A stretch of 64,000 nt of DNA from Octopus bimaculoides (lineage: Eukaryota): assembly GCF_001194135.2 (NCBI RefSeq), contig NC_068982.1, positions 329,196 to 393,195 on the forward strand, in the 5' to 3' direction. Shown in pieces: positions 1 to 64,000 of the stretch. The position numbers and the translations under genes are program-made. The notes below the pieces were generated by a model. It ran no database searches and was not told where the DNA came from. It saw only the letters and a program-made list of their open reading frames with translations. Position 1 is the stretch's first letter. Each line of letters opens with the position of its first letter.

Positions 1-469
1 GTCAGTGAACACGTGTAAAGATGAGAGAAATGTGAGGTCACTCACTCACTCTCACTCACGCTCTCTCTCTCACTCACACTCTCTCTCTTACACACACACA
101 CATCCTACTTGAAATATTTTGAAGAGAAGAAAAAAAAACAGGAAGTTTCAATTCTCTATTGAAACGTTCGGTATTCAGGAGGTAAAAGGAGGTCTTACAA
201 TAACTTTGGTCTGATTTATATAGCAATTTGCAAGTGGGAATACGTCTCTGGTTTGTAATAGTCCTTCCTTTATCTTATTTATTTTAGCTTTTTCTTTCAC
301 ATAATTTATATTTTCTATCCCAATGACATAAAAGTCAGGAATTACTCAATCAATAGGATGTTATTCATGTCAGAAGATTCAAGTGATATAAAGTGAATCT
401 TATCATAAACCCACAGGTATACCGCAGCAGCAGCAGCAAATCATTTTGTTAGAAATTAATGCTGTGCCT

Positions 470-719
470 TACTGGCGCGTGAAAAACAATATTTGAGCGT
501 GGCCGTTGCCAGTACTGCCTGACTGGCCCTTGTGCTGGTGGCACATAAGAGCACCCACTACACTCTCGGAATGGTTGGCGTTAGGAAGGGCATCCAGCTG
601 TAGAAACTCTGCCAGATCAGATTGGAGCCTGGTGTAGCCATCTGGTTTGCCAGTCCCCAGTCAAACCGTCCAACCCATGCCAGCATGGAAAGCGGACGTT
701 AAACGATGATGATGATGAT
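470..719 (+). mobile_element. RTE-type LINE 3' end with (GAT)n tail
   Basis: Shares the ...ccaacccatgccagcatggaaagcggacgttaaac(gat)n terminus with many copies in the window, some attached to RTE-like ORF ends. Confidence 0.8.
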
Positions 720-1590
720 CAGATCATATAATGTTTTAATTCAAAATCTTCCTGTGAATATTGTTTGGATAGGAACAGAGTTCATCAGGCAAACTTGCCC
801 TGAATAATGTCTTCTTCAGTGCTGCTTAATGGATTATGGCAGTTACTATTTACTGTGTCCAGTTATTGGGTGACACCCAAATCTATTATTTTCTTACTCT
901 TGATTATTTCTGATTGAATTTACTCAACGGTGACAATGTTGAAAGCAGCTTATCAGTCATTATATATTCCCATCACATATAATATTCCAACAGTTGTAGT
1001 TTTCTTCCCCTTTCATGACCTGTTCCTTCTCAGCACATTTCATACCAAAACTAATGATTCTACATATTTCTTTTCTAGCATCTGTTTTTATCCATGATTA
1101 TCTTCAGCTGTTGTAAACCTTATAACTTGTATGGAGTTGGAATTACTTTTTTATGAATAGATTTCTTCAAGCTCTTAATCAAATATTCTTTTTGTAAAAG
1201 TGCAGATATAAAGTTAAATTTACTTCAATTTCTAGAGTTGGTTCAACTTCTCGGCTCAGTTTTGGTTGGCCTGACATATGACCAAAGGAAATCCAGGCAT
1301 GCCCAACCCATCTTTTTATTTATTATTTCCAGGCACATAATTTAGCTTGGACTACTAAAGCGTCCATTAAGGACTTGGAAGGAAATTTGGCTGCTATTTC
1401 TTGCAGGTCAAGCGACTGCTGCTGTAAACTGGAAGAACTGAGTGACTTTCCTTTTGAAAACAATACTGATGTCTGATTAGACTAACAAAATCTTTCAGTT
1501 GTACTTTTGTGATGTTGGATATAAAGCATAATGATTACATTGCTATGTTGACTATTTTATTAAATATCTTTTTAAATCAATTTATTTCAG

Positions 1591-1707
1591 GACAACATCA
1601 TGACCAGCCCTATGTTCAAGTGTCAGACCAGAGTGTTGAACAAGTAGCTCCAAGACAAATATTCAAGCATCTACCTTCTGTTGGCTGGAAACCATATGTA
1701 GCATCCT
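1591..1707 (+). CDS. EIF2AK3: PERK exon (luminal domain, [10 protein letters not shown]...GWKPYVAS)
   Basis: tttcag acceptor, gtaagt donor, phase 1/1; corresponds to the GQLYLQ...WKP region of vertebrate PERK (recalled). Confidence 0.88.
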
Positions 1708-4700
1708 GTAAGTGTTTGTCTGTCTGCTTCTGTGCATAAATGACATTTCATAATTTGTTGTTATTTTCAATTCTGCTCATCTGTCTGATGCTGGTAGTAC
1801 AAAACCTTGAGTTTATTATCACATCTAGCCTGTAGTTGTCGTTAGTAAGAAAGCATTACACGTGTGTTCAATCCTTATTTTCTATTTTGTTGGTTTTACA
1901 ATTTTAGCTTTGTCCAGAACTCCAGCATTACGTTCAAATACCAATAATAAACCTCTGATTGGCAGAAAAACGTTCAAGAAAAAGAACCCAACAGATACTG
2001 CTGTTGCTGTTTGGCATCAAAATTATCCATTTGGTGAGTTTGATGAGATTTTATAAAAACTTGAAATGGGATCCATTCAGTGGTTGATATTGTCTCTTGG
2101 ACCCATTTTTTATAATGCCCAACTTTAGAATGTTATCTTGATGTTTTCTTTTGAATTGGTGGATGAGGTCAAGTCTTGCAACCTCTGCAGGTCTTCTCAG
2201 ACTATTGAGATTAATGTGTTTGTTTTGTTTAAGAATGGTAGGGAAAATGTGAATGGAGAGGTGGTTCCGAAAGTTTGAGAAACGATTGTGAACATGATTC
2301 TCATAGCACTCAGTCAGTTATGACGATAGGGGTACCAGTTGATCTGTGAAATTAACAGGGTTATTAGGAAAATATGAATTGTTTTGAATAGGCAATGACT
2401 TCAGTGTGTTGATAAAGGAAGATGCAGTAATGGCTGAATAAAGTCTGGCATGAGAAGGGATGAGAGCAGTCAAAAGGGTTGGTGTGTTGTTTTGGGATGC
2501 AGTAAGGACATAAACTAATGCTGATGTTTAGGATAGTTGATGCTCAGGATAATGTGGTCTCTGCACAAACAGTATGAGAGGGAAAAACTAGGTGTGGGCA
2601 TTGAAATTGCCAGAGATGGATGAGTTGACAAAAGACATTTTCACCATCATTGTTGCTGCTACCACCATTTCAGTGACATCCACTTTTCCATGCTTGCATT
2701 CAATCAGACAGAAATCATTAAGATAGATTTTCTGACACTCTTCCTGTCACCAACTACGAGTAAGGTAATATTTGACAGAAGACTGAAAACAAAGCAGACC
2801 ACTTGTATGATGGTGGAACTTGTTTACAATTCTTGTGTAATAACAAGACAAGGAGACAAAAGCACTCATACACACCCACACCTTCATGCAACCACATACA
2901 CATACATATATGATGTGTTTCCACCCATTTCTCTCTGCCAAAGTGTACTCAGCCACAGGCTGTAGAATTGAAGACATTTGGCCAAAATGCCATGCAGTGG
3001 CGGCACTGGAACCGACTTCTCAACACTCAAAGCCATGTCTGCACAGATGTCTTTTGGCTTGTCTTTCTTTCATTTGTTTCGGTCATTAGACTGTGGCCAT
3101 GCTGGGGCATCACCTTCGAAGGGTTTTGTTGGCCAAATAGGACCCTAATTATAATTTAAAAAAAAATTTTTAAGCCTGGTACTTATTCTATGAGGCTCTT
3201 CCTGTCTAACTGCTAAGTTATGGTGATGTAAGCAAACCAACACCAGTTATCAAGTAGTAGTGGAAGACACACAAAGTTTCTCTCTCTCTCTCTCTCACAC
3301 ACGACAGGCTTCTCTCGGTTTTTGTCTAACAAGTTTTCTCACAAGGTTTTGGTTGGCCCAAGCCTATAGTAGAAGACACTTGCCCAAGGATCCACACAGT
3401 GGGAATGAACCCAAAACTATGTGGTTGGCAAGCAGACTTCTTACCACACAGCCATTCCTGTCATATCATCATCTAACATCCGTCTGTGCCTATAAATATA
3501 TATATATAAACTAGCAATGCACCTCGGTGTTGCCCTGGTGTTATGACCTACAGCCACATTATTGGTTCCTTTCTTTTGGGCAGAATTGGCACGACCCTTT
3601 TGATAGTGTTCTGCTAGTTTTAATAAGGAAAAAAAAAAAAACTATATTTATATTGGAACTTAAACAAATCCCCCTCCTCTTCTTCCTCCTCCTCCTCCTT
3701 CCATGGGTTGGATTCTTTGAGAGGAGCTTGCAAGCCAGAAGATTGTATCAGGCTCTCCTCTCTTGCTTTGGTTTCTGTGGCTGGGTGTCCTTCCTAACAC
3801 CAACTTATGGACAGTGCTGGGTGCTTTTTTTTTACGGGGCACCAGGAGCAGTGGAGCCACCAAGTTACTTGCAGGACAAGACTCCTCAGATGAAGGAGGT
3901 GGCTTTGTGTCAGGTGACGAAAGATTAGAGTATGGATCGAGGGACAGAGGTAAGTGGCTTGTAGTAGAGGAGATACGTCATTTAACATCATTTCACATCT
4001 GTGTTTCATGCTAGCGTAGGTGGGACATCATGGATATCTCAATTAGAGAGAGAGAGAAATGGTGAGGGGGAGAGATAAGATGGTGAAGGTGTAACAAGGA
4101 AGTGTCTTTCGTAAAGTGGACAACGGATTGGATATAGTGAGTGTGTGGGTGGGTAAGTTTAGGTGGCAAAAGGAGAATGGGAGATGGAGGGGTGGCAGGG
4201 AGGAGGAAGGAGGGGTGAAAATAAAATGCCCACTTAAGCAGTTATCTTGAGTTGATATGAAACCAAACAAAGAACAGAAAGAAGAAGGAAGTTGGCGATG
4301 ATTAACATCTCAGAGTCATTGTCTAAGACGAAGAAGAAGGGTGGGCACATTACACACATTTCCACTTAACAACTTCTCTTTGAATCCCGGCAAAATACTT
4401 TCCAGAAATACAGTGTAAGAATTAATAAATGAATAATATTACTGCACAAACATTCTACACACTTGCCATCACATAAACATCTCCCCAATGCAATTGCTGG
4501 TATGCAAAAAGAAAACTGCTCACAAGTTAATCTTGTATTTATAAGATTTGAAAACTAAACTGATCCACAGAGATAAGAGAAGAGACCAACAAAAGTAGAT
4601 AAGAAAGAACTGTATAATAATCCTAATTAGTGCACAAATTGATTCAGCCAGAATATTACATTTCATTATATTAATGTCATTAAAACTATATGTTAGGTGG

Positions 4701-7700
4701 ATAATCCAGTTTGTTGTATGTCATAATCTTCACTAAACGATTGTTTATTATTAAATGATGACCAAATTTTATTTTTATATTTTAGATGATGGTTATTATA
4801 TTTTCCCTGATTTCAAAATACTTTTTGATGAGGAAAAGAAACACATTTCTGAAGATGAGAAAGGTGTTTCAGGCAGTTACTTCGACAGGTGGTGAGTTAG
4901 CTTTGATTCTTTCAAAGTTCCAGGAGGACTTTTAACTGCACTCTGATTTTATGCTTGTTTGAACTCTGAAAAAGAGCAAAGTAAAGAGAAGCCACAACCA
5001 CCTCTGGTGGCAAAAACCAATCTTGTGACTCGCTTCACTTTCTTATTTACAACTGTTTTGTTAATGCATTTAGAAAAAAAATCCATTAACACTACAATTC
5101 ACATTCTCACCATAGTTATTTCTAGTTATTTCTATCTAGTTATTAATAAATAAGCAATTTTCTGTGTTTATTGCAGCAATGCCAAGAATAATTTTTTACA
5201 TTTCAATTTTGAAACCTTTTGTAAACCAACTTCATATTTTTTTCAGTTTGTAATTAATGTGTTGTGTTTCTTCATTCTTTTTTTTATTTTCTAGGAAAGA
5301 AATTATTCTTATTACCATTGTCTTGTTTGTAACAATTCCTTTGGCTCTCAGCTACCGAAATAATTTAAATCATTCGGACCATGACCAACATCACATTACT
5401 TCCTCGGAAAGATTTCCCAGCTCACAAGAACAGGTATTTGATTGGTTTATGCTGTTATTAATTTGCATGTTAATCTATCAGTCTAGGAGTTGGTAGAAAC
5501 TAGTGGCAACAAGAATCTTCAAATTTAAGGTTTTTGGTTGTAATCCTCTTATTTAGTCTTTAATGCTCTTGAGAAAAGTTTGAATTTCATGTAATCTTGT
5601 TTCAAGAAACCCATATTATATTAGAATAATATTATTTTTCTAAATGTTAACACTCAGGACGCTGATTAGAAGACAACAGTTAGAGAATGACATGATTAAA
5701 GAATAATTTGTAGATTTGGAATATGATCCCTGGGCCCTTTGCCTGCACCTGTCACATTTTCCTGACGTCCATCCCTCCATCCCTCTTCTAACTATGGCAC
5801 TATTCAACTGCTGTAATCATGTGGGAGCAGAACTACACATATTTCACCACCTTCCCCTCTTCTCTCACCAGTTGATCAACCACTTCCTGCAACTGTTTCC
5901 TTTTAACATCTATCTTTCATTCTCAATATCATCCTTCCCCATTTGATTTTCTCTTGATCACCTCTTTTGGAATCTCTAGTGATCTCTCCTTCTCCCTTCA
6001 GTTACCTTTTTATGACTGCAACGCATTGCCTTTAAAACACACTCTTTCATATCTGCAGTTGACAGACTCCCCCCACCTCTATCCATTCCTGTGTACCTCT
6101 GACCTCTCTTTCTCTAAATCACTCATTCCACTCATCACCTCCCTATTTTCTGATCTATTTACAGGTTACTTTTTTTCTGCTACTGTCCATCCTTCCTGAA
6201 CTGCAACTTAATACCTTCTCCTTCCTGAGCCACTCCTATTTTTTTACCCTCATACCTGAAGTGATATCTAATATTGACCCCAGCTTCATCCTTGTTCACC
6301 ATTCACTACATTCACCTCTATTTCCATCTGTCATTCCCTTCTTACAAACTTAACCAATCACCCTTCTCATTCCTTACTCTGTATTCTCTCAACTTTGGCT
6401 GTTGAACAAAACTAAGAAGAACGTGTTAGCAATCTTGGAATGATTGCTTATAACGGGGACGTGAAATAGTTGATAGCTTCCACTACCTAGGTGACAAAGC
6501 CTGTAGTGGGGGTGGATGCTCTGAGAGCATAGCTGCTAGAATAAGAATAGCCTGGGCAAAGTTCAGAAAACACCTACCTCTGCTGGTAACAAAGGACCTC
6601 TCACTCAGAGTGAAAGGTAGACTGTATGATGCATGTGTGCGAACAGCCATGCTACATGGGCCATGACTGCTGAGGATATGCATAGGCTTGAAAGAAATGA
6701 AGCTAGTATGATCTGCTGGATGTGTAATGTCAGTGTGCATACATGACAGTGTAAGCACCCTAAGAAGAAAGTTGGACATAAGAAGCATCAAATGTGGTGT
6801 GCAAGAGAGACGACTGCATTGGTATGGTGATGTGTTACGTATGGATGAGGAGAGCTGTGTGAAGAAGTATAACACCCGAACAGTGGAAGGAACCCGTAGA
6901 AGAGGTAGACCCCAGAAGACATGGGATGAAGTGGTGAAGCATGACCTTTGAATGTTGGGCCTCACAGAGGCAATGACAAGAGACTGAGACCCTTGGAGGG
7001 TACTTTTAAATGGGCCGGACATGCAACACTGGCATTGGCCATGGCTGCAATCCCACCTTAGTTGCTGGGTCTTTTCAATCATAGTACTATATACAATCAA
7101 AATCATAAAGAATTCTCAGAGGTGGAATTTCAAAAAAATATTGTTTTGATAATTTTTGTTGAGGATTTTTATCTTTCAGAACTTTGAATTTTCTTTCTCC
7201 ACATATTTCCAAGTGTTTCCTTTTTTTCATCCCTTTAATTTTAATGAGAACTTCTTTATAAAGTGTAGCTCCATTGTTTTTCGGAATTTTGGGTCTTTCC
7301 TTGAGCATTTATAGAAGGGGAAGATCTTGAATTTTCCTTCTCCACATATTTCCAAATGTTTGGTCAGTGGAATTTTCCATAGTTCCTCTTGTTGGATGTA
7401 CTAATAAATGCAAAAGAATGAAAAAACAAGACTTGGAAATGCAATTATAATTTTTACTGAAGAAAGTCAAAAACAACATCTGGTTTTTCAATTAAAAACT
7501 TTGACCAATTCAAATACAAAAATTCTTTTTCTTCCCCATCCCAAAAGTCTCTAAGTATTGAATCCTAAACAAACAAGTCTGACCATACCAATACAAAAGC
7601 CCCCCCCGCCTTCTCAAATTTTTTTTCTTTCTTTTTCCTTGGTTGGAAAACTCCACTATTTTTTATATATAGAAAGGCCAAGAAATCTAACTTTAAACCA

Positions 7701-10700
7701 CTTTTTGATAAATCTGATAACAGAAGAAAGTGCTAAAAGTGTAAATAAAAGTATATATAATCAACCAACATTCTGACTATCTTATTACTCTGAATNNNNN
7801 NNNNNNNNNNNNNNNNNNNNNNNNNNNNNNNNNNNNNNNNNNNNNNNNNNNNNNNNNNNNNNNNNNNNNNNNNNNNNNNNNNNNNNNNNNNNNNNNNNNN
7901 NNNNNNNNNNNNNNNNNNNNNNNNNNNNNNNNNNNNNNNNNNNNNNNNNNNNNNNNNNNNNNNNNNNNNNNNNNNNNNNNNNNNNNNNNNNNNNNNNNNN
8001 NNNNNNNNNNNNNNNNNNNNNNNNNNNNNNNNNNNNNNNNNNNNNNNNNNNNNNNNNNNNNNNNNNNNNNNNNNNNNNNNNNNNNNNNNNNNNNNNNNNT
8101 TGGTCTACAAATTCCCAATGCCATAGTTTAGTATCTTAACCTTTTTGATACCAACCCGGCTGAAACCGCCTCTGGCTCTGTAGTACAAATGTCTTGTTTC
8201 CAAAAGTTCTGAATAAAAATCTTCCACCAAACCTTAGTTACAATTTATGTTCCTAACACTAGCTTAATGATAACTAAGTTATTTTTCTAAATTCTTTGTT
8301 ATATTTAAAATTAATTGAAAGAAACACTGAACATCCCAAAATAACCATGGTAACGAAACGGTTAACAGACTCTTATTCTGCTGGCCTCTTCAAAGAAGTA
8401 TGTCTAAATGAATCTCGATATCCTTCCAAGGTCATCCTTTATCTTTCATTCTTCTGAAGTCAGTAAATTGTGGTCCCAATCAAGAACCGCATCTTTCCCC
8501 CTCCTTTCGTCGTTTATTTTTTTAAGTGGTCAGACTTAAATGGCTGCGATGCATCTTGACATTCTACACTGTCTCTGTACTTCATTCATTTCCAGTTTCA
8601 TGTTCTCACTGGCTGTGTACTGAGTGGTTTTGTCTTCTGTTGAGGTGCAGAGTTTTTGATGTGGCTGTTATTCAACACGTTAGCAGTGGCCAGTGAAGCC
8701 TACCCTGCATTGGCCCTTAAATCTACTCATTGACCTTATGCTTATGCCGTGTTTTGAGACTTGTTGAGAAACCTTGTGTATGTAATGTAAAGACAGCTCC
8801 TTCATATTACACATAATGTTTTCTACAACATCCTGAAGAAGGCCAGCTTTGTTGACTTTGTTGTGTGCCATCATTCGAATAAATTGGTGAATGGCTTTCT
8901 TTTGGTTATGTATACGATCAAAGAGGCTGAGTTCAGCTACAACATTCTCATAGGATATTAACAAGACATGTGCACCACACTTGATCTGCAAAGACAAGCT
9001 CACAAGTATAGTGAGATAGATCAGTGAGATAGGTACAGATTTTGTTGATGTGTTGATTGCTTTGATGGTGAGGCTTTTGATTTGAATACGATCAAGATTT
9101 TGCCTAAGGATGTAAGCCACCATAGTCTGAAAGGAAGTGACCCTTTTGGGAAACCCAACAACTACTGTTCTCTGCTTTTGCAACTCATAATATCTGTGAC
9201 CTTGTGTCAGTATTAAAGATCAACAAGTTATTAAAATTTTCAATTATAAGCTTCTAAAATCATTTAGTTTAATTCTTTATTGCTGAGTCACCACCTCATT
9301 CTAGATTGAGTTATATGTATGTCTAAGACTTATTTAATTGTAATCACCAAAATTAGAAATATTAATGTTGGCTATTCAGTTAAATTAATCCAGTTTGATC
9401 TTTATTACTTATTAGAAGGTGAATGATTGAATAAATAAACTTTTTATTGTAGATAGAGTCTTTTAATCTTATACTGCGGTCTATGTTGGAGATCCTGCCA
9501 TGTATTTTGGTAAGAATGATTCACAGAAACACTTATGCATTGGCATACATTTCACCAAAATGTTTGCTTTCTCCAGTTTATATAAATTCTCTCCAGCATC
9601 AATGTCAGTGTGTCTAAAATAAATGCTTTTTTGCTTTGTTGGTGTAATAGTTCCTGCATCAACTTCTCTCTACACTCACATTGTTTAGTCGTCGTTTGAA
9701 ACATTTCCATAGGTCAGCCTAGAATCATATTTATGTAGTCTGATCTGCAGAAATGTCACATTTATTTGAAATAGTATCTCATTTAATTCTGTTTTGTTTA
9801 CATTTGCACATTGGGGACTTAGTTACTGCTATTTTCTGTATTTGATATAGATTAATTATTTCCATTTTATTACTAAATTGCACATTGTGTGCCGAGAACA
9901 TTATAAAAAATGGAATTTAATTCACTTTATTTACACATTGTATGCAGTGTACTTCAGCTACAAGTGTGTTACTGATAAACTGAATTATGTCTTGTTTAAT
10001 ATAATATTCCTCCAAGCAAAATACAAACCACACCCAAGAGATTAAATCCCAGTTAATTTCTGAAGTTGTTGAGTGGAATCACTGTTAGACTGAAGCATTA
10101 CTCTTACACAGTAGTGGTCAGTGGTCATTTGCACAATAAGACATCCTTATATTGTTAGCTGCTTAGTTGTTCTAACAAATTTATTTCTTAAATTAATATC
10201 AAGAATGATTTTTGTTAAAAATTTGGCTTTGCCAAAACTTGAAGAAAGTAACTTGGAGAAACCTTTGTACAAAATTTGATGACACTTTTACAGAATTTGT
10301 ATGATTGCAAAAGAAAGTCTTTCTCAGAATATGCTGTAGAATTGTTACTGGTCTGCTTGAGAGAATTACTATCCAAAGATTCACATTTTCTATCCTGACA
10401 TCAGCACTCTACTGTGTCTATTACAATATTTTATCAGCCATTTCAAAGCTAGTTTTCATCTAACCAAAGCTATTAAGGTACAAAAGGTGAATTACGAATG
10501 ATTGCACCCCCACTGATTGGAAGACTAGTCTGTTGCAGACTAATCCATTTACAGCTAAGTGGACTAAAGCAACTTGAAATGAAGTGGTTTGTTCATGAAC
10601 AAAACATACCCCTTGGTCCAGGAATCGAACCCATAATCTGGTGATTGTGAGTGCAATGCTCTAACCACTTGGCCATGCACCTTCACATAAGCCACATGGT

Positions 10701-11034
10701 AAACAGTACATACACAATACACCTTTGCAACAAAGAATTAATTTTCAATGAAGCTTAAAGAGATTTTTTTTCTGTGTTAATAAAGTGAATCAAGTCAGAG
10801 AACATATATTTAGCATTTTGCTTCAGCTTCTCATCTGCATTATTTCAGTTGCATTGAGTATTTAGGTTTTATATTGATTTCTATGTTCTAATTATGTTTT
10901 TCTTTAAACTACGTCCAGGATGAGACAAAATCTGGTGAAGAATTAGTTGTGTCCAAACAACCAAAAGAAGACCTTACCCGACCAGGTTCATTACAAGTCC
11001 CCAGCGAAATAGAGTATGTTTCTAAGTAAGTCCT

Positions 11035-11079
<45 letters not shown>

Positions 11080-14000
11080 AAATGGCATGATATTGCAAGG
11101 AGGCGTGATTAGAGGGAGCGGAGGGAGAGGGGTGGCGAAAACCTGGGTATGCATAGAGTTGGTGGTGGTGGTGGTGGGGGGGCTGCTGGGTAGCAATGAT
11201 GCAGAGGAACAGGGGCTGTGAGGGCAGGATTGGGGAGTGGGGGGGGTAGGCAAAATGTATGAAGGAGGAAATGTGAGGAAGGGAAGAGATGCAGATTGGT
11301 TTGTTGGGGTAGAGTGAGGGAAAAGTTTTCTTGTTACGTGTGGGTGGAACACACAGGTCACGGGCTAGCAGATATCATTGATACAGTGAGACAGGGTCAA
11401 GAGGACAGGGTTGGGGAGTGGGGGGTGATCATAGGACCTGAAGCAGAAATGTGAGGAAGAGAAGAGACGTAGTTTGGTTTGTTGGGGTAGAGTGTGTGAG
11501 AAGTTTTCTCGTTAAGTGTGGGTGGGACACACACAGGGCTTCTAAAACTCAGTTTTGCTGACATGGGAGGGTCTTCTCAAGAACTTCATATTGCCAGACA
11601 TCTTGGTCCATTGTCGTTTCCTCTGTGAGGCCTGAAAAATTCTTCTTTATCTTTGAAATGTGAAATGAAAGTTTTGTTTTGTTTTTTACAGATATTACAC
11701 AGATTTTGAACATGTCGAGAAACTCAGCCACGGGGCTTTTGGTATTGTCTTTGTAGCTAAAAATAAATTTGATTCTTGTCAGTATGCTGTCAAAAGAATA
11801 TGCCTTCCAAAATGGTTAGTGACATTTTTTTTTAACCTTTGGTAGCATATGTGTAAAATACATTTTATTTGTTTTCAAAAATTCAACATAAATATAAACA
11901 ATAAAAATATTACAATTTCTAAATTTGTTTAGTATTTTAGGCAGTTTTTTTTAAATGTCAGTCTAAGATTCCCCAATCAATGTCTATAACAGAGATGAAC
12001 TGCTTTTAGTTTGAAAGTTAATCAAAGTATAAGGTTTAAGCATAAGATTTCTTAACAATGTAATGGCTTGGTACGAAGCTGCCATTATAAACTTTAGCTT
12101 TACTAAGTTGTCAATAGTTTACATCTCCAAGGTCCAAATCGTCATCATTATTTAACATCTGCTGACATGAATTGGATGGTTTGACAGGAGTTCACCACCA
12201 AGTTCCAGTTTAATTTCGCTTGTTTCTCTGGCTAGATGCCCTTCCTAATGCCAACCACTGGGAGCTTTTAACATGGCATTGTATGAGCACTTTTACATGG
12301 CACCGACATGAGGACTTAAAAAGTCCATGGCTCTGGTACAACTTTTGCAGGACGGTCTTCTTGAATGCAGCAAGGTTCCAAGTATCTCAGTCGTTTGTTA
12401 TCTGAAAGGTTCAGTGCCTTGAGGTTGTCCTTCACTACTTTGGCCTGTGTCTTCTTGGGTCTTCCACTTCCATCCACTTTGAGAGATCTGCATTTCTTTA
12501 TGGAGCGGTTGGCTTCCATTTGTATCGCATGACCAAACCAGTTCAGTCCTCTCTCTCTTGCACACTGCATCTAATTCCTCTGATGCCTAACCTATCTCTC
12601 AAAGCATTATCACTCTGTTGAAATGTACACTAACATTACACATACAGCAGAGCATACTAGCCTCATTGCGCTCTAACCTTTGCATGTCCCTTGTAGAATT
12701 GCTGTTTGTATGCATGCATCACACAACTTTCCTTTCACTCAGAAAGAGAGAGAGACCTTTGGTTGCCAAGAGAGGTAAAAAAAAGCTCTTTGAATTTAGC
12801 TATTACACTCTTTGTACATCCTCCCCCATTACTAATTGTATCCCCTCAGTAGCAATCATCATCCACTACTTCTAACAGTCCTCTGGGGCATTTGCATTTT
12901 CCCAAGCATCTGCTCTTCTTATGACTCCTGTGCATCTTCCACATATGAACGCTACTTTCTCTGATAACCTCCCTATTCTTCCACTGCACCTCATGTGAAG
13001 AAATGATGAGAAATTCTGATTAGCACCACTTGACAGGTGCTTCCCCGTATAACCGAATCAATCCCATTTCCTCAGTTTTGGAGTCAGATACATGACTATC
13101 AGGACTTTCGGCCATGTAGAATGCTGACTTAGGTTCTTATATTCTGCCAACACTTTATCTTGTAATCATCATCATCATCATCATCATCATTTAGCGTCTG
13201 TTGTCCATGCTGGCATGGGTTGGACTGTTTGACCAGGGCTGGCAAGGCTGGAAGGCTGCACCAGACTCCAGTCTCATTTGCCCTTCCTAACATGCCAACC
13301 ACTCTGAGAGTGTAATGGGTGCTTTTATGTGCCACCGGCAGGGGTGCCATATGAGTGACACCAGTATCTGCCACAACTGCAATTTTGCTTGGTTTGATGG
13401 GTCTTCTTCTCAAGGCCCAACACTTCTCCGCATTCGAAAGGAACTCAGCCATTTTGCTCTATTAATCTAAATATGTTTAATTCAAAAATCTTGAAGGTAT
13501 TTTTTGAAGTTATTTAATTAAATATGATTATTTCTATTGATTTAAATTAAATTTCTTGAAAATCTTGATTGTTCTTCATTTCTCTTCAGTGCAAGCAGTG
13601 AAGAAAAGGTAATGAGAGAAGTGACCACACTTGCAAGTCTTGACCATGCTGGAATTGTTCGTTATTTCCAATCTTGGTTTGAATGCCCACCTGCTGGATG
13701 GCAGGAAAAGATGGATTTAGAACTGGGGAATAAGTAAGTTAATATTCATTTCAGTCTCCTTTGAATCATTTGGAATGTGTGCGTGTGTGTGTGTGTGTAA
13801 GAGAAATAAATGGAGGTATGGTTGTACCTTTTCTTTTCTTCAAGAAAGAATTACTGATGATAAAAATTATACATTCTTGAAAATTGTTAACTAAAAATAG
13901 CGATGGATTATTTTTTTCCCCTTTATTTCAGTCACTACCGTTTGAATTTTCTCATGGTTATCTGACAGTTGACTTGTGTTGGCTTATTCCTGTTACCATT

Positions 14001-17000
14001 CAATATTCATTTTCATCACTTATCCGAAGAAATGAAATTATATATCTTCTTTATTGCTTCCCATATCGGTGACAGACCTAATCTGTTGTTCAATTTAACA
14101 CCACTATTTAGCTTTCAGCTGTCTTTAGGAAAGCCAACTCTATTGCAAGTGTTTAGATCATGTCTCTGACCTGACGGTAATTAGATATCTTGATGTGGTA
14201 CTTTCTACTCTAGTAATCCATGAAGGATGGTTTCTTCCTCCTTTTCCCCATATGTTATTGCTGGTTCAATCTCCATGTCTTAGCACTTAATTATCATCTC
14301 CCAAAACCATTAGCCTAAAACCTAAGTTACTTTCAAATTTGAAATTAATTACTGAAGATTTTGAATTGATTCTGCAATTTTCAGATTCTCACCGTTATTT
14401 GTTGCTAAGATTTTATTATTAGAAGAGCTTCTTCTTATGACTTGCTTCGTTCATTTGTCGTTAGTTTCCTTACTTTGCTAATTAGTCGTAGTGTCAATCT
14501 TGAAAATATTTAAATTGGTTTGTTTGTATGTATAAAACTTTCTTCCACTTGTCTAAAATAAACCTCTGTGGTCAAGCACTCAGGTGCAAATCTAATCTAC
14601 GGTCAAGCACTCAGGTGCAAATCTAATCTACGGTCAAGCACTCAGGTTCAAATCTAATCAGTGGTCAAGCACTCAGGTGCAAATCTAATCTGACATTGTA
14701 ACTAATTTATAACAGCTTTTCTATTTTTTTCAAGCTTATCTAGTAAAATCTTTCTAGTCAGTAACACAGGTAATTCCGTTTTTAAGCTAATTTGAATATT
14801 TGATGGAATGCAATTGAAAATTGTTTCTGTTCAGTGAGGTGAATATTTTATGTTCTTTCCTTTCAGCGTTTGTCTTACTCCTAGTCCAGTTACACAGACC
14901 ACAACTCCCTCTGGTGTTACCTCAGAAAAACCCAATAATCATATTGCTGATTGTCTTGATCGTAATCCACTGCGACCTTTCAATGATCTCGACTTTTCAA
15001 ATATTTTCCCAAAGACTAATGGTGTTAGTGGTGGATTCTCAAGTTATAAAGAAAACGATGAGAGCGGTTCTTTCAGTATCTCTGACACAAATCTACAAAG
15101 TACCTCTTCCAAAAATGAAAGCAAGCAGAGCAATAGTAGCAATGAAAGCCAAAATAAAGAAATTCCTTTTCAGCAATATGAAAAATCTGATCAATCTTTG
15201 AGTATAGTATTCCAAGACTCAGGCTGTGAAGAGAAGGGACTTAGCAGTTATGACAATTCAACACAACTGCTCTTTCCTAGTGAGAAACACTTGACTGTTG
15301 ATGACATTAAATCAACGAACCAAGTGGCTTGTAAAAAAGATAATAATAACTCAAAAAACAAGAAAAACAATAGTCCTAAAATGTATCTCTATATACAAAT
15401 GATGTTGTGTAAGCGTGAAACATTAAAAGACTGGCTCACACAACATACAGAGAAGCGGAATCCTGAAGTTGTTTTAGATTACTTTGATCAAATTGTTGAA
15501 GCTGTGGATTATGTACATAAGAAAGGAGTTTTGCACAGAGATCTGAAAGTAAGGAAATGATTTTTTTTTTTTTTATATCCATTTTACATCTCTTTTAGTA
15601 AATGTTTTTCATCTTTTCATTAAAAAAGTGTGCAAATGCAGATCATTATACATGGAAGTTGGATCATATGTAGGTTTTGACAGTAGGGTCTCAAACTCCT
15701 GGAAGTATGCTTAACCATTCATAGCCAAAACTGTGTTGTATCTGAACTAAGATATTTGACTCTCAACAGCTTAGTTTGCCTAACTCTTAGTTATCATTGC
15801 TGGATGCATTGTCGAAAAGTACAACAACTCTCTAGAACTGATTGGTTCATTTAAGCCTGTTTTCCATGCTGGCATGGGTTGGACAATTTGACAGGGGCTG
15901 GCAAGACTAGTGGGTGGGGGACACACACGAAGTTCCATTGTCTGTTTTGGCATGGTTTCTATGGCTGGATACCCTTCTTAATGTCAACCACTTTACAGAG
16001 TGTACTGGGTGTTTTGTTATGTGGCACCATCACCGATAGGGTCACCAGGTAACTTGCATGACAAAACCCTCTCAACAGGGAAGTGGGGAGTAGTATTAAG
16101 GGTGTGTAGCTTTGTGCCAGTTGAGAGATTTAAGGTAAAGATGGGGGACAGATACAAGTGTGTCTTGCTGTAGCTACATGGATACCCCAAAGGGGAGTGA
16201 GTTAGAGAGTAAGATAAAGGGGTGGCTAAGTTTAGTTTGTTCCTTAGGAAAAACTACATGCAATTGAACAATGTTCTCTGCATATTTCTCATATTCAGCT
16301 AAACCATCTCTCACTATAATCCAGTTATGGATAGATGTTTATTGATGGTGACCTCATTTGCTATTCAATCTACTCAAAGTCCTATGGGGGTCGAAGGCTG
16401 GCAATGTGGATGGCCCTAACCTGTTTGAAGCAGAAGATTACAATTTTCATCTGTCTTCTGGGCTTCAGACTGTGCAGAATTGCAGTGGGGCTGCATAGTA
16501 ATCTAGAAGGCCATGGATAGAAAGTCAGAAATTCTGTTGGCAGTGAGGAAACACAAATAGATGGTAATCATATGTGAAGATGGTGCAATTACCATATATA
16601 CATGTGTGTGTGTATGTGTGTGTATATGTATGTATATATATTTATATACACACACACACATGTATATATGTGTGTGTGTATATATACCTATCTATATATT
16701 TGGAATTTACAAGAAAACAAAAGATGAAGACGGGTGTATAAACAACAAACAGGTATATTAGTTTAATGCTTGGGAAGGTGAGAAAGTCTTTTATGTTTCG
16801 AGCCTAGGCTCTTCATCGGAAAGGAACACAAGAAAATAAACAGAGAGCGAATACAAAAATGGTTTACTGGTTAGCAATGTGTATGAATATTTTAGATGTT
16901 CCATACTTAATGTGTTTCATTTAAATGCTTCTAGGCTCCAGCATTTTGTCCATGGGAAGTCCCTTTAACCCTTTAGCATTCAGATTCCTTTGTCAAATGT

Positions 17001-20000
17001 ATTGCTTATTTATTCACATTGTTTTGTGTTAATCATGAATTATGTTATAGCTTTGAAATTTTGATGACATGATTGTTTATTTTTATAGTGACATTGTAGG
17101 ATAGGTGTGAGGGGCTGGATCTGGCCAGTTTGAACATAAAATAAGTAGAATATTTGGGGCTGAATACAGCTGGTTGAAATGTTAAAAGGTTAAGATGTAG
17201 AGTTTTAAACTCCACTGTTATGTCTCCAAACCAGGTGAAATGAATCACTTTGACAGGTGAATAAGTGAGAGAAATTGTTCTTTTACTGCTGTTTCAAATC
17301 ATTGGTGCTGAATATTTAAGTCACCTGTGAAACAAATTGAAATCGCTTGTCTGAGACATGTGCATAAAATCTATGTATTGATGTGCAACAGCACTATGCA
17401 AGTAGGAAGAAAAAATTAAATTTTGAGTCGGAAGCAGCTTTGATAATGTAGACATTTTGGATTAAACAAACTTAATGTGCTTTGTTTAAACATTTTGTAT
17501 AAGTTGCTTTGGTTTGAGGTCTACAGGTGCTTTTTAAAACTCTACGTCTTAAAGGGACTTTTCCTGGATGAAATATTGCAGCTGAAAAGTGTTTAAACAA
17601 AAGTTCCTGGCTTTAAACATATTACGGAAGGCCTGCTTGGAGGTTCAACCTTCCAAGTTCTTTTACAGGGTTTAGAAAAATTGAAGGACTGCCACAATAA
17701 ACGTGAAAATCTGAGAGGGGAATATGTTGAGAACAATCAATGATTTTTTTTTATAATGATATAATATACTCATTTATCAATTAAAGAATTTGTTAGAAAT
17801 GGCCGTAATGATTTGATACCTGTCCTTCAATTGTCACTTATTTATCCCAGAACATGACCCTCACATGGACTATATATTTAATAAATTGTACATGTCTGAA
17901 TAGCTCAAGAGTGGATTATATACTCAGCCGGGTCAAATTGATTGAATACATCAGCCGAATATCATTCTGCCAGTACTCCTCTACCAAAGTTGGTACAGGT
18001 GTACCATCTAAACATTACTGTGCTTGCATTTTATTCCATCCTAACTAGGTGCCTTAACCTTATTCCACTGAGTGTCCCAGCATGGCCACAGCCTTAGGGC
18101 TAAAACATAAAAGATTCATCATCATCATTGTTTAACATCTGCTTTCCATGCTGGCATGGGTTGGACAGTCCAACTGTGGTCTGGCAAGCCAGGAGGCTGC
18201 ACCAGGCTCCAATCTGATCTGGCAAAATTTCTACAGCTGGATACCCTTCCTGACACCAACCACTCTGAGAGAGTACTGAGTGCTTTTTATCTGCCACCGG
18301 CACAAGGGCCAGTCAGGCGGTACTGGCATTGACCACACTTGAATGGTGCTTTTTACGTGCCATTGGCATGAGATCAGTCAAGTGGCACTGGCATTGACCA
18401 CGCTTGGATGGTGCTTTTTATGTGCCACCAATCAGGTGGTACTGTCATCGGCCATGACAACAACTTCACTTGACTCAACAAGTCTTCGCAAGTACAATTT
18501 ATTGCCCAATGATTGAAGCGTACTCTTAAATGGGTCGGTTATGCTACACTGGCACAGGCCACGGTTATGGTTACTTGGCTTGCTGGATCTTCTCAAGCAC
18601 AGCATATTTCCAAAGGTCTCGCTCACTTGTCATCGCCTCTGTTAAGCCCAACATTCAAAGGTCGTGCTTCACCACCTCATCCCAGGTCTTCCTGGGCCTA
18701 CCTCTTCCACAGGTTCCCTCATCTGCTAGGGTGTGACACTTTTTCACTCAGCTATCCTCGTCCATTTTCACCACATAACCATACCAGCGCAGTTGTCTCT
18801 CTTGCACACCACATCTGATGCTTCTTAAATCCAACTTTTCTCTCAGGGCGCTTACATTCTGTCATGTATGCACACTGACATTACACATCAAGTGGAGCAT
18901 ACTGGCTTCATTCTTTGCAAGCATGTCGATATCCTCAGCAGTCATAGCCCATGTTTCACTGCCATGTAGCATGGCTGTTCACACACACATGCGTCATACA
19001 GTCTACCTTTTACTCTGAGCAAGAGACCCTTTGTCACCAATAGGTAGGAGCTCTCTCAACTTTGCCCAGGCTATTCTTATTCTAGCAGCTACACTCTCAG
19101 AGCATCCACCCCTGCTACTGACTAAAACATGAAAGAAACAAGGGTTAAAACATAAAAGACTATATATATATATATATATATNNNNNNNNNNNNNNNNNNN
19201 NNNNNNNNNNNNNNNNNNNNNNNNNNNNNNNNNNNNNNNNNNNNNNNNNNNNNNNNNNNNNNNNNNNNNNNNNNNNNNNNNNNNNNNNNNNNNNNNNNNN
19301 NNNNNNNNNNNNNNNNNNNNNNNNNNNNNNNNNNNNNNNNNNNNNNNNNNNNNNNNNNNNNNNNNNNNNNNNNNNNNNNNNNNNNNNNNNNNNNNNNNNN
19401 NNNNNNNNNNNNNNNNNNNNNNNNNNNNNNNNNNNNNNNNNNNNNNNNNNNNNNNNNNNNNNNNNNNNNNNNNNNNNNNNNNNNNNNNNNNNNNNNNNNN
19501 NNNNNNNNNNNNNNNNNNNNNNNNNNNNNNNNNNNNNNNNNNNNNNNNNNNNNNNNNNNNNNNNNNNNNNNNNNNNNNNNNNNNNNNNNNNNNNNNNNNN
19601 NNNNNNNNNNNNNNNNNNNNNNNNNNNNNNNNNNNNNNNNNNNNNNNNNNNNNNNNNNNNNNNNNNNNNNNNNNNNNNNNNNNNNNNNNNNNNNNNNNNN
19701 NNNNNNNNNNNNNNNNNNNNNNNNNNNNNNNNNNNNNNNNNNNNNNNNNNNNNNNNGCCTCAACTTCTGAGATTAATTTGACACTGGTTGGTGACCATAT
19801 CTGAGAGCAATAGTCAAAGTGGCTTAGGACAAGTGTCCTCCAGAGGACCATCATGGTTTCCCGATCTCTTGTTCTAAAAGTCCTAAGAACCCATCCGGTC
19901 AGTCGCCTGCATTTCATTGCCAACTTAGCAACATGTACGTGGAAGGATGCATCATTACTCATGTAAATACCCAGGTCTCGCACTGACTGTGTCTCTGGGA

Positions 20001-23000
20001 TTGCAATCCTTCCAGGTCCAGTGTATTTAATGGGTATTGCATTTAGTTTTGCATGCTGATAGCACAAGGCTTAAAACTTTTCAGCATTAAACTGCATGCT
20101 ATTCTTCTCAGCCCACTCATATATTTCATCCAATTCACTCACATTGCAGTTTTGTATCATCTGCATAACTTGTAATTGTGGCTCTCTGTGTGGTTGAGGA
20201 CATGTCTGAGAGGACCATTATGAACAGTAGTGGTCCCAAAACAGTGCCTTGTGGAACACCGCTCACTATTTGCATCTCATTGGAGGTGGCCCCATTGGCT
20301 ACTACCACCTGACTTCTTTCCTTCAGAAAATCATGCAGCCATTCTCCCAATTTCCTGACTATGCAATAATTGAATTACGAACAAGGCTTATGAGTAGCAC
20401 GGCAATCTATGTTTCCGATTAACCTAGGAATAGAAAATCAAATTGAAGGCTTGATGCTATTGTGGAGTTCGTTGCACTTTAATGATCATACAGGGTGAAA
20501 AACTAGAGGTAGTCGATAGCTTCCGCTATCTGGGCGACCAAGTTAGTAGTGGGGGTGGGTGCGCTGAAAGTGTAGCTGCTAGAATAAGAATAGCCTGGGC
20601 AAAGTTTAGAGAGCTCTTACCCCTGCTGGCGACAAAGGGACTCTCACTCAGAGTAAAAGGCAGACTGTATGACGCATGCGTACGAACAACCATGCTACAT
20701 GGCAGTGAAACATGGGCTGTAACTGCTGAGGACATACGTAAGCTCGCAAGGAATGAAGCCAGTATGCTCCGTTGGATGTGTAATGTCAATGTGAATACCC
20801 GTCAGAGTGTAAGTATCTTGAGAGAAAAGCTGAACATTAGAAGCATCAGTTGTGGTGTGCAAGAGAGACGATTGCGCTGGTATGGACATGTGGTGAGAAT
20901 GGAGGAGGATAGCTGCGTGAAAAAGTGCCACACCCTAACAGTTGAGGGAACCCGTGGAAGAGGTAGGCCCAGGNNNNNNNNNNNNNNNNNNNNNNNNNNN
21001 NNNNNNNNNNNNNNNNNNNNNNNNNNNNNNNNNNNNNNNNNNNNNNNNNNNNNNNNNNNNNNNNNNNNNNNNNNNNNNNNNNNNNNNNNNNNNNNNNNNN
21101 NNNNNNNNNNNNNNNNNNNNNNNNNNNNNNNNNNNNNNNNNNNNNNNNNNNNNNNNNNNNNNNNNNNCTGGGCTGAGGTGGTGAGGCAAGACCTTCGTAC
21201 ATTGGGCCTCACCGAGGCGATGACTACTGACCGAGACCTTTGGAAATGGGCTGTGCGTGAGAAGACCCGGCAAGCCAAGTAAGATCGTTGCCAGTGCCCC
21301 TGGACTGGTTCTTGTGCGGGTGGCACATGAGATGCACCATTTTGAGCGTGGCCGTTGCCAGTACTGCTGGACTGGTTCCTATATATATATATATCATTAT
21401 TTAATGTCCGTTGTCCATGCTGGAATGGGTCAGACAGTTTGACCGGGGCTGGCCAGCTGGAAGGCTGCACCAGACCCCAGTCTGATTTGGCAGGGTTTTC
21501 TATGGCTGGATGCCCTTCCCGATGCCAACCACTCCGAGAATGTAATGGGTGCTATTACATGGCACCGGCACAGGTGCCATTTGCGTGACACCAGGGTGTG
21601 TTTACATGCCACTGACACGGGTGCCAATTTGTGTGACACCGGTATCTGCCATGACTGATTTTGCTCAGCTTGATGGATTTTCTTTTCAAGCACGACATAG
21701 TGCCAAAGGTCTTGGTCATTGCCTCCATGAAGCCCAACGTTCCATAGTTGATTCTTTATGTGCCATCAGCACAGGTGCATTTGGCTTGATGAGTCCCCTC
21801 AAGCACAGGACATCACAAAAGGTTTCTGTCACTAGTCATTGCCTCTATGAGGCTCAAAGTTCGAAGACCATGCTTCACCACCTCGTCCCATGTCTTTACC
21901 ACAGGTTCTCTCCACAATTAGAGATCGACACTTCTTTACAAAGCTGTTCTTGTCTATACACATCACATGACCATACCAGCACAGTTGTCTCTCTTACACA
22001 GCACATCTGATTCTTCTTAACTTTTCTCTGAAGATACTTTCACTCTGTCGAACATGCACACTGACATTGCACATCCAGTGAAGCATACTGGTTTTATTTC
22101 TCCGAAGCCTACACATGTCCTCGGTTGTTACAGCCCATGTTTTACTGCCATGCAGCACAGTTGTTTTCACACAGGCATCAGACAATCTATCTTTCCTCCC
22201 AGAGAGAGGTCCTTTGTTGCCAGCAGGGGTAGGAGCTCTCTGAACTTTGCCCAGCCTAATCTTATTCTCACAGCTACACTCTAGGAGCCTCCATCTCCAC
22301 TACTAACCTGGTCACCTAGATACCAGAAGCTATCTACTACCTCTAGGTTACCCCACTGGCAGTTGATGGAGTCTATTTTCTGTGCATTTTCAGTGTTTAT
22401 TGTACCTGTGCACCTTCCACATATAATAGTTAGTTTCCTTGTTAACCTCCCTTTGATGTTGCTGCACCTTTTATGTGTCCAAAGCTTACACTGGGTGCAT
22501 CTTATGGAGTTTCTACCTACACCTTTCATACAGATTGAGTAGGGCCATCCACCTGAAGTGATATGATTTGTCTGCCTTCCTACTTACTAGACTTGGGTTT
22601 TTACCAGGTAACTTTAAGACTCTTTGATTCTAGACCCAACTTCCATACTTGGAAATGCATGTATATATAGAGAGGAAAGTTCTTATGAGACGGTGTACGA
22701 AGATTGTAAACCGTCTCAACAGAGAAACCAATAGCAGTGAGAAACCCCACCTGCTTGAGATTGAGAAACGACTGAAGCACTCCCACGAGGAGGAAAGAGC
22801 AGACAGAAGCCCAGGTGATAAAAATATAAAATCAGACCCTAAAGCCTTCTTTAGGTATGCCAAGGAGACTGCTTCTATGCATTGCAGGGTAGAGCCACTC
22901 CTCCAAAAAGATGGTTCCCTCAAGGAAAACCCAACGAGGATAAGGGAAACACTGAATGAACCGTTCAAAAGTGTCTTCATCCCACCTCTGTGGCACATGC

Positions 23001-26000
23001 AAGTTGGCAAACCTGTGGAATTCTTTAACGCTACAGAAGCTGAATGGGAGGCAGTAACAATTGATTACATCAACATTGAAGAAAAGGATGTAATGCTAGC
23101 AGTAGATGATGTAGATGCCATCCCGGCTGCTGGCCATGATGGATTCCCAGCAATCCTCCTCAAGACATGAAAATAAATCCTTGCAAAACCATTGCAGCTA
23201 CTGGACAAACTAAAGGTGTGTGTGGGGGGGGGGGAATAATATGCCCTGTCTATAAAGGAGAAAGCAGAGCAGATGCTAAAACCTGTTTCTCTCACCTCAC
23301 ACATCAGCAAAGTCATGGAATGAATAATCCGAGGGAAATAAATTGCATTCCTTGAAGAGAACGACTGACATCCAGCATGGTTTTCGACCAGGTAGAAGCT
23401 GTCTGGCACAGCTCTTGCAGCATTACGATTGGGTGCTAAAGCAGCTGCTCAACAACTCAAATGTGGACGTAATGTATCTTGACTTTGCAAAAACCTTTGA
23501 CAAAGTCAATCATTTTATTTGTCACAAGCTGTGAAGTGTTGGCATAGCTGGAAAACTTGGAGAATGGTTACAGGGTTTTCTAAAAGAGAGAAGTCAGGTA
23601 GTGGTTGTCAATGCGGCCACCTCTGAGGAAGCACAAATAATGAGTGGGGTTCCACAGGACACTGTCCTGGAGCTGCTACTAATCATAGTGGCCCTCTCTG
23701 ATATGCCCTCCCCTGCTCGAGTAGCTACCCTTGATAGCTGTTCTGATGATGCCAAAGTCTCTCAGAGGATACAGAACTCTGGAGACATTGTGCATCTGCA
23801 ATGTGAAGTGGACACAATATACAGGTGGGCTGAGGAAAATAACATGCAGTTTAATGCTGGAAAATTCTAAGCTCTGCACTACCAATACAAGAAGTTCAAG
23901 GAAAATCAGACTGGATACTGGCCCCAAGGGGGATTCCAATTCTCGAACCAAAATCAACATGTGTTCTGGGCATCACTTTAGTGATCGGGTCTCACTTTAG
24001 TTACCAGGTCTTCTCAATCACAGCATATCTCCAAAAGTCTTGGCCTCCTGTCATTGCCTCTATGAGGCCCAATGTTTGAAGGTCATGCTTCACCACCTCA
24101 TCCCATGTCTTCCTGGGTCTACCTCTTCCACAGGTTCTTTTTACAGTTAGGGTGTGACACTTCCTCGCACAGCTCTCCTCATCCATACGTAACACATGAC
24201 CATACCAGTGTAGTCGTGTCTCTTGCACACCACATCTGATGCTTCTTATGTCCAATTTTCCTCTCAGGGTGCTCACACTGTCGTGAATGCACACTGACAT
24301 TACCCATCCAGCAGAGAATACTAGCTTCATTTCTTTCAAGCCTACGCATGTCCTCAGCAGTCACAGCCCATGTTTCACTGCCATGTAGTATGGCTGTTCG
24401 CACACATGCGTCATACAGTCTACCTTTCATCCTGAGCGAGAGGCCCTTAGTTGCCAGTAGAGGTAAGAGCTCCCTGAACTTTGCCCAGGCTATTCTTATT
24501 CCAGCCGCTACACACTCAGAGCAATCACCCCTTGGTCACCTACGTAATGGAAGCTATCAACTACTTCTAGTTTCTTCCCCTGGCATGTGACCCTGGTGTT
24601 GGTGGGCTTACATTCCAGTAACTTAGTGGTTCAGCAAAAGGTAACAATAGAATAAGTACCAGGCTTTAAAACCTAGTCCTGGGCTTGATTCAGTCAACTA
24701 AAAATTCTTGTAGGTACTGCCCCAGCATGGCCATAGTCCAATGACTGAAACAAGTAAAAAAATGATATTTAAAATGTATGATTACTTTTCATTGTTCCGT
24801 CAGTGTTTTTCTACTGTTTTACAATTGGATTTATATTTTTCATTTTTCGTTTTGGCAGCCTTCAAATATTTTATTTTCTAAGGATGGTTTAATAAAAGTT
24901 GGGGATTTTGGATTGGCAACAGCCATGACCAACTTTTTAGAGTCAGAAGCAAAAGTAACAGATAACATGAAAGAAACAACAGACACTGATGAATATGTAA
25001 ATGTATCCTATAAACGCCATACTGGTGGTGTGGGCACGCAAATATATATGAGTCCTGAGTTGGTAAGTTTTCTCTTTTCTTTATATCAAATAGGAATGAT
25101 TTTTTATCAATCAAGTTCTGCAATTTCTCAAACTAAATTTATAATTTCAATTTCCTTTGAAGTTCTAAGAACAATTTTATCTGTAAATAAACTTCTTAAG
25201 AACTAAAAGCATAAAGATAACACCTCTGAAAAGCAATTGCTGATGGTTATGAAATCTCGTAAAGTATTTATCATTAGTGTCAGGTGTTCAAGAAATGCAA
25301 TTAAAATTTCAGTAGCAGTAAATCATTTTAATTATAATACTCTTTTGGTTAAGAGTTTGGAAAGCATTGTAGTTTTCTTAAAAGTTCTTCAACTAATTCA
25401 TTTCCATACACAACAGCAATTATTGCAATAAATTACATATTTGTCTGTTCTTTTATGACAAATGTCCTTTCTCTTTCTTTTAGGGAATTTTTGTCTCTGT
25501 TTTGATTTGTAGTTTATTGATGGTTTATCTAGTATTGTGAAGGCACGTGGCTCAGTGTTTAGAGTGCCAGGCTCACAATCATGAGGTAGTGAGTTTGATT
25601 CTCAGACCGGGCTGTGTGTTGTGTTCTTGAGCAAGACACTTTATTTCATATTGCCAAGTTGTATCAGGTTTTGTCTTTCCCTTGGATAACATTGGTGATG
25701 TGGAGAAGGGAGGCTGGAGTGCATGGGTGACCGCTGCTCTTCCATAAACAACCGTGCCCAGACTTGTGCCGTGGAGGGGAACTTTCTAGGGGGTCTTTAT
25801 CCTTTTATCTAGTATTAAAAATTCTGTAAAAAGAAAATAGGTTTAATCCTTTAGCGTTCAGATGACCTTGTCGAATGTAACGTTTATTTATTTGCATTGT
25901 TTTCAAATAATCATGGATTATCTCATAGCTTCAAGATTTTCATGTTTGCTTATTTTTAGAATTTTAGGCTAGGTGTAAGAGGCTGGATCTGACCAGTTTG

Positions 26001-27165
26001 AACCTATAACAGGTAAAATATTTGGACTCGACAGGGCAGGTTTCAGTGCTAAAGGGTTAAGGGAGTCAATCCAATTTTTCACAGACAAGAGAATCTTTAG
26101 TTTCAAATAAATGAGTCAATTCTTGTATTTTCTTATCTGTGTATTTTCTCCTCAGTGGAGGAAGAACTGTGTATTTTCTTATTTAAAAAAATTTTCACAT
26201 CTCTGTATTTTCTTATTTTATAAAATTCTTTATAGATTAACGGAAAGGATTACAATGAAAAAGTTGACATTTTTGCTTTAGGAATGATTCTTTTTGAATT
26301 ATTTTACCCTTTTGATACGGAATCTGAACGTAGGAAAAAACTTCAAGATGTAAAAAAGCGACGGTATCCTGATGATTTTCATACATATAGTCCTGAATCT
26401 TATCAAGAGGAGACAGTAAGTAATTTATTTTGTAATTTATGAAGGATTTTTTTTTTTAATATAAAAACAAAATTTTGTCTATTTGAAGTTAACCCTTTTT
26501 CGAAATCATAGAGATCAATAGAAAGTACATCAATACTTAAAAAGATGTGATATCAATAACCTTAAGTAGATAAGAGCTAATCTGGATTGGACATTAAGAC
26601 TGGCAGGTGATGTCCTCCACTCTCAACCCCCCCCCCCAAAAAAAAAACAAATATGGTTTGTACTTATCGTATACATTGTGTAGCGTAAATGGTTGAACAA
26701 ACAATATATTATAAACTTCCCTGAATTATAGATGTTGTATTATCACCTGGTTCATAAATTCAAATTCTTTTACTTGTCCAAGGTTTGACCAATTGGTCAA
26801 GGGGTTAGTTATGACACATATAACTGCTGGATGACCTGAAGGAAAGCAATACAAGAACTGTGTATATAGGTCGAATACATTATTCATCTTCTGCAAATAC
26901 TGTAATAAACCAAACAAAATATCATATGATGTTAAAAATTATAAAATTATTAATTCTATCAAAATATCTTAAAATGTTTTGTTTTTCCTTTTATTTTTTT
27001 CAGTGTGACTTGCTCAACATTCTGCTTTCACCTGACCCAGCCGAACGGCCAAGTGCTGAGCAGGTCCTCAACAGTAGTCTTATGATAGATTTTGTTTATA
27101 GCAAAATCCCTCGAAGGTTCCGAACACGAACACTGTCAAATAGCAGCAAAGAAAAGCAAAGTTGA
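1591..27165 (+). CDS. EIF2AK3: PERK / eIF2-alpha kinase 3, 5'-partial gene: 11 coding exons, about 695 aa in window (end of luminal domain, TM helix, kinase with large insert)
   Basis: Exons 1591-1707, 1908-2033, 4786-4891, 5295-5433, 10919-11025, 11692-11814, 13590-13733, 14867-15548, 24859-25062, 26236-26415, 27004-27165 join in one frame with GT-AG introns. PERK-type motifs: WKP..SRTP, YPFDDGYY, WWKEI+[68 protein letters not shown]. Upstream exons were not found in the window. Confidence 0.95.
1908..2033 (+). CDS. EIF2AK3: PERK exon (LSRTPALR...QNYPF)
   Basis: ttttag acceptor, gtgagt donor, phase 1/1; SRTP and YP motifs. Confidence 0.9.
3058..3459 (-). mobile_element. tRNA-derived CORE-type SINE with internal microsatellite
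   Basis: Reverse complement of the family seen at 43793-44219 (ccttgggcaagtgtcttctactatagc core). Confidence 0.65.
4786..4891 (+). CDS. EIF2AK3: PERK exon (DDGYYIFP...YFDRW)
   Basis: ttttag acceptor, gtgagt donor, phase 1/2; completes YPFDDGYY. Confidence 0.9.
5295..5433 (+). CDS. EIF2AK3: PERK exon with transmembrane helix ([21 protein letters not shown]...)
   Basis: ttctag acceptor, gtattt donor, phase 2/0; WWKEI motif followed by a hydrophobic run. Confidence 0.92.
6483..7078 (+). mobile_element. RTE-type LINE fragment (C-terminal RT region, degenerate)
   Basis: Decayed [11 protein letters not shown] / [11 protein letters not shown] / RGRPQKTW peptides. Confidence 0.8.
8140..8361. mobile_element. 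piggyBac-type MITE
   Basis: TTAA at 8136-8139 and 8362-8365; imperfect TIRs cctttttgataccaa / atggtaacgaaacgg. Confidence 0.65.
10495..10688 (-). mobile_element. tRNA-derived SINE (second family)
   Basis: A/B box-like head (tggccaagtggttagagc...ggttcgattcc); related to 25539-25790. Confidence 0.6.
10919..11025 (+). CDS. EIF2AK3: PERK juxtamembrane exon (DETKSGEE...EYVSK)
   Basis: gtccag acceptor, gtaagt donor, phase 0/2; open frame leading into the kinase start. Confidence 0.85.
11039..11075. repeat. (CT)n microsatellite just after a PERK donor site
   Basis: Direct read. Confidence 0.95.
11692..11814 (+). CDS. EIF2AK3: PERK kinase subdomains I-II ([20 protein letters not shown]...YAVKRICLP)
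   Basis: ttacag acceptor, gttagt donor, phase 2/2; Gly-loop and catalytic Lys. Confidence 0.95.
12140..12790 (-). mobile_element. Degenerate RTE-type LINE fragments
   Basis: [13 protein letters not shown]...GRPKKT peptide plus 3'UTR remnant. Confidence 0.6.
13163..13420 (-). mobile_element. RTE-type LINE 3' end
   Basis: (CAT)n followed by the reverse complement of the family 3' terminus. Confidence 0.75.
13590..13733 (+). CDS. EIF2AK3: PERK kinase subdomains III-IV ([36 protein letters not shown])
   Basis: cttcag acceptor, gtaagt donor, phase 2/2. Confidence 0.95.
14570..14691. repeat. 31-bp minisatellite, 4 copies
   Basis: ggtcaagcactcaggtgcaaatctaatctac repeated head-to-tail. Confidence 0.92.
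14867..15548 (+). CDS. EIF2AK3: PERK kinase insert plus subdomains V-VIb (...YLYIQMMLC...HRDLK)
   Basis: tttcag acceptor, gtaagg donor, phase 2/0; 682 nt open, Ser/Asn-rich insert; ORF 14850-15560. Confidence 0.95.
15850..16060 (-). mobile_element. RTE-type LINE 3' end, degenerate
   Basis: ttccatgctggcatgggttggac... terminus. Confidence 0.65.
16787..16824 (-). ncRNA. Minimal hammerhead-like motif (solo copy)
   Basis: CCUUU-CCGAUGA-A-GAGC(CUAG)GCUC-GAAAC-AUA/AAAG. Confidence 0.55.
16969..17189. mobile_element. piggyBac-type MITE
   Basis: TTAA TSD; TIRs ccctttagcatt / aatgttaaaagg. Confidence 0.75.
17600..17750. mobile_element. Mariner-type MITE fragment
   Basis: aaaagttcctggcttt TIR-like motif; its reverse-complement-like sequence also occurs at about 52545-52575. 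Confidence 0.45.
18117..19125 (-). mobile_element. RTE-type LINE 3' kilobase
   Basis: (CAT)n tail, 3'UTR with ~65-bp repeats, decayed ORF end. Confidence 0.85.
19756..20400 (-). mobile_element. CR1/L2-type LINE reverse transcriptase fragment
   Basis: [13 protein letters not shown]...YADDTK and [15 protein letters not shown] peptides. Confidence 0.8.
20482..21290 (+). mobile_element. Young RTE-type LINE ORF C-terminal fragment (contains a gap)
   Basis: Uninterrupted VDSFRYLGD...[10 protein letters not shown]...RRLRWYGHV...RGRP frame. Confidence 0.88.
21400..22590 (-). mobile_element. Degenerate RTE-type LINE fragment(s)
   Basis: 3'UTR plus frameshifted [22 protein letters not shown] peptides. 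Confidence 0.75.
22640..24000 (+). mobile_element. CR1/L2-type LINE RT region, decayed
   Basis: [25 protein letters not shown] and SGVPQ peptides; same family as 19756-20400. Confidence 0.82.
24001..24540 (-). mobile_element. RTE-type LINE ORF end
   Basis: [19 protein letters not shown] and [16 protein letters not shown] peptides. Confidence 0.82.
24859..25062 (+). CDS. EIF2AK3: PERK kinase subdomains VIb-VIII (PSNILFS...VGDFGLAT...[15 protein letters not shown])
   Basis: tggcag acceptor, gtaagt donor, phase 0/0; DFG and activation-loop Thr present. Confidence 0.95.
25539..25790 (+). mobile_element. tRNA-derived SINE (second family)
   Basis: tggctcagtgtttagag A-box-like, gtttgattctc B-box-like, ttcttgagcaagacac core. 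Confidence 0.6.
25847..26056. mobile_element. piggyBac-type MITE (same family as 16969-17189)
   Basis: TTAA TSD; TIRs tcctttagc / gctaaaggg; shared interior. Confidence 0.75.
26236..26415 (+). CDS. EIF2AK3: PERK kinase subdomains IX-X ([26 protein letters not shown]...)
   Basis: ttatag acceptor, gtaagt donor, phase 0/0. Confidence 0.95.
27004..27165 (+). CDS. EIF2AK3: PERK terminal coding exon ([22 protein letters not shown]...[14 protein letters not shown])
   Basis: tttcag acceptor, phase 0; subdomain XI Arg; TGA at 27163-27165. Confidence 0.93.
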   Translation, partial: CDLLNILLSPDPAERPSAEQVLNSSLMIDFVYSKIPRRFRTRTLSNSSKEKQS

Positions 27166-27359
27166 AAAATGCTTGCTTATGAATTATTAATATTTGTCAT
27201 GCCTTTCATTTTTAATCTTTAAGAACTTAAAAAATTTTTTTTTATTTCAATGGGTCCAGAACAGTCAAAACTTTCTTTTAAAACTCTTTACAAATGTAAT
27301 TAAAAAGTTGTATATACATTTTTGTTATAAATCACCCATTCACTTCGAGGAGAATAGAA

Positions 27360-27365
27360 AATAAA
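27360..27365 (+). terminator. Candidate proximal polyadenylation signal of PERK
   Basis: First AATAAA seen after the PERK stop (about 195 nt downstream), with U/GU-rich sequence beyond it. Confidence 0.35.
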
Positions 27366-27863
27366 TCTATATTAGTGGTAAAGTGTAAATGTTACTGTTT
27401 TATGTTTTTTTTACTCCTGTGGACCAAAAGATTTGGGGATTTTATTTCCAAACATTTGTGATTATTTGTATATGTTTTGTCAGTTTGTATTTACCAAAAC
27501 AGAATGTTCAGAAATCTTCAACATAAGGAAAATTCCATTTTTGTAAATGTCGAATTTAAAAAAAAGAATCTTTTGCTGCCACTCTTAAACAGAAAATTTT
27601 GTGAAATTATTTTAGGCATTTTTAGTGTTATTGGTTTAGTGATGGTTGGTAATCCCCACATAAACACTTTTTTGTTAAGATATCATTCTCTGTCAGAGAT
27701 GAACTATTTCTTGCATCAAGTTCTCAAAGTATATCTAAGTTCTCTTTCAGTTGATTTTGGTTAATTAGCACCAGTGCTGGTTGCTGAATAAGCATGGGGC
27801 TGGGTCTTCTCATTAACTATTGTGTTATCATCATCATATTCATCATTATTATTATTATTATTT

Positions 27864-28094
27864 GTAGGGTGGTGAGCTGGTAGAATCGTTAGAATGCCGG
27901 GCGAAATGCTTAGCAGTATTTTGCCCGTCGCTATGTTCTGAGTTCAAAATTCCACTGAGGTCAACTTTACCTTTCATCCTTTCAGGGTCGATAAATTAAG
28001 TACCAGTGAAACACTGGGGTTGATATAATCGATTATTCCCCATCCTACAAATCTGAGGCCTTGTACCTCCAGTAGAAAGGATTATTATTATTAT
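27864..28094 (+). mobile_element. tRNA-derived SINE (third family) flanked by (ATT)n
   Basis: ggtgagctggtagaatcgttag head, ctttcatcctttcagggtcgataaattaagtaccag body, (ATT)n on both sides. Confidence 0.7.
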
Positions 28095-29009
28095 TATTTA
28101 AAAAAAAAAGTTTTATCTATTCAAAACTCTTCCAAGTATTTAAAAAAATTCCATCTATGGATTATTCCTGTAAAAGTTAGAACATGATTCACTCATGAAC
28201 TTTCTGATACAGTCTTCAACTATTCCAAGATGCTGTTGGGACCGGCATTCATTCTCCAAGGTCTAATATAAAAAAAACAAGACAAAAGTTTGAGTCAGTT
28301 CAGTCTAGTTTCTTCTTCCGGCCAACTCAAAAGGTTTTCAGTTGAATACTTTAATATTAAAGCTAGAGATTCAAATTCCATTGATACAGTTGCAAATGCA
28401 GCAACGTTGAACTCGAACCGGTGATTGTGTTACATTGAGGCACTGTGACTCTCCCCAGGCACAGCAAAAGCTAAAGAAATTGCCTTGGAGTTGTTTCTCG
28501 TGGTTATTCTGCTTCCATTTTGATCCATGACGAAGAAAGCTAAATCATTTCAATTGGATCTTTAGTCTGGTTGAAAGAGACTCCCTCCACTTTTGTTTGA
28601 AAGTGGCTTTAGGCCCCCCCCCCCTTTTTTTTTTCATTTGAGAACTTGAACCCATGTAAAGAACGAAAACTAAACCTGCAAATATATATTTTGATGTTGA
28701 ACAGGATTCTTCAGTGCATCTAGTCAAGTTTTGATTCATTGTTCTTAGTTGAAGCGTTGCTGTGGTTGATTTAATCCACTGAAATAAGTACATGACCGAT
28801 AATAAGCTGGCACCAGTGCTTGGCATTGGTTTTGTGTCTAGTCAGAGAAAATTAATATTAAACTTGTAACTAACAGTTTGGGAAATCTGGTTAAAAAGGT
28901 GTTTAATATGAAAGTTTTCAATTGAATTTTTAAAAATACATTTAAATTTTAAGTAAAAAATATTTGATGCTAAATATTTGATTACATTTTATACTGAACA
29001 GTCATTTCC

Positions 29010-29200
29010 CCCTCCATACAATACCCAGGTAGATGTATGATTAAAAAGCTTGCTTCCCAACCATGTGGTTTGGAGTTCATGCCCACTTTGCAGTGCTTTG
29101 AGCAATTGGGTTCTGTTATAGTCCTGGACTGACCAAAATCCCCGTGAGTGGAATTGGTAGATGGAAACTGAAAGAAGCCCATCATGTGAAGAGTGTATGT
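29010..29200 (+). mobile_element. CORE-type SINE 5' fragment
   Basis: Similar to 43793-43955. Confidence 0.55.
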
Positions 29201-30547
29201 TTGTACTCTTGTCTCGACATTTTGTGATCGTTGTGAGTGATCATCGTCATACAAGGAATTAACCTTTTTTCAAGATTTGCACTAAAAACACCCCTGCCAT
29301 ATCCAGCCAATTCTAAATTACAACTGTCTCTTTGTACATTCTAGATTGTCTAACCACATCTTTATACATTATACTCAACCTCCATCCTATAATTTAACTA
29401 ATTGAAGTTCCACCAGTTCTAAATTTACTCTATTATGTCCCTTCACACCTTTCTTTCAACTAAAGATTGTAACCCTGAACAACTATGTCAATGAGGAAGC
29501 CTCAGTGGAGTTGCATGACTTGCTAGAAATAGCAGCCAAATTATCTCAGCCCACATCCTACCATCTCAAAAAAGAAACATTGAAATAATGTATTCCCAGA
29601 TACTTTATTTCTGAAAACAAGATGTGGTGGTCACAGATGGAACGCCTTTGATTAAAGGTTGTCTGTTCAGTCAGGTTTTTTTCATTTTAATAGTTGGACA
29701 TTTCTGTGAATTTAGTAATAATTACCTTTTTTTTTTCTTTTCTTATTTGTTTCCCCCATCTTAATGTGATTTTACAATTCATTTCATAAATTTGATGTGA
29801 GATGTAAATTTTCTCTATTTTTCTGTTTAATGAGATCAGTATGTGAAACCCTTGTTTTGTTGAGCATAAAAAAACTGTTAATATAAAAAGTTTTGTCATT
29901 TTTTCTCTAATTCTAGTTTTGTACAAAGGTTGCTATGCAAGAGTTTATAAATCACAGTTGGAATGTAAGTCTATTTTGATTCATGTCATAATGCAGGATT
30001 TAAACTTGTAATCTTCCAATAATTATCTGAATCCTGATAAGTAATAATTCTTGAGGCTTCAAGAATTATTACTGATAGGAAGAAAATGACAAAGGGGAAA
30101 ACTTGGATTTGCAATTTCTAAGGATTCTTTGTTTGAACATTACCAGATGTGAACAGTTGTTAAGAATTGATATTTTAATAATTAATTTTTTTTTTTACGT
30201 AAAACATACTCCTTACTCTTAGAGAAGCTGAAAAAGACTAAGAAATAATTTTTAGCTATAAATCAAGAATTTAGATGTTATAGGTTTTTAAAATTTTATA
30301 GTAGTTTAGGTGTTAATGACTGTTACTTATTTTGTCGATGCTGGTCAAATTTTTATTTACCATGTCATTGAATGCTGCTCAACCAATTAATACCAACTTT
30401 TCCAGTAAAGATAATAACAAATCTTAAAACTCCTTTACAATACTTATCAACAGAAAATATATTTCTCATTAAAAAGTAGTTTCTAGTTTGTAACTTCACT
30501 TATATCGATTTAATGTTAATTATCAAATTAGTTATACGTATAGAATG

Positions 30548-30850
30548 CAGATGTGGCTGTATGGTTAGAAGCTGGGCTGCTCAATGCCTTGCAAGCAGAG
30601 TCGGTAGATGGGAACTGGAAGAAATTTGTTGTATATACATGTGTGTGTGTCCCTTACCACCACTTGGCAATCAGTGTTGGTGCAGTTATGTCCTTTTAAC
30701 CTAGCAGTTCAGCAAAAGTGATTGATAGAATAAGTATCAGGCTTTAAAAAAAAAATAAGTGCTGGGGTCAGTTCAGTTGACTAAAATTCTTCAAGATGGT
30801 GCTCCAGCATGGCCACAGTCAAATGACTGAAACAAGTAAAAGATAAAAGA
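30548..30850 (+). mobile_element. CORE-type SINE, degenerate
   Basis: 3' end ...ccagcatggccacagtcaaatgactgaaacaagtaaaaga shared with the family. Confidence 0.6.
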
Positions 30851-32169
30851 TATGTAATTTAATTGGTTAACATCTTGCCAAAATTGGTTTTGCTTATTAT
30901 TCCATTTGGGCCAGTCAAACAGCCTGGGGTTCATCCAGTTAATCATCCTGTTTCTGTAAGTCTGCAATTGTGTCTCGCATGTTAGACATTCTACATCCAT
31001 CCATCTTTTCTGCCTAGGAAGATCATGGGGTAGAGTCTTATGTCCCCCATACAATCCTGCCAGAAACCACTGTTTCCCACTGTGATTAATGTGACTGAAT
31101 ATCATTGACCATCTCGTTTTTTGGTCTTTTTCCTGTTGGCTTCGCTTGAAGAATCCGTCGTGTTTCTTTCCTGTGATATTGTAGCATTTTGTTTGTAATA
31201 CTGGAGCTTTGACCTCTTTTCAATGTGGAGAAGTAACAGCTTGACTTGGAGAGACCCCTTCGTCTCCAAGCTATGCATCCAATTGAGGTCTGTCAGAGGA
31301 ACCCCGTTTCTGCTGCTTCTGTTCAGGATTGTACTCCTTTGACATTTATAACCATGGAAACTGAATTGAAGATGAGTTTGGCTTTTTTTTTTAACTATTT
31401 AAATTTCTTGACAAATTTAGGTCTTTTCACCAGTTAAATATCCTTAGCTTTCAAAGCTAATATAGCTGCAACACTTTACATTTTCCACCTTGAAAAACTT
31501 TGGCCATTAACACAAATGTAACATTGAATGTAACATTGACCAAAAATGATCATCTCAAGTGCTTGCACTGGTGAGACACGTCTGCATATTACTCTCACAT
31601 TATGGAATCATCATAAATTTTAATTCTCCATAATTGTTCACATTTGCTTTGATGAATCAAGTCTTTACTGTTTTTATCAAATGCATTTTATAACCAATTT
31701 ATTACATAAAATCTTTGTATCAGAAACATATCTAATTCAATATAGATTGCTATTTTCACTTTCTGTCTCCACTTGGATCCTCATTTCTCAATTTTATTTT
31801 TATGAGTGTAAAAGAGAATAAAATAATTTCACTAAGTTTGAAAAATGGCCTTCTTGCAGAGCATTGTGGAATACACCCTTCAAGATCTGATCTCTTATTT
31901 TCAATAAAATGGCACTTTTTATGTTAGCAAAAAGCAAGATATTTCCCATACTGATTTCAACCTTTTGACTTCTATTGTTGGATGAAATTGTTTTGAAATA
32001 AAGAGAAAAAGTAAACTGCATACACTAAACACCTTTTACTTCAAATTCTAATTAAAAAAAAAAAAAGCAAAACTTTTTGTTCTCATTCCTAAAAACGTCT
32101 GTTATATATATAACTTGTGTTAAAATATAATGTGGCAGCAGCTAATACAGAATATCTACTTCATGAATT

Positions 32170-32250
32170 TGTATTATTTTTGTATGTAGATATTATGTAA
32201 ATAAACTTTTTCTTAATAAACTATCTTGACTGTGTTTTAGTTTTTTGGTT
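32170..32250 (+). terminator. Candidate distal + strand poly(A) site
   Basis: Four TGTA elements (32170-32199), AATAAA at 32200 and 32215, then a GT/T-rich tract (tgtgttttagttttttggtt). Confidence 0.4.
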
Positions 32251-32520
32251 AACAGAACGATGATACAATAGAAAGAGTTTTATTGTATTTCCATTGTATC
32301 CTACTTAGCAAGGTGGCAGAAATGTTAGCACACTGGGTGAAACAATTAGTGGTATTTGGTGCCCCACCAGTGAGGCATGCGTGGGATTATGTTGAATTTT
32401 TATACCCTTTGTACATAATGTTTAGTATACCAATAGAGAAAGGGGGCAATTTGAGAATGCATTATTAAAAAAAAAATTATCTCTACATCCCTTTCGTGGA
32501 CAATTTTATCAAATTTTTGG

Positions 32521-32690
32521 CACTTTAGAGACACCAGGTCACTTTCATTTTATTGGAAAACCTTAATTAAGATCTGATGTCTCTAAAGTGGAAATAGAAA
32601 GCAATGCCATCTTAATTGGACACTTTAGAGACACCAAATCGTTTTCATCTTATTCACATCTTATCCTTAAGATCTGATGTCTCTAAAGTG
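32521..32690. repeat. Two 70-bp hairpin cassettes at a 100-bp period
   Basis: cactttagagaca...tgtctctaaagtg at 32521-32590 and 32621-32690. Confidence 0.9.
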
Positions 32691-33266
32691 GAAATAAATT
32701 ATTTCTTTTGATTTAGTGGTATGTGAAAACCTGTAGAAAATTACAAATGCGTGCAGTATAGAACTGGTCAGTACTGAAAGCAATGCCATCTTAATTGGAG
32801 AGATTTTCTTGAAAGTTAAGACGAATTGAAGTAGACTCTGGTAAATTTTCCGAAATGTCCCAACTCCAAACCCTCCTAAAATACTCCACCTACATGATAT
32901 AACACATATTCGTAGACAATTTGTTTTCATATTTGTTTCCTACACATTTTTTGTTTTATTTTCACCAAATTTTGAATAACAAAAATTAAATACCACAAGG
33001 GGGCATCAGGATTTTAGAAATGATTCAGTGGAGCATGGCCAAAAATTGGTTGGGAACCACTGGTCTAAATCCATGTTACCATTTAAACATGGATGTAAAA
33101 TGGTGATGAATTGAAATAATATCTGTTAACTGGCAAAAAAAATAATTGAAGAAGACAAATTACAAAGAAAGAAAATTTCTTTTTAATACTGGAATTTGTT
33201 ATGATGAAAAATATTTTTTGTTTATGTTCTTTTTATTTCTTTTCAAAATTCCTCTGGAACTGGTTT

Positions 33267-33437
33267 TTATTGTAATGAGCAGATTGGGCTGCGAGGAGAG
33301 TTTTGAACAGAAGTGACTTTTGGAGAGGATTCACATTCAATGTTTGCAGTAACAACCTGTTGGTGTTGTTCTTTCTCAGCAGCCGTTAACTTTAACCCCA
33401 CCAACTCAGCAGCGATTCGTTGGAAGCAGACAGACAC
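33267..33437 (-). CDS. RAB28: RAB28 terminal exon ([17 protein letters not shown]...[10 protein letters not shown])
   Basis: ttttag acceptor after a long pyrimidine tract, phase 0; CaaX box; TAA at 33269-33267. Confidence 0.93.
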   Translation of the reverse strand: MSVCFQRIAAELVGLKLTAAEKEQHQQVVTANIECESSPKVTSVQNSPRSPICSLQ

Positions 33438-36400
33438 CTAAAAGGAGAAGAGAGAAAGGAAACAAGAGAAAATCAACTGAAATATGGCTACTTTCTAAAT
33501 TATTTAAAATATTCTCGAAAACAGACAACAAAACTCTACTTTTTGCAGGGAGTTAAAAAAAAAGAAAAGAATGAGCCCATAGCAAATTGCTTTGTTTCAG
33601 TCTTTAAACTGGCCATGCTGGAGCACTGCCTTCAAAGGTGTCAACTCCAGGGCTTATTTTTCTTATCTAAGCTTGGTACTTATTCAGTCTCTTTTTGCTG
33701 AACCACAAGGTTACAGGAATATAAACAACCCAACACTTGTCAAGTGGTTTGTATGTGTGTGAGGGACGCGGACGAAGAGACGCACGCTGCGTTTCTTTTA
33801 GTTTTTGCCTATCAAAAGTGCTTGAGGAAACCCATCAAGCCAAGTGAGATCATGGTTGTGGCCAATGCCAGTGTTGCATAACTGGCAAGTAAAGAGCACG
33901 CTTCAAGCGCTGGGTAGGATGCTATGCTTGAGAAGACCTGTGAAGCCAAGTGAAACCATAGTCATGGCTGATGCCAGTGCTGTCAGACTGGCACCTGTGC
34001 TGGTGGCACACAAAAAGCAGTTTGAGCATTGGGCCTCATGGAGACAGTGACAGGTGACAGACCTTTGGCAATATACCGTGCTTGTATAGACCTGTTTTGC
34101 CAAGTGAGATTGTAGCCATGGCTGATGCTGGTGTCATGTCAACGGCACCCATGCCAGTGGCATATAAAGAACATCCATTACACTCTTGGAGTGCTTGACA
34201 TTGGGAAGGGCATCCAGCCATAGAAACCATGCCAAATCAGATTGGAACCTGGTGCAGCTCCTTGCCTTATCAGTTTTCAGTCAAACCATCCAACCCATGC
34301 CAGCATGGAAAACAAACGTTAAAGGATGATAATGATGGTGTGTTATATGAAGGTTCGCCTAATTCTATAAGACATCCATTTGATCCAAAATATCTCTTTC
34401 CATATATATATATATATATATATATGTACAGAATTCCAATTTTCCTACCATCACCATCAATAAACCAACAGATGACATCTTTTATAGATTCTTATTACTT
34501 AGATTTATTCATCTGGAGGAATTTTCTTTCTTATTTGAACGAAATGTTTACCTCTTGTTGTGACTCATAATACTATTTCTGAAAGTTTGTGCAATTTGTT
34601 ACATGAATATTTCAGTTATTTGCTGTCTCAGCCATAACAATAGTTAAGCAACTGATAACAAATCACCCTCTGATTGCCATTCCCTTTCTAAAGACGTTAA
34701 GGAACATCAAGCAAGTTTTAGCATATCCTCTTCCAGAGAATGATATGCTTTAACATGTTTCAGAATTGTGTTTCAATGGCTGATTGTGAAGTTGAAGGAG
34801 AAAATTTATAGAAAGACACTGTAGGAGGTTTTAGAAATAATAATTAGCAATTTACTGTACAAACACGCTACAAGTGGGGGGTGGGGGGACTCATTAAATT
34901 TATGTCATGATACAATGTAGCCATAAAGTCTTACAAAATATGAATTGTTTTAATTAAGTTAGTATGATCAATGATTAATCTTTTATTTACATATTCATTA
35001 ACATTATTATATAAACGAACTTACATATTCACCAGTCTTTGCACTAATAAAGTGGTTGGACATATTATGATCTGCAGCAAACTTGACATGCCTTTCTTCA
35101 CTGACAGCTCTGACATGTTCAAGATCAACTGAAAAAGCAAACAGCAAACCATAATCGAAATTGTTGCTGTTCAGCCAGAGTCTGGGACTGTCCTTATATA
35201 TACGGGTTGAGCCTTTTTGCAATTAAGCAGCCACTCTTATGTCTTGAACTTTCCTAATCATTTCTACAGCTCTGCTTTGAGTGTTTTTTTCATTTCTTGT
35301 TTTGTCTGTTTCTGCTGTGTTATGTCCAGGGGGTATGGGTAGATACAGTTCCCCAGGACTTTGCAAGCACCTCTGGACAAATGAAGTGTGAGAAAAAGGG
35401 ACAGCGCAAAGTTTGGGATAGGCGGGATGGAGAATGGCAGAGAAGCAGGTGCAGTGGGTAAACTTTGGTGAGCTCAGGGCTGAAGGAGATGACATTTGCC
35501 TAAGGAGTCATGCAGTGGGACTGAATGTGAAGCCACATGGTTGGGAAGCAAACTGTTGAACCACACAGCCATGTCTGTACATATGGGCTGGCAAAAAAAA
35601 AGAACTGTTTGTTCACAATGAACTTGAAGCACTCTGATAAGTGGTGGCTAACCTCAATCTGTTCCTTGTGCATTCATACTTGTTAGATGCTTGACATTTC
35701 AATGTAGTTTGACACAAACTTGTAACGAGAGACAAGTTGTATTTTGTCTGCTTGGGGAATCAACAGGTCAGGCTTTTCTATTTTAAAAAGAGCAACAAGG
35801 TGATGACGAGAGGATGTTATGGAATGTGTGTGCCAGAAGTGGTTTTCAAGAGTTTGACTGGCCAAGTGAGAGCAACAAAAATGAAGGGGCAGCTTGACAC
35901 TGACCCCGGTTATAAGACCAGGATGAACATGGATGTTCTCTAAATATCCAAACTGAGTGTTGAAAACCATCTACATCATCTTGGTTACATCAGTAGGTCC
36001 AATGGTTTGGGGCTCACATCGATTGAATGAGACTAACCTTGACCAATGAATTTTCATCTCTGATTCAGAAACATGAAGAATGAACAATGTATTTTTAGGA
36101 AAATGGTGGCAGAGGACAAAAGAATGGATCATCTTTAACAATGTGAAGTGCAGATGGTCATGAGGCAAGTATGGTGAACCATCAGAAACAACCTCTAAAA
36201 GCAGGATTTTACTTGAAGAAAGTTATCGGGGTGGGGTGGGGAATAGTGTTGTCTTTTATGAGTGTCTTCCCTTGGACATGACCATCAATTCATATGTGTA
36301 CAGTGACCAGCTGGACAAGTTAAATGCATTGAGCCACCAGAAACATCCAGCACTTGCTAACTGTAAGAACATTTTCTTTTGTGATGACAATGCCAGATCG

Positions 36401-38733
36401 TAAACTTCTTTCAGACAAAGCAAAAGTTATTGGAGCATGACTGAGAAGTTTTGATGTATCCTCCATATTCACCTGAACTGGTGCTTTCAGATTCCCCACT
36501 GTTTTGGTCTCTTCACAATTCATTGAATGGACAGACCATCAAATCTGAAGAGGATGTGAAAATTAATCTGAAAGAGTTTTTCACCAGTAACGATAGGAAA
36601 TTCATTGAGCAGGGAATAATGGATCTGCCTACAAGATGGCAGAGGATACGGGAGCAAACCCCTTATTATATCAATGATTGAACAAACTGCTTTGTGCTTA
36701 AAACTTGCCTTATTTGTGTTTAAAATCTCATTTTGAGCAACTCAGTATATCATCATCAACACCATTTAGCATCTGCTTTCCATGCTGGCATAGATTAGAT
36801 GGGTTGTTTGGAGTTGGTAAACCAGAGAGCTGCACCAAGTTCTGGTTTGGCATGGTTTCTATGGCTGGATGCCCTTCCTAATGCCAACCACTCCAAAGAG
36901 TGTAATGGGTGCTTTTTACCTGCCACTGGCACGGGTGCTTTTGTGTGCCACTGGTACAGGGGCTTTTACATACCACCAGCATGGGTGCCAGTTATGTCAC
37001 ACTGGCGTTGGCCATGATTCCACTCGACTTCTCAAGCACAGCATATTGCCAAAAGTCTCAGTCATTTGTCATCACTTCCATGAGGCCCAACATTCAAAGA
37101 TCATGCTTCACCACCTTGTCCCACATCTTCCTGGGTCTACCTCTTTCACAGTTAGAGATTGGCACTTCTTTACAGAGCTGTTCTCGTCCATACACATCAC
37201 ATGACCATACCAGCATAGTTGTCTCTCTCTCTTGTACACCAAACCTAATGCCTCTTAAGCCCAATTTTTCTCTCAGGACACTCACACTCTGTTGTACACA
37301 CACACTGACATTACACATCCAGCAAAGCATACCAGCTTCATTTCTTACAAGCTTATACATGTCCTCACTGGTCACAGCCCATGTTTCACTGCTATGGAGC
37401 ACAACTACTACTAGATGTGTCCCCACTGGCATTTGATGGAGTCTATTTTCTGTACATTTCAAGTGTTTATTGTAGCTGTGTATCTGCTCCACCCCACACA
37501 CAGACTATTTTCCCTGTCAACCTTCTTCTGATATTGCTGCACCTCGTATGTGTCCATAGCCATTTCTATATATGGAGTAGGGCCATCTACCTGAAGGGAC
37601 TTATAATTTGTCTGCTTTCTTATTATCTAAGACTTTGTTTTTTGCAAGATTAACTCTAAGGCCCTTTGATTCTAGACCTTGCTTCCACTCCTAAAATTTC
37701 TTCTCTAGTTCTGGAAGTGATTCAGCTATGAGAACAAGATCATTAGCATAGAGGAGTTCCCAGAGGCAGCCTGACTTAAATTCCTCTGTTATTGCCTGGA
37801 AGACTATGATGAACAAGAAGGGGGCTGAGGACTGATCCTTGGTGAACCCCTACTTGTATCCTGAACTTTACCTTACTGACAGCATCTCTGTATATGGCTT
37901 GTACAGCTCTCACCAACCACTCATCTACCCTTAGTTTCTGCACTGAGCACAAGATAAAGGAGCAGGGAACACTGTCAGAAGCTTTTTCCATGTCAACAAA
38001 AGCCAGTTACAGGGGTTTATTTCTGACAAAGTATATACATACCTTGTCAAAAATAAACCCGTGTAATTGGCTTTTGTGTGTGTGTGAGGAGCAAACATGA
38101 CTGTTGTTAAGAAGTTTGCTTTGTTATCATGTCATGACTGAAATTAGTAGATGAAACTGTGCAGAAGCCTGTTTCACATACACATGTGTGCATTTGTGTC
38201 CACATGTCTTTGCTCGACATCATTTTAGTGGCTATGTTTATGCTTTCCATAAACAAAAATGTCTGGCAGTGGTTTGGTGTGTGAAGACAAGGAAAAAAAA
38301 GCAGACATAAAATGCTGCTGCTGATGATGATGATGATGTGTGTGTTTTATTTCCCCATCACCTGTGCCGATTGCATCATCTTTATCACTTCCTTCATAAG
38401 TGACTGCATCAAACTGTCTGCACCCAATATACTCTAACTTCCATGTTTTTATACATTACTTACCATCATGTTCCCTACCCTGGCCAACCGACCACCTCCT
38501 CCTGCCTTTGTTCATGTCAGGGACCCAATGTTTCCTCTGCATGTTAACTAAAAGAAGGATTTGCACCCCAACCTCATAAAACCCTACTCACCAGTAACCA
38601 CTACTCAAACAGAGCCCTGGGTTGGAAGGTTGTCGCCTGGGTGGTGCAACGGTGTCATCTGGCAGGAGCAGTAGGAGGAAATCACCAACAAATGCTGGAT
38701 GAAGCAACACACTGTTGCAATGCATTCTCCCCA

Positions 38734-38775
<42 letters not shown>

Positions 38776-41700
38776 GCCCTGAATTTGGAGCCCAACTGTA
38801 AAGAAGTTTGTTCCCTGTGAACTGTGAAGGAAGGCAACATTAATTGCACTTGACTGGTGAAGAAAAGAGACTTTGTCCAGTAACGCAGGAAGCAACTAAA
38901 TCATGATGTAGTTTGTAATGAAATGCCAAACGTGATTATGGAATATTGACTCTGCAACATTGACTTTAATATACAAACTCTTTCTAATTATTTTCATGCT
39001 AAATAATTTGACAGGAGAAGAGTATCAATCGTTAGTACTCAACAGCAACAATGGCACAAGTTGAATTCCCGAGACAACTAAACTAACTCAATGTCTTTCA
39101 TTGTGTGATTAAATTACAGCAAGCATCACTGCCATGCCCCTACAAACACAAATGTTCAAAGATCAATAGTTACCTTTGTTTCCAACGAGTGCCAAATGTG
39201 ATGGAGATTTCCCACTGTGGAGACTGGATCTGTTAATAGTTAGCAACCAATCTTCCAGGTTCTCAAAGCTGATATAATTGGTAATGTCATAAACCAAAAT
39301 AATTCCCTTTGAATTGGATTAAAAAAAACAAACAAAAACAAAACACAAAATTGGGGGGGAGGCTAAAATTCCATTTTTCAGGACAGTATTAGCTTGAATA
39401 TATTGGTAATACAGTATCAGTCAACATGTAGTAAATCTTCCTTGAATGTAGCTATTATTCTTAACTCCTTAGTCTTTCTCATCATCATTTAGTGCTCACT
39501 TTCCCATGCATGCCTGAGTCAGGTGGAGTTTATTTGAGGCAGATTTTCTATGGTCAAATGCCCATTCTTGACACCACCCTCCCCTATTCCCAAGCAAGCT
39601 AATATTTTCCCAGAATATTGGCAACAAGTGAAACTGCTTGTATGACAGTAACACTCACAACCCTCAAGCAATGCCAAAGAAGCACACACACAGAGTTTCC
39701 ATCAACCAAATCCACTCATAAGGTTTTAGTCAGCCTGGGGCTACAACAGAAGACACTTGTCCAAGGTGCCATGCAGTGGGATTGAACCCAGAACCATGCT
39801 ATACTGCAACTGTTGCCAAATCCTGAACCACATGAAATTGCAATTCAAATAATGTTACAGTCAAGAGTCAAAAACTGGAACTAATTTTTTTTCCATGGGT
39901 ATTTATAAGCCTGCAATGTGATTAGATGATGCTTATTGGGTTGGGTAGGGGTAGAATATCTGCTGGTGTTAATATATTCAATGAACAAGCAGATATGCTT
40001 CAACTATTTTATAAAAGTTTTCTTTTTTATAGCTTAGCCAAATCGGAAAGAGATATGTCCACAACTCTCGCTGGCCCTTCAGCATTGGTCAGCTTCATAC
40101 AGCAGAGCGAAAGCTGTATCTGGATGTCTACTGAAAACGTGTGGACAGGAGAGTAAAGCCAGAGGGTAGGTATTTTGAGGATGAGGAATTAGGTGTATTG
40201 TTTAGCTCGAGCAGCAGAAAAGAAGTCAGTATGGGTGATGAGATGAAGAGAAGTGCGTGTGTTGGGTAAAATTAAAAGAGTATAAAAAATCAGTGAGCTG
40301 AGAGAAGCAGAGGTTGTTGCAGTAGAAAAGGTGAGAGGGGTGCAATGGGAAGTTAAAATTTCCTTGCTGGACATTGTTAACAGGAACTCGGGGAGGATAT
40401 ATAAGTGGTGGGCTCTTGAAATGTGTTGGGGAGGAGTCTCAGCTGTGAGGTTCCTTGTGGTACAGGTGAACTCAGACATTCTTTCGGGTATCCCTTCTTC
40501 TATGGACGATATTACATGGATAGCAGTTCAACTGGTCATTACTTGTTGACATGAATCTGCTCTTAAGAAGCCATTCCGGAGGAGATCAGCATTACCTGTG
40601 GGTTAGAGATTAAAGTACGAAGGTTCTTATTAATGAGTTAGATGGCTTTTTGGTGTTCTAAGATCTTTGTGTCTTTCTTTAGCAGCATCGTTTTAGATGT
40701 GGGAGCAATCTTCCATTGTCAGGATCACCAAACTTTGTAGAGTCAGCCATTGTTCAGGAATGAAGTACGTTGGACTTTGGTTTGTATTATGTTAATGAAT
40801 GAAAGGTAATCAAGAGAGATCGTTAATAATTGGAAGCATTTGTGCAGTGAGAGGTACAAGCATGGATGGGTGCACAAGGAGCTTGCTTTGTAGCCATGGG
40901 ATCTCAGGTTCAATGCTGTGTCTTGGCACAAGTGTCTTCTACTATAGCCCCAGGTTGGCCAACCTTGTGAATGGATTTGGTAGATGGAAACTAAAAAAAA
41001 GTTTAAATTGTGTGCATGTGTGTATACACATATACATTTACATACACAACACCTATGTATGTATGTCTGTATGTACCTTGTACTGACATCATGTGATGGT
41101 TGTAAACAAGCGTTACTGTCATACTAACAATGATATTCATTTCCAGTTTTCTGTAAGAAACATGTCTGGCCACTGGGAAATATTACCTTGCTTGGAAAGG
41201 GGTAAGAGTTAGGAGCAGGAAGGGCATCCAGCAGTTGAAAATCTGCCTCAACAAATTCTGTCTGACCCATGCAAGCATGGAAAAGTGGGTGTTAAATGAT
41301 GATAATGATGATGACTATCTTTAAACTGTTGATGGAGACAAATTGGAGAATGTTTTTTGAGGTCTCTGGTGTGGAAACAGCGAAGGAAGAATGAAGAATT
41401 ACATGAGAAGGTTGTTAATATACAAGAGGAGAATACAAGAATTGATGAGTGCATCAGAGAGAGAGAGAGAGAGAGAGAGTCTAAAAACATGCAAGATAAC
41501 CAAGAAATTCTTAAGCCACAAACAATCAAATGCTTTGTTATGAGATTGTTTTCACAAAATATTTTTGCTGAATCTGAATTTTTAGTTGAAACAGAAAAGA
41601 AATACAATTTGATCTAAATTTTGCATTTTTTTTTACTAGTATAATAGTAATAATAGTGATTTTCTTATACAAGTGTCTTTGATGGGTTCATAGACTAATG

Positions 41701-43956
41701 TGGGAATTTCTGTCACTATTTATAAATTTATGGAAAAAAGAAAACAAGCCTTACCTGTGCACCATAAATGTAATTTTCCAGCATGCTGCTCCCTAAACAG
41801 ATCCCACTGATATCCCAGATTTGCAGTACCACATTCATTTGACCTGAAACAGAAAGTACAATTCCAAAAGTACTTTAGGATAAGAGGAGATAAACAAGTC
41901 ACTGATGGCATTCAAAAGGTTTACAAAAGTTTGCATCAAGTTTTTTTTCTAAAATTCCACAAATTCCACAGAACCAGGAATGAAATTTCATTGCTTCTTT
42001 GCATTGTGGAGATTATCTGAATATAAACAGATTGGGAAAAGAAGTTAACAGGAAGTTTCTACTACAGCAGTTGGATGAAATCTGATACAGGAGACCAACA
42101 GGTGAATCCCAGGTGACCAATTTCAAGTCCTCAGGGAAGGGAAGTTGACTAAAATAATAATAATAATTTGAACCAATTAAGTTGCAGAATCACACTGAAC
42201 AATTTTTCATTTTGAGATAATCCTGAACTTTACCAGACTGTAAAACAGTTAAAAAAGAAATCCTAAGCAAAACGAAAAACCAAGTGAGCTCTGAACTTAG
42301 GCAAATGCCCCAATAAGCAAATAGCTGAAATTCTCTTCAACATTGGAAGATGTGGGACGAAGTGGTGAGAAAGGATCTACAGACATTGAGACTCAAAGAG
42401 GGGGTGATAGGGGACAAAGACTGCTGGTGGTTTGCTGTACTTGAAAGGACACATCAAGCTAAGTAAAAGCATGGTGGTCCTTGCATACAGGCCGTCCCCT
42501 GCATCCCTAACCTTGTGGGCTCATGGGTGCTGAGGCCACATAAAAAGCACCTGCACTAGTGCCATGTAAACGCACCCAGCACACTCTGTAAATTGGTTGG
42601 CATTAGGAAGGACATCCAGTAGTAGAAACCATGCCAAATCAGACAACTGGAGCCGAGACAGCACTTCAGCTGGCCAGCTCCTGCCAAACCGTCCAACCCA
42701 TGCCAGCATGGAAAATGGACATTAAATGATGATGATGATATATAGAGAAACATAGACACACATACGATATATCGAGAACGTTAAATGATAAATTCTAGGC
42801 ATGTGTCTGTGTTTGTCCCTCCCCTGCCACTGCCTGACAACAACCTGAGATACTTTGTTTACATCCCAGTCACTTAGGTCGATAGAAAAAGTATCCGGCT
42901 TTAAGTACTGGTGTCAATTCAGTTGACTAAAGAGATGCTTCAAGTCGGTGCCCCAGTATGGCCACAGCCTAATGACTGAAACAAGTAAAAGATAAAAGGT
43001 AAAATAATAATTATCGTTATTTCAATTTGCATTTAGTTACATGAAAATATTAGCTTGAAATTTCTTCCTGTATTTGTTATATTGGTTTCAAAATATAGCA
43101 CAAGGCCAGCATTTACAGGGGAGGGAGTAACTTGGTTACATCAACACCAGTGTGCAACTGGTACTTATTTTACTGGCCCCAAAAGTGGATCTCAGCAGAA
43201 TTTCAACTCAGAATATAAGGATGGATGAAATATTGCTTAGCATTTTACCTGCTCTGCTAATGATTTTCACCTGGCCTGCTAATGATTTTCACCTGATCTG
43301 CTAATGATTTTCATCTGGTCTGGTCTGCTAATAATTTTTACCTGCCAGAAGGTTGCACCAGGCTCAATCTGATCTGGCAAACTTTCTACAGCTGGATGCC
43401 CTTCGTAACGCCAACTACTTCGAGAGTGTAGCGGGTGTTTTTACGTGCCACCAGCACAAGAGCCAGTCAGGCGGTTCTGGCAATGACCACGCTTAAAAGG
43501 TGCTTTTTACATGCTATCTGCACAGGAGCCAGTCTGGCGGCACTGGCAATGACCATGCTCAAATGTTGTTTTTCACGTGCCAGTGGCACATGTGCCAGTA
43601 AGGCGACACTGGCAACAATCACACTCGAATGGTGCTTTTTGCATGCCACTGTCACGGGAGCCAATCCGTGGCCCTGGCAATGATCACACTCGGATGCGCT
43701 TTTAACATTCCACTGTCATGAGTGCCAATCAGGTGGTACTGTCATCAGCCATGTCAGCGATTTTGATTTCACTTGCCTCAATAGGTCTACATAGGCGTAG
43801 CAGTGGCTGTGTGGTAAGTAGCTTGCTTACGAATCACATGGTTCCAGGTTCAGTCCCACTGTGTGGCACCTTGGGCAAGTGTCTTCTACTATAGCCTCGG
43901 GCCGACCAAAGCCTTGTGAGTGGATTTGGTAGACGGAAACTGAAAGAAGCCCGTCT

Positions 43957-43995
<39 letters not shown>

Positions 43996-46900
43996 GTATG
44001 TATGTGTGTGTATATGTTTGTGTGTCTGTGTTTGTCCTCCCTAACATTGCTTGACAACCAATGCTGGTGTGTTTACATCCCCGTAACTTAGCAGTTCGGC
44101 AAAAGACACCGATAGAATAAGTACTCGGCTTACAAATAATAAGTCCTGGGATCGATTTGCTTGACTAAAGGCGGTGCTCCAGCATGGCTGCAGTCAAATG
44201 ACTGAAACAAGTAAAAGAGTATAGGAGATAAACGATGGGCTTCTTAAAGTTTCCATTTACCAAATCCACTCATAAGGCTTTAGTAGGCCCAGGGCCCGCC
44301 CATAATGCTATGCAGTGGGTCTGAACCTGAAACGACATTGTTGGGAAGTGAACTTCTTAAGTACACAGCAGCTATGCATACCTGTGCAAATTTTTTAACA
44401 AAATAAGACATTGTTGCACCTGGAGATGAATCCTACCCAAGTTCAATGGGGCATCATTGACTCAGATATTGTCATTTTATCTTCATGCTATACCCATGCC
44501 ATACTTAATATTTTATCCATAAAAAGGATTTGAAATCACACAACTAAATGAACTGGGTCATTTGAGAGTGAACAATGCAAGCTGTTGACCTATCAGCAAA
44601 CAATTTGTGACTGAGTTGGCCAACAGGATTTGTTTAATCTCTACTGACATTGACAACAAAAAAAAAAAAAAAAAAAAAAGAATATCTAGAAAATGAAAAA
44701 CAAATATCACTTACCCCTTAGAATTATTCTTTTCAAATAAAAGTCTACTCCCATCGTTTTTTTATATTCTTTCCAGAAATTGTCCTGGGTGTATCGAGTT
44801 GCTATGGAAGTCTGCAAATTTAAAGAGTTGATTGATTTAGATTTAATGGCAATGCATAGAGATTTCCTTTTGTAAGCAAATAGTAGCTAGGCTGAAAATA
44901 TAATCTATAAAAGGTAAAAATAAGACAGCTCTTAAAATTTCAACGATTATTTTGATAAGTTGTTAGCATGCTCTAAATCTTCCTGTCAGAAAAGACAAGA
45001 ATGCTGTTAAGCTGTTTTTAATAAATCCATATCAGTAAGAATGACTGACAGAAACTTTAAACCTCAATGGTTGAATATCAGTCAACACTACCAATGAATG
45101 GCTTTGGGAAAGTCTTGGATATATTTAAGCTACGATGACAGACAATGACAAGAGAGAAGTGATAGAAATGTAGCTTCACAAGTTAATGCACAACATGGCA
45201 TACATGAATTAAAGATGAAGTTGTCTGGAAATGACCTTTCTAATATTTCAAGGGTTAAGGCCATAGATATTTGGATAAGTGATCAATGAAACGTTTGCCC
45301 TGAATGACCTTTCACTGCACCATTGCTACCAACCGAAACATAGGACCATAATAATGGCAGCACCAATGAAGGCGTTTGATGGACACTGGTAGGCATAACC
45401 AAACGGGTAGTGGCAGCAGGCTCTGAGAATGGACGACAGTGACTTTACAGAGTGACCCGTGAAGAGATGCAGTAACCCTTAGTATAGTAGATCCCTAAAA
45501 TTCTTCTTGGATACCAGTTGTGAAAAAACCTCAAAGGAAGGAGATCTTTAGTCTGTAAAAAAGTATTGCAACCAAACAGAAGGAACAAACACTTGAAACA
45601 TGTGGATAGATTTGTGTTGTGCTTGATTACTCTTGAAAATGCCATGAAGTAAATATAAGTTGCCAGGAATGTGTTTAGTATGTAAAATTGGTCTCTCCAA
45701 CTGTGTTACACTACTAAGCTGATTGGGTATTTTAGCAGTGTGTTCACGGATGGTTAAAAAGTTGGATGGAGTGTTGAAGAAGGAGCAAGAACCTCTGAAA
45801 TGGGTATCATCCACCCATTACCCACCTGTCATCTATTTTTACTATCTTCATTTGCATTGTTTAGATGAATGCATTTATGTACAAAATGTTTGTAATGGTT
45901 AAGATTGATTAGGGACACAATAATATGAAATGTCGGAGTCAGCAGTTTTAACGATAAAAATTTGTTGTTATAACTGCATGTCGTAGGATGTGAAAGATGG
46001 ACAATGGATGAAGTTTTAAGAAAGTATTTATTTACCGTTACGTTGAAAAATACCTTGCCTCATCGGGCAGGTTATAAAATCTGAGAGCATGTGAAAGTAA
46101 GTTGGATGTGGTAGAATTTTTCTTTGTATAGTTTTGTGTACATGTTCTCTTAGCAGTAAACCACTGATAGTGATAGAATGATGTTGTAAGAGAACAGATA
46201 TAGAGCTAGTGAAAGTTGTAGGGTTGTGGGACATTGTCTCACAGTTGCTGACAGTAAATTTCATTTCTCCGTCTGACTATTGTCTTTAGTAGCTGCCTTG
46301 CTTGGGATCATGATTCTAACAGTCTGTTCCTTAACTGATTGAGTTGTCACGAGCCAACTCACTCAGTTGTCACCAAGTGACCTCTGGTTTTTGCTTGGGG
46401 GTTCTTGCTTTTATAACTATCCAGAAGGACAGACATACCGTTGAGAACCATGGGCTTCGTTGGTGGTGCTGTGATGTCTCTATTCTAGCTTTTGGTGAAG
46501 TAGAAGGGGTTATAAGGGTCAAGTGGGGAAGACATTATTTTGGCCTAGTTAAAAGGCAATCTGGCAAATGTAAAACTGCTGTCACTGAAAAAAAGCCATT
46601 GTTCTACTGTGGGAAAAGTTCTGTTGAATTGTTAATTTAAATTTGGCTATGGTGGATTGAATCCACTTCATGCTTGCAAGATTCACTACATGTTGTATCT
46701 TTCAGTGGTGGTTCTGAGTTCTATAGATGTAAACTTCAGAAATAAACAGAAGTAGTTATGCTGACATGCCTTTTAATTTCATTCTTGCATTGGATGACAG
46801 AAAGAAACATTTCAATTAAAACATTTGTTGAACTCTTACAACTTGATATCATTGACATTTCCATTGACATTCAGACAAACCTGCCCCAAAGCATTTCAGG

Positions 46901-49900
46901 TTGTCCAGCATGACCCAAAGATCAGTACATGATGAACTCAAGGAGAAATATCATCAGTATAATGGACGTGTATTGCCAGTGTAGATGGTGTCTACAAATG
47001 AATGAAAACAATTTGTCAAGCAAAGTGAAACAAAGTTGGCATCATGAATCATCATCATCATCATCGTTTAACGTCCGCTTTCCATGCTAGCATGGGTTGG
47101 ACGATTTGACTGAGGACTGGTGAAACCGGTTGGCAACACCAGGCTCCAGTCTAATTTGGCAGAGTTTCTACAGCTGGATGCCCTTCCTAACGCCAACCAC
47201 TCAGAGAGTGTAGTGGGTGCTTTTACGTGTCACCCGCACGAAAACGGCCATGCTCGAAATGGTGTCTTTTATGTGCCACCCGCACAAGCCAGTCCAGGGG
47301 CACTGGCAACGATCTCACTCGAAAATCCTACAGGAGCCAGTCAGGCGGTACTGGCAACGGCCATGCTNNNNNNNNNNNNNNNNNNNNNNNNNNNNNNNNN
47401 NNNNNNNNNNNNNNNNNNNNNNNNNNNNNNNNNNNNNNNNNNNNNNNNNNNNNNNNNNNNNNNNNNNNNNNNNNNNNNNNNNNNNNNNNNNNNNNNNNNN
47501 NNNNNNNNNNNNNNNNNNNNNNNNNNNNNNNNNNNNNNNNNNNNNNNNNNNNNNNNNNNNNNNNNNNNNNNNNNNNNNNNNNNNNNNNNNNNNNNNNNNN
47601 NNNNNNNNNNNNNNNNNNNNNNNNNNNNNNNNNNNNNNNNNNNNNNNNNNNNNNNNNNNNNNNNNNNNNNNNNNNNNNNNNNNNNNNNNNNNNNNNNNNN
47701 NNNCTTCCACGGGTTCCCTCAACTGTTAGGGTGTGGCACTTTTTCACGCAGCTATCCTCATCCATTCTCACCACATGTCCATACCAGCGCAATCGTCTCT
47801 CTTGCACACCACAACTGATGCTTCTAATGTTCAGCTTTTCTCTCAAGATACTTACACTCTGACGGGTATTCACATTGACATTACACATCCAACGGAGCAT
47901 ACTGGCTTCATTCCTTGCAAGCTTACGTATGTCTGTTGCTATTAACCTCAAACACATGGATTCTTATCTTTGCCATTTACCCCGTGGCTTACTATTGGCT
48001 TTCATACTATACTACAAACACTGAAAATAGATTCTAATTATTTACTTACAATGACTATTCACTTCTGGGACTACCATTTATTTTCCAGTAAACATTGAAG
48101 TATGAAAATTAATCTATACAACTACCAGCAGAGCAGATCATAGTTTGATGCAATTTGTTTGAAATTTGTAACAGGACAAAAATGGATGATAATGTATTTG
48201 TAGTAACTGTGTCAGTGGATCCTGTGCCAGTGGCACATGAAAAGCACCATTCGAGCATGATCATTGACAGCATCGCCTTACTGGCACATGAAAAATAACA
48301 TTCAAGTGTGGTCGTTGCCAATGCCACCGGACTGGCTCCTGTGCAAATAGCACATAAAAAACAGCTTTTGAGCATGGTTGTTGCTAGGACTATCTGACTG
48401 GCCCTCGTGCCGGTGTCACGTAAAAGCACCCACTACACTCTCGGAGTGATTGGCGTTAGGAAGGGCATCCAGCTGTAGAAACTCTGCCAAATCAGATTGG
48501 AGCCTGGTGCAGCCTCTGGTTCACCAGTCCTCAGTCAAACCGTCCAACCCATGCCAGCCTGGAAAGTGGACGTTAAACAATGATGATGATGATGTATTTT
48601 TGTTTTAAACTGAATTTTGATTTTAATTTGTTTCAATAATTTGCTTCTTTTTTCCTTTTTTTTTTTGTAAATATTATCCAGTTCCTTATTGACTCAATAA
48701 TGGTGGGAATTCCAACTAATCACACTGAATCTCTACTTGTATACATTCTTTTATTCTTGGGAGCTTTCTGCTGTAAAATAAAGGCTTGTCACAGAAGTCT
48801 GACCTATGTTTCAGTAGTATTTAGCAAATGGAATATACATTTTTATCTGGATAAGATGCTGTAGTGGGGTTTAAATTTGATGTCACACTCAGAAAACGAA
48901 TGTTTTCACTGAGCAACAAGCAAAACGGCCACATCATATCAGGTGACTTGCTTTGAATCCCGACCAGCTGCAATTGTACAATTCATGGAATTTTCCATGA
49001 GTTTTCCACTAAACATTGTTATAAATTGAGGTTTGCACCAAGTTCTCACAAGCAGAGGGATGAGATGCATGCATCATGTGTGGCAAAGGTTGAGAGGTTC
49101 CAGAAAAAAACAGACAAACGCAGAATTCTTGGTCAAATGCTTGACCTCAGGTTCAAAAGAATCACTTGTCTTCCATGAACATAATATTCTCATTTCTTCA
49201 AGCAATGACTAGAGCAAAACACTTCATTTCACACTGCCCCAGTCCACTCAACTGGCAAAAATAAGTAATCCTGCAACGGATCGGCATCGCATCCAGGTAA
49301 GGAACATATAGTGTGAGAATTTACAAAAAAAAACAAAAAACAAAGAAGGGTATGTAAACAACAAACAGATGCATTAGTTTAACGCTTGAGAAGTGAGAAA
49401 GTCTTTTACGTTTTGAGCCTACGCTCTTCAACAGAAGGGGACACAGAAATAAACAGGGAGAGAGAAATGACAACAGGAAAAAGCAGAAAGTACAAAAAGT
49501 TCAAATGTCGTGGTGTATTGGAGCGATTTCTCATCAATGGAAGAGTCCAGTGTAATCTATGGGTAGGAGAGGTGCAGCCGAAGTGTAGGAGTCCGAGTGT
49601 AGGCGAGTAGAAAGTCCAGGTAGAATAACCCAAGAAAAGTTCGAAGTGTTATGAGGTGGAGACAGGATGAAACTGGAGCGACCACATGAGCGTGTAAACA
49701 ACAAACAGATGTATTAGTTTAATGCTCAGGAAGTGAGAGAGTCTTTTACATTTCGAGCCTATGCTCTTCAACAGAAAGGAATACGAGGAAATAAACAGGG
49801 AGAGAGAAACGACATGCTACCGAAACTGGGAAACTGACCCTTGTGAGCCTGGCATGGCTTGAGAAGGAAACATTAATTAATAAAATATCTGAATAATTTT

Positions 49901-51454
49901 TGGTGTTTAACAATCAATATTATTTTCTTTGATGATTTCCAAGTCAATTTTCCTTCACACTAGTGTCTAATTTAATCATTTTCAAATTTCAAAAAGTGGG
50001 GTAAAATGAGTAATGACTAATTTCAGTAATTTCTTCTCATTAACTGCATGATGTATAAATGTATCAGGAAGACAGGCATTCCAGCAAATCGTAAAGAAGC
50101 TATAGAGAATATTTTGACTTTTATTATTATTATCATTTAGTGGAGTTTCGTTGATTTCATATCATGTGCCGTTTTCCCTTCATCCTCTTTTATTTGACCT
50201 AGATAGTCATTTATTTTCTTTTGTATTTCTGATCTTTCTAATGTCTAAGGATTGATATTGACGAGTATGAGTCTGTTTTCTGGAGAACTGTAGTGGCGTA
50301 TTTGCCTTACAATGGCTTACTCGTTTTACCCCAGCCAAATTTGTCTTTTACATACTCAGAGAACGGCGATAATTTCCTGAAATAGTGATCAGATTATGTT
50401 ATAATGCTTCTAATGCATTTAGGGAAGGCCATTTGCCTAGTTGATATAGTTTTGTGGCAATCAATCGGTATTGGTCTCGAGAAACAAAAACTATATTTTC
50501 GGCAAAGTTCCGTTAAAAATGCAGTGAAAAAAACCCACCTCATTTTGCCCCATCAACTCATATCTATTTCCGACTAAATTTCAACATAGAGAATAAAATA
50601 TTTCGAGTTAGGAACAAAAAAGTAAATATATATTTTTTGCAATCTTTAATTCAAGCCACAAAATTTATGCAGTTAATAAGTATCGTTCAAATTTCTCTCA
50701 TTACTTCGGTGTTTTGTTTATTCGAACTTTGGTTTTGCTATTTAAATGATTGAAATGGTTAGCAGAAATATTGGAAGGCGATATCAACCGGTTGGAGTCG
50801 TTCACCAAATCCTGGAAAATTAATTCAATAATGCAAATATGCCAAATTGTTTGCTGTATATTTTAAAAATTCACTTAGAACGGCTACACAGATATTTACT
50901 ACGACTTGAGATCCGAAGGAGCTTCCTTTCCTTTTCCATTTTTACAGTAAACTAACAAAACAAAACAAAACAAAAAATGTGCGACTTTTTCGAATTTCGA
51001 ATAAATCTTTGCGACTCATTCATTACGAAATATTTTAAGTATTTGTAGAAAAAACAAAATAAAACCAGAAAAAAAAAGCAGTTGGTAAAATAATTTCCTA
51101 ATCAGGTTACATAATTAAATAAATTTCACGAAAGAAACGACTGAAAATAGTTTAATTGAAGTTGATTGAATGAAGAACATTTTAAAGAATTAAAATGTTT
51201 TTTTCTTCTGTTTTTCAGTCGTTGAAAGAGAAAAACTATTTTCAAGTTTATTTCTTTATAATTGAATCCCGTAACAAAAATTATTTAAACTTCATATTGA
51301 ATATAATTACGAGTTAAATAAATGATTGACATTTGAAACTGAGAGGGTTCTGGAAAGTGGAGGCTGGGCAAATATTTACCTTTCCCGTGAGACGATCGCC
51401 AACGATAACAATCTTAAGTCGTTCATCAAAACATTCATTGTCCGAGTCTGACAT
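33267..51454 (-). CDS. RAB28: Ras-related protein Rab-28, complete 6-exon gene, 222 aa
   Basis: Exons 51454-51380, 44811-44715, 41843-41755, 39306-39174, 35128-35025, 33437-33267 total 669 nt with phases 0,1,0,1,0. Protein MSDSDNE...[15 protein letters not shown]...TMGVDF...LQIWDISG...[16 protein letters not shown]...LVGNKVDLEH...FISAKTGE...CFQRIAAE...CSLQ* is colinear with human RAB28 (recalled). Confidence 0.95.
33810..34330 (+). mobile_element. RTE-type LINE 3' region, degenerate
   Basis: Family 3' terminus at about 34280-34330. Confidence 0.6.
35025..35128 (-). CDS. RAB28: RAB28 exon 5 ([35 protein letters not shown])
   Basis: tttcag acceptor, gtaagt donor, phase 1/0; SAK (G5) motif. 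Confidence 0.93.
36210..36700 (+). mobile_element. Mariner transposase relic (C-terminal catalytic region)
   Basis: Decayed DNAR and [18 protein letters not shown]...FF....GI..LP.RWQ, matching the mariner HPPYSPDLAPSDYHLF motif. Confidence 0.8.
36750..37870 (-). mobile_element. RTE-type LINE 3' kilobase, degenerate
   Basis: 3'UTR plus [20 protein letters not shown] and QGSVLSPLL peptides. Confidence 0.75.
38734..38775. repeat. (TAC)14 microsatellite
   Basis: Direct read. Confidence 0.95.
39174..39306 (-). CDS. RAB28: RAB28 exon 4 ([20 protein letters not shown]...LALVGNK)
   Basis: AAG acceptor after a long U-tract, gtaact donor, phase 0/1; NK of the NKxD motif. Confidence 0.92.
40845..41000 (+). 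mobile_element. CORE-type SINE 5' part
   Basis: gtgtcttctactatagcc...gtgaatggatttggtagatggaaact. Confidence 0.6.
41755..41843 (-). CDS. RAB28: RAB28 exon 3 ([30 protein letters not shown])
   Basis: tttcag acceptor, gtaagg donor, phase 1/0; switch II. Confidence 0.93.
42500..42736 (+). mobile_element. RTE-type LINE 3' end
   Basis: Family terminus plus (GAT)n. Confidence 0.72.
43080..43260 (-). mobile_element. SINE (third family), degenerate
   Basis: Reverse complement resembles 27864-28080. Confidence 0.5.
43254..43344. repeat. 22-bp tandem repeat, about 4 copies
   Basis: ctgctaatgattttcacctg(gc/at) units. Confidence 0.85.
43345..43790 (-). mobile_element. RTE-type LINE 3'UTR fragment with about five ~65-bp tandem units
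   Basis: Repeating ggtgctttttacgtgccac...ctggcaatgaccacgc units. Confidence 0.72.
43793..44219 (+). mobile_element. Full-length CORE-type tRNA SINE with central (TG/TA)n
   Basis: tRNA-like head, CORE-like ccttgggcaag segment, microsatellite linker, conserved 3' module ending aagtaaaagag. Confidence 0.8.
44237..44370 (-). mobile_element. CORE-type SINE 5' fragment, inverted relative to its neighbour
   Basis: Reverse complement aligns to about 43805-43955 with an internal deletion. Confidence 0.65.
44715..44811 (-). CDS. RAB28: RAB28 exon 2 ([32 protein letters not shown])
   Basis: ttgcag acceptor, gtaagt donor, phase 0/1; switch I. Confidence 0.93.
47048..47933 (-). mobile_element. Young 5'-truncated RTE-type LINE (contains a gap)
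   Basis: (CAT)n tail, 3'UTR, and 230 nt of ORF end nearly identical to the copy at 20731-20960. Confidence 0.88.
48205..48594 (+). mobile_element. RTE-type LINE 3'UTR
   Basis: Tandem units, family terminus, (GAT)n. Confidence 0.82.
49402..49438 (-). ncRNA. Minimal hammerhead-like motif, degenerate copy
   Basis: CCUU-CUGUUGA-A-GAGC(GUAG)GCUC-AAAAC-GUA/AAAG. Confidence 0.5.
49742..49779 (-). ncRNA. Minimal hammerhead-like motif, degenerate copy
   Basis: CCUUU-CUGUUGA-A-GAGC(AUAG)GCUC-GAAAU-GUA/AAAG. Confidence 0.5.
51380..51454 (-). CDS. RAB28: RAB28 exon 1 ([25 protein letters not shown])
   Basis: ATG at 51454-51452; gtaaat donor, phase 0; MSDS N-terminus typical of Rab28. Confidence 0.92.
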
Positions 51455-51614
51455 TGACGATCGTAATCTGGCGGTTGTTTACCAAAATATATACATAGAC
51501 TGGATCGATTAATGAAGCATTTACAAGTCTCTCTCTCTCTCTGTTTGTTTAGCGATAATAAAAAGAGAAGATGTCAGCAACGACCAAGACAAGACAAAAA
51601 CAAGGAATGGCTTT

Positions 51615-51622
51615 TGACGTCA
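51615..51622. promoter_or_regulatory. Palindromic CRE (TGACGTCA) upstream of RAB28
   Basis: Exact 8-mer about 160 nt upstream of the RAB28 ATG; function untested. Confidence 0.4.
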
Positions 51623-54089
51623 TATCCGTTGCTTCTTGGCTCCGGCAACAGGTTGAAACAATCAGTTTCCTCACACTTCGGAGGTGGAATTGAAAAATAA
51701 ATTTTTAGAGAGATAATTTATTCATATAAAACTTTGTTAAAACTTATTTACTATTTTGGAAGTGGTGAATATCATCTTTTTATCTTTTACTTGTTTCAAT
51801 GATTAAAATGCTGCTATTGCTGGGACACTGCAGTAGAAGGGTTTACTAGAAACAAACCGACCGGAGGACCTTTTTTTTAGTTTTTAAAGTCTGCTATTTA
51901 CATTATCGATTGCTTTTGTTGAACCACTGGTTTACAGGGTTCGTAATCAAGCCAACATCAGTTGTCAGGCGATGGAGGGGACACTAACATGAGGACATAC
52001 ACACACACAAATGTGTGAGTATGACATATATATAAATTACACACACACACACGGTCCTGGTAGGGTAGATAAGAGAGAGATAGGGTGTTTCCAAGGCAGC
52101 ACTCAACCTGAGCTTTTAGGCTATCTACACCGTCGGATTCCAGACTAATGTCGAAATTCCTCAGGTGTAGAAAATCTTGGTTTCACGTCGGTAAAACCAT
52201 TTTGTGGGTTTAACCGAAGAGTAGAATATAATCCCAGCAAAAAGTCAAAGAAAGATTTCCTCTTCAAACTCCTCCTCCACCTCCCCATTTACTCTTCTTC
52301 TTTCCTTCTTCTTCTTCTTCCTCATCTTTTCTCCCTTCTTCCCCTCTTCTTTCTTTTCGTCCTCCTCGTTCTCGTCCTCCTCTTCATCCTTCTCGATGTC
52401 ATCGTCATCCTCCTTCACGATCTCCTCTTCCTCCCCTCCTATTCACCTTTCCCTCCTCCCCTCCCCTTACAACACCTCCCTCCCTCCCCTTACAACACCT
52501 CCATCCCTCCCCACCCTCNNNNNNNNNNNNNNNCCCCCCTATTTTCTTTTACCTAAAACCAGGAACTTTTCCGCATCCCTTCGTATATATATCTATGGTG
52601 GACTTCCGTACTTTTCCGCCTACCAAATAGTAATCTAGTGGAAGACACTTGCCAAAAGTGCGTGCAGTGTAACTGAATCCGAAACAAATGTGAAAATGCC
52701 GAGAGAATGTGACGCGTGTAATTGGATGCACGAACAAAAAGGTGCAGCGAGAATTAGCATGAGAGAACTGCAAACATTTATACGAAAACATGCAGCAACG
52801 ACAATTGCAGAAAGAGTGTTTGGTGTGAACGGATGATGGATGGTGTGAATTCGGCCACCACGAAATAAGCATGCGTATACAGGAAACTGTAAATTGCATG
52901 TGTGACTGCAAGAAATTAGTATGCTACAGGGATTCGAAACCTAACTGCAAGATACTCAGTTGGGCACCTGGTGTGAGCCACCAGTTCACGTGATTGATCT
53001 ATAAATAGTGTGAAGCTATGGTGTGATATGGCTTTTCTAGATTGTTCTAGAATTTAACCTTTTGTCCCCTATAAAAACCGTTTTTGGCGTTCAGTTCATC
53101 GCAGTGTGTTGAAGACGGCTGACTGATTCACGAGCCTCCTCGCATGCCATTCAGACTGTTTGGGACATTTGTGTAAACAACTCCAGGTTCTTGGACAGAT
53201 TCATTCTGAACATTCACACAATGTCTCAAAAGTAACTTCTACAGATTTTTTTCTCTCTATCCCATTTGCAAGCTCTCCAGCCTCGAGCAAATATACGCAG
53301 TGGGCCAGAATCCAGAACCATGTGGTTGGGAAACAAACTTCTTACTTCAATGCTGTATACCTGCACCAACCAATTCAAATTTTTTTCTTAATTGAATTAT
53401 TCACGACACTTAGTCCCATGTCGGTTCTGACTGAGTGGGTCAGAGGTCGGGGAACATTTTTTCAACCCCGAAATATATTTATTTACACCAACGTTATTCC
53501 ACTTGATTTGAAAGGAAGAAAATCGTAGATTCTTTGAATTCAAAAGGTTTATTGAATCTATTTATATGGAGAATACAATTATAAATATAAAAAGTATAAA
53601 ACAAATGCGATAAAATACATTAATATCCTCATTATGAAACTTTTTCACTTCAGGTTTTGGAGAAATGATGTTTCATCTTTGTTAAAATTACATCAAAATT
53701 GGGACATTTTAATGCTAGAGCAATTTGGATACAGCCTTCGAGGTCCAATTGATTCCTCCTTTTTTTGTTCATTAGAGTAGAAAATCCTTATTCGCAAAGG
53801 TAGGTTGTTGCAAAAAGCAGCAACTTTTTCACTGCCTCTTCATGCCAGCAGAAAAACTTCTGTCATAAACAAGGAACACGTTTTTTTTTTATGTAATTTG
53901 ACTTATGTCTTATGAGTCCTCATTACCCATAAGAATTGCATTTTTACCCCACTTGGGTAATTTACGCCGACCTCTGGTGTAGACTTGTAGCAGAGCTACA
54001 TAACTTAGGCATAGTAATATGTGACCAGAGGCGCTATGGTCGACCTGCACAGCAGACGAATACATCGGTAATGTAGCTAGTCACGCTTT

Positions 54090-54146
54090 GATACGGTAGC
54101 CTCATTCTGATATGGTAGCCTCATTCTGATAGGGTAGCCACGTTCT
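54090..54146. repeat. 19-bp tandem repeat, 3 copies
   Basis: gatacggtagcctcattct units. Confidence 0.85.
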
Positions 54147-55025
54147 GAGCTACACTGTGGAAACGAGCTCAGTTACTGCTTGGTCAAAAGCACATGTCTT
54201 CACTGCAGCTCCATGTGCAATCTCCCACATGTGTAACTCATATGTCTATTTGCCTCGACACAAGATATATGGTTTGTAAACGAAGATATTTTATCACACA
54301 CACGTTCTGTGTGTGTGATGACTGTTCTCATCCCACACACAAGCATACATACTGTGATTCAAATATTATATGTTACTTCTTTCAGTGCCAAAGGTAAAAA
54401 TCAAAACTTCCTTTGTATGTAAACATGTTTTTGTATCATACCACATGCTTCCACCACAAAAGGTGAACACAGAATAAACAATATATTTATACACAAAAAC
54501 GTCATGTGCTGATTCATGCTGTCTTTCCATTTGATAACATGCACTTGAACAGCCAACGACAACCACTATAGACTTATGATCAATTGCTCACCTGTGAATA
54601 AAATGCTTTTTTTATTATTGTATATGAGATAACATTGTTTAACGTGTTCTTCGTCTCTTTATGACAGTAGGGTATTATTTGAAGTAGATTTGACTGCTGT
54701 TTCTAACAATTCAGGTAACCATGTAGAGTCTCCCTCATTGATTCCTTTAATAAGTAGTAGGTATGTGAAGCGAGTTTTCCTTAAAATTCACACCTCTTTA
54801 AAATAGCAAAAGCCATTTTAGGGAAAAATGGGGCGTAAGTGAATTGAGCTTGTACTAATCAAACATGGAAGTCGGGGTCATGATGTTGACTTGTTCAGAA
54901 CTTACTTTAGAAATAAGTTCCAAAATCAATGGTATTATAAAATTACAAAACAAAGAAACAAATATTGCAAAGAAAATATAAATTTTAAAATAACCAAGTG
55001 AAATACTTATATTGTTGATAGCATG

Positions 55026-55031
55026 TTTATT
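55026..55031 (-). terminator. Candidate polyadenylation signal of the chitinase
   Basis: AATAAA on - strand 20 nt after the stop codon; not verified. Confidence 0.4.
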
Positions 55032-55050
55032 CTGTAAAAGGAAAATGGAG

Positions 55051-55205
55051 TTAATGATGGTTGTAATTACATGCTTGAATACGTGGGTCCCAAACCAAGG
55101 TTGGTGGACATATGTAGCGATAATCACGTCCTAAGTAACAAACATGGAAAACATGGCAGTTGTATGGGTCACCAATTATCACATTCACATTTGGTGGACA
55201 GATAG
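55051..55205 (-). CDS. Chitinase terminal exon, CBM14 (ICPPNVNVIIGDPYNCHVFHVCYLGRDYRYICPPTLVWDPRIQACNYNHH*)
   Basis: caacag acceptor, phase 1; Cys spacing C-x13-C-x5-C-x9-C-x12-C; TAA at 55053-55051. Confidence 0.9.
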
Positions 55206-57066
55206 CTGTTGGAGAAAAGAAAAGTAGCTTCTGTTATAATTTCTGAAAAAGTGTAAGGTTATTTACGGTAAGAAAATGAATTTGTTCTTAGGTACAGATT
55301 AACATATACATGGAAGTGATTTGAAGAAACATTAATCAATTCACCAAAGGCTGTTTAAGAAGTGAAAAGCAATCCAAATAAGGTCTTGTACCCAGTTGGG
55401 TACTTACTTTTCACCCTGTTTATTGATTTGGATATGAATTTCTTTTGAGTTGGTACCAAGTCAGTTTTAGTTAAGGTAATATATAATCAACCCAATACAG
55501 TTTGTAAACTTAGGCAAGTGAAACGGGAAGTAGAGAGCCCCCCACCACTACATTTGAATAGCAAAAGTTTCAAAGTTCTTACTGTTTAGTATTCAGTTCA
55601 ACTTTCATCCTATTATTGGTACCTTGACTACTTTTTCTATATTACTGAAATTATCCTGTGCTTGTAAAACTTCTCTGAAGAGAGATACTTTATTGGAATG
55701 TGAAATATTGTTCTTGAGAATTCTTCTTGTTATCATCACTCAATTGGAAGGTTAAAAATAAGCTTTATGAAATGGAAATCCAACTGGATTCTGCAGGTTA
55801 AGAGAGAAGATAGCATCAGTAAGACCATATTTCCAGTTTGTCATTTACATTGATGCTGTATTGCCAAACAATCTGTTTATGAATTTGTTATTGACTAATA
55901 CACATTTTTGAAGATGGTGCTGTCTGAGAGATTAAAGTTTACTGTTGAGACAGTGAGCAGCTTATATGCTGTGCTAAGCTCAAATCCTCTCATGGCTTTA
56001 GAGAAGGCAGTGGCAAAACATTGCAGCATGTTATTCCTTGAATTAGTGACAAAAAGCCACAATTTTTAGAGATGTCCTAATAACTTATAGGATATTAATT
56101 CTAAGAGTGTCTTAGTATTTTTTTGGACTTAGGTAGTGCTAAAAATACTTTCATAAAGCCCCCATCTTTAGTAAAACAAAATTTAAAAAAATTAATAATG
56201 GATGATATTACAGTGTGGAATATTAGGTGAATGTGTCCATATTCTTGGAGTAGTGGCTTGTGGTCTGACTGTATAGGATCTATAAGAAAGCGAAAAATGC
56301 AACATAATTTAATAGATTTCAACAGAATACTCACACAAACTCTCACACACACACACACATATAGACACAATGCATATATCTGGAAGCACAAATAGAAGAC
56401 ATTTTTGTACTCAACCCATGCCAGCATGGAAAACAAACGTTAAATAATGATGATATGATAATGATGATGATAATATAGTTTGGAGCTGATGATTTACTCC
56501 ATCACTCTTCAGAGCTTCTCATTATGTTCTGTTTTTCAGGCAACCAAAAATGAGTTCCTTTTTGTCATGAAGGATTGTACATTCTAATAAATTTGGAGAA
56601 GCAGTGTAGTACAAGCATAACTAAGAAGGGGAGGGGGGATATTTGTTTGAGACAGCACTTTATACATGTTATTATGTTGTATATTCCATGATGAGTGGCA
56701 AATCAAGGACTTCTTTGATGGCACAAATCCAGTTACACCACAGCCTCTGAGTGAATCCTCAATGTCAAGTTGAACGACTACAGCCAATTGTTCAAGTGAA
56801 TTTTGCTTTGCTATTGATTTCACCTTTTTTGCAACTACATTTGCTGCACTTCCCTCATGCTGTTCAACCTGGGTATTATGCATAAACTCACTCGTGATCA
56901 GAGATGCACATATCGTCAGCCACTAAGGAACATGCTCAACTGGTTAAGGTCAAACAACTGACAAGAAAATAATCTGTGGTATTGAGCAGAATATTTGCTG
57001 TAGCCCATCTTTTATACCGAGACAAAAAATGTCATGAAAGCCACTGCCTGGTACTGCATCAGGGCG

Positions 57067-57138
<72 letters not shown>

Positions 57139-60100
57139 GAGTGAGAGAGCAGAGCATGCCATCAAAGTGACACTGGGCTAAAATATATGAAACCTAGTTT
57201 ACCCATCATGACTACTTGTCTGATCAGGTTACACCAGGCACATGCATCATAACCATATGTGAGTGACATGGTGATCTCGTATCAAGATAAACAGCGTATG
57301 ACTTTGGAGGTGGGGCCCAGTTAGAATTTTCTTCAGGTCAAGTAGCTCATCTCACTCAAAAGGTCCCTGAATAAGGGTTGTTTAAGGATGTTGAATGAAA
57401 CACCCATGTTCCCACAGATGAATTATCCAAGCCTCAAAGAATTCCTCTCAACAACACATAGCTATGATGCTCCCCCACTACTTCTGCTCATGATCAGAGA
57501 TGCAGATATCGTCAACCATTAAAGGACATGCTCAACTGGTCAAGCAGCTGACAAGCAAAACTGTGGTATCGAGCAGAATATTTGTCGTAGCCCACCTTTT
57601 GTACGAAGACAAAACAATGCACATGATAACACTTCCAATCAGTTAAGATGAGAGGCCATGAGAGCCAGTGCCTGGTACTACATCAGGGAATTTATTATTA
57701 TTATTATTATTATTGGGTGTCATCGTGTTATGTTTTTCCAAAGTGTTATGGCATAAGAAAGAAAGCAAATGATTAAGATAGAATGGATTGGGAATAGAAT
57801 CTAAGTAGATTCTTCGACAGTTTAAAATCACATAAGAATAAGTTTTAAATGAATAAGTGATAAAAACGAACCGAAAGGTAGTTGGTCTACGATTATGGAG
57901 TGCCAAAGAAGATACTAGCGTATTTAACAATGGAAAGCGGCCTTGCCGACATGCATTGTCGAAGTCGTCAAAATCTAGTGACCAAATCATGGCACCAGCT
58001 AAATTCCTGCTCACAAGGTAATTGCCCTGGAATAATAACAAGAAATTTAAGTTTTGATAAACATTTGGTACATTGAAGATAATAAAACAATTCTGAGAAT
58101 TGTTGAAATTCACATAAAAATGCAACTTTCAACAAGACATTTTTCTGTAGACGATGGAAAAGGATAATTATTTTTACGACATGTAGTTACAAATTTCTAG
58201 AGGAATTGAGAATGAAATGATGAGACCTGAATTACTGTCCTATGAGACTTTAAATCTAACAAGATGGCAAATTGGTGAATAGGTAGAGAATTGGAAGAGT
58301 TGTAAGGGTATCAGAAAGCCTGCTCAGAGTTCAACTTTGCCATTTGTCCTTTCAGATCGATAAATAAAGTATCAGTCCAAAGCGGTGTTCTGATAGAAAC
58401 ATTTTGAGTGTCAGACAGAATGTCTTGTGTTATTTGCTCTGGACCTATGCATTCTGAGTTCAAATCTTGATTTCTGTTATCGGAATTAGTGGATGGTAAC
58501 CAAAAGATAGTACCACTAATGGGGAAAAACAAAGGGAAAATAGTTTCCTTCGTTCAATAGGAAGATCAACTGGCACCACCATTAAATGATTTAACACACA
58601 TGTTACCACTTTAGCACAAGTGCAGCACAGTTTTAACATTAGTTGCTGGGAAACCTTGATTAAGCAGACCGATAATCAGAAATATTTCAGGTGTGGAAGC
58701 AAATGATTAAGATAGAAGGGCCTTTGAGTCAACCTAGCTAAAACCAAAGTACTAATAAGTAGGAAGGCAGCCAAACCACAAATCCCTTCAGGTAGATGGC
58801 CCTGCTCGATCTGTAGAAAAGGCATAGGTAGAAACTCTACAAGACGTACCCAGTGTAAGCTATGGGCACANNNNNNNNNNCATAGGTAGAAACTCTACAA
58901 GACGTACCCAGTGTAAGCTATGGGCACATAAGAGGTGCAGCAATATCAAAGGAAGGCTAACTAGCAAGATAGTTTTTATGTGGCAGATGCTCAGGAGCAA
59001 TAAACTCTGAAAATGTGCAGAGAACAACTTCTGCTACATTCCAGGGAGAAAAACTAGAAGTAGTTGATAGCTTCCGTTACCTAGGTGACCAAGTCAGTAG
59101 TGGGAGAGGCTGCGCTGAAAGTGTAGCTGCTAGAATAAGAATAGCCTGGGCAAAGTTCAGGGAGCTCTTACCTCTGCTGGTGACAAAAGGCCTCTCGCTC
59201 AGAGTAAAAGGTAGACTGTATGTCGCATGTGTGCAAACAGCCTTGCTACATGGCAGTGAAACATGGGCTGTGGCTGCTGAGGACATGTGTAAGCTTGCAA
59301 GAAACGAATCCAGTATGCTCCGATGGATGAGTAATGTCAGTGTGCATACTTGACAGAGTGTAAGTACCTTGAGAGAAAAGTTGGACCTAAGAAGCATCAG
59401 TTGTGGTGTGCAAGAGAGACGATTGTATGGTCATTTGGCGAGAATGGACGAGGATAGCTGTGTAAAAAAATGCCACAGCCATGTGGTTGAGAGTACCTGT
59501 GGAAGAGATAGACCCAGGAAGACCTGGGATGAGGTGGTGGAGCACGACCTTCGAACATTAGGCCTCACCGAGGCAATGACTTGTGACCGAGACCTTTGGA
59601 AATATGTTGTGNNNNNNNNNNATGACTTGTGACCGAGACCTTTGGAAATATGTTGTGCGTGAGAAGACCCGGCAAGACAAGTGAGACCATAACCCGTGGC
59701 CTTTACCAGGGGTGTAACCAGCCTACTTATGCGTAACTTTCCTTCTTTGGACACTAAACTCTGCTTGTGAAGACCTGTTGAGGCAAGTGAATTTGAAATC
59801 AAATTGGATGACAGCACCAAACGACTGGCATCTCTGCTTGTGGAGCGCTAAGAGCACCATCTGAGCATGATCGTTGCCAGGGCTGTTGACTGGCTCCTGT
59901 ATCGGTGGCACATAAAAAGCACCATTTGAGCGTGAACGTTACCAGCGTCACCTTACTGGCACTTGTGCCAGTGGCATGTGAAAAACAACATTTGAGCGAG
60001 GTTGTTGCCAGTGCCGCTGGACTGGCTCCTGTGCCGGTGGCACGTAAAAGCACCCACTACACTCTCTGAGTGGTTGGCGGTAGGAAGGGCATCCAGCTGT

Positions 60101-61453
60101 AGAAACTCTGCCAGATCAGATTGGAGCCTGGTGCAGCCTTCTGGCTCGCCAGTCCTCAGTCAAACAGTCCAACCCATGCCAGCATGGAAAGTGGACGTTA
60201 AATGATGATGTCAACCATGACCATTCCGCCTTTTAAATGATTTTCAGAACAACATTATCCAATTTATCCCTAAACTTGTGATTTGAAGGAGATTTGATTG
60301 TTATTTTTAGTAGGTTATTTGATTATTACACAGAGGTTCCTGTGCTGTATTCATTAACTGAAGAGGGCAATGTCGGATTTTAAGTAAAACTTGAAAAGTA
60401 CATAAATCGATTTTTTACAGTAAAAAAACAAAGTCATTTTAAAGAACGTTAATATTTACTTTGCGACTTTGTGACTTTTGCATGATTCAATTCCATTATG
60501 TTTAGGAAGATGTGAACATTATTTCCAAAGGTGAAATGTGACAAAATAACTGTAATATTGATTTTTACAGAAGTTTGGTTTGTCTTCAGCTCAACTCTAG
60601 TATTATATTAACATATTACTTGTACTTGTTTCAGTCATTTGACTGTGGCCTTGCTGGAGCAGCACATTTAGTCAAGCAAATCAACCCCAGGACTTATTCT
60701 TTGTAAGCCTAGTTCTTAGTCTATCGTTCTCTTTTGCCAAACTGCTAAGTTATGGGGATGTAAACACACCAACATTGGTTGTCAAGTGATGGTGGTGGTG
60801 GTGGTGGGGGGACAAACAGACACACACAAATACACGCGCGCACACACACACACACACACATATATGACAGGCTTCTTTCAGTTTCCATCTACCAAATCCA
60901 CTCACAAGGTTTTGGCCAACCTGAGGCTATAGTAGAAGACACTTGCCCAAGGTGCCACGCAGTGGGACTGAACCGGGAACCATGTGGTTAGGAAGCAAGC
61001 TTCTTACCACACAGCCACTCCTACGCCTATCTATGGTGTTTTGTTACTTTAATTGTCTAAACTTTCGTTGTCGTTTTTTGCAATGTGATACCATTAAAAG
61101 TGTAGAAGACAAATTTCACTTCTGGTGGTTGTGTTGACTTAGGAGACTTTAGAACGAATACAATTTAATTATGCGTTCAGCTTTAAATAAAGATCAGAAA
61201 CTGTTTAATTTCTTGGCTTTGAATATGGAACAACATTACTGACACGGTATGGATGGTTAAATCTTTAACCTGAATCCCGAGCGAATTGCAACCCAGTTCC
61301 TGAATAAATAGTTGGAGAATGCTTCCCAATACTTACTTTCAATCGCACACTCTCTTTGTTTTCATATCCAACCCATTGATTTCCTCGGACAAGATAAGGA
61401 ACTTGATGATCGTTATCCCAATGTCTCGACCATGATTTTTCTACTAGGCATAT
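55051..61453 (-). CDS. GH18 chitinase with C-terminal chitin-binding CBM14 (peritrophin-A) domain, 5'-partial: last 4 exons, 164 aa
   Basis: Exons 61453-61337, 58026-57872, 56279-56212, 55205-55051 join in frame (phases 0,2,1): [61 protein letters not shown], a Thr/Pro linker, then CBM14. The catalytic DxxDxDxE exon is not in the readable sequence. Confidence 0.9.
56212..56279 (-). CDS. Chitinase linker exon (SYTVRPQATTPRIWTHSPNIPH)
   Basis: ttatag acceptor, gtaata donor, phase 2/1, which bridges the flanking exons exactly; Thr/Pro-rich. Confidence 0.75.
56893..57713. repeat. Partial plus full copy of a ~550-bp interspersed repeat, separated and followed by (TTA)n
   Basis: 56893-57066 aligns to the end of 57139-57692; class not determined. 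Confidence 0.7.
57068..57138. repeat. (TTA)n microsatellite
   Basis: Direct read. Confidence 0.95.
57872..58026 (-). CDS. Chitinase exon ([37 protein letters not shown]...TTFR)
   Basis: ttccag acceptor, gttcgt donor (weaker), phase 0/2; GAMxWSLDxDDF motif. Confidence 0.9.
58960..60210 (+). mobile_element. RTE-type LINE 3' 1.2 kb
   Basis: [22 protein letters not shown] peptide, 3'UTR units, (GAT)n. Confidence 0.85.
60623..61028 (-). mobile_element. Full-length CORE-type SINE
   Basis: Reverse complement of 43793-44219 with a (CA)n linker. Confidence 0.8.
61337..61453 (-). CDS. Chitinase exon ([39 protein letters not shown])
   Basis: ttgtag acceptor, gtaagt donor, phase 0/0; VPY..WVGY motif of GH18. 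Confidence 0.92.
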
Positions 61454-62844
61454 CTACAACATCGAAATAAAAGAGAAATTTACACATGTAGCTTTGACAC
61501 TGAGAAATTTATGTTTATAGGAGAGACAAAAACTAATAGAACTGACAAAAATCAAAATGAATCTAAATGAGAGATGGAGAAAATCCACTCAGAGATAAAT
61601 GCTTCAAATCAACAATTATTTCCATCATTTCTGTTCCAAATTGAAATGTCTCTTTCTAGTCAGCAGATACCATTTTCGAATTATTGCATCGAATGAATTT
61701 ATTCTACTGCAATAAAATCCAGCTCACAAAGTTTAGAAATCTAAAGGCAGAAAGACGAAATCAAATGCCGCAATTAACAAATTCCGTTTCGGCACAGATT
61801 CGCCAATTTCGTTGTTTTAGGAAATGTCTAACATCGTTTTTGGTCAATGATTCAGTTTTATTGGGTTACAGCAGATTGATGTTTTACCTGAGGGAATTAA
61901 CTGCGTAATCTCTTTTTACAAGACTATATNNNNNNNNNNNNNNNNNNNNNNNNNNNNNNNNNNNNNNNNNNNNNNNNNNNNNNNNNNNNNNNNNNNNNNN
62001 NNNNNNNNNNNNNNNNNNNNNNNNNNNNNNNNNNNNNNNNNNNNNNNNNNNNNNNNNNNNNNNNNNNNNNNNNNNNNNNNNNNNNNNNNNNNNNNNNNNN
62101 NNNNNNNNNNNNNNNNNNNNNNNNNNNNNNNNNNNNNNNNNNNNNNNNNNNNNNNNNNNNNNNNNNNNNNNNNNNNNNNNNNNNNNNNNNNNNNNNNNNN
62201 NNNNNNNNNNNNNNNNNNNNNNNNNNNNNNNNNNNNNNNNNNNNNNNNNNNNNNNNNNNNNNNNNNNNNNNNNNNNNNNNNNNNNNNNNNNNNNNNNNNN
62301 NNNNNNNNNNNNNNNNNNNNNNNNNNNNNNNNNNNNNNNNNNNNNNNNNNNNNNNNNNNNNNNNNNNNNNNNNNNNNNNNNNNNNNNNNNNNNNNNNNNN
62401 NNNNNNNNNNNNNNNNNNNNNNNNNNNNNNNNNNNNNNNNNNNNNNNNNNNNNNNNNNNNNNNNNNNNNNNNNNNNNNNNNNNNNNNNNNNNNNNNNNNN
62501 NNNNNNNNNNNNNNNNNNNNNNNNNNNNNNNNNNNNNNNNNNNNNNNNNNNNNNNNNNNNNNNNNNNNNNNNNNNNNNNNNNNNNNNNNNNNNNNNNNNN
62601 NNNNNNNNNNNNNNNNNNNNNNNNNNNNNNNNNNNNNNNNNNNNNNNNNNNNNNNNNNNNNNNNNNNNNNNNNNNNNNNNNNNNNNNNNNNNNNNNNNNN
62701 NNNNNNNNNNNNNNNNNNNNNNNNNNNNNNNNNNNNNNNNNNNNNNNNNNNNNNNNNNNNNNNNNNNNNCATTGCTTGTTTTCACCTTTTCAATATCAGT
62801 GAAGAATGCCACTGGAAAAGAAGATATAAGATTTGCCAGGTTTT

Positions 62845-62939
62845 TCTCTCTCACCAAGGTCATCAGCTGTCGAACGCCGACGAAGGGAAATAACCCTGAA
62901 ATCCGGATACGTTCGTGCTGCTGGCTGTGGTGAGAGGGA
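62845..62939 (+). ncRNA. Type I hammerhead ribozyme motif with extended stem I
   Basis: CGAACG-CCGACGA-AGGG(AAAUAA)CCCU-GAAA-UCCGGAU-A/CGUUCG; stem I extends to about 27 bp. U4 is C. Confidence 0.75.
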
Positions 62940-63068
62940 TAACTCCCTTGGCAAACAGGACACAGTCGTGTGTCGATAAGCCAGCTGGAGGAGATGTCCT
63001 CCTGGGGCTAAAAGCAACAGTAACATCCACCCCTAGGGGTCAGCCACACGTAAGTGGCAATATACTAC

Positions 63069-63107
<39 letters not shown>

Positions 63108-63318
63108 ATTTGCCATTTATCGGCTGTTGTTTGTTGGCCACCTATATTATTGTTATTATTATTCATTTTATCAATGATAATAATAAATTAATATCTATAT
63201 AAATATTTTCGAATATTTGTTTATTTTGGATACATATATGTATTGTGTGTGTGTGTGTATTGTGTGTGTGTGTGTATCCATGCATACGTTTGCGTGCGTG
63301 TGTGCGTGTACTCATTTA

Positions 63319-63661
63319 TTCTTTTATTTGTTTCAGTCATTTGACTGCGGCCATGCTGGAGCACGGCCTTTAGTTGAACAGATCAACTCCAGATCTTATT
63401 CTTTGTAAGCCTAGAGCTTATTGTATTGGTCTCCTTTGGCAAACCGCTAGGTTACAGTGATGTAAACACACCAACATTGGTTTTCAAGCGATGATGGGGG
63501 GACAAACACCAATGCACAACATATATATATTATACAGGATGTCCACAAAGTCTGGGTACATGGGGATTAACACATACTTTAAGAAATTATTATTTCTTAT
63601 GTTTAATTGTTTATGTTATGATTTTATTTACTCCATGTACCCAGACCTTGTGGACACCTTG

Positions 63662-63712
<51 letters not shown>

Positions 63713-63861
63713 GACGGGATTCTTTCAGTTTCTGTCTACCAAATCCACTCACAAGACTTTGGTCAGCCCAAAGCTATAGTAGAAGACACTAAGCTAAGCA
63801 ATGGAACTGAACCTGGAACCATGTTGTTGGAAAGCAAGCTTCTTACCACACACCCATGCCT
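63319..63861 (-). mobile_element. Full-length CORE-type SINE interrupted by a MITE
   Basis: Both SINE modules are present; MITE and (TA)n sit in the linker. Confidence 0.75.
63535..63661. mobile_element. Tc1/mariner-type MITE
   Basis: TA TSD; 29-bp TIRs with 3 mismatches (caggatgtccacaaagtctgggtacatgg). Confidence 0.8.
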
Positions 63862-63865
63862 GTAG

Positions 63866-63925
<60 letters not shown>

Positions 63926-63948
63926 AGATAGATAGATAGATAGATAGA
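63866..63948. repeat. (CTAT)n directly followed by (TAGA)n
   Basis: Direct read; forms a 24-bp perfect inverted repeat. Confidence 0.95.
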
Positions 63949-64000
63949 CAGAAACAGAGTAGAGGGTGAACTAGTTAAGAAGCTAGAAGAGGCAATTAGA

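Follow-up and report, generated by a model that had tools for sequence, protein, structure and literature searches.

The window (the entire 64-kb stretch of Octopus bimaculoides DNA that was analyzed) carries the RAB28 gene on its minus strand. The gene was assembled exon by exon from tblastn matches to human RAB28, with AG/GT at the exon borders (Table 1), and the joined exons encode a 222-residue protein that is 100% identical to XP_014772441.1, whose record name is "ras-related protein Rab-28 [Octopus bimaculoides]". Upstream of the ATG a 5′UTR is transcribed to about position 51595, the splice of exon 1 to exon 2 was observed, and the exon 2-exon 3 junction is present in both RNA reads and RNA contigs. 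The six-exon layout and a GH18 gene upstream are common to the loci of O. sinensis, O. vulgaris, and O. bimaculoides.

Table 1. Features of the RAB28 gene in the window (positions are those of the window).
Feature	Positions	Strand	Content	Evidence
RAB28 coding span	33267..51454	-	6 coding exons, 669 nt, 222 aa	tblastn and exon assembly
Exon 1	51380..51454	-	M1-K25; P-loop G19-K25 (GDRLTGK); ATG at 51454	
Codon 21	51392..51394	-	CGT, Arg; Ras G12-equivalent P-loop position	
Exon 2	44715..44811	-	T26 to first base of G58; switch I region, T44 (G2) kept	
Exon 3	41755..41843	-	G58-Q87; interswitch strand and switch II	joined exactly to exons 2 and 4 in RNA
Switch II	41785..41817	-	W67-S77, 11 residues; canonical WDIGGQTLGGK	
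Codon 70	41808..41806	-	AGT, Ser	
Codon 72	41802..41800	-	ATC, Ile	
Codon 73	41799..41797	-	TGT, Cys	
Codon 76	41790..41788	-	AGC, Ser	
Exon 4	39174..39306	-	G88 to first base of V132	
N130 and K131 of NKVD	39180..39175	-		
Alternative acceptor inside exon 4	39268	-	in use	X29 contig
Exon 5	35025..35128	-	remainder of V132 onward	
D133 of NKVD	35126..35124	-		
SAK (G5)	35045..35037	-		
Exon 6	33267..33437	-	C-terminal helix and tail	
CaaX box	33281..33270	-	CSLQ	
Stop codon	33269..33267	-	TAA	

All source-named proteins among the best 120 matches to the octopus protein are Rab-28. Among solved structures, human RAB28 (2HXS/3E5H) was matched at E=1.7e-64, vs. 4.9e-28 for the next Rab, Rab6, and the top two Foldseek hits of the AF2 model were 3E5H (TM 0.87) and 2HXS (TM 0.85), with AF2 confidence in switch I and switch II being moderate only. 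The octopus protein is 53-58% identical over its full length to canonical RAB28 (human P51157, 2HXS/3E5H; C. elegans RAB-28), with which it shares the G-domain fold, the human numbering (T26, Q72), a CaaX box ending in Q, and presence as a single copy; it differs from them by Q72I, G70S, T73C, G76S, and G21R. Most Rabs terminate in CC or CxC, as opposed to the CaaX box (CxxQ) of RAB28, and the farnesylation-type CSLQ found in O. bimaculoides is conserved in O. vulgaris and O. sinensis. A second, canonical RAB28 paralog, a check for which had been proposed in a prior sequence-only reading of this DNA, was not encountered: a six-frame scan of the whole window revealed no other W[DE]x[GAS]Gx motif, tblastn and the motif scan gave one exon 3 only, with no canonical alternative to it, and no second Octopus RAB28 protein was among the best 120 matches in a database that includes three Octopus proteomes. 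The gene is most probably the single, functional RAB28 ortholog of O. bimaculoides.

The catalytic glutamine of switch II (DxxGQ; Q72 in RAB28) is replaced by Ile72 in this protein. Within exon 3, minus-strand positions 41817..41800 read TGG GAT ATC AGT GGG ATC (W67 D68 I69 S70 G71 I72), and the claim of the sequence-only reading, that WDISGI stands in place of WDIGGQ with Ser and Ile at the Ras A59- and Q61-equivalent positions, held when the letters were re-read and compared with XP_014772441.1, DNA, and RNA. We identified further changes that had escaped that reading, at the P-loop position equivalent to Ras G12 (GDRLTGKT) and at T73 and G76 of switch II; the equivalents of Ras residues 12, 59, and 61 are all substituted (R21, S70, and I72). 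The alignment indicates that the T73 and G76 changes form, with G70S and Q72I, a broader remodeling of switch II. Among 99 RAB28 sequences from animals other than cephalopods, G70 is conserved in 100% and Q72 in 99%, and residue 21 is Gly in 99%. Three of the seven Octopus-specific changes in conserved columns fall within residues 68-78 (hypergeometric p=0.011).

The sequence-only reading had allowed that the isoleucine codon might be a read error for CAG or CAA, however independent DNA contigs, RNA contigs, and RNA reads all agree with the letters of the window. A genomic contig (X15) is identical to the window at exon 3, spliced RNA contigs from X1, X3, X16, X17, X28, X29, X30, and X31 have no differences there, and the raw RNA reads of X21-X23 agree with it (X23 at a depth of about 11x). 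The 31-mers sampled from exon 3 were 100% present in 20 runs (DNA from 2015 and 2021, and RNA from five studies). For exon 1, zero differences were found in the X23 RNA reads, the X3 contigs, and the X15 genomic contig. As mRNA recoding by editing is widespread in Octopus, we also considered whether A-to-I editing restores the canonical residues. Editing of the A in AGT (S70) and AGC (S76) would indeed produce Gly codons, but ATC cannot be turned into a Gln codon through A-to-G changes. No T>C variant of the plus strand was identified at 41808, 41802, or 41790 in X23 (~11x, variants in at least 3 reads) or in the contigs of eight RNA runs, at a depth that leaves room for low-level or tissue-specific S-to-G editing at S70 and S76. 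Editing was rejected as a rescue of the glutamine, and with so many independent DNA and RNA runs matching the window, an explanation by sequencing error, assembly error, or restorative editing can hardly be entertained.

Between Octopus species RAB28 has dN=0.031 and dS=0.22 (16 nonsynonymous and 27 synonymous differences), and the resulting omega of 0.14 indicates that purifying selection has continued to act on the gene after the switch II change. Correctly spliced full-length RNA was found in many runs, together with several unproductive forms: use of the alternative acceptor (with a stop after residue 87), skipping of exon 4, skipping of exons 4 and 5, and retention of intron 3. In X29 RNA only the alternative acceptor form was identified, and in X16 RNA the skipping of exon 4 had a depth of 47 vs. 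77 for the canonical splice. The abundance of such forms in some RNA runs makes it uncertain how much full-length protein is produced. The RAB28 of all coleoids evolves fast (relative-rate p of about 1e-6 vs. scallop or limpet), which the sequence-only reading had not picked up, and its divergence exceeds that of other animal RAB28 by about 15-20 percentage points. A faster rate in Octopus than in Sepia was tested for and rejected (relative-rate p of 0.3-1.0), the acceleration being common to coleoids. The frequent unproductive splicing and the fast evolution of the lineage are what might be expected of a gene in decay, with relaxed constraint and incipient pseudogene status. However, three genomes have an intact open reading frame and a full set of intact splice sites, omega is low, the G motifs are conserved along with the CaaX box, and properly spliced full-length RNA is made, so that we consider decay to be largely refuted, with only a slight chance of being correct. 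The same evidence of selection, intact motifs, reading frame, and AG/GT sites, and correctly spliced mRNA excludes a processed or unitary pseudogene, as the sequence-only reading had argued.

The motifs of the G domain are kept in octopus RAB28 (G1 GDRLTGKT, G2 T44, G3 DISG, G4 NKVD, and G5 SAK), and NKxD, SAK, CaaX box, reading frame, and splice sites were all found to be as intact as the sequence-only reading had described them. Conceivably, the bulky P-loop residues Arg21 and Leu22 and the four changes in switch II could together abolish productive GTP binding, leaving a nucleotide-independent pseudoGTPase that acts as a farnesylated scaffold only, and the moderate AF2 confidence in switch I and II would be in keeping with this. 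Retention of GxxxxGKT, T44, D68, G71, NKVD, and SAK in two species separated by a dS of 0.22, at an omega of 0.14, would be unexpected if nucleotide binding were irrelevant, and GTP binding is known to persist in Ras G12R. We thus regard the loss of nucleotide binding as quite improbable.

At the same switch II site the genomes of O. vulgaris and O. sinensis encode the remodeled 11-residue sequence, with I69V the sole difference between the Octopus species, whereas the cuttlefish-type cephalopods keep WD[LI]GGQSLGG. The retention of GGQ in the latter implies an origin of the change within the octopus lineage, and the alignments bracket it between two splits, the earlier one from the cuttlefish-type cephalopods and the later one between O. 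bimaculoides and O. vulgaris. The sequence-only reading had looked to an alignment across mollusks to date the change; this bracket was obtained, and no finer date. Remodeling of switch II on the octopus lineage would have comprised G70S, Q72I, T/S73C, and G76S, and a bulky residue would have come to occupy the Ras G12-equivalent position of the P-loop (Arg21, or Cys in O. vulgaris). Replacement of Gln (CAA/CAG) by Ile (ATC) takes three nucleotide changes, which suggests that the loss is old and occurred in several steps; a route from CAR to ATC via Leu or His codons is likely. A protein search with residues 1-114 for further octopod RAB28 returned 15 candidates with no cephalopod fragments, and the runs labeled "organism B" held nothing alignable to RAB28 at 80% likeness. 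Cephalopod-like sequence was seen in P0009 (Logan assemblies, runs SRR27666059-085).

Residue 21 is Arg in O. bimaculoides, Cys (TGT) in O. vulgaris and O. sinensis, and Ser (TCN) in cuttlefish-type cephalopods. That it differs between close species (Arg vs. Cys) suggests that the position is simply unconstrained, a counterpoint to the reading favored below.

The explanation we favor as most likely, and consider as a whole to be reasonably probable, is that octopus RAB28 is functional and still binds nucleotide, with little intrinsic hydrolysis. The residues needed for binding of guanine nucleotide and Mg2+ are retained in full, as is the farnesylation box, and GTP loading would persist. Intrinsic hydrolysis is proposed to be very slow because there is no cis-glutamine to position the attacking water, and we infer from the sequence a GTP-biased protein, which would be mostly in a membrane- and IFT-competent GTP state. 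Switch-off may be achieved by a TBC-type GAP that provides Gln and Arg in trans, to which Arg21 may be a hindrance in O. bimaculoides, or alternatively by control of protein level and membrane extraction.

There are several known systems with which this proposal can be compared. The statement of the sequence-only reading that a Q-to-L form of Rab28 is used as a GTP-locked mutant is correct, Q72L (Q95L in C. elegans) being the standard form; RAB-28(Q95L) becomes enriched at the periciliary membrane and continues to be moved by IFT (PMC7092623, PMC5145144). In octopus RAB28 the switch II glutamine is likewise replaced by a hydrophobic aliphatic residue, but this is a fixed, natural change that comes with additional switch II and P-loop changes, and the GTP state is predicted only. 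Rnd1-3/RhoE and RhoH have natural changes at residues crucial to GTPase activity, with low or no hydrolysis, and are controlled by expression and localization rather than by a GTPase cycle (PMC4319381, PMC9175762). In IFT27/RABL4, to which RAB28 is most closely related, the switch II glutamine is poorly conserved and the intrinsic GTPase activity very low (PMC5902210). These belong to different families, and their deficiency has been demonstrated biochemically, whereas that of octopus RAB28 is inferred.

The loss of the glutamine may instead be near-neutral, with TBC GAPs supplying Arg and Gln fingers, the GTP/GDP cycle about normal, and the substitutions reflecting drift in a fast-evolving protein. 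The sequence-only reading had itself cautioned that TBC-domain GAPs provide a glutamine in trans, and this is backed by the dual-finger mechanism, in which the glutamine of the Rab is displaced (PMC5902221). As TBC GAPs substitute the Rab's own glutamine, the on/off cycle in vivo may be near normal, and TBC-domain GAPs are listed for Rab28 (USP6NL; TBC1D1/4) in PMC5902221 and by Zhou et al. (2017), to which PMC5902210 refers. Rab25, also a Rab with a natural change from Gln to an aliphatic residue in switch II (WDTAGLE), was reported by its discoverers to retain GTPase activity (PMC3039820); it belongs to another Rab subfamily (the Rab11 group). The absence of the glutamine does not by itself equal a locked GTPase, for which sequence alone is insufficient, and the precedents of Rab25 and the TBC GAPs weaken the suggestion of the sequence-only reading that octopus RAB28 is naturally GTP-locked. 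The coleoid-wide acceleration, in which Octopus is no faster than Sepia, the R/C/S variation of residue 21 across cephalopods, and the independent losses described below would also be consistent with near-neutrality. Conversely, the near-invariance of Q72 and G70 in the 99 other RAB28 sequences attests to strong normal constraint, the Octopus-specific changes are clustered in switch II, the new switch II sequence is conserved between Octopus species, and in the TBC-GAP complex the Rab glutamine contacts the GAP backbone (PMC5902221), so that its loss should affect GAP binding. On balance we view near-neutrality as possible but doubtful.

The same glutamine is absent from RAB28 of at least seven other animal lineages, in which it was lost independently: Bemisia tabaci (whitefly), Neodiprion/Diprion sawflies, vespid wasps, Amphibalanus (barnacle), Polyplax (louse), Paramacrobiotus (tardigrade), and Soboliphyme (nematode). 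Sawflies and vespid wasps have WDVGGL, and Bemisia, with WDVSGA and the P-loop GDISTGKS, resembles octopus in having G70S and a bulky P-loop residue in addition to the loss of the glutamine. The replacements in these lineages are L, A, T, and R, as opposed to I in octopus. In the alignment NKxD and SA[KRQ] are kept in all seven except for a truncated louse record, and a C-terminal CxxQ was tallied in six of the seven, yet the barnacle has CALM and the tardigrade CAIS. These orthologs, which the sequence-only reading had not brought up, provide a precedent for a working RAB28 without the glutamine. No paper mentioning the Gln-less RAB28 of whitefly, wasps, barnacle, and the other lineages was found in our literature search, and a 2026 review of non-canonical GTPase activation (PMC13236570) has nothing on Gln-less Rabs. 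The alignments indicate that Gln-less RAB28 is an uncommon but recurring variant of which octopus is not the unique case; the recurrence makes the octopus finding less singular, and the absence of the glutamine from several bona fide orthologs means that it is not strictly family-defining. A stronger proposal can be framed around this recurrence, in which octopus RAB28 would be a hydrolysis-dead, constitutively GTP-bound ciliary Rab, the Rab counterpart of Rnd/RhoH, with its output set by transcript processing, through the abundant splice forms with a premature stop, and by protein level without a GAP, and with convergent cases in whitefly, Hymenoptera, barnacle, louse, and tardigrade. We judge this to be unlikely; if true, the conserved job of RAB28 would need no GTP hydrolysis at all.

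In humans, RAB28 is a cone-rod dystrophy gene; the protein is a cargo of the BBSome and IFT, and to our knowledge neither its GEF and GAP nor the part played by its GTPase cycle is well defined. The practical reach of the octopus finding is modest, extending to annotation and to the interpretation of RAB28 mutants, with no new system. The Gln-less RAB28 proteins under purifying selection, in Octopus and in arthropod, tardigrade, and nematode lineages, are nevertheless ready-made natural experiments on the question of whether intrinsic hydrolysis is needed, or whether a GTP-like conformation and a trans-acting GAP are enough. If they hydrolyze GTP normally, they would add to the case made by Rab25 that Q-to-L "locked" Rab mutants have been over-interpreted, and if they are GTP-locked, they would reveal which parts of switch II are required for binding of effectors and the BBSome.

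The loss of the switch II glutamine from octopus RAB28, proposed in the sequence-only reading (WDISGI for WDIGGQ), was confirmed by the codons of the window, by DNA and RNA sequencing runs and by the genomes of two other Octopus species. A tblastn search of the window with human RAB28 identified six collinear exons, all with canonical splice sites, whose joined open reading frame of 222 residues matches XP_014772441.1 at 100% identity, a record annotated as ras-related protein Rab-28 of Octopus bimaculoides. RAB28 was the name on every top protein match with a source name, and the closest solved structure by sequence was human RAB28 (2HXS/3E5H, E=1.7e-64; next Rab, 4.9e-28). An AlphaFold2 model (pLDDT 76.5 overall, near 90 in the core) superposed best on 3E5H (TM 0.87) and 2HXS (TM 0.85). 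As octopus and human residue numbering is identical, the octopus isoleucine sits at human Q72, the residue changed in the standard "GTP-locked" construct Q72L (PMC7092623), whose C. elegans equivalent is Q95L (PMC5145144), in agreement with the earlier account of these mutants. A scan of all frames of the window found no further W[DE]x[GAS]Gx motif, and consequently there is no alternative canonical exon there. The gene is already known and annotated; the catalytic-site variant is real but previously unremarked, and we found no paper mentioning octopus or other Gln-less RAB28 variants.

The possibility that the codon is a sequence error carries only a small residual weight, as does RNA editing. 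A genomic contig from run X15 covers exon 3 and both flanking introns with 0 differences from the window, and exon 3 is identical in spliced RNA contigs from eight runs (X1, X3, X16, X17, X28, X29, X30, and X31) and in raw RNA reads of X21-X23. The exon 2-exon 3 splice is present in all of these, and the exon 3-exon 4 splice in seven contig runs, X29 alone using an internal acceptor. All sampled exon 3 31-mers occur in twenty runs (DNA libraries of 2015 and 2021; RNA from five studies), exon 1 including the P-loop was verified likewise, and in independent assemblies of O. sinensis and O. vulgaris the orthologous exon encodes the corresponding 11-residue switch II. RNA editing is heavy in octopus, and editing of the first A of AGT (S70) or AGC (S76) would give a glycine codon. 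A-to-I editing cannot turn ATC into a glutamine codon. No S70 or S76 variants were found in X23 reads (~11x; listing threshold at least 3 reads) or in the contigs of the eight RNA runs, and such editing may occur at a low level or in certain tissues.

To date the change, RAB28 was compared between 99 non-cephalopod sequences and four cephalopods, including P0009, a cephalopod-like RAB28 from Logan assemblies.

RAB28 residues that differ in Octopus
Residue	Non-cephalopod	Sepia, P0009	Octopus
21 (Ras G12)	G 99%	S	R (O. bimaculoides), C (O. vulgaris)
70 (Ras A59)	G 100%	G	S
72 (Ras Q61)	Q 99%, partly reflecting sampling of slow-evolving species, as Gln-less orthologues exist	Q	I
73	T 99%	S	C
76	G 96%	G	S

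Cuttlefish-type cephalopods (Acanthosepion pharaonis and several Logan transcriptomes) have the switch II WD[LI]GGQSLGG and the P-loop GDSATGKT. Because they keep GGQ and G76, loss of the glutamine and two glycines is specific to the octopus lineage and, from this comparison, predates the O. bimaculoides/O. vulgaris split. The change from glutamine (CAA/CAG) to isoleucine (ATC) takes three substitutions, so the replacement is old and multi-step, and G70S is GGT to AGT. Seven well-conserved columns carry an Octopus-specific change, and three of these lie within residues 68-78 (p=0.011). The P-loop change at residue 21 was absent from the earlier account; codon 21 runs from TCN (Ser) through TGT (Cys) to CGT (Arg), every Octopus step being one base change. 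Most Rabs have serine here (GDSGVGKS), so that Ser21 of cuttlefish-type cephalopods is unremarkable, whereas arginine is bulky. By analogy with Ras G12 mutants, Arg21 of O. bimaculoides could hinder the arginine finger of a GAP.

Coleoid RAB28 shares 52-58% identity with that of other animals, while scallop, limpet, brachiopod, annelid, hemichordate, and mammal sequences share 67-78% among one another. This fast evolution is common to all coleoids (relative-rate tests, p about 1e-6), and the same tests gave no excess for Octopus over Sepia. Between O. bimaculoides and O. sinensis/O. vulgaris, dN=0.031 and dS=0.22 (16 nonsynonymous and 27 synonymous differences; omega=0.14, G-domain 0.13), the sole switch II difference is I69V, and both Octopus species keep GxxxxGKT, T44, D68/G71, NKVD, SAK, and the CSLQ farnesylation box. 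RAB28 has been under purifying selection since the switch II change. The low omega and intact motifs rule out a pseudogene, as had been argued from the intact reading frame, splice sites and motifs, and suggest that nucleotide binding still matters; gene decay and a pseudoGTPase each retain only slight weight.

Octopus RAB28 is expressed, spliced, and selectively maintained, with its nucleotide-binding and lipidation motifs intact and its cis-glutamine gone. We consider it reasonably probable from the sequence that the protein is hydrolysis-impaired and GTP-biased but functional: it would still bind GTP, and very slow intrinsic hydrolysis would bias it toward the GTP-bound conformation. In C. 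elegans this conformation concentrates RAB-28 at the periciliary membrane and permits BBSome-dependent IFT (PMC5145144). Inactivation would then depend on a TBC GAP. The earlier caveat that these GAPs provide a glutamine in trans agrees with their dual-finger mechanism, in which Arg and Gln fingers are both inserted and the Rab's own glutamine is displaced (PMC5902221). USP6NL is listed as a TBC-domain GAP for Rab28 (PMC5902221), and TBC1D1/4 as Rab28 GAPs by Zhou et al. 2017, according to a citation in PMC5902210. An essentially normal GTP/GDP cycle, with the GAP supplying the glutamine, is possible but rather unlikely. Rab25, with a natural WDTAGLE, reportedly keeps GTPase activity (PMC3039820), and IFT27, the nearest RAB28 relative, has a poorly conserved glutamine and very slow GTPase and presumably requires a GAP (PMC5902210); these precedents call for caution in labeling octopus RAB28 "locked". 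The earlier interpretation is supported in part.

The octopus loss is not unique and, judging by alignment, recurs within RAB28 itself. When 1.84 billion cluster representatives were scanned without a profile and the hits named by exact look-up, RAB28-like proteins without the glutamine emerged in the whitefly Bemisia tabaci (WDVSGA; P-loop GDISTGKS), Neodiprion and Diprion sawflies and the vespid wasps Polistes, Vespula, Vespa, and Mischocyttarus (WDVGGL), the barnacle Amphibalanus and the louse Polyplax (WDVGGT; the latter a truncated record), the tardigrade Paramacrobiotus (WDTGGA), and the nematode Soboliphyme (WDIGGR). The scan also gave a 325-aa protein of the chytrid Cladochytrium (WDIGGH), whose source name is not Rab-28. 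All seven animal sequences (P0157, P0160, P0163, P0167, P0175, P0224, and P0249) align as RAB28, and all except the truncated louse record have NKxD and SA[KRQ]; a C-terminal CxxQ was counted in six of the seven, with CALM recorded for the barnacle and CAIS for the tardigrade. Bemisia shares with octopus G70S and a bulky P-loop residue, a striking parallel. Octopus RAB28 belongs to a known class, small GTPases naturally lacking the catalytic glutamine; the interest is modest, and would grow only with biochemical proof of true GTP-locking throughout the convergent RAB28 lineages.

Coordinates of features in the window
Feature	Position	Strand	Details
RAB28, six exons	51454 to 33267	minus	
Codon 21, P-loop	51392..51394	minus	CGT Arg O. 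bimaculoides; TGT Cys O. vulgaris/O. sinensis (L001/L002 exon 1); TCN Ser cuttlefish-type; Gly elsewhere
Exon 3	41843..41755	minus	89 nt, AG/GT borders, switch II codons in frame
Switch II codons	41817..41800	minus	TGG GAT ATC AGT GGG ATC
Exon 4 internal acceptor	41755 to 39268	minus	exon 4 loses first 38 nt
Exon 4 skip	41755 to 35128		133 nt lost, frameshift, 136-aa product
Exons 4+5 skip	41755 to 33437		237 nt, in frame, NKxD and SAK removed
Unspliced intron 3 contig	41400..41844		X3, 704 nt, depth 13.5
Intron 3 high-depth segments	39660..39850, 40890..41070, 41170..41350, 41453..41485		
Reverse-transcriptase-like ORF fragments	19003..21470; 37094..37501 (intron 4); 47120..47957 (intron 1)		repeated, …SETWAVT…
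Kinase-motif ORFs	14850..15560, 24778..25206	plus	VLHRDLK; KVGDFGLA...GTQIYMSPE; long insert between
GH18 chitinase-motif ORF	about 57643..58125	minus	GAMIWSLDFDDF

Non-productive splice forms arise downstream of exon 3. Use of the internal acceptor gives CAG CTT TGA, so that a single leucine follows residue 87 before the stop, and this is the sole exon 3 junction assembled in X29 (contig depth 45). Skipping of exon 4 was found in X16 (depth 47 vs. 77 canonical) and X30, and of exons 4 and 5 in X31 (depth 4.4). In the X3 contig, exons 1 to 3 run into intron 3, where 10 codons precede a stop; the contig represents either pre-mRNA or intron retention. These forms may be noise or a means of tuning RAB28 protein level.

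Downstream of RAB28, the kinase-motif ORFs on the other strand resemble exons of an eIF2-alpha-kinase-like gene. The GH18 ORF matches a Glyco_hydro_18/CBM_14 gene called immediately upstream of RAB28 in both O. sinensis and O. vulgaris, indicating a conserved neighborhood. The reverse-transcriptase-like fragments, broken by N runs (assembly gaps), are probably LINE remnants. In the short intron 3 segments RNA depth is very high, A>G/T>C differences are numerous, and "opposite strands" joints occur, a pattern that fits dispersed SINE-like repeats plus an (AG)n microsatellite drawing reads from elsewhere in the genome; inverted copies of these repeats could form edited double-stranded RNA.
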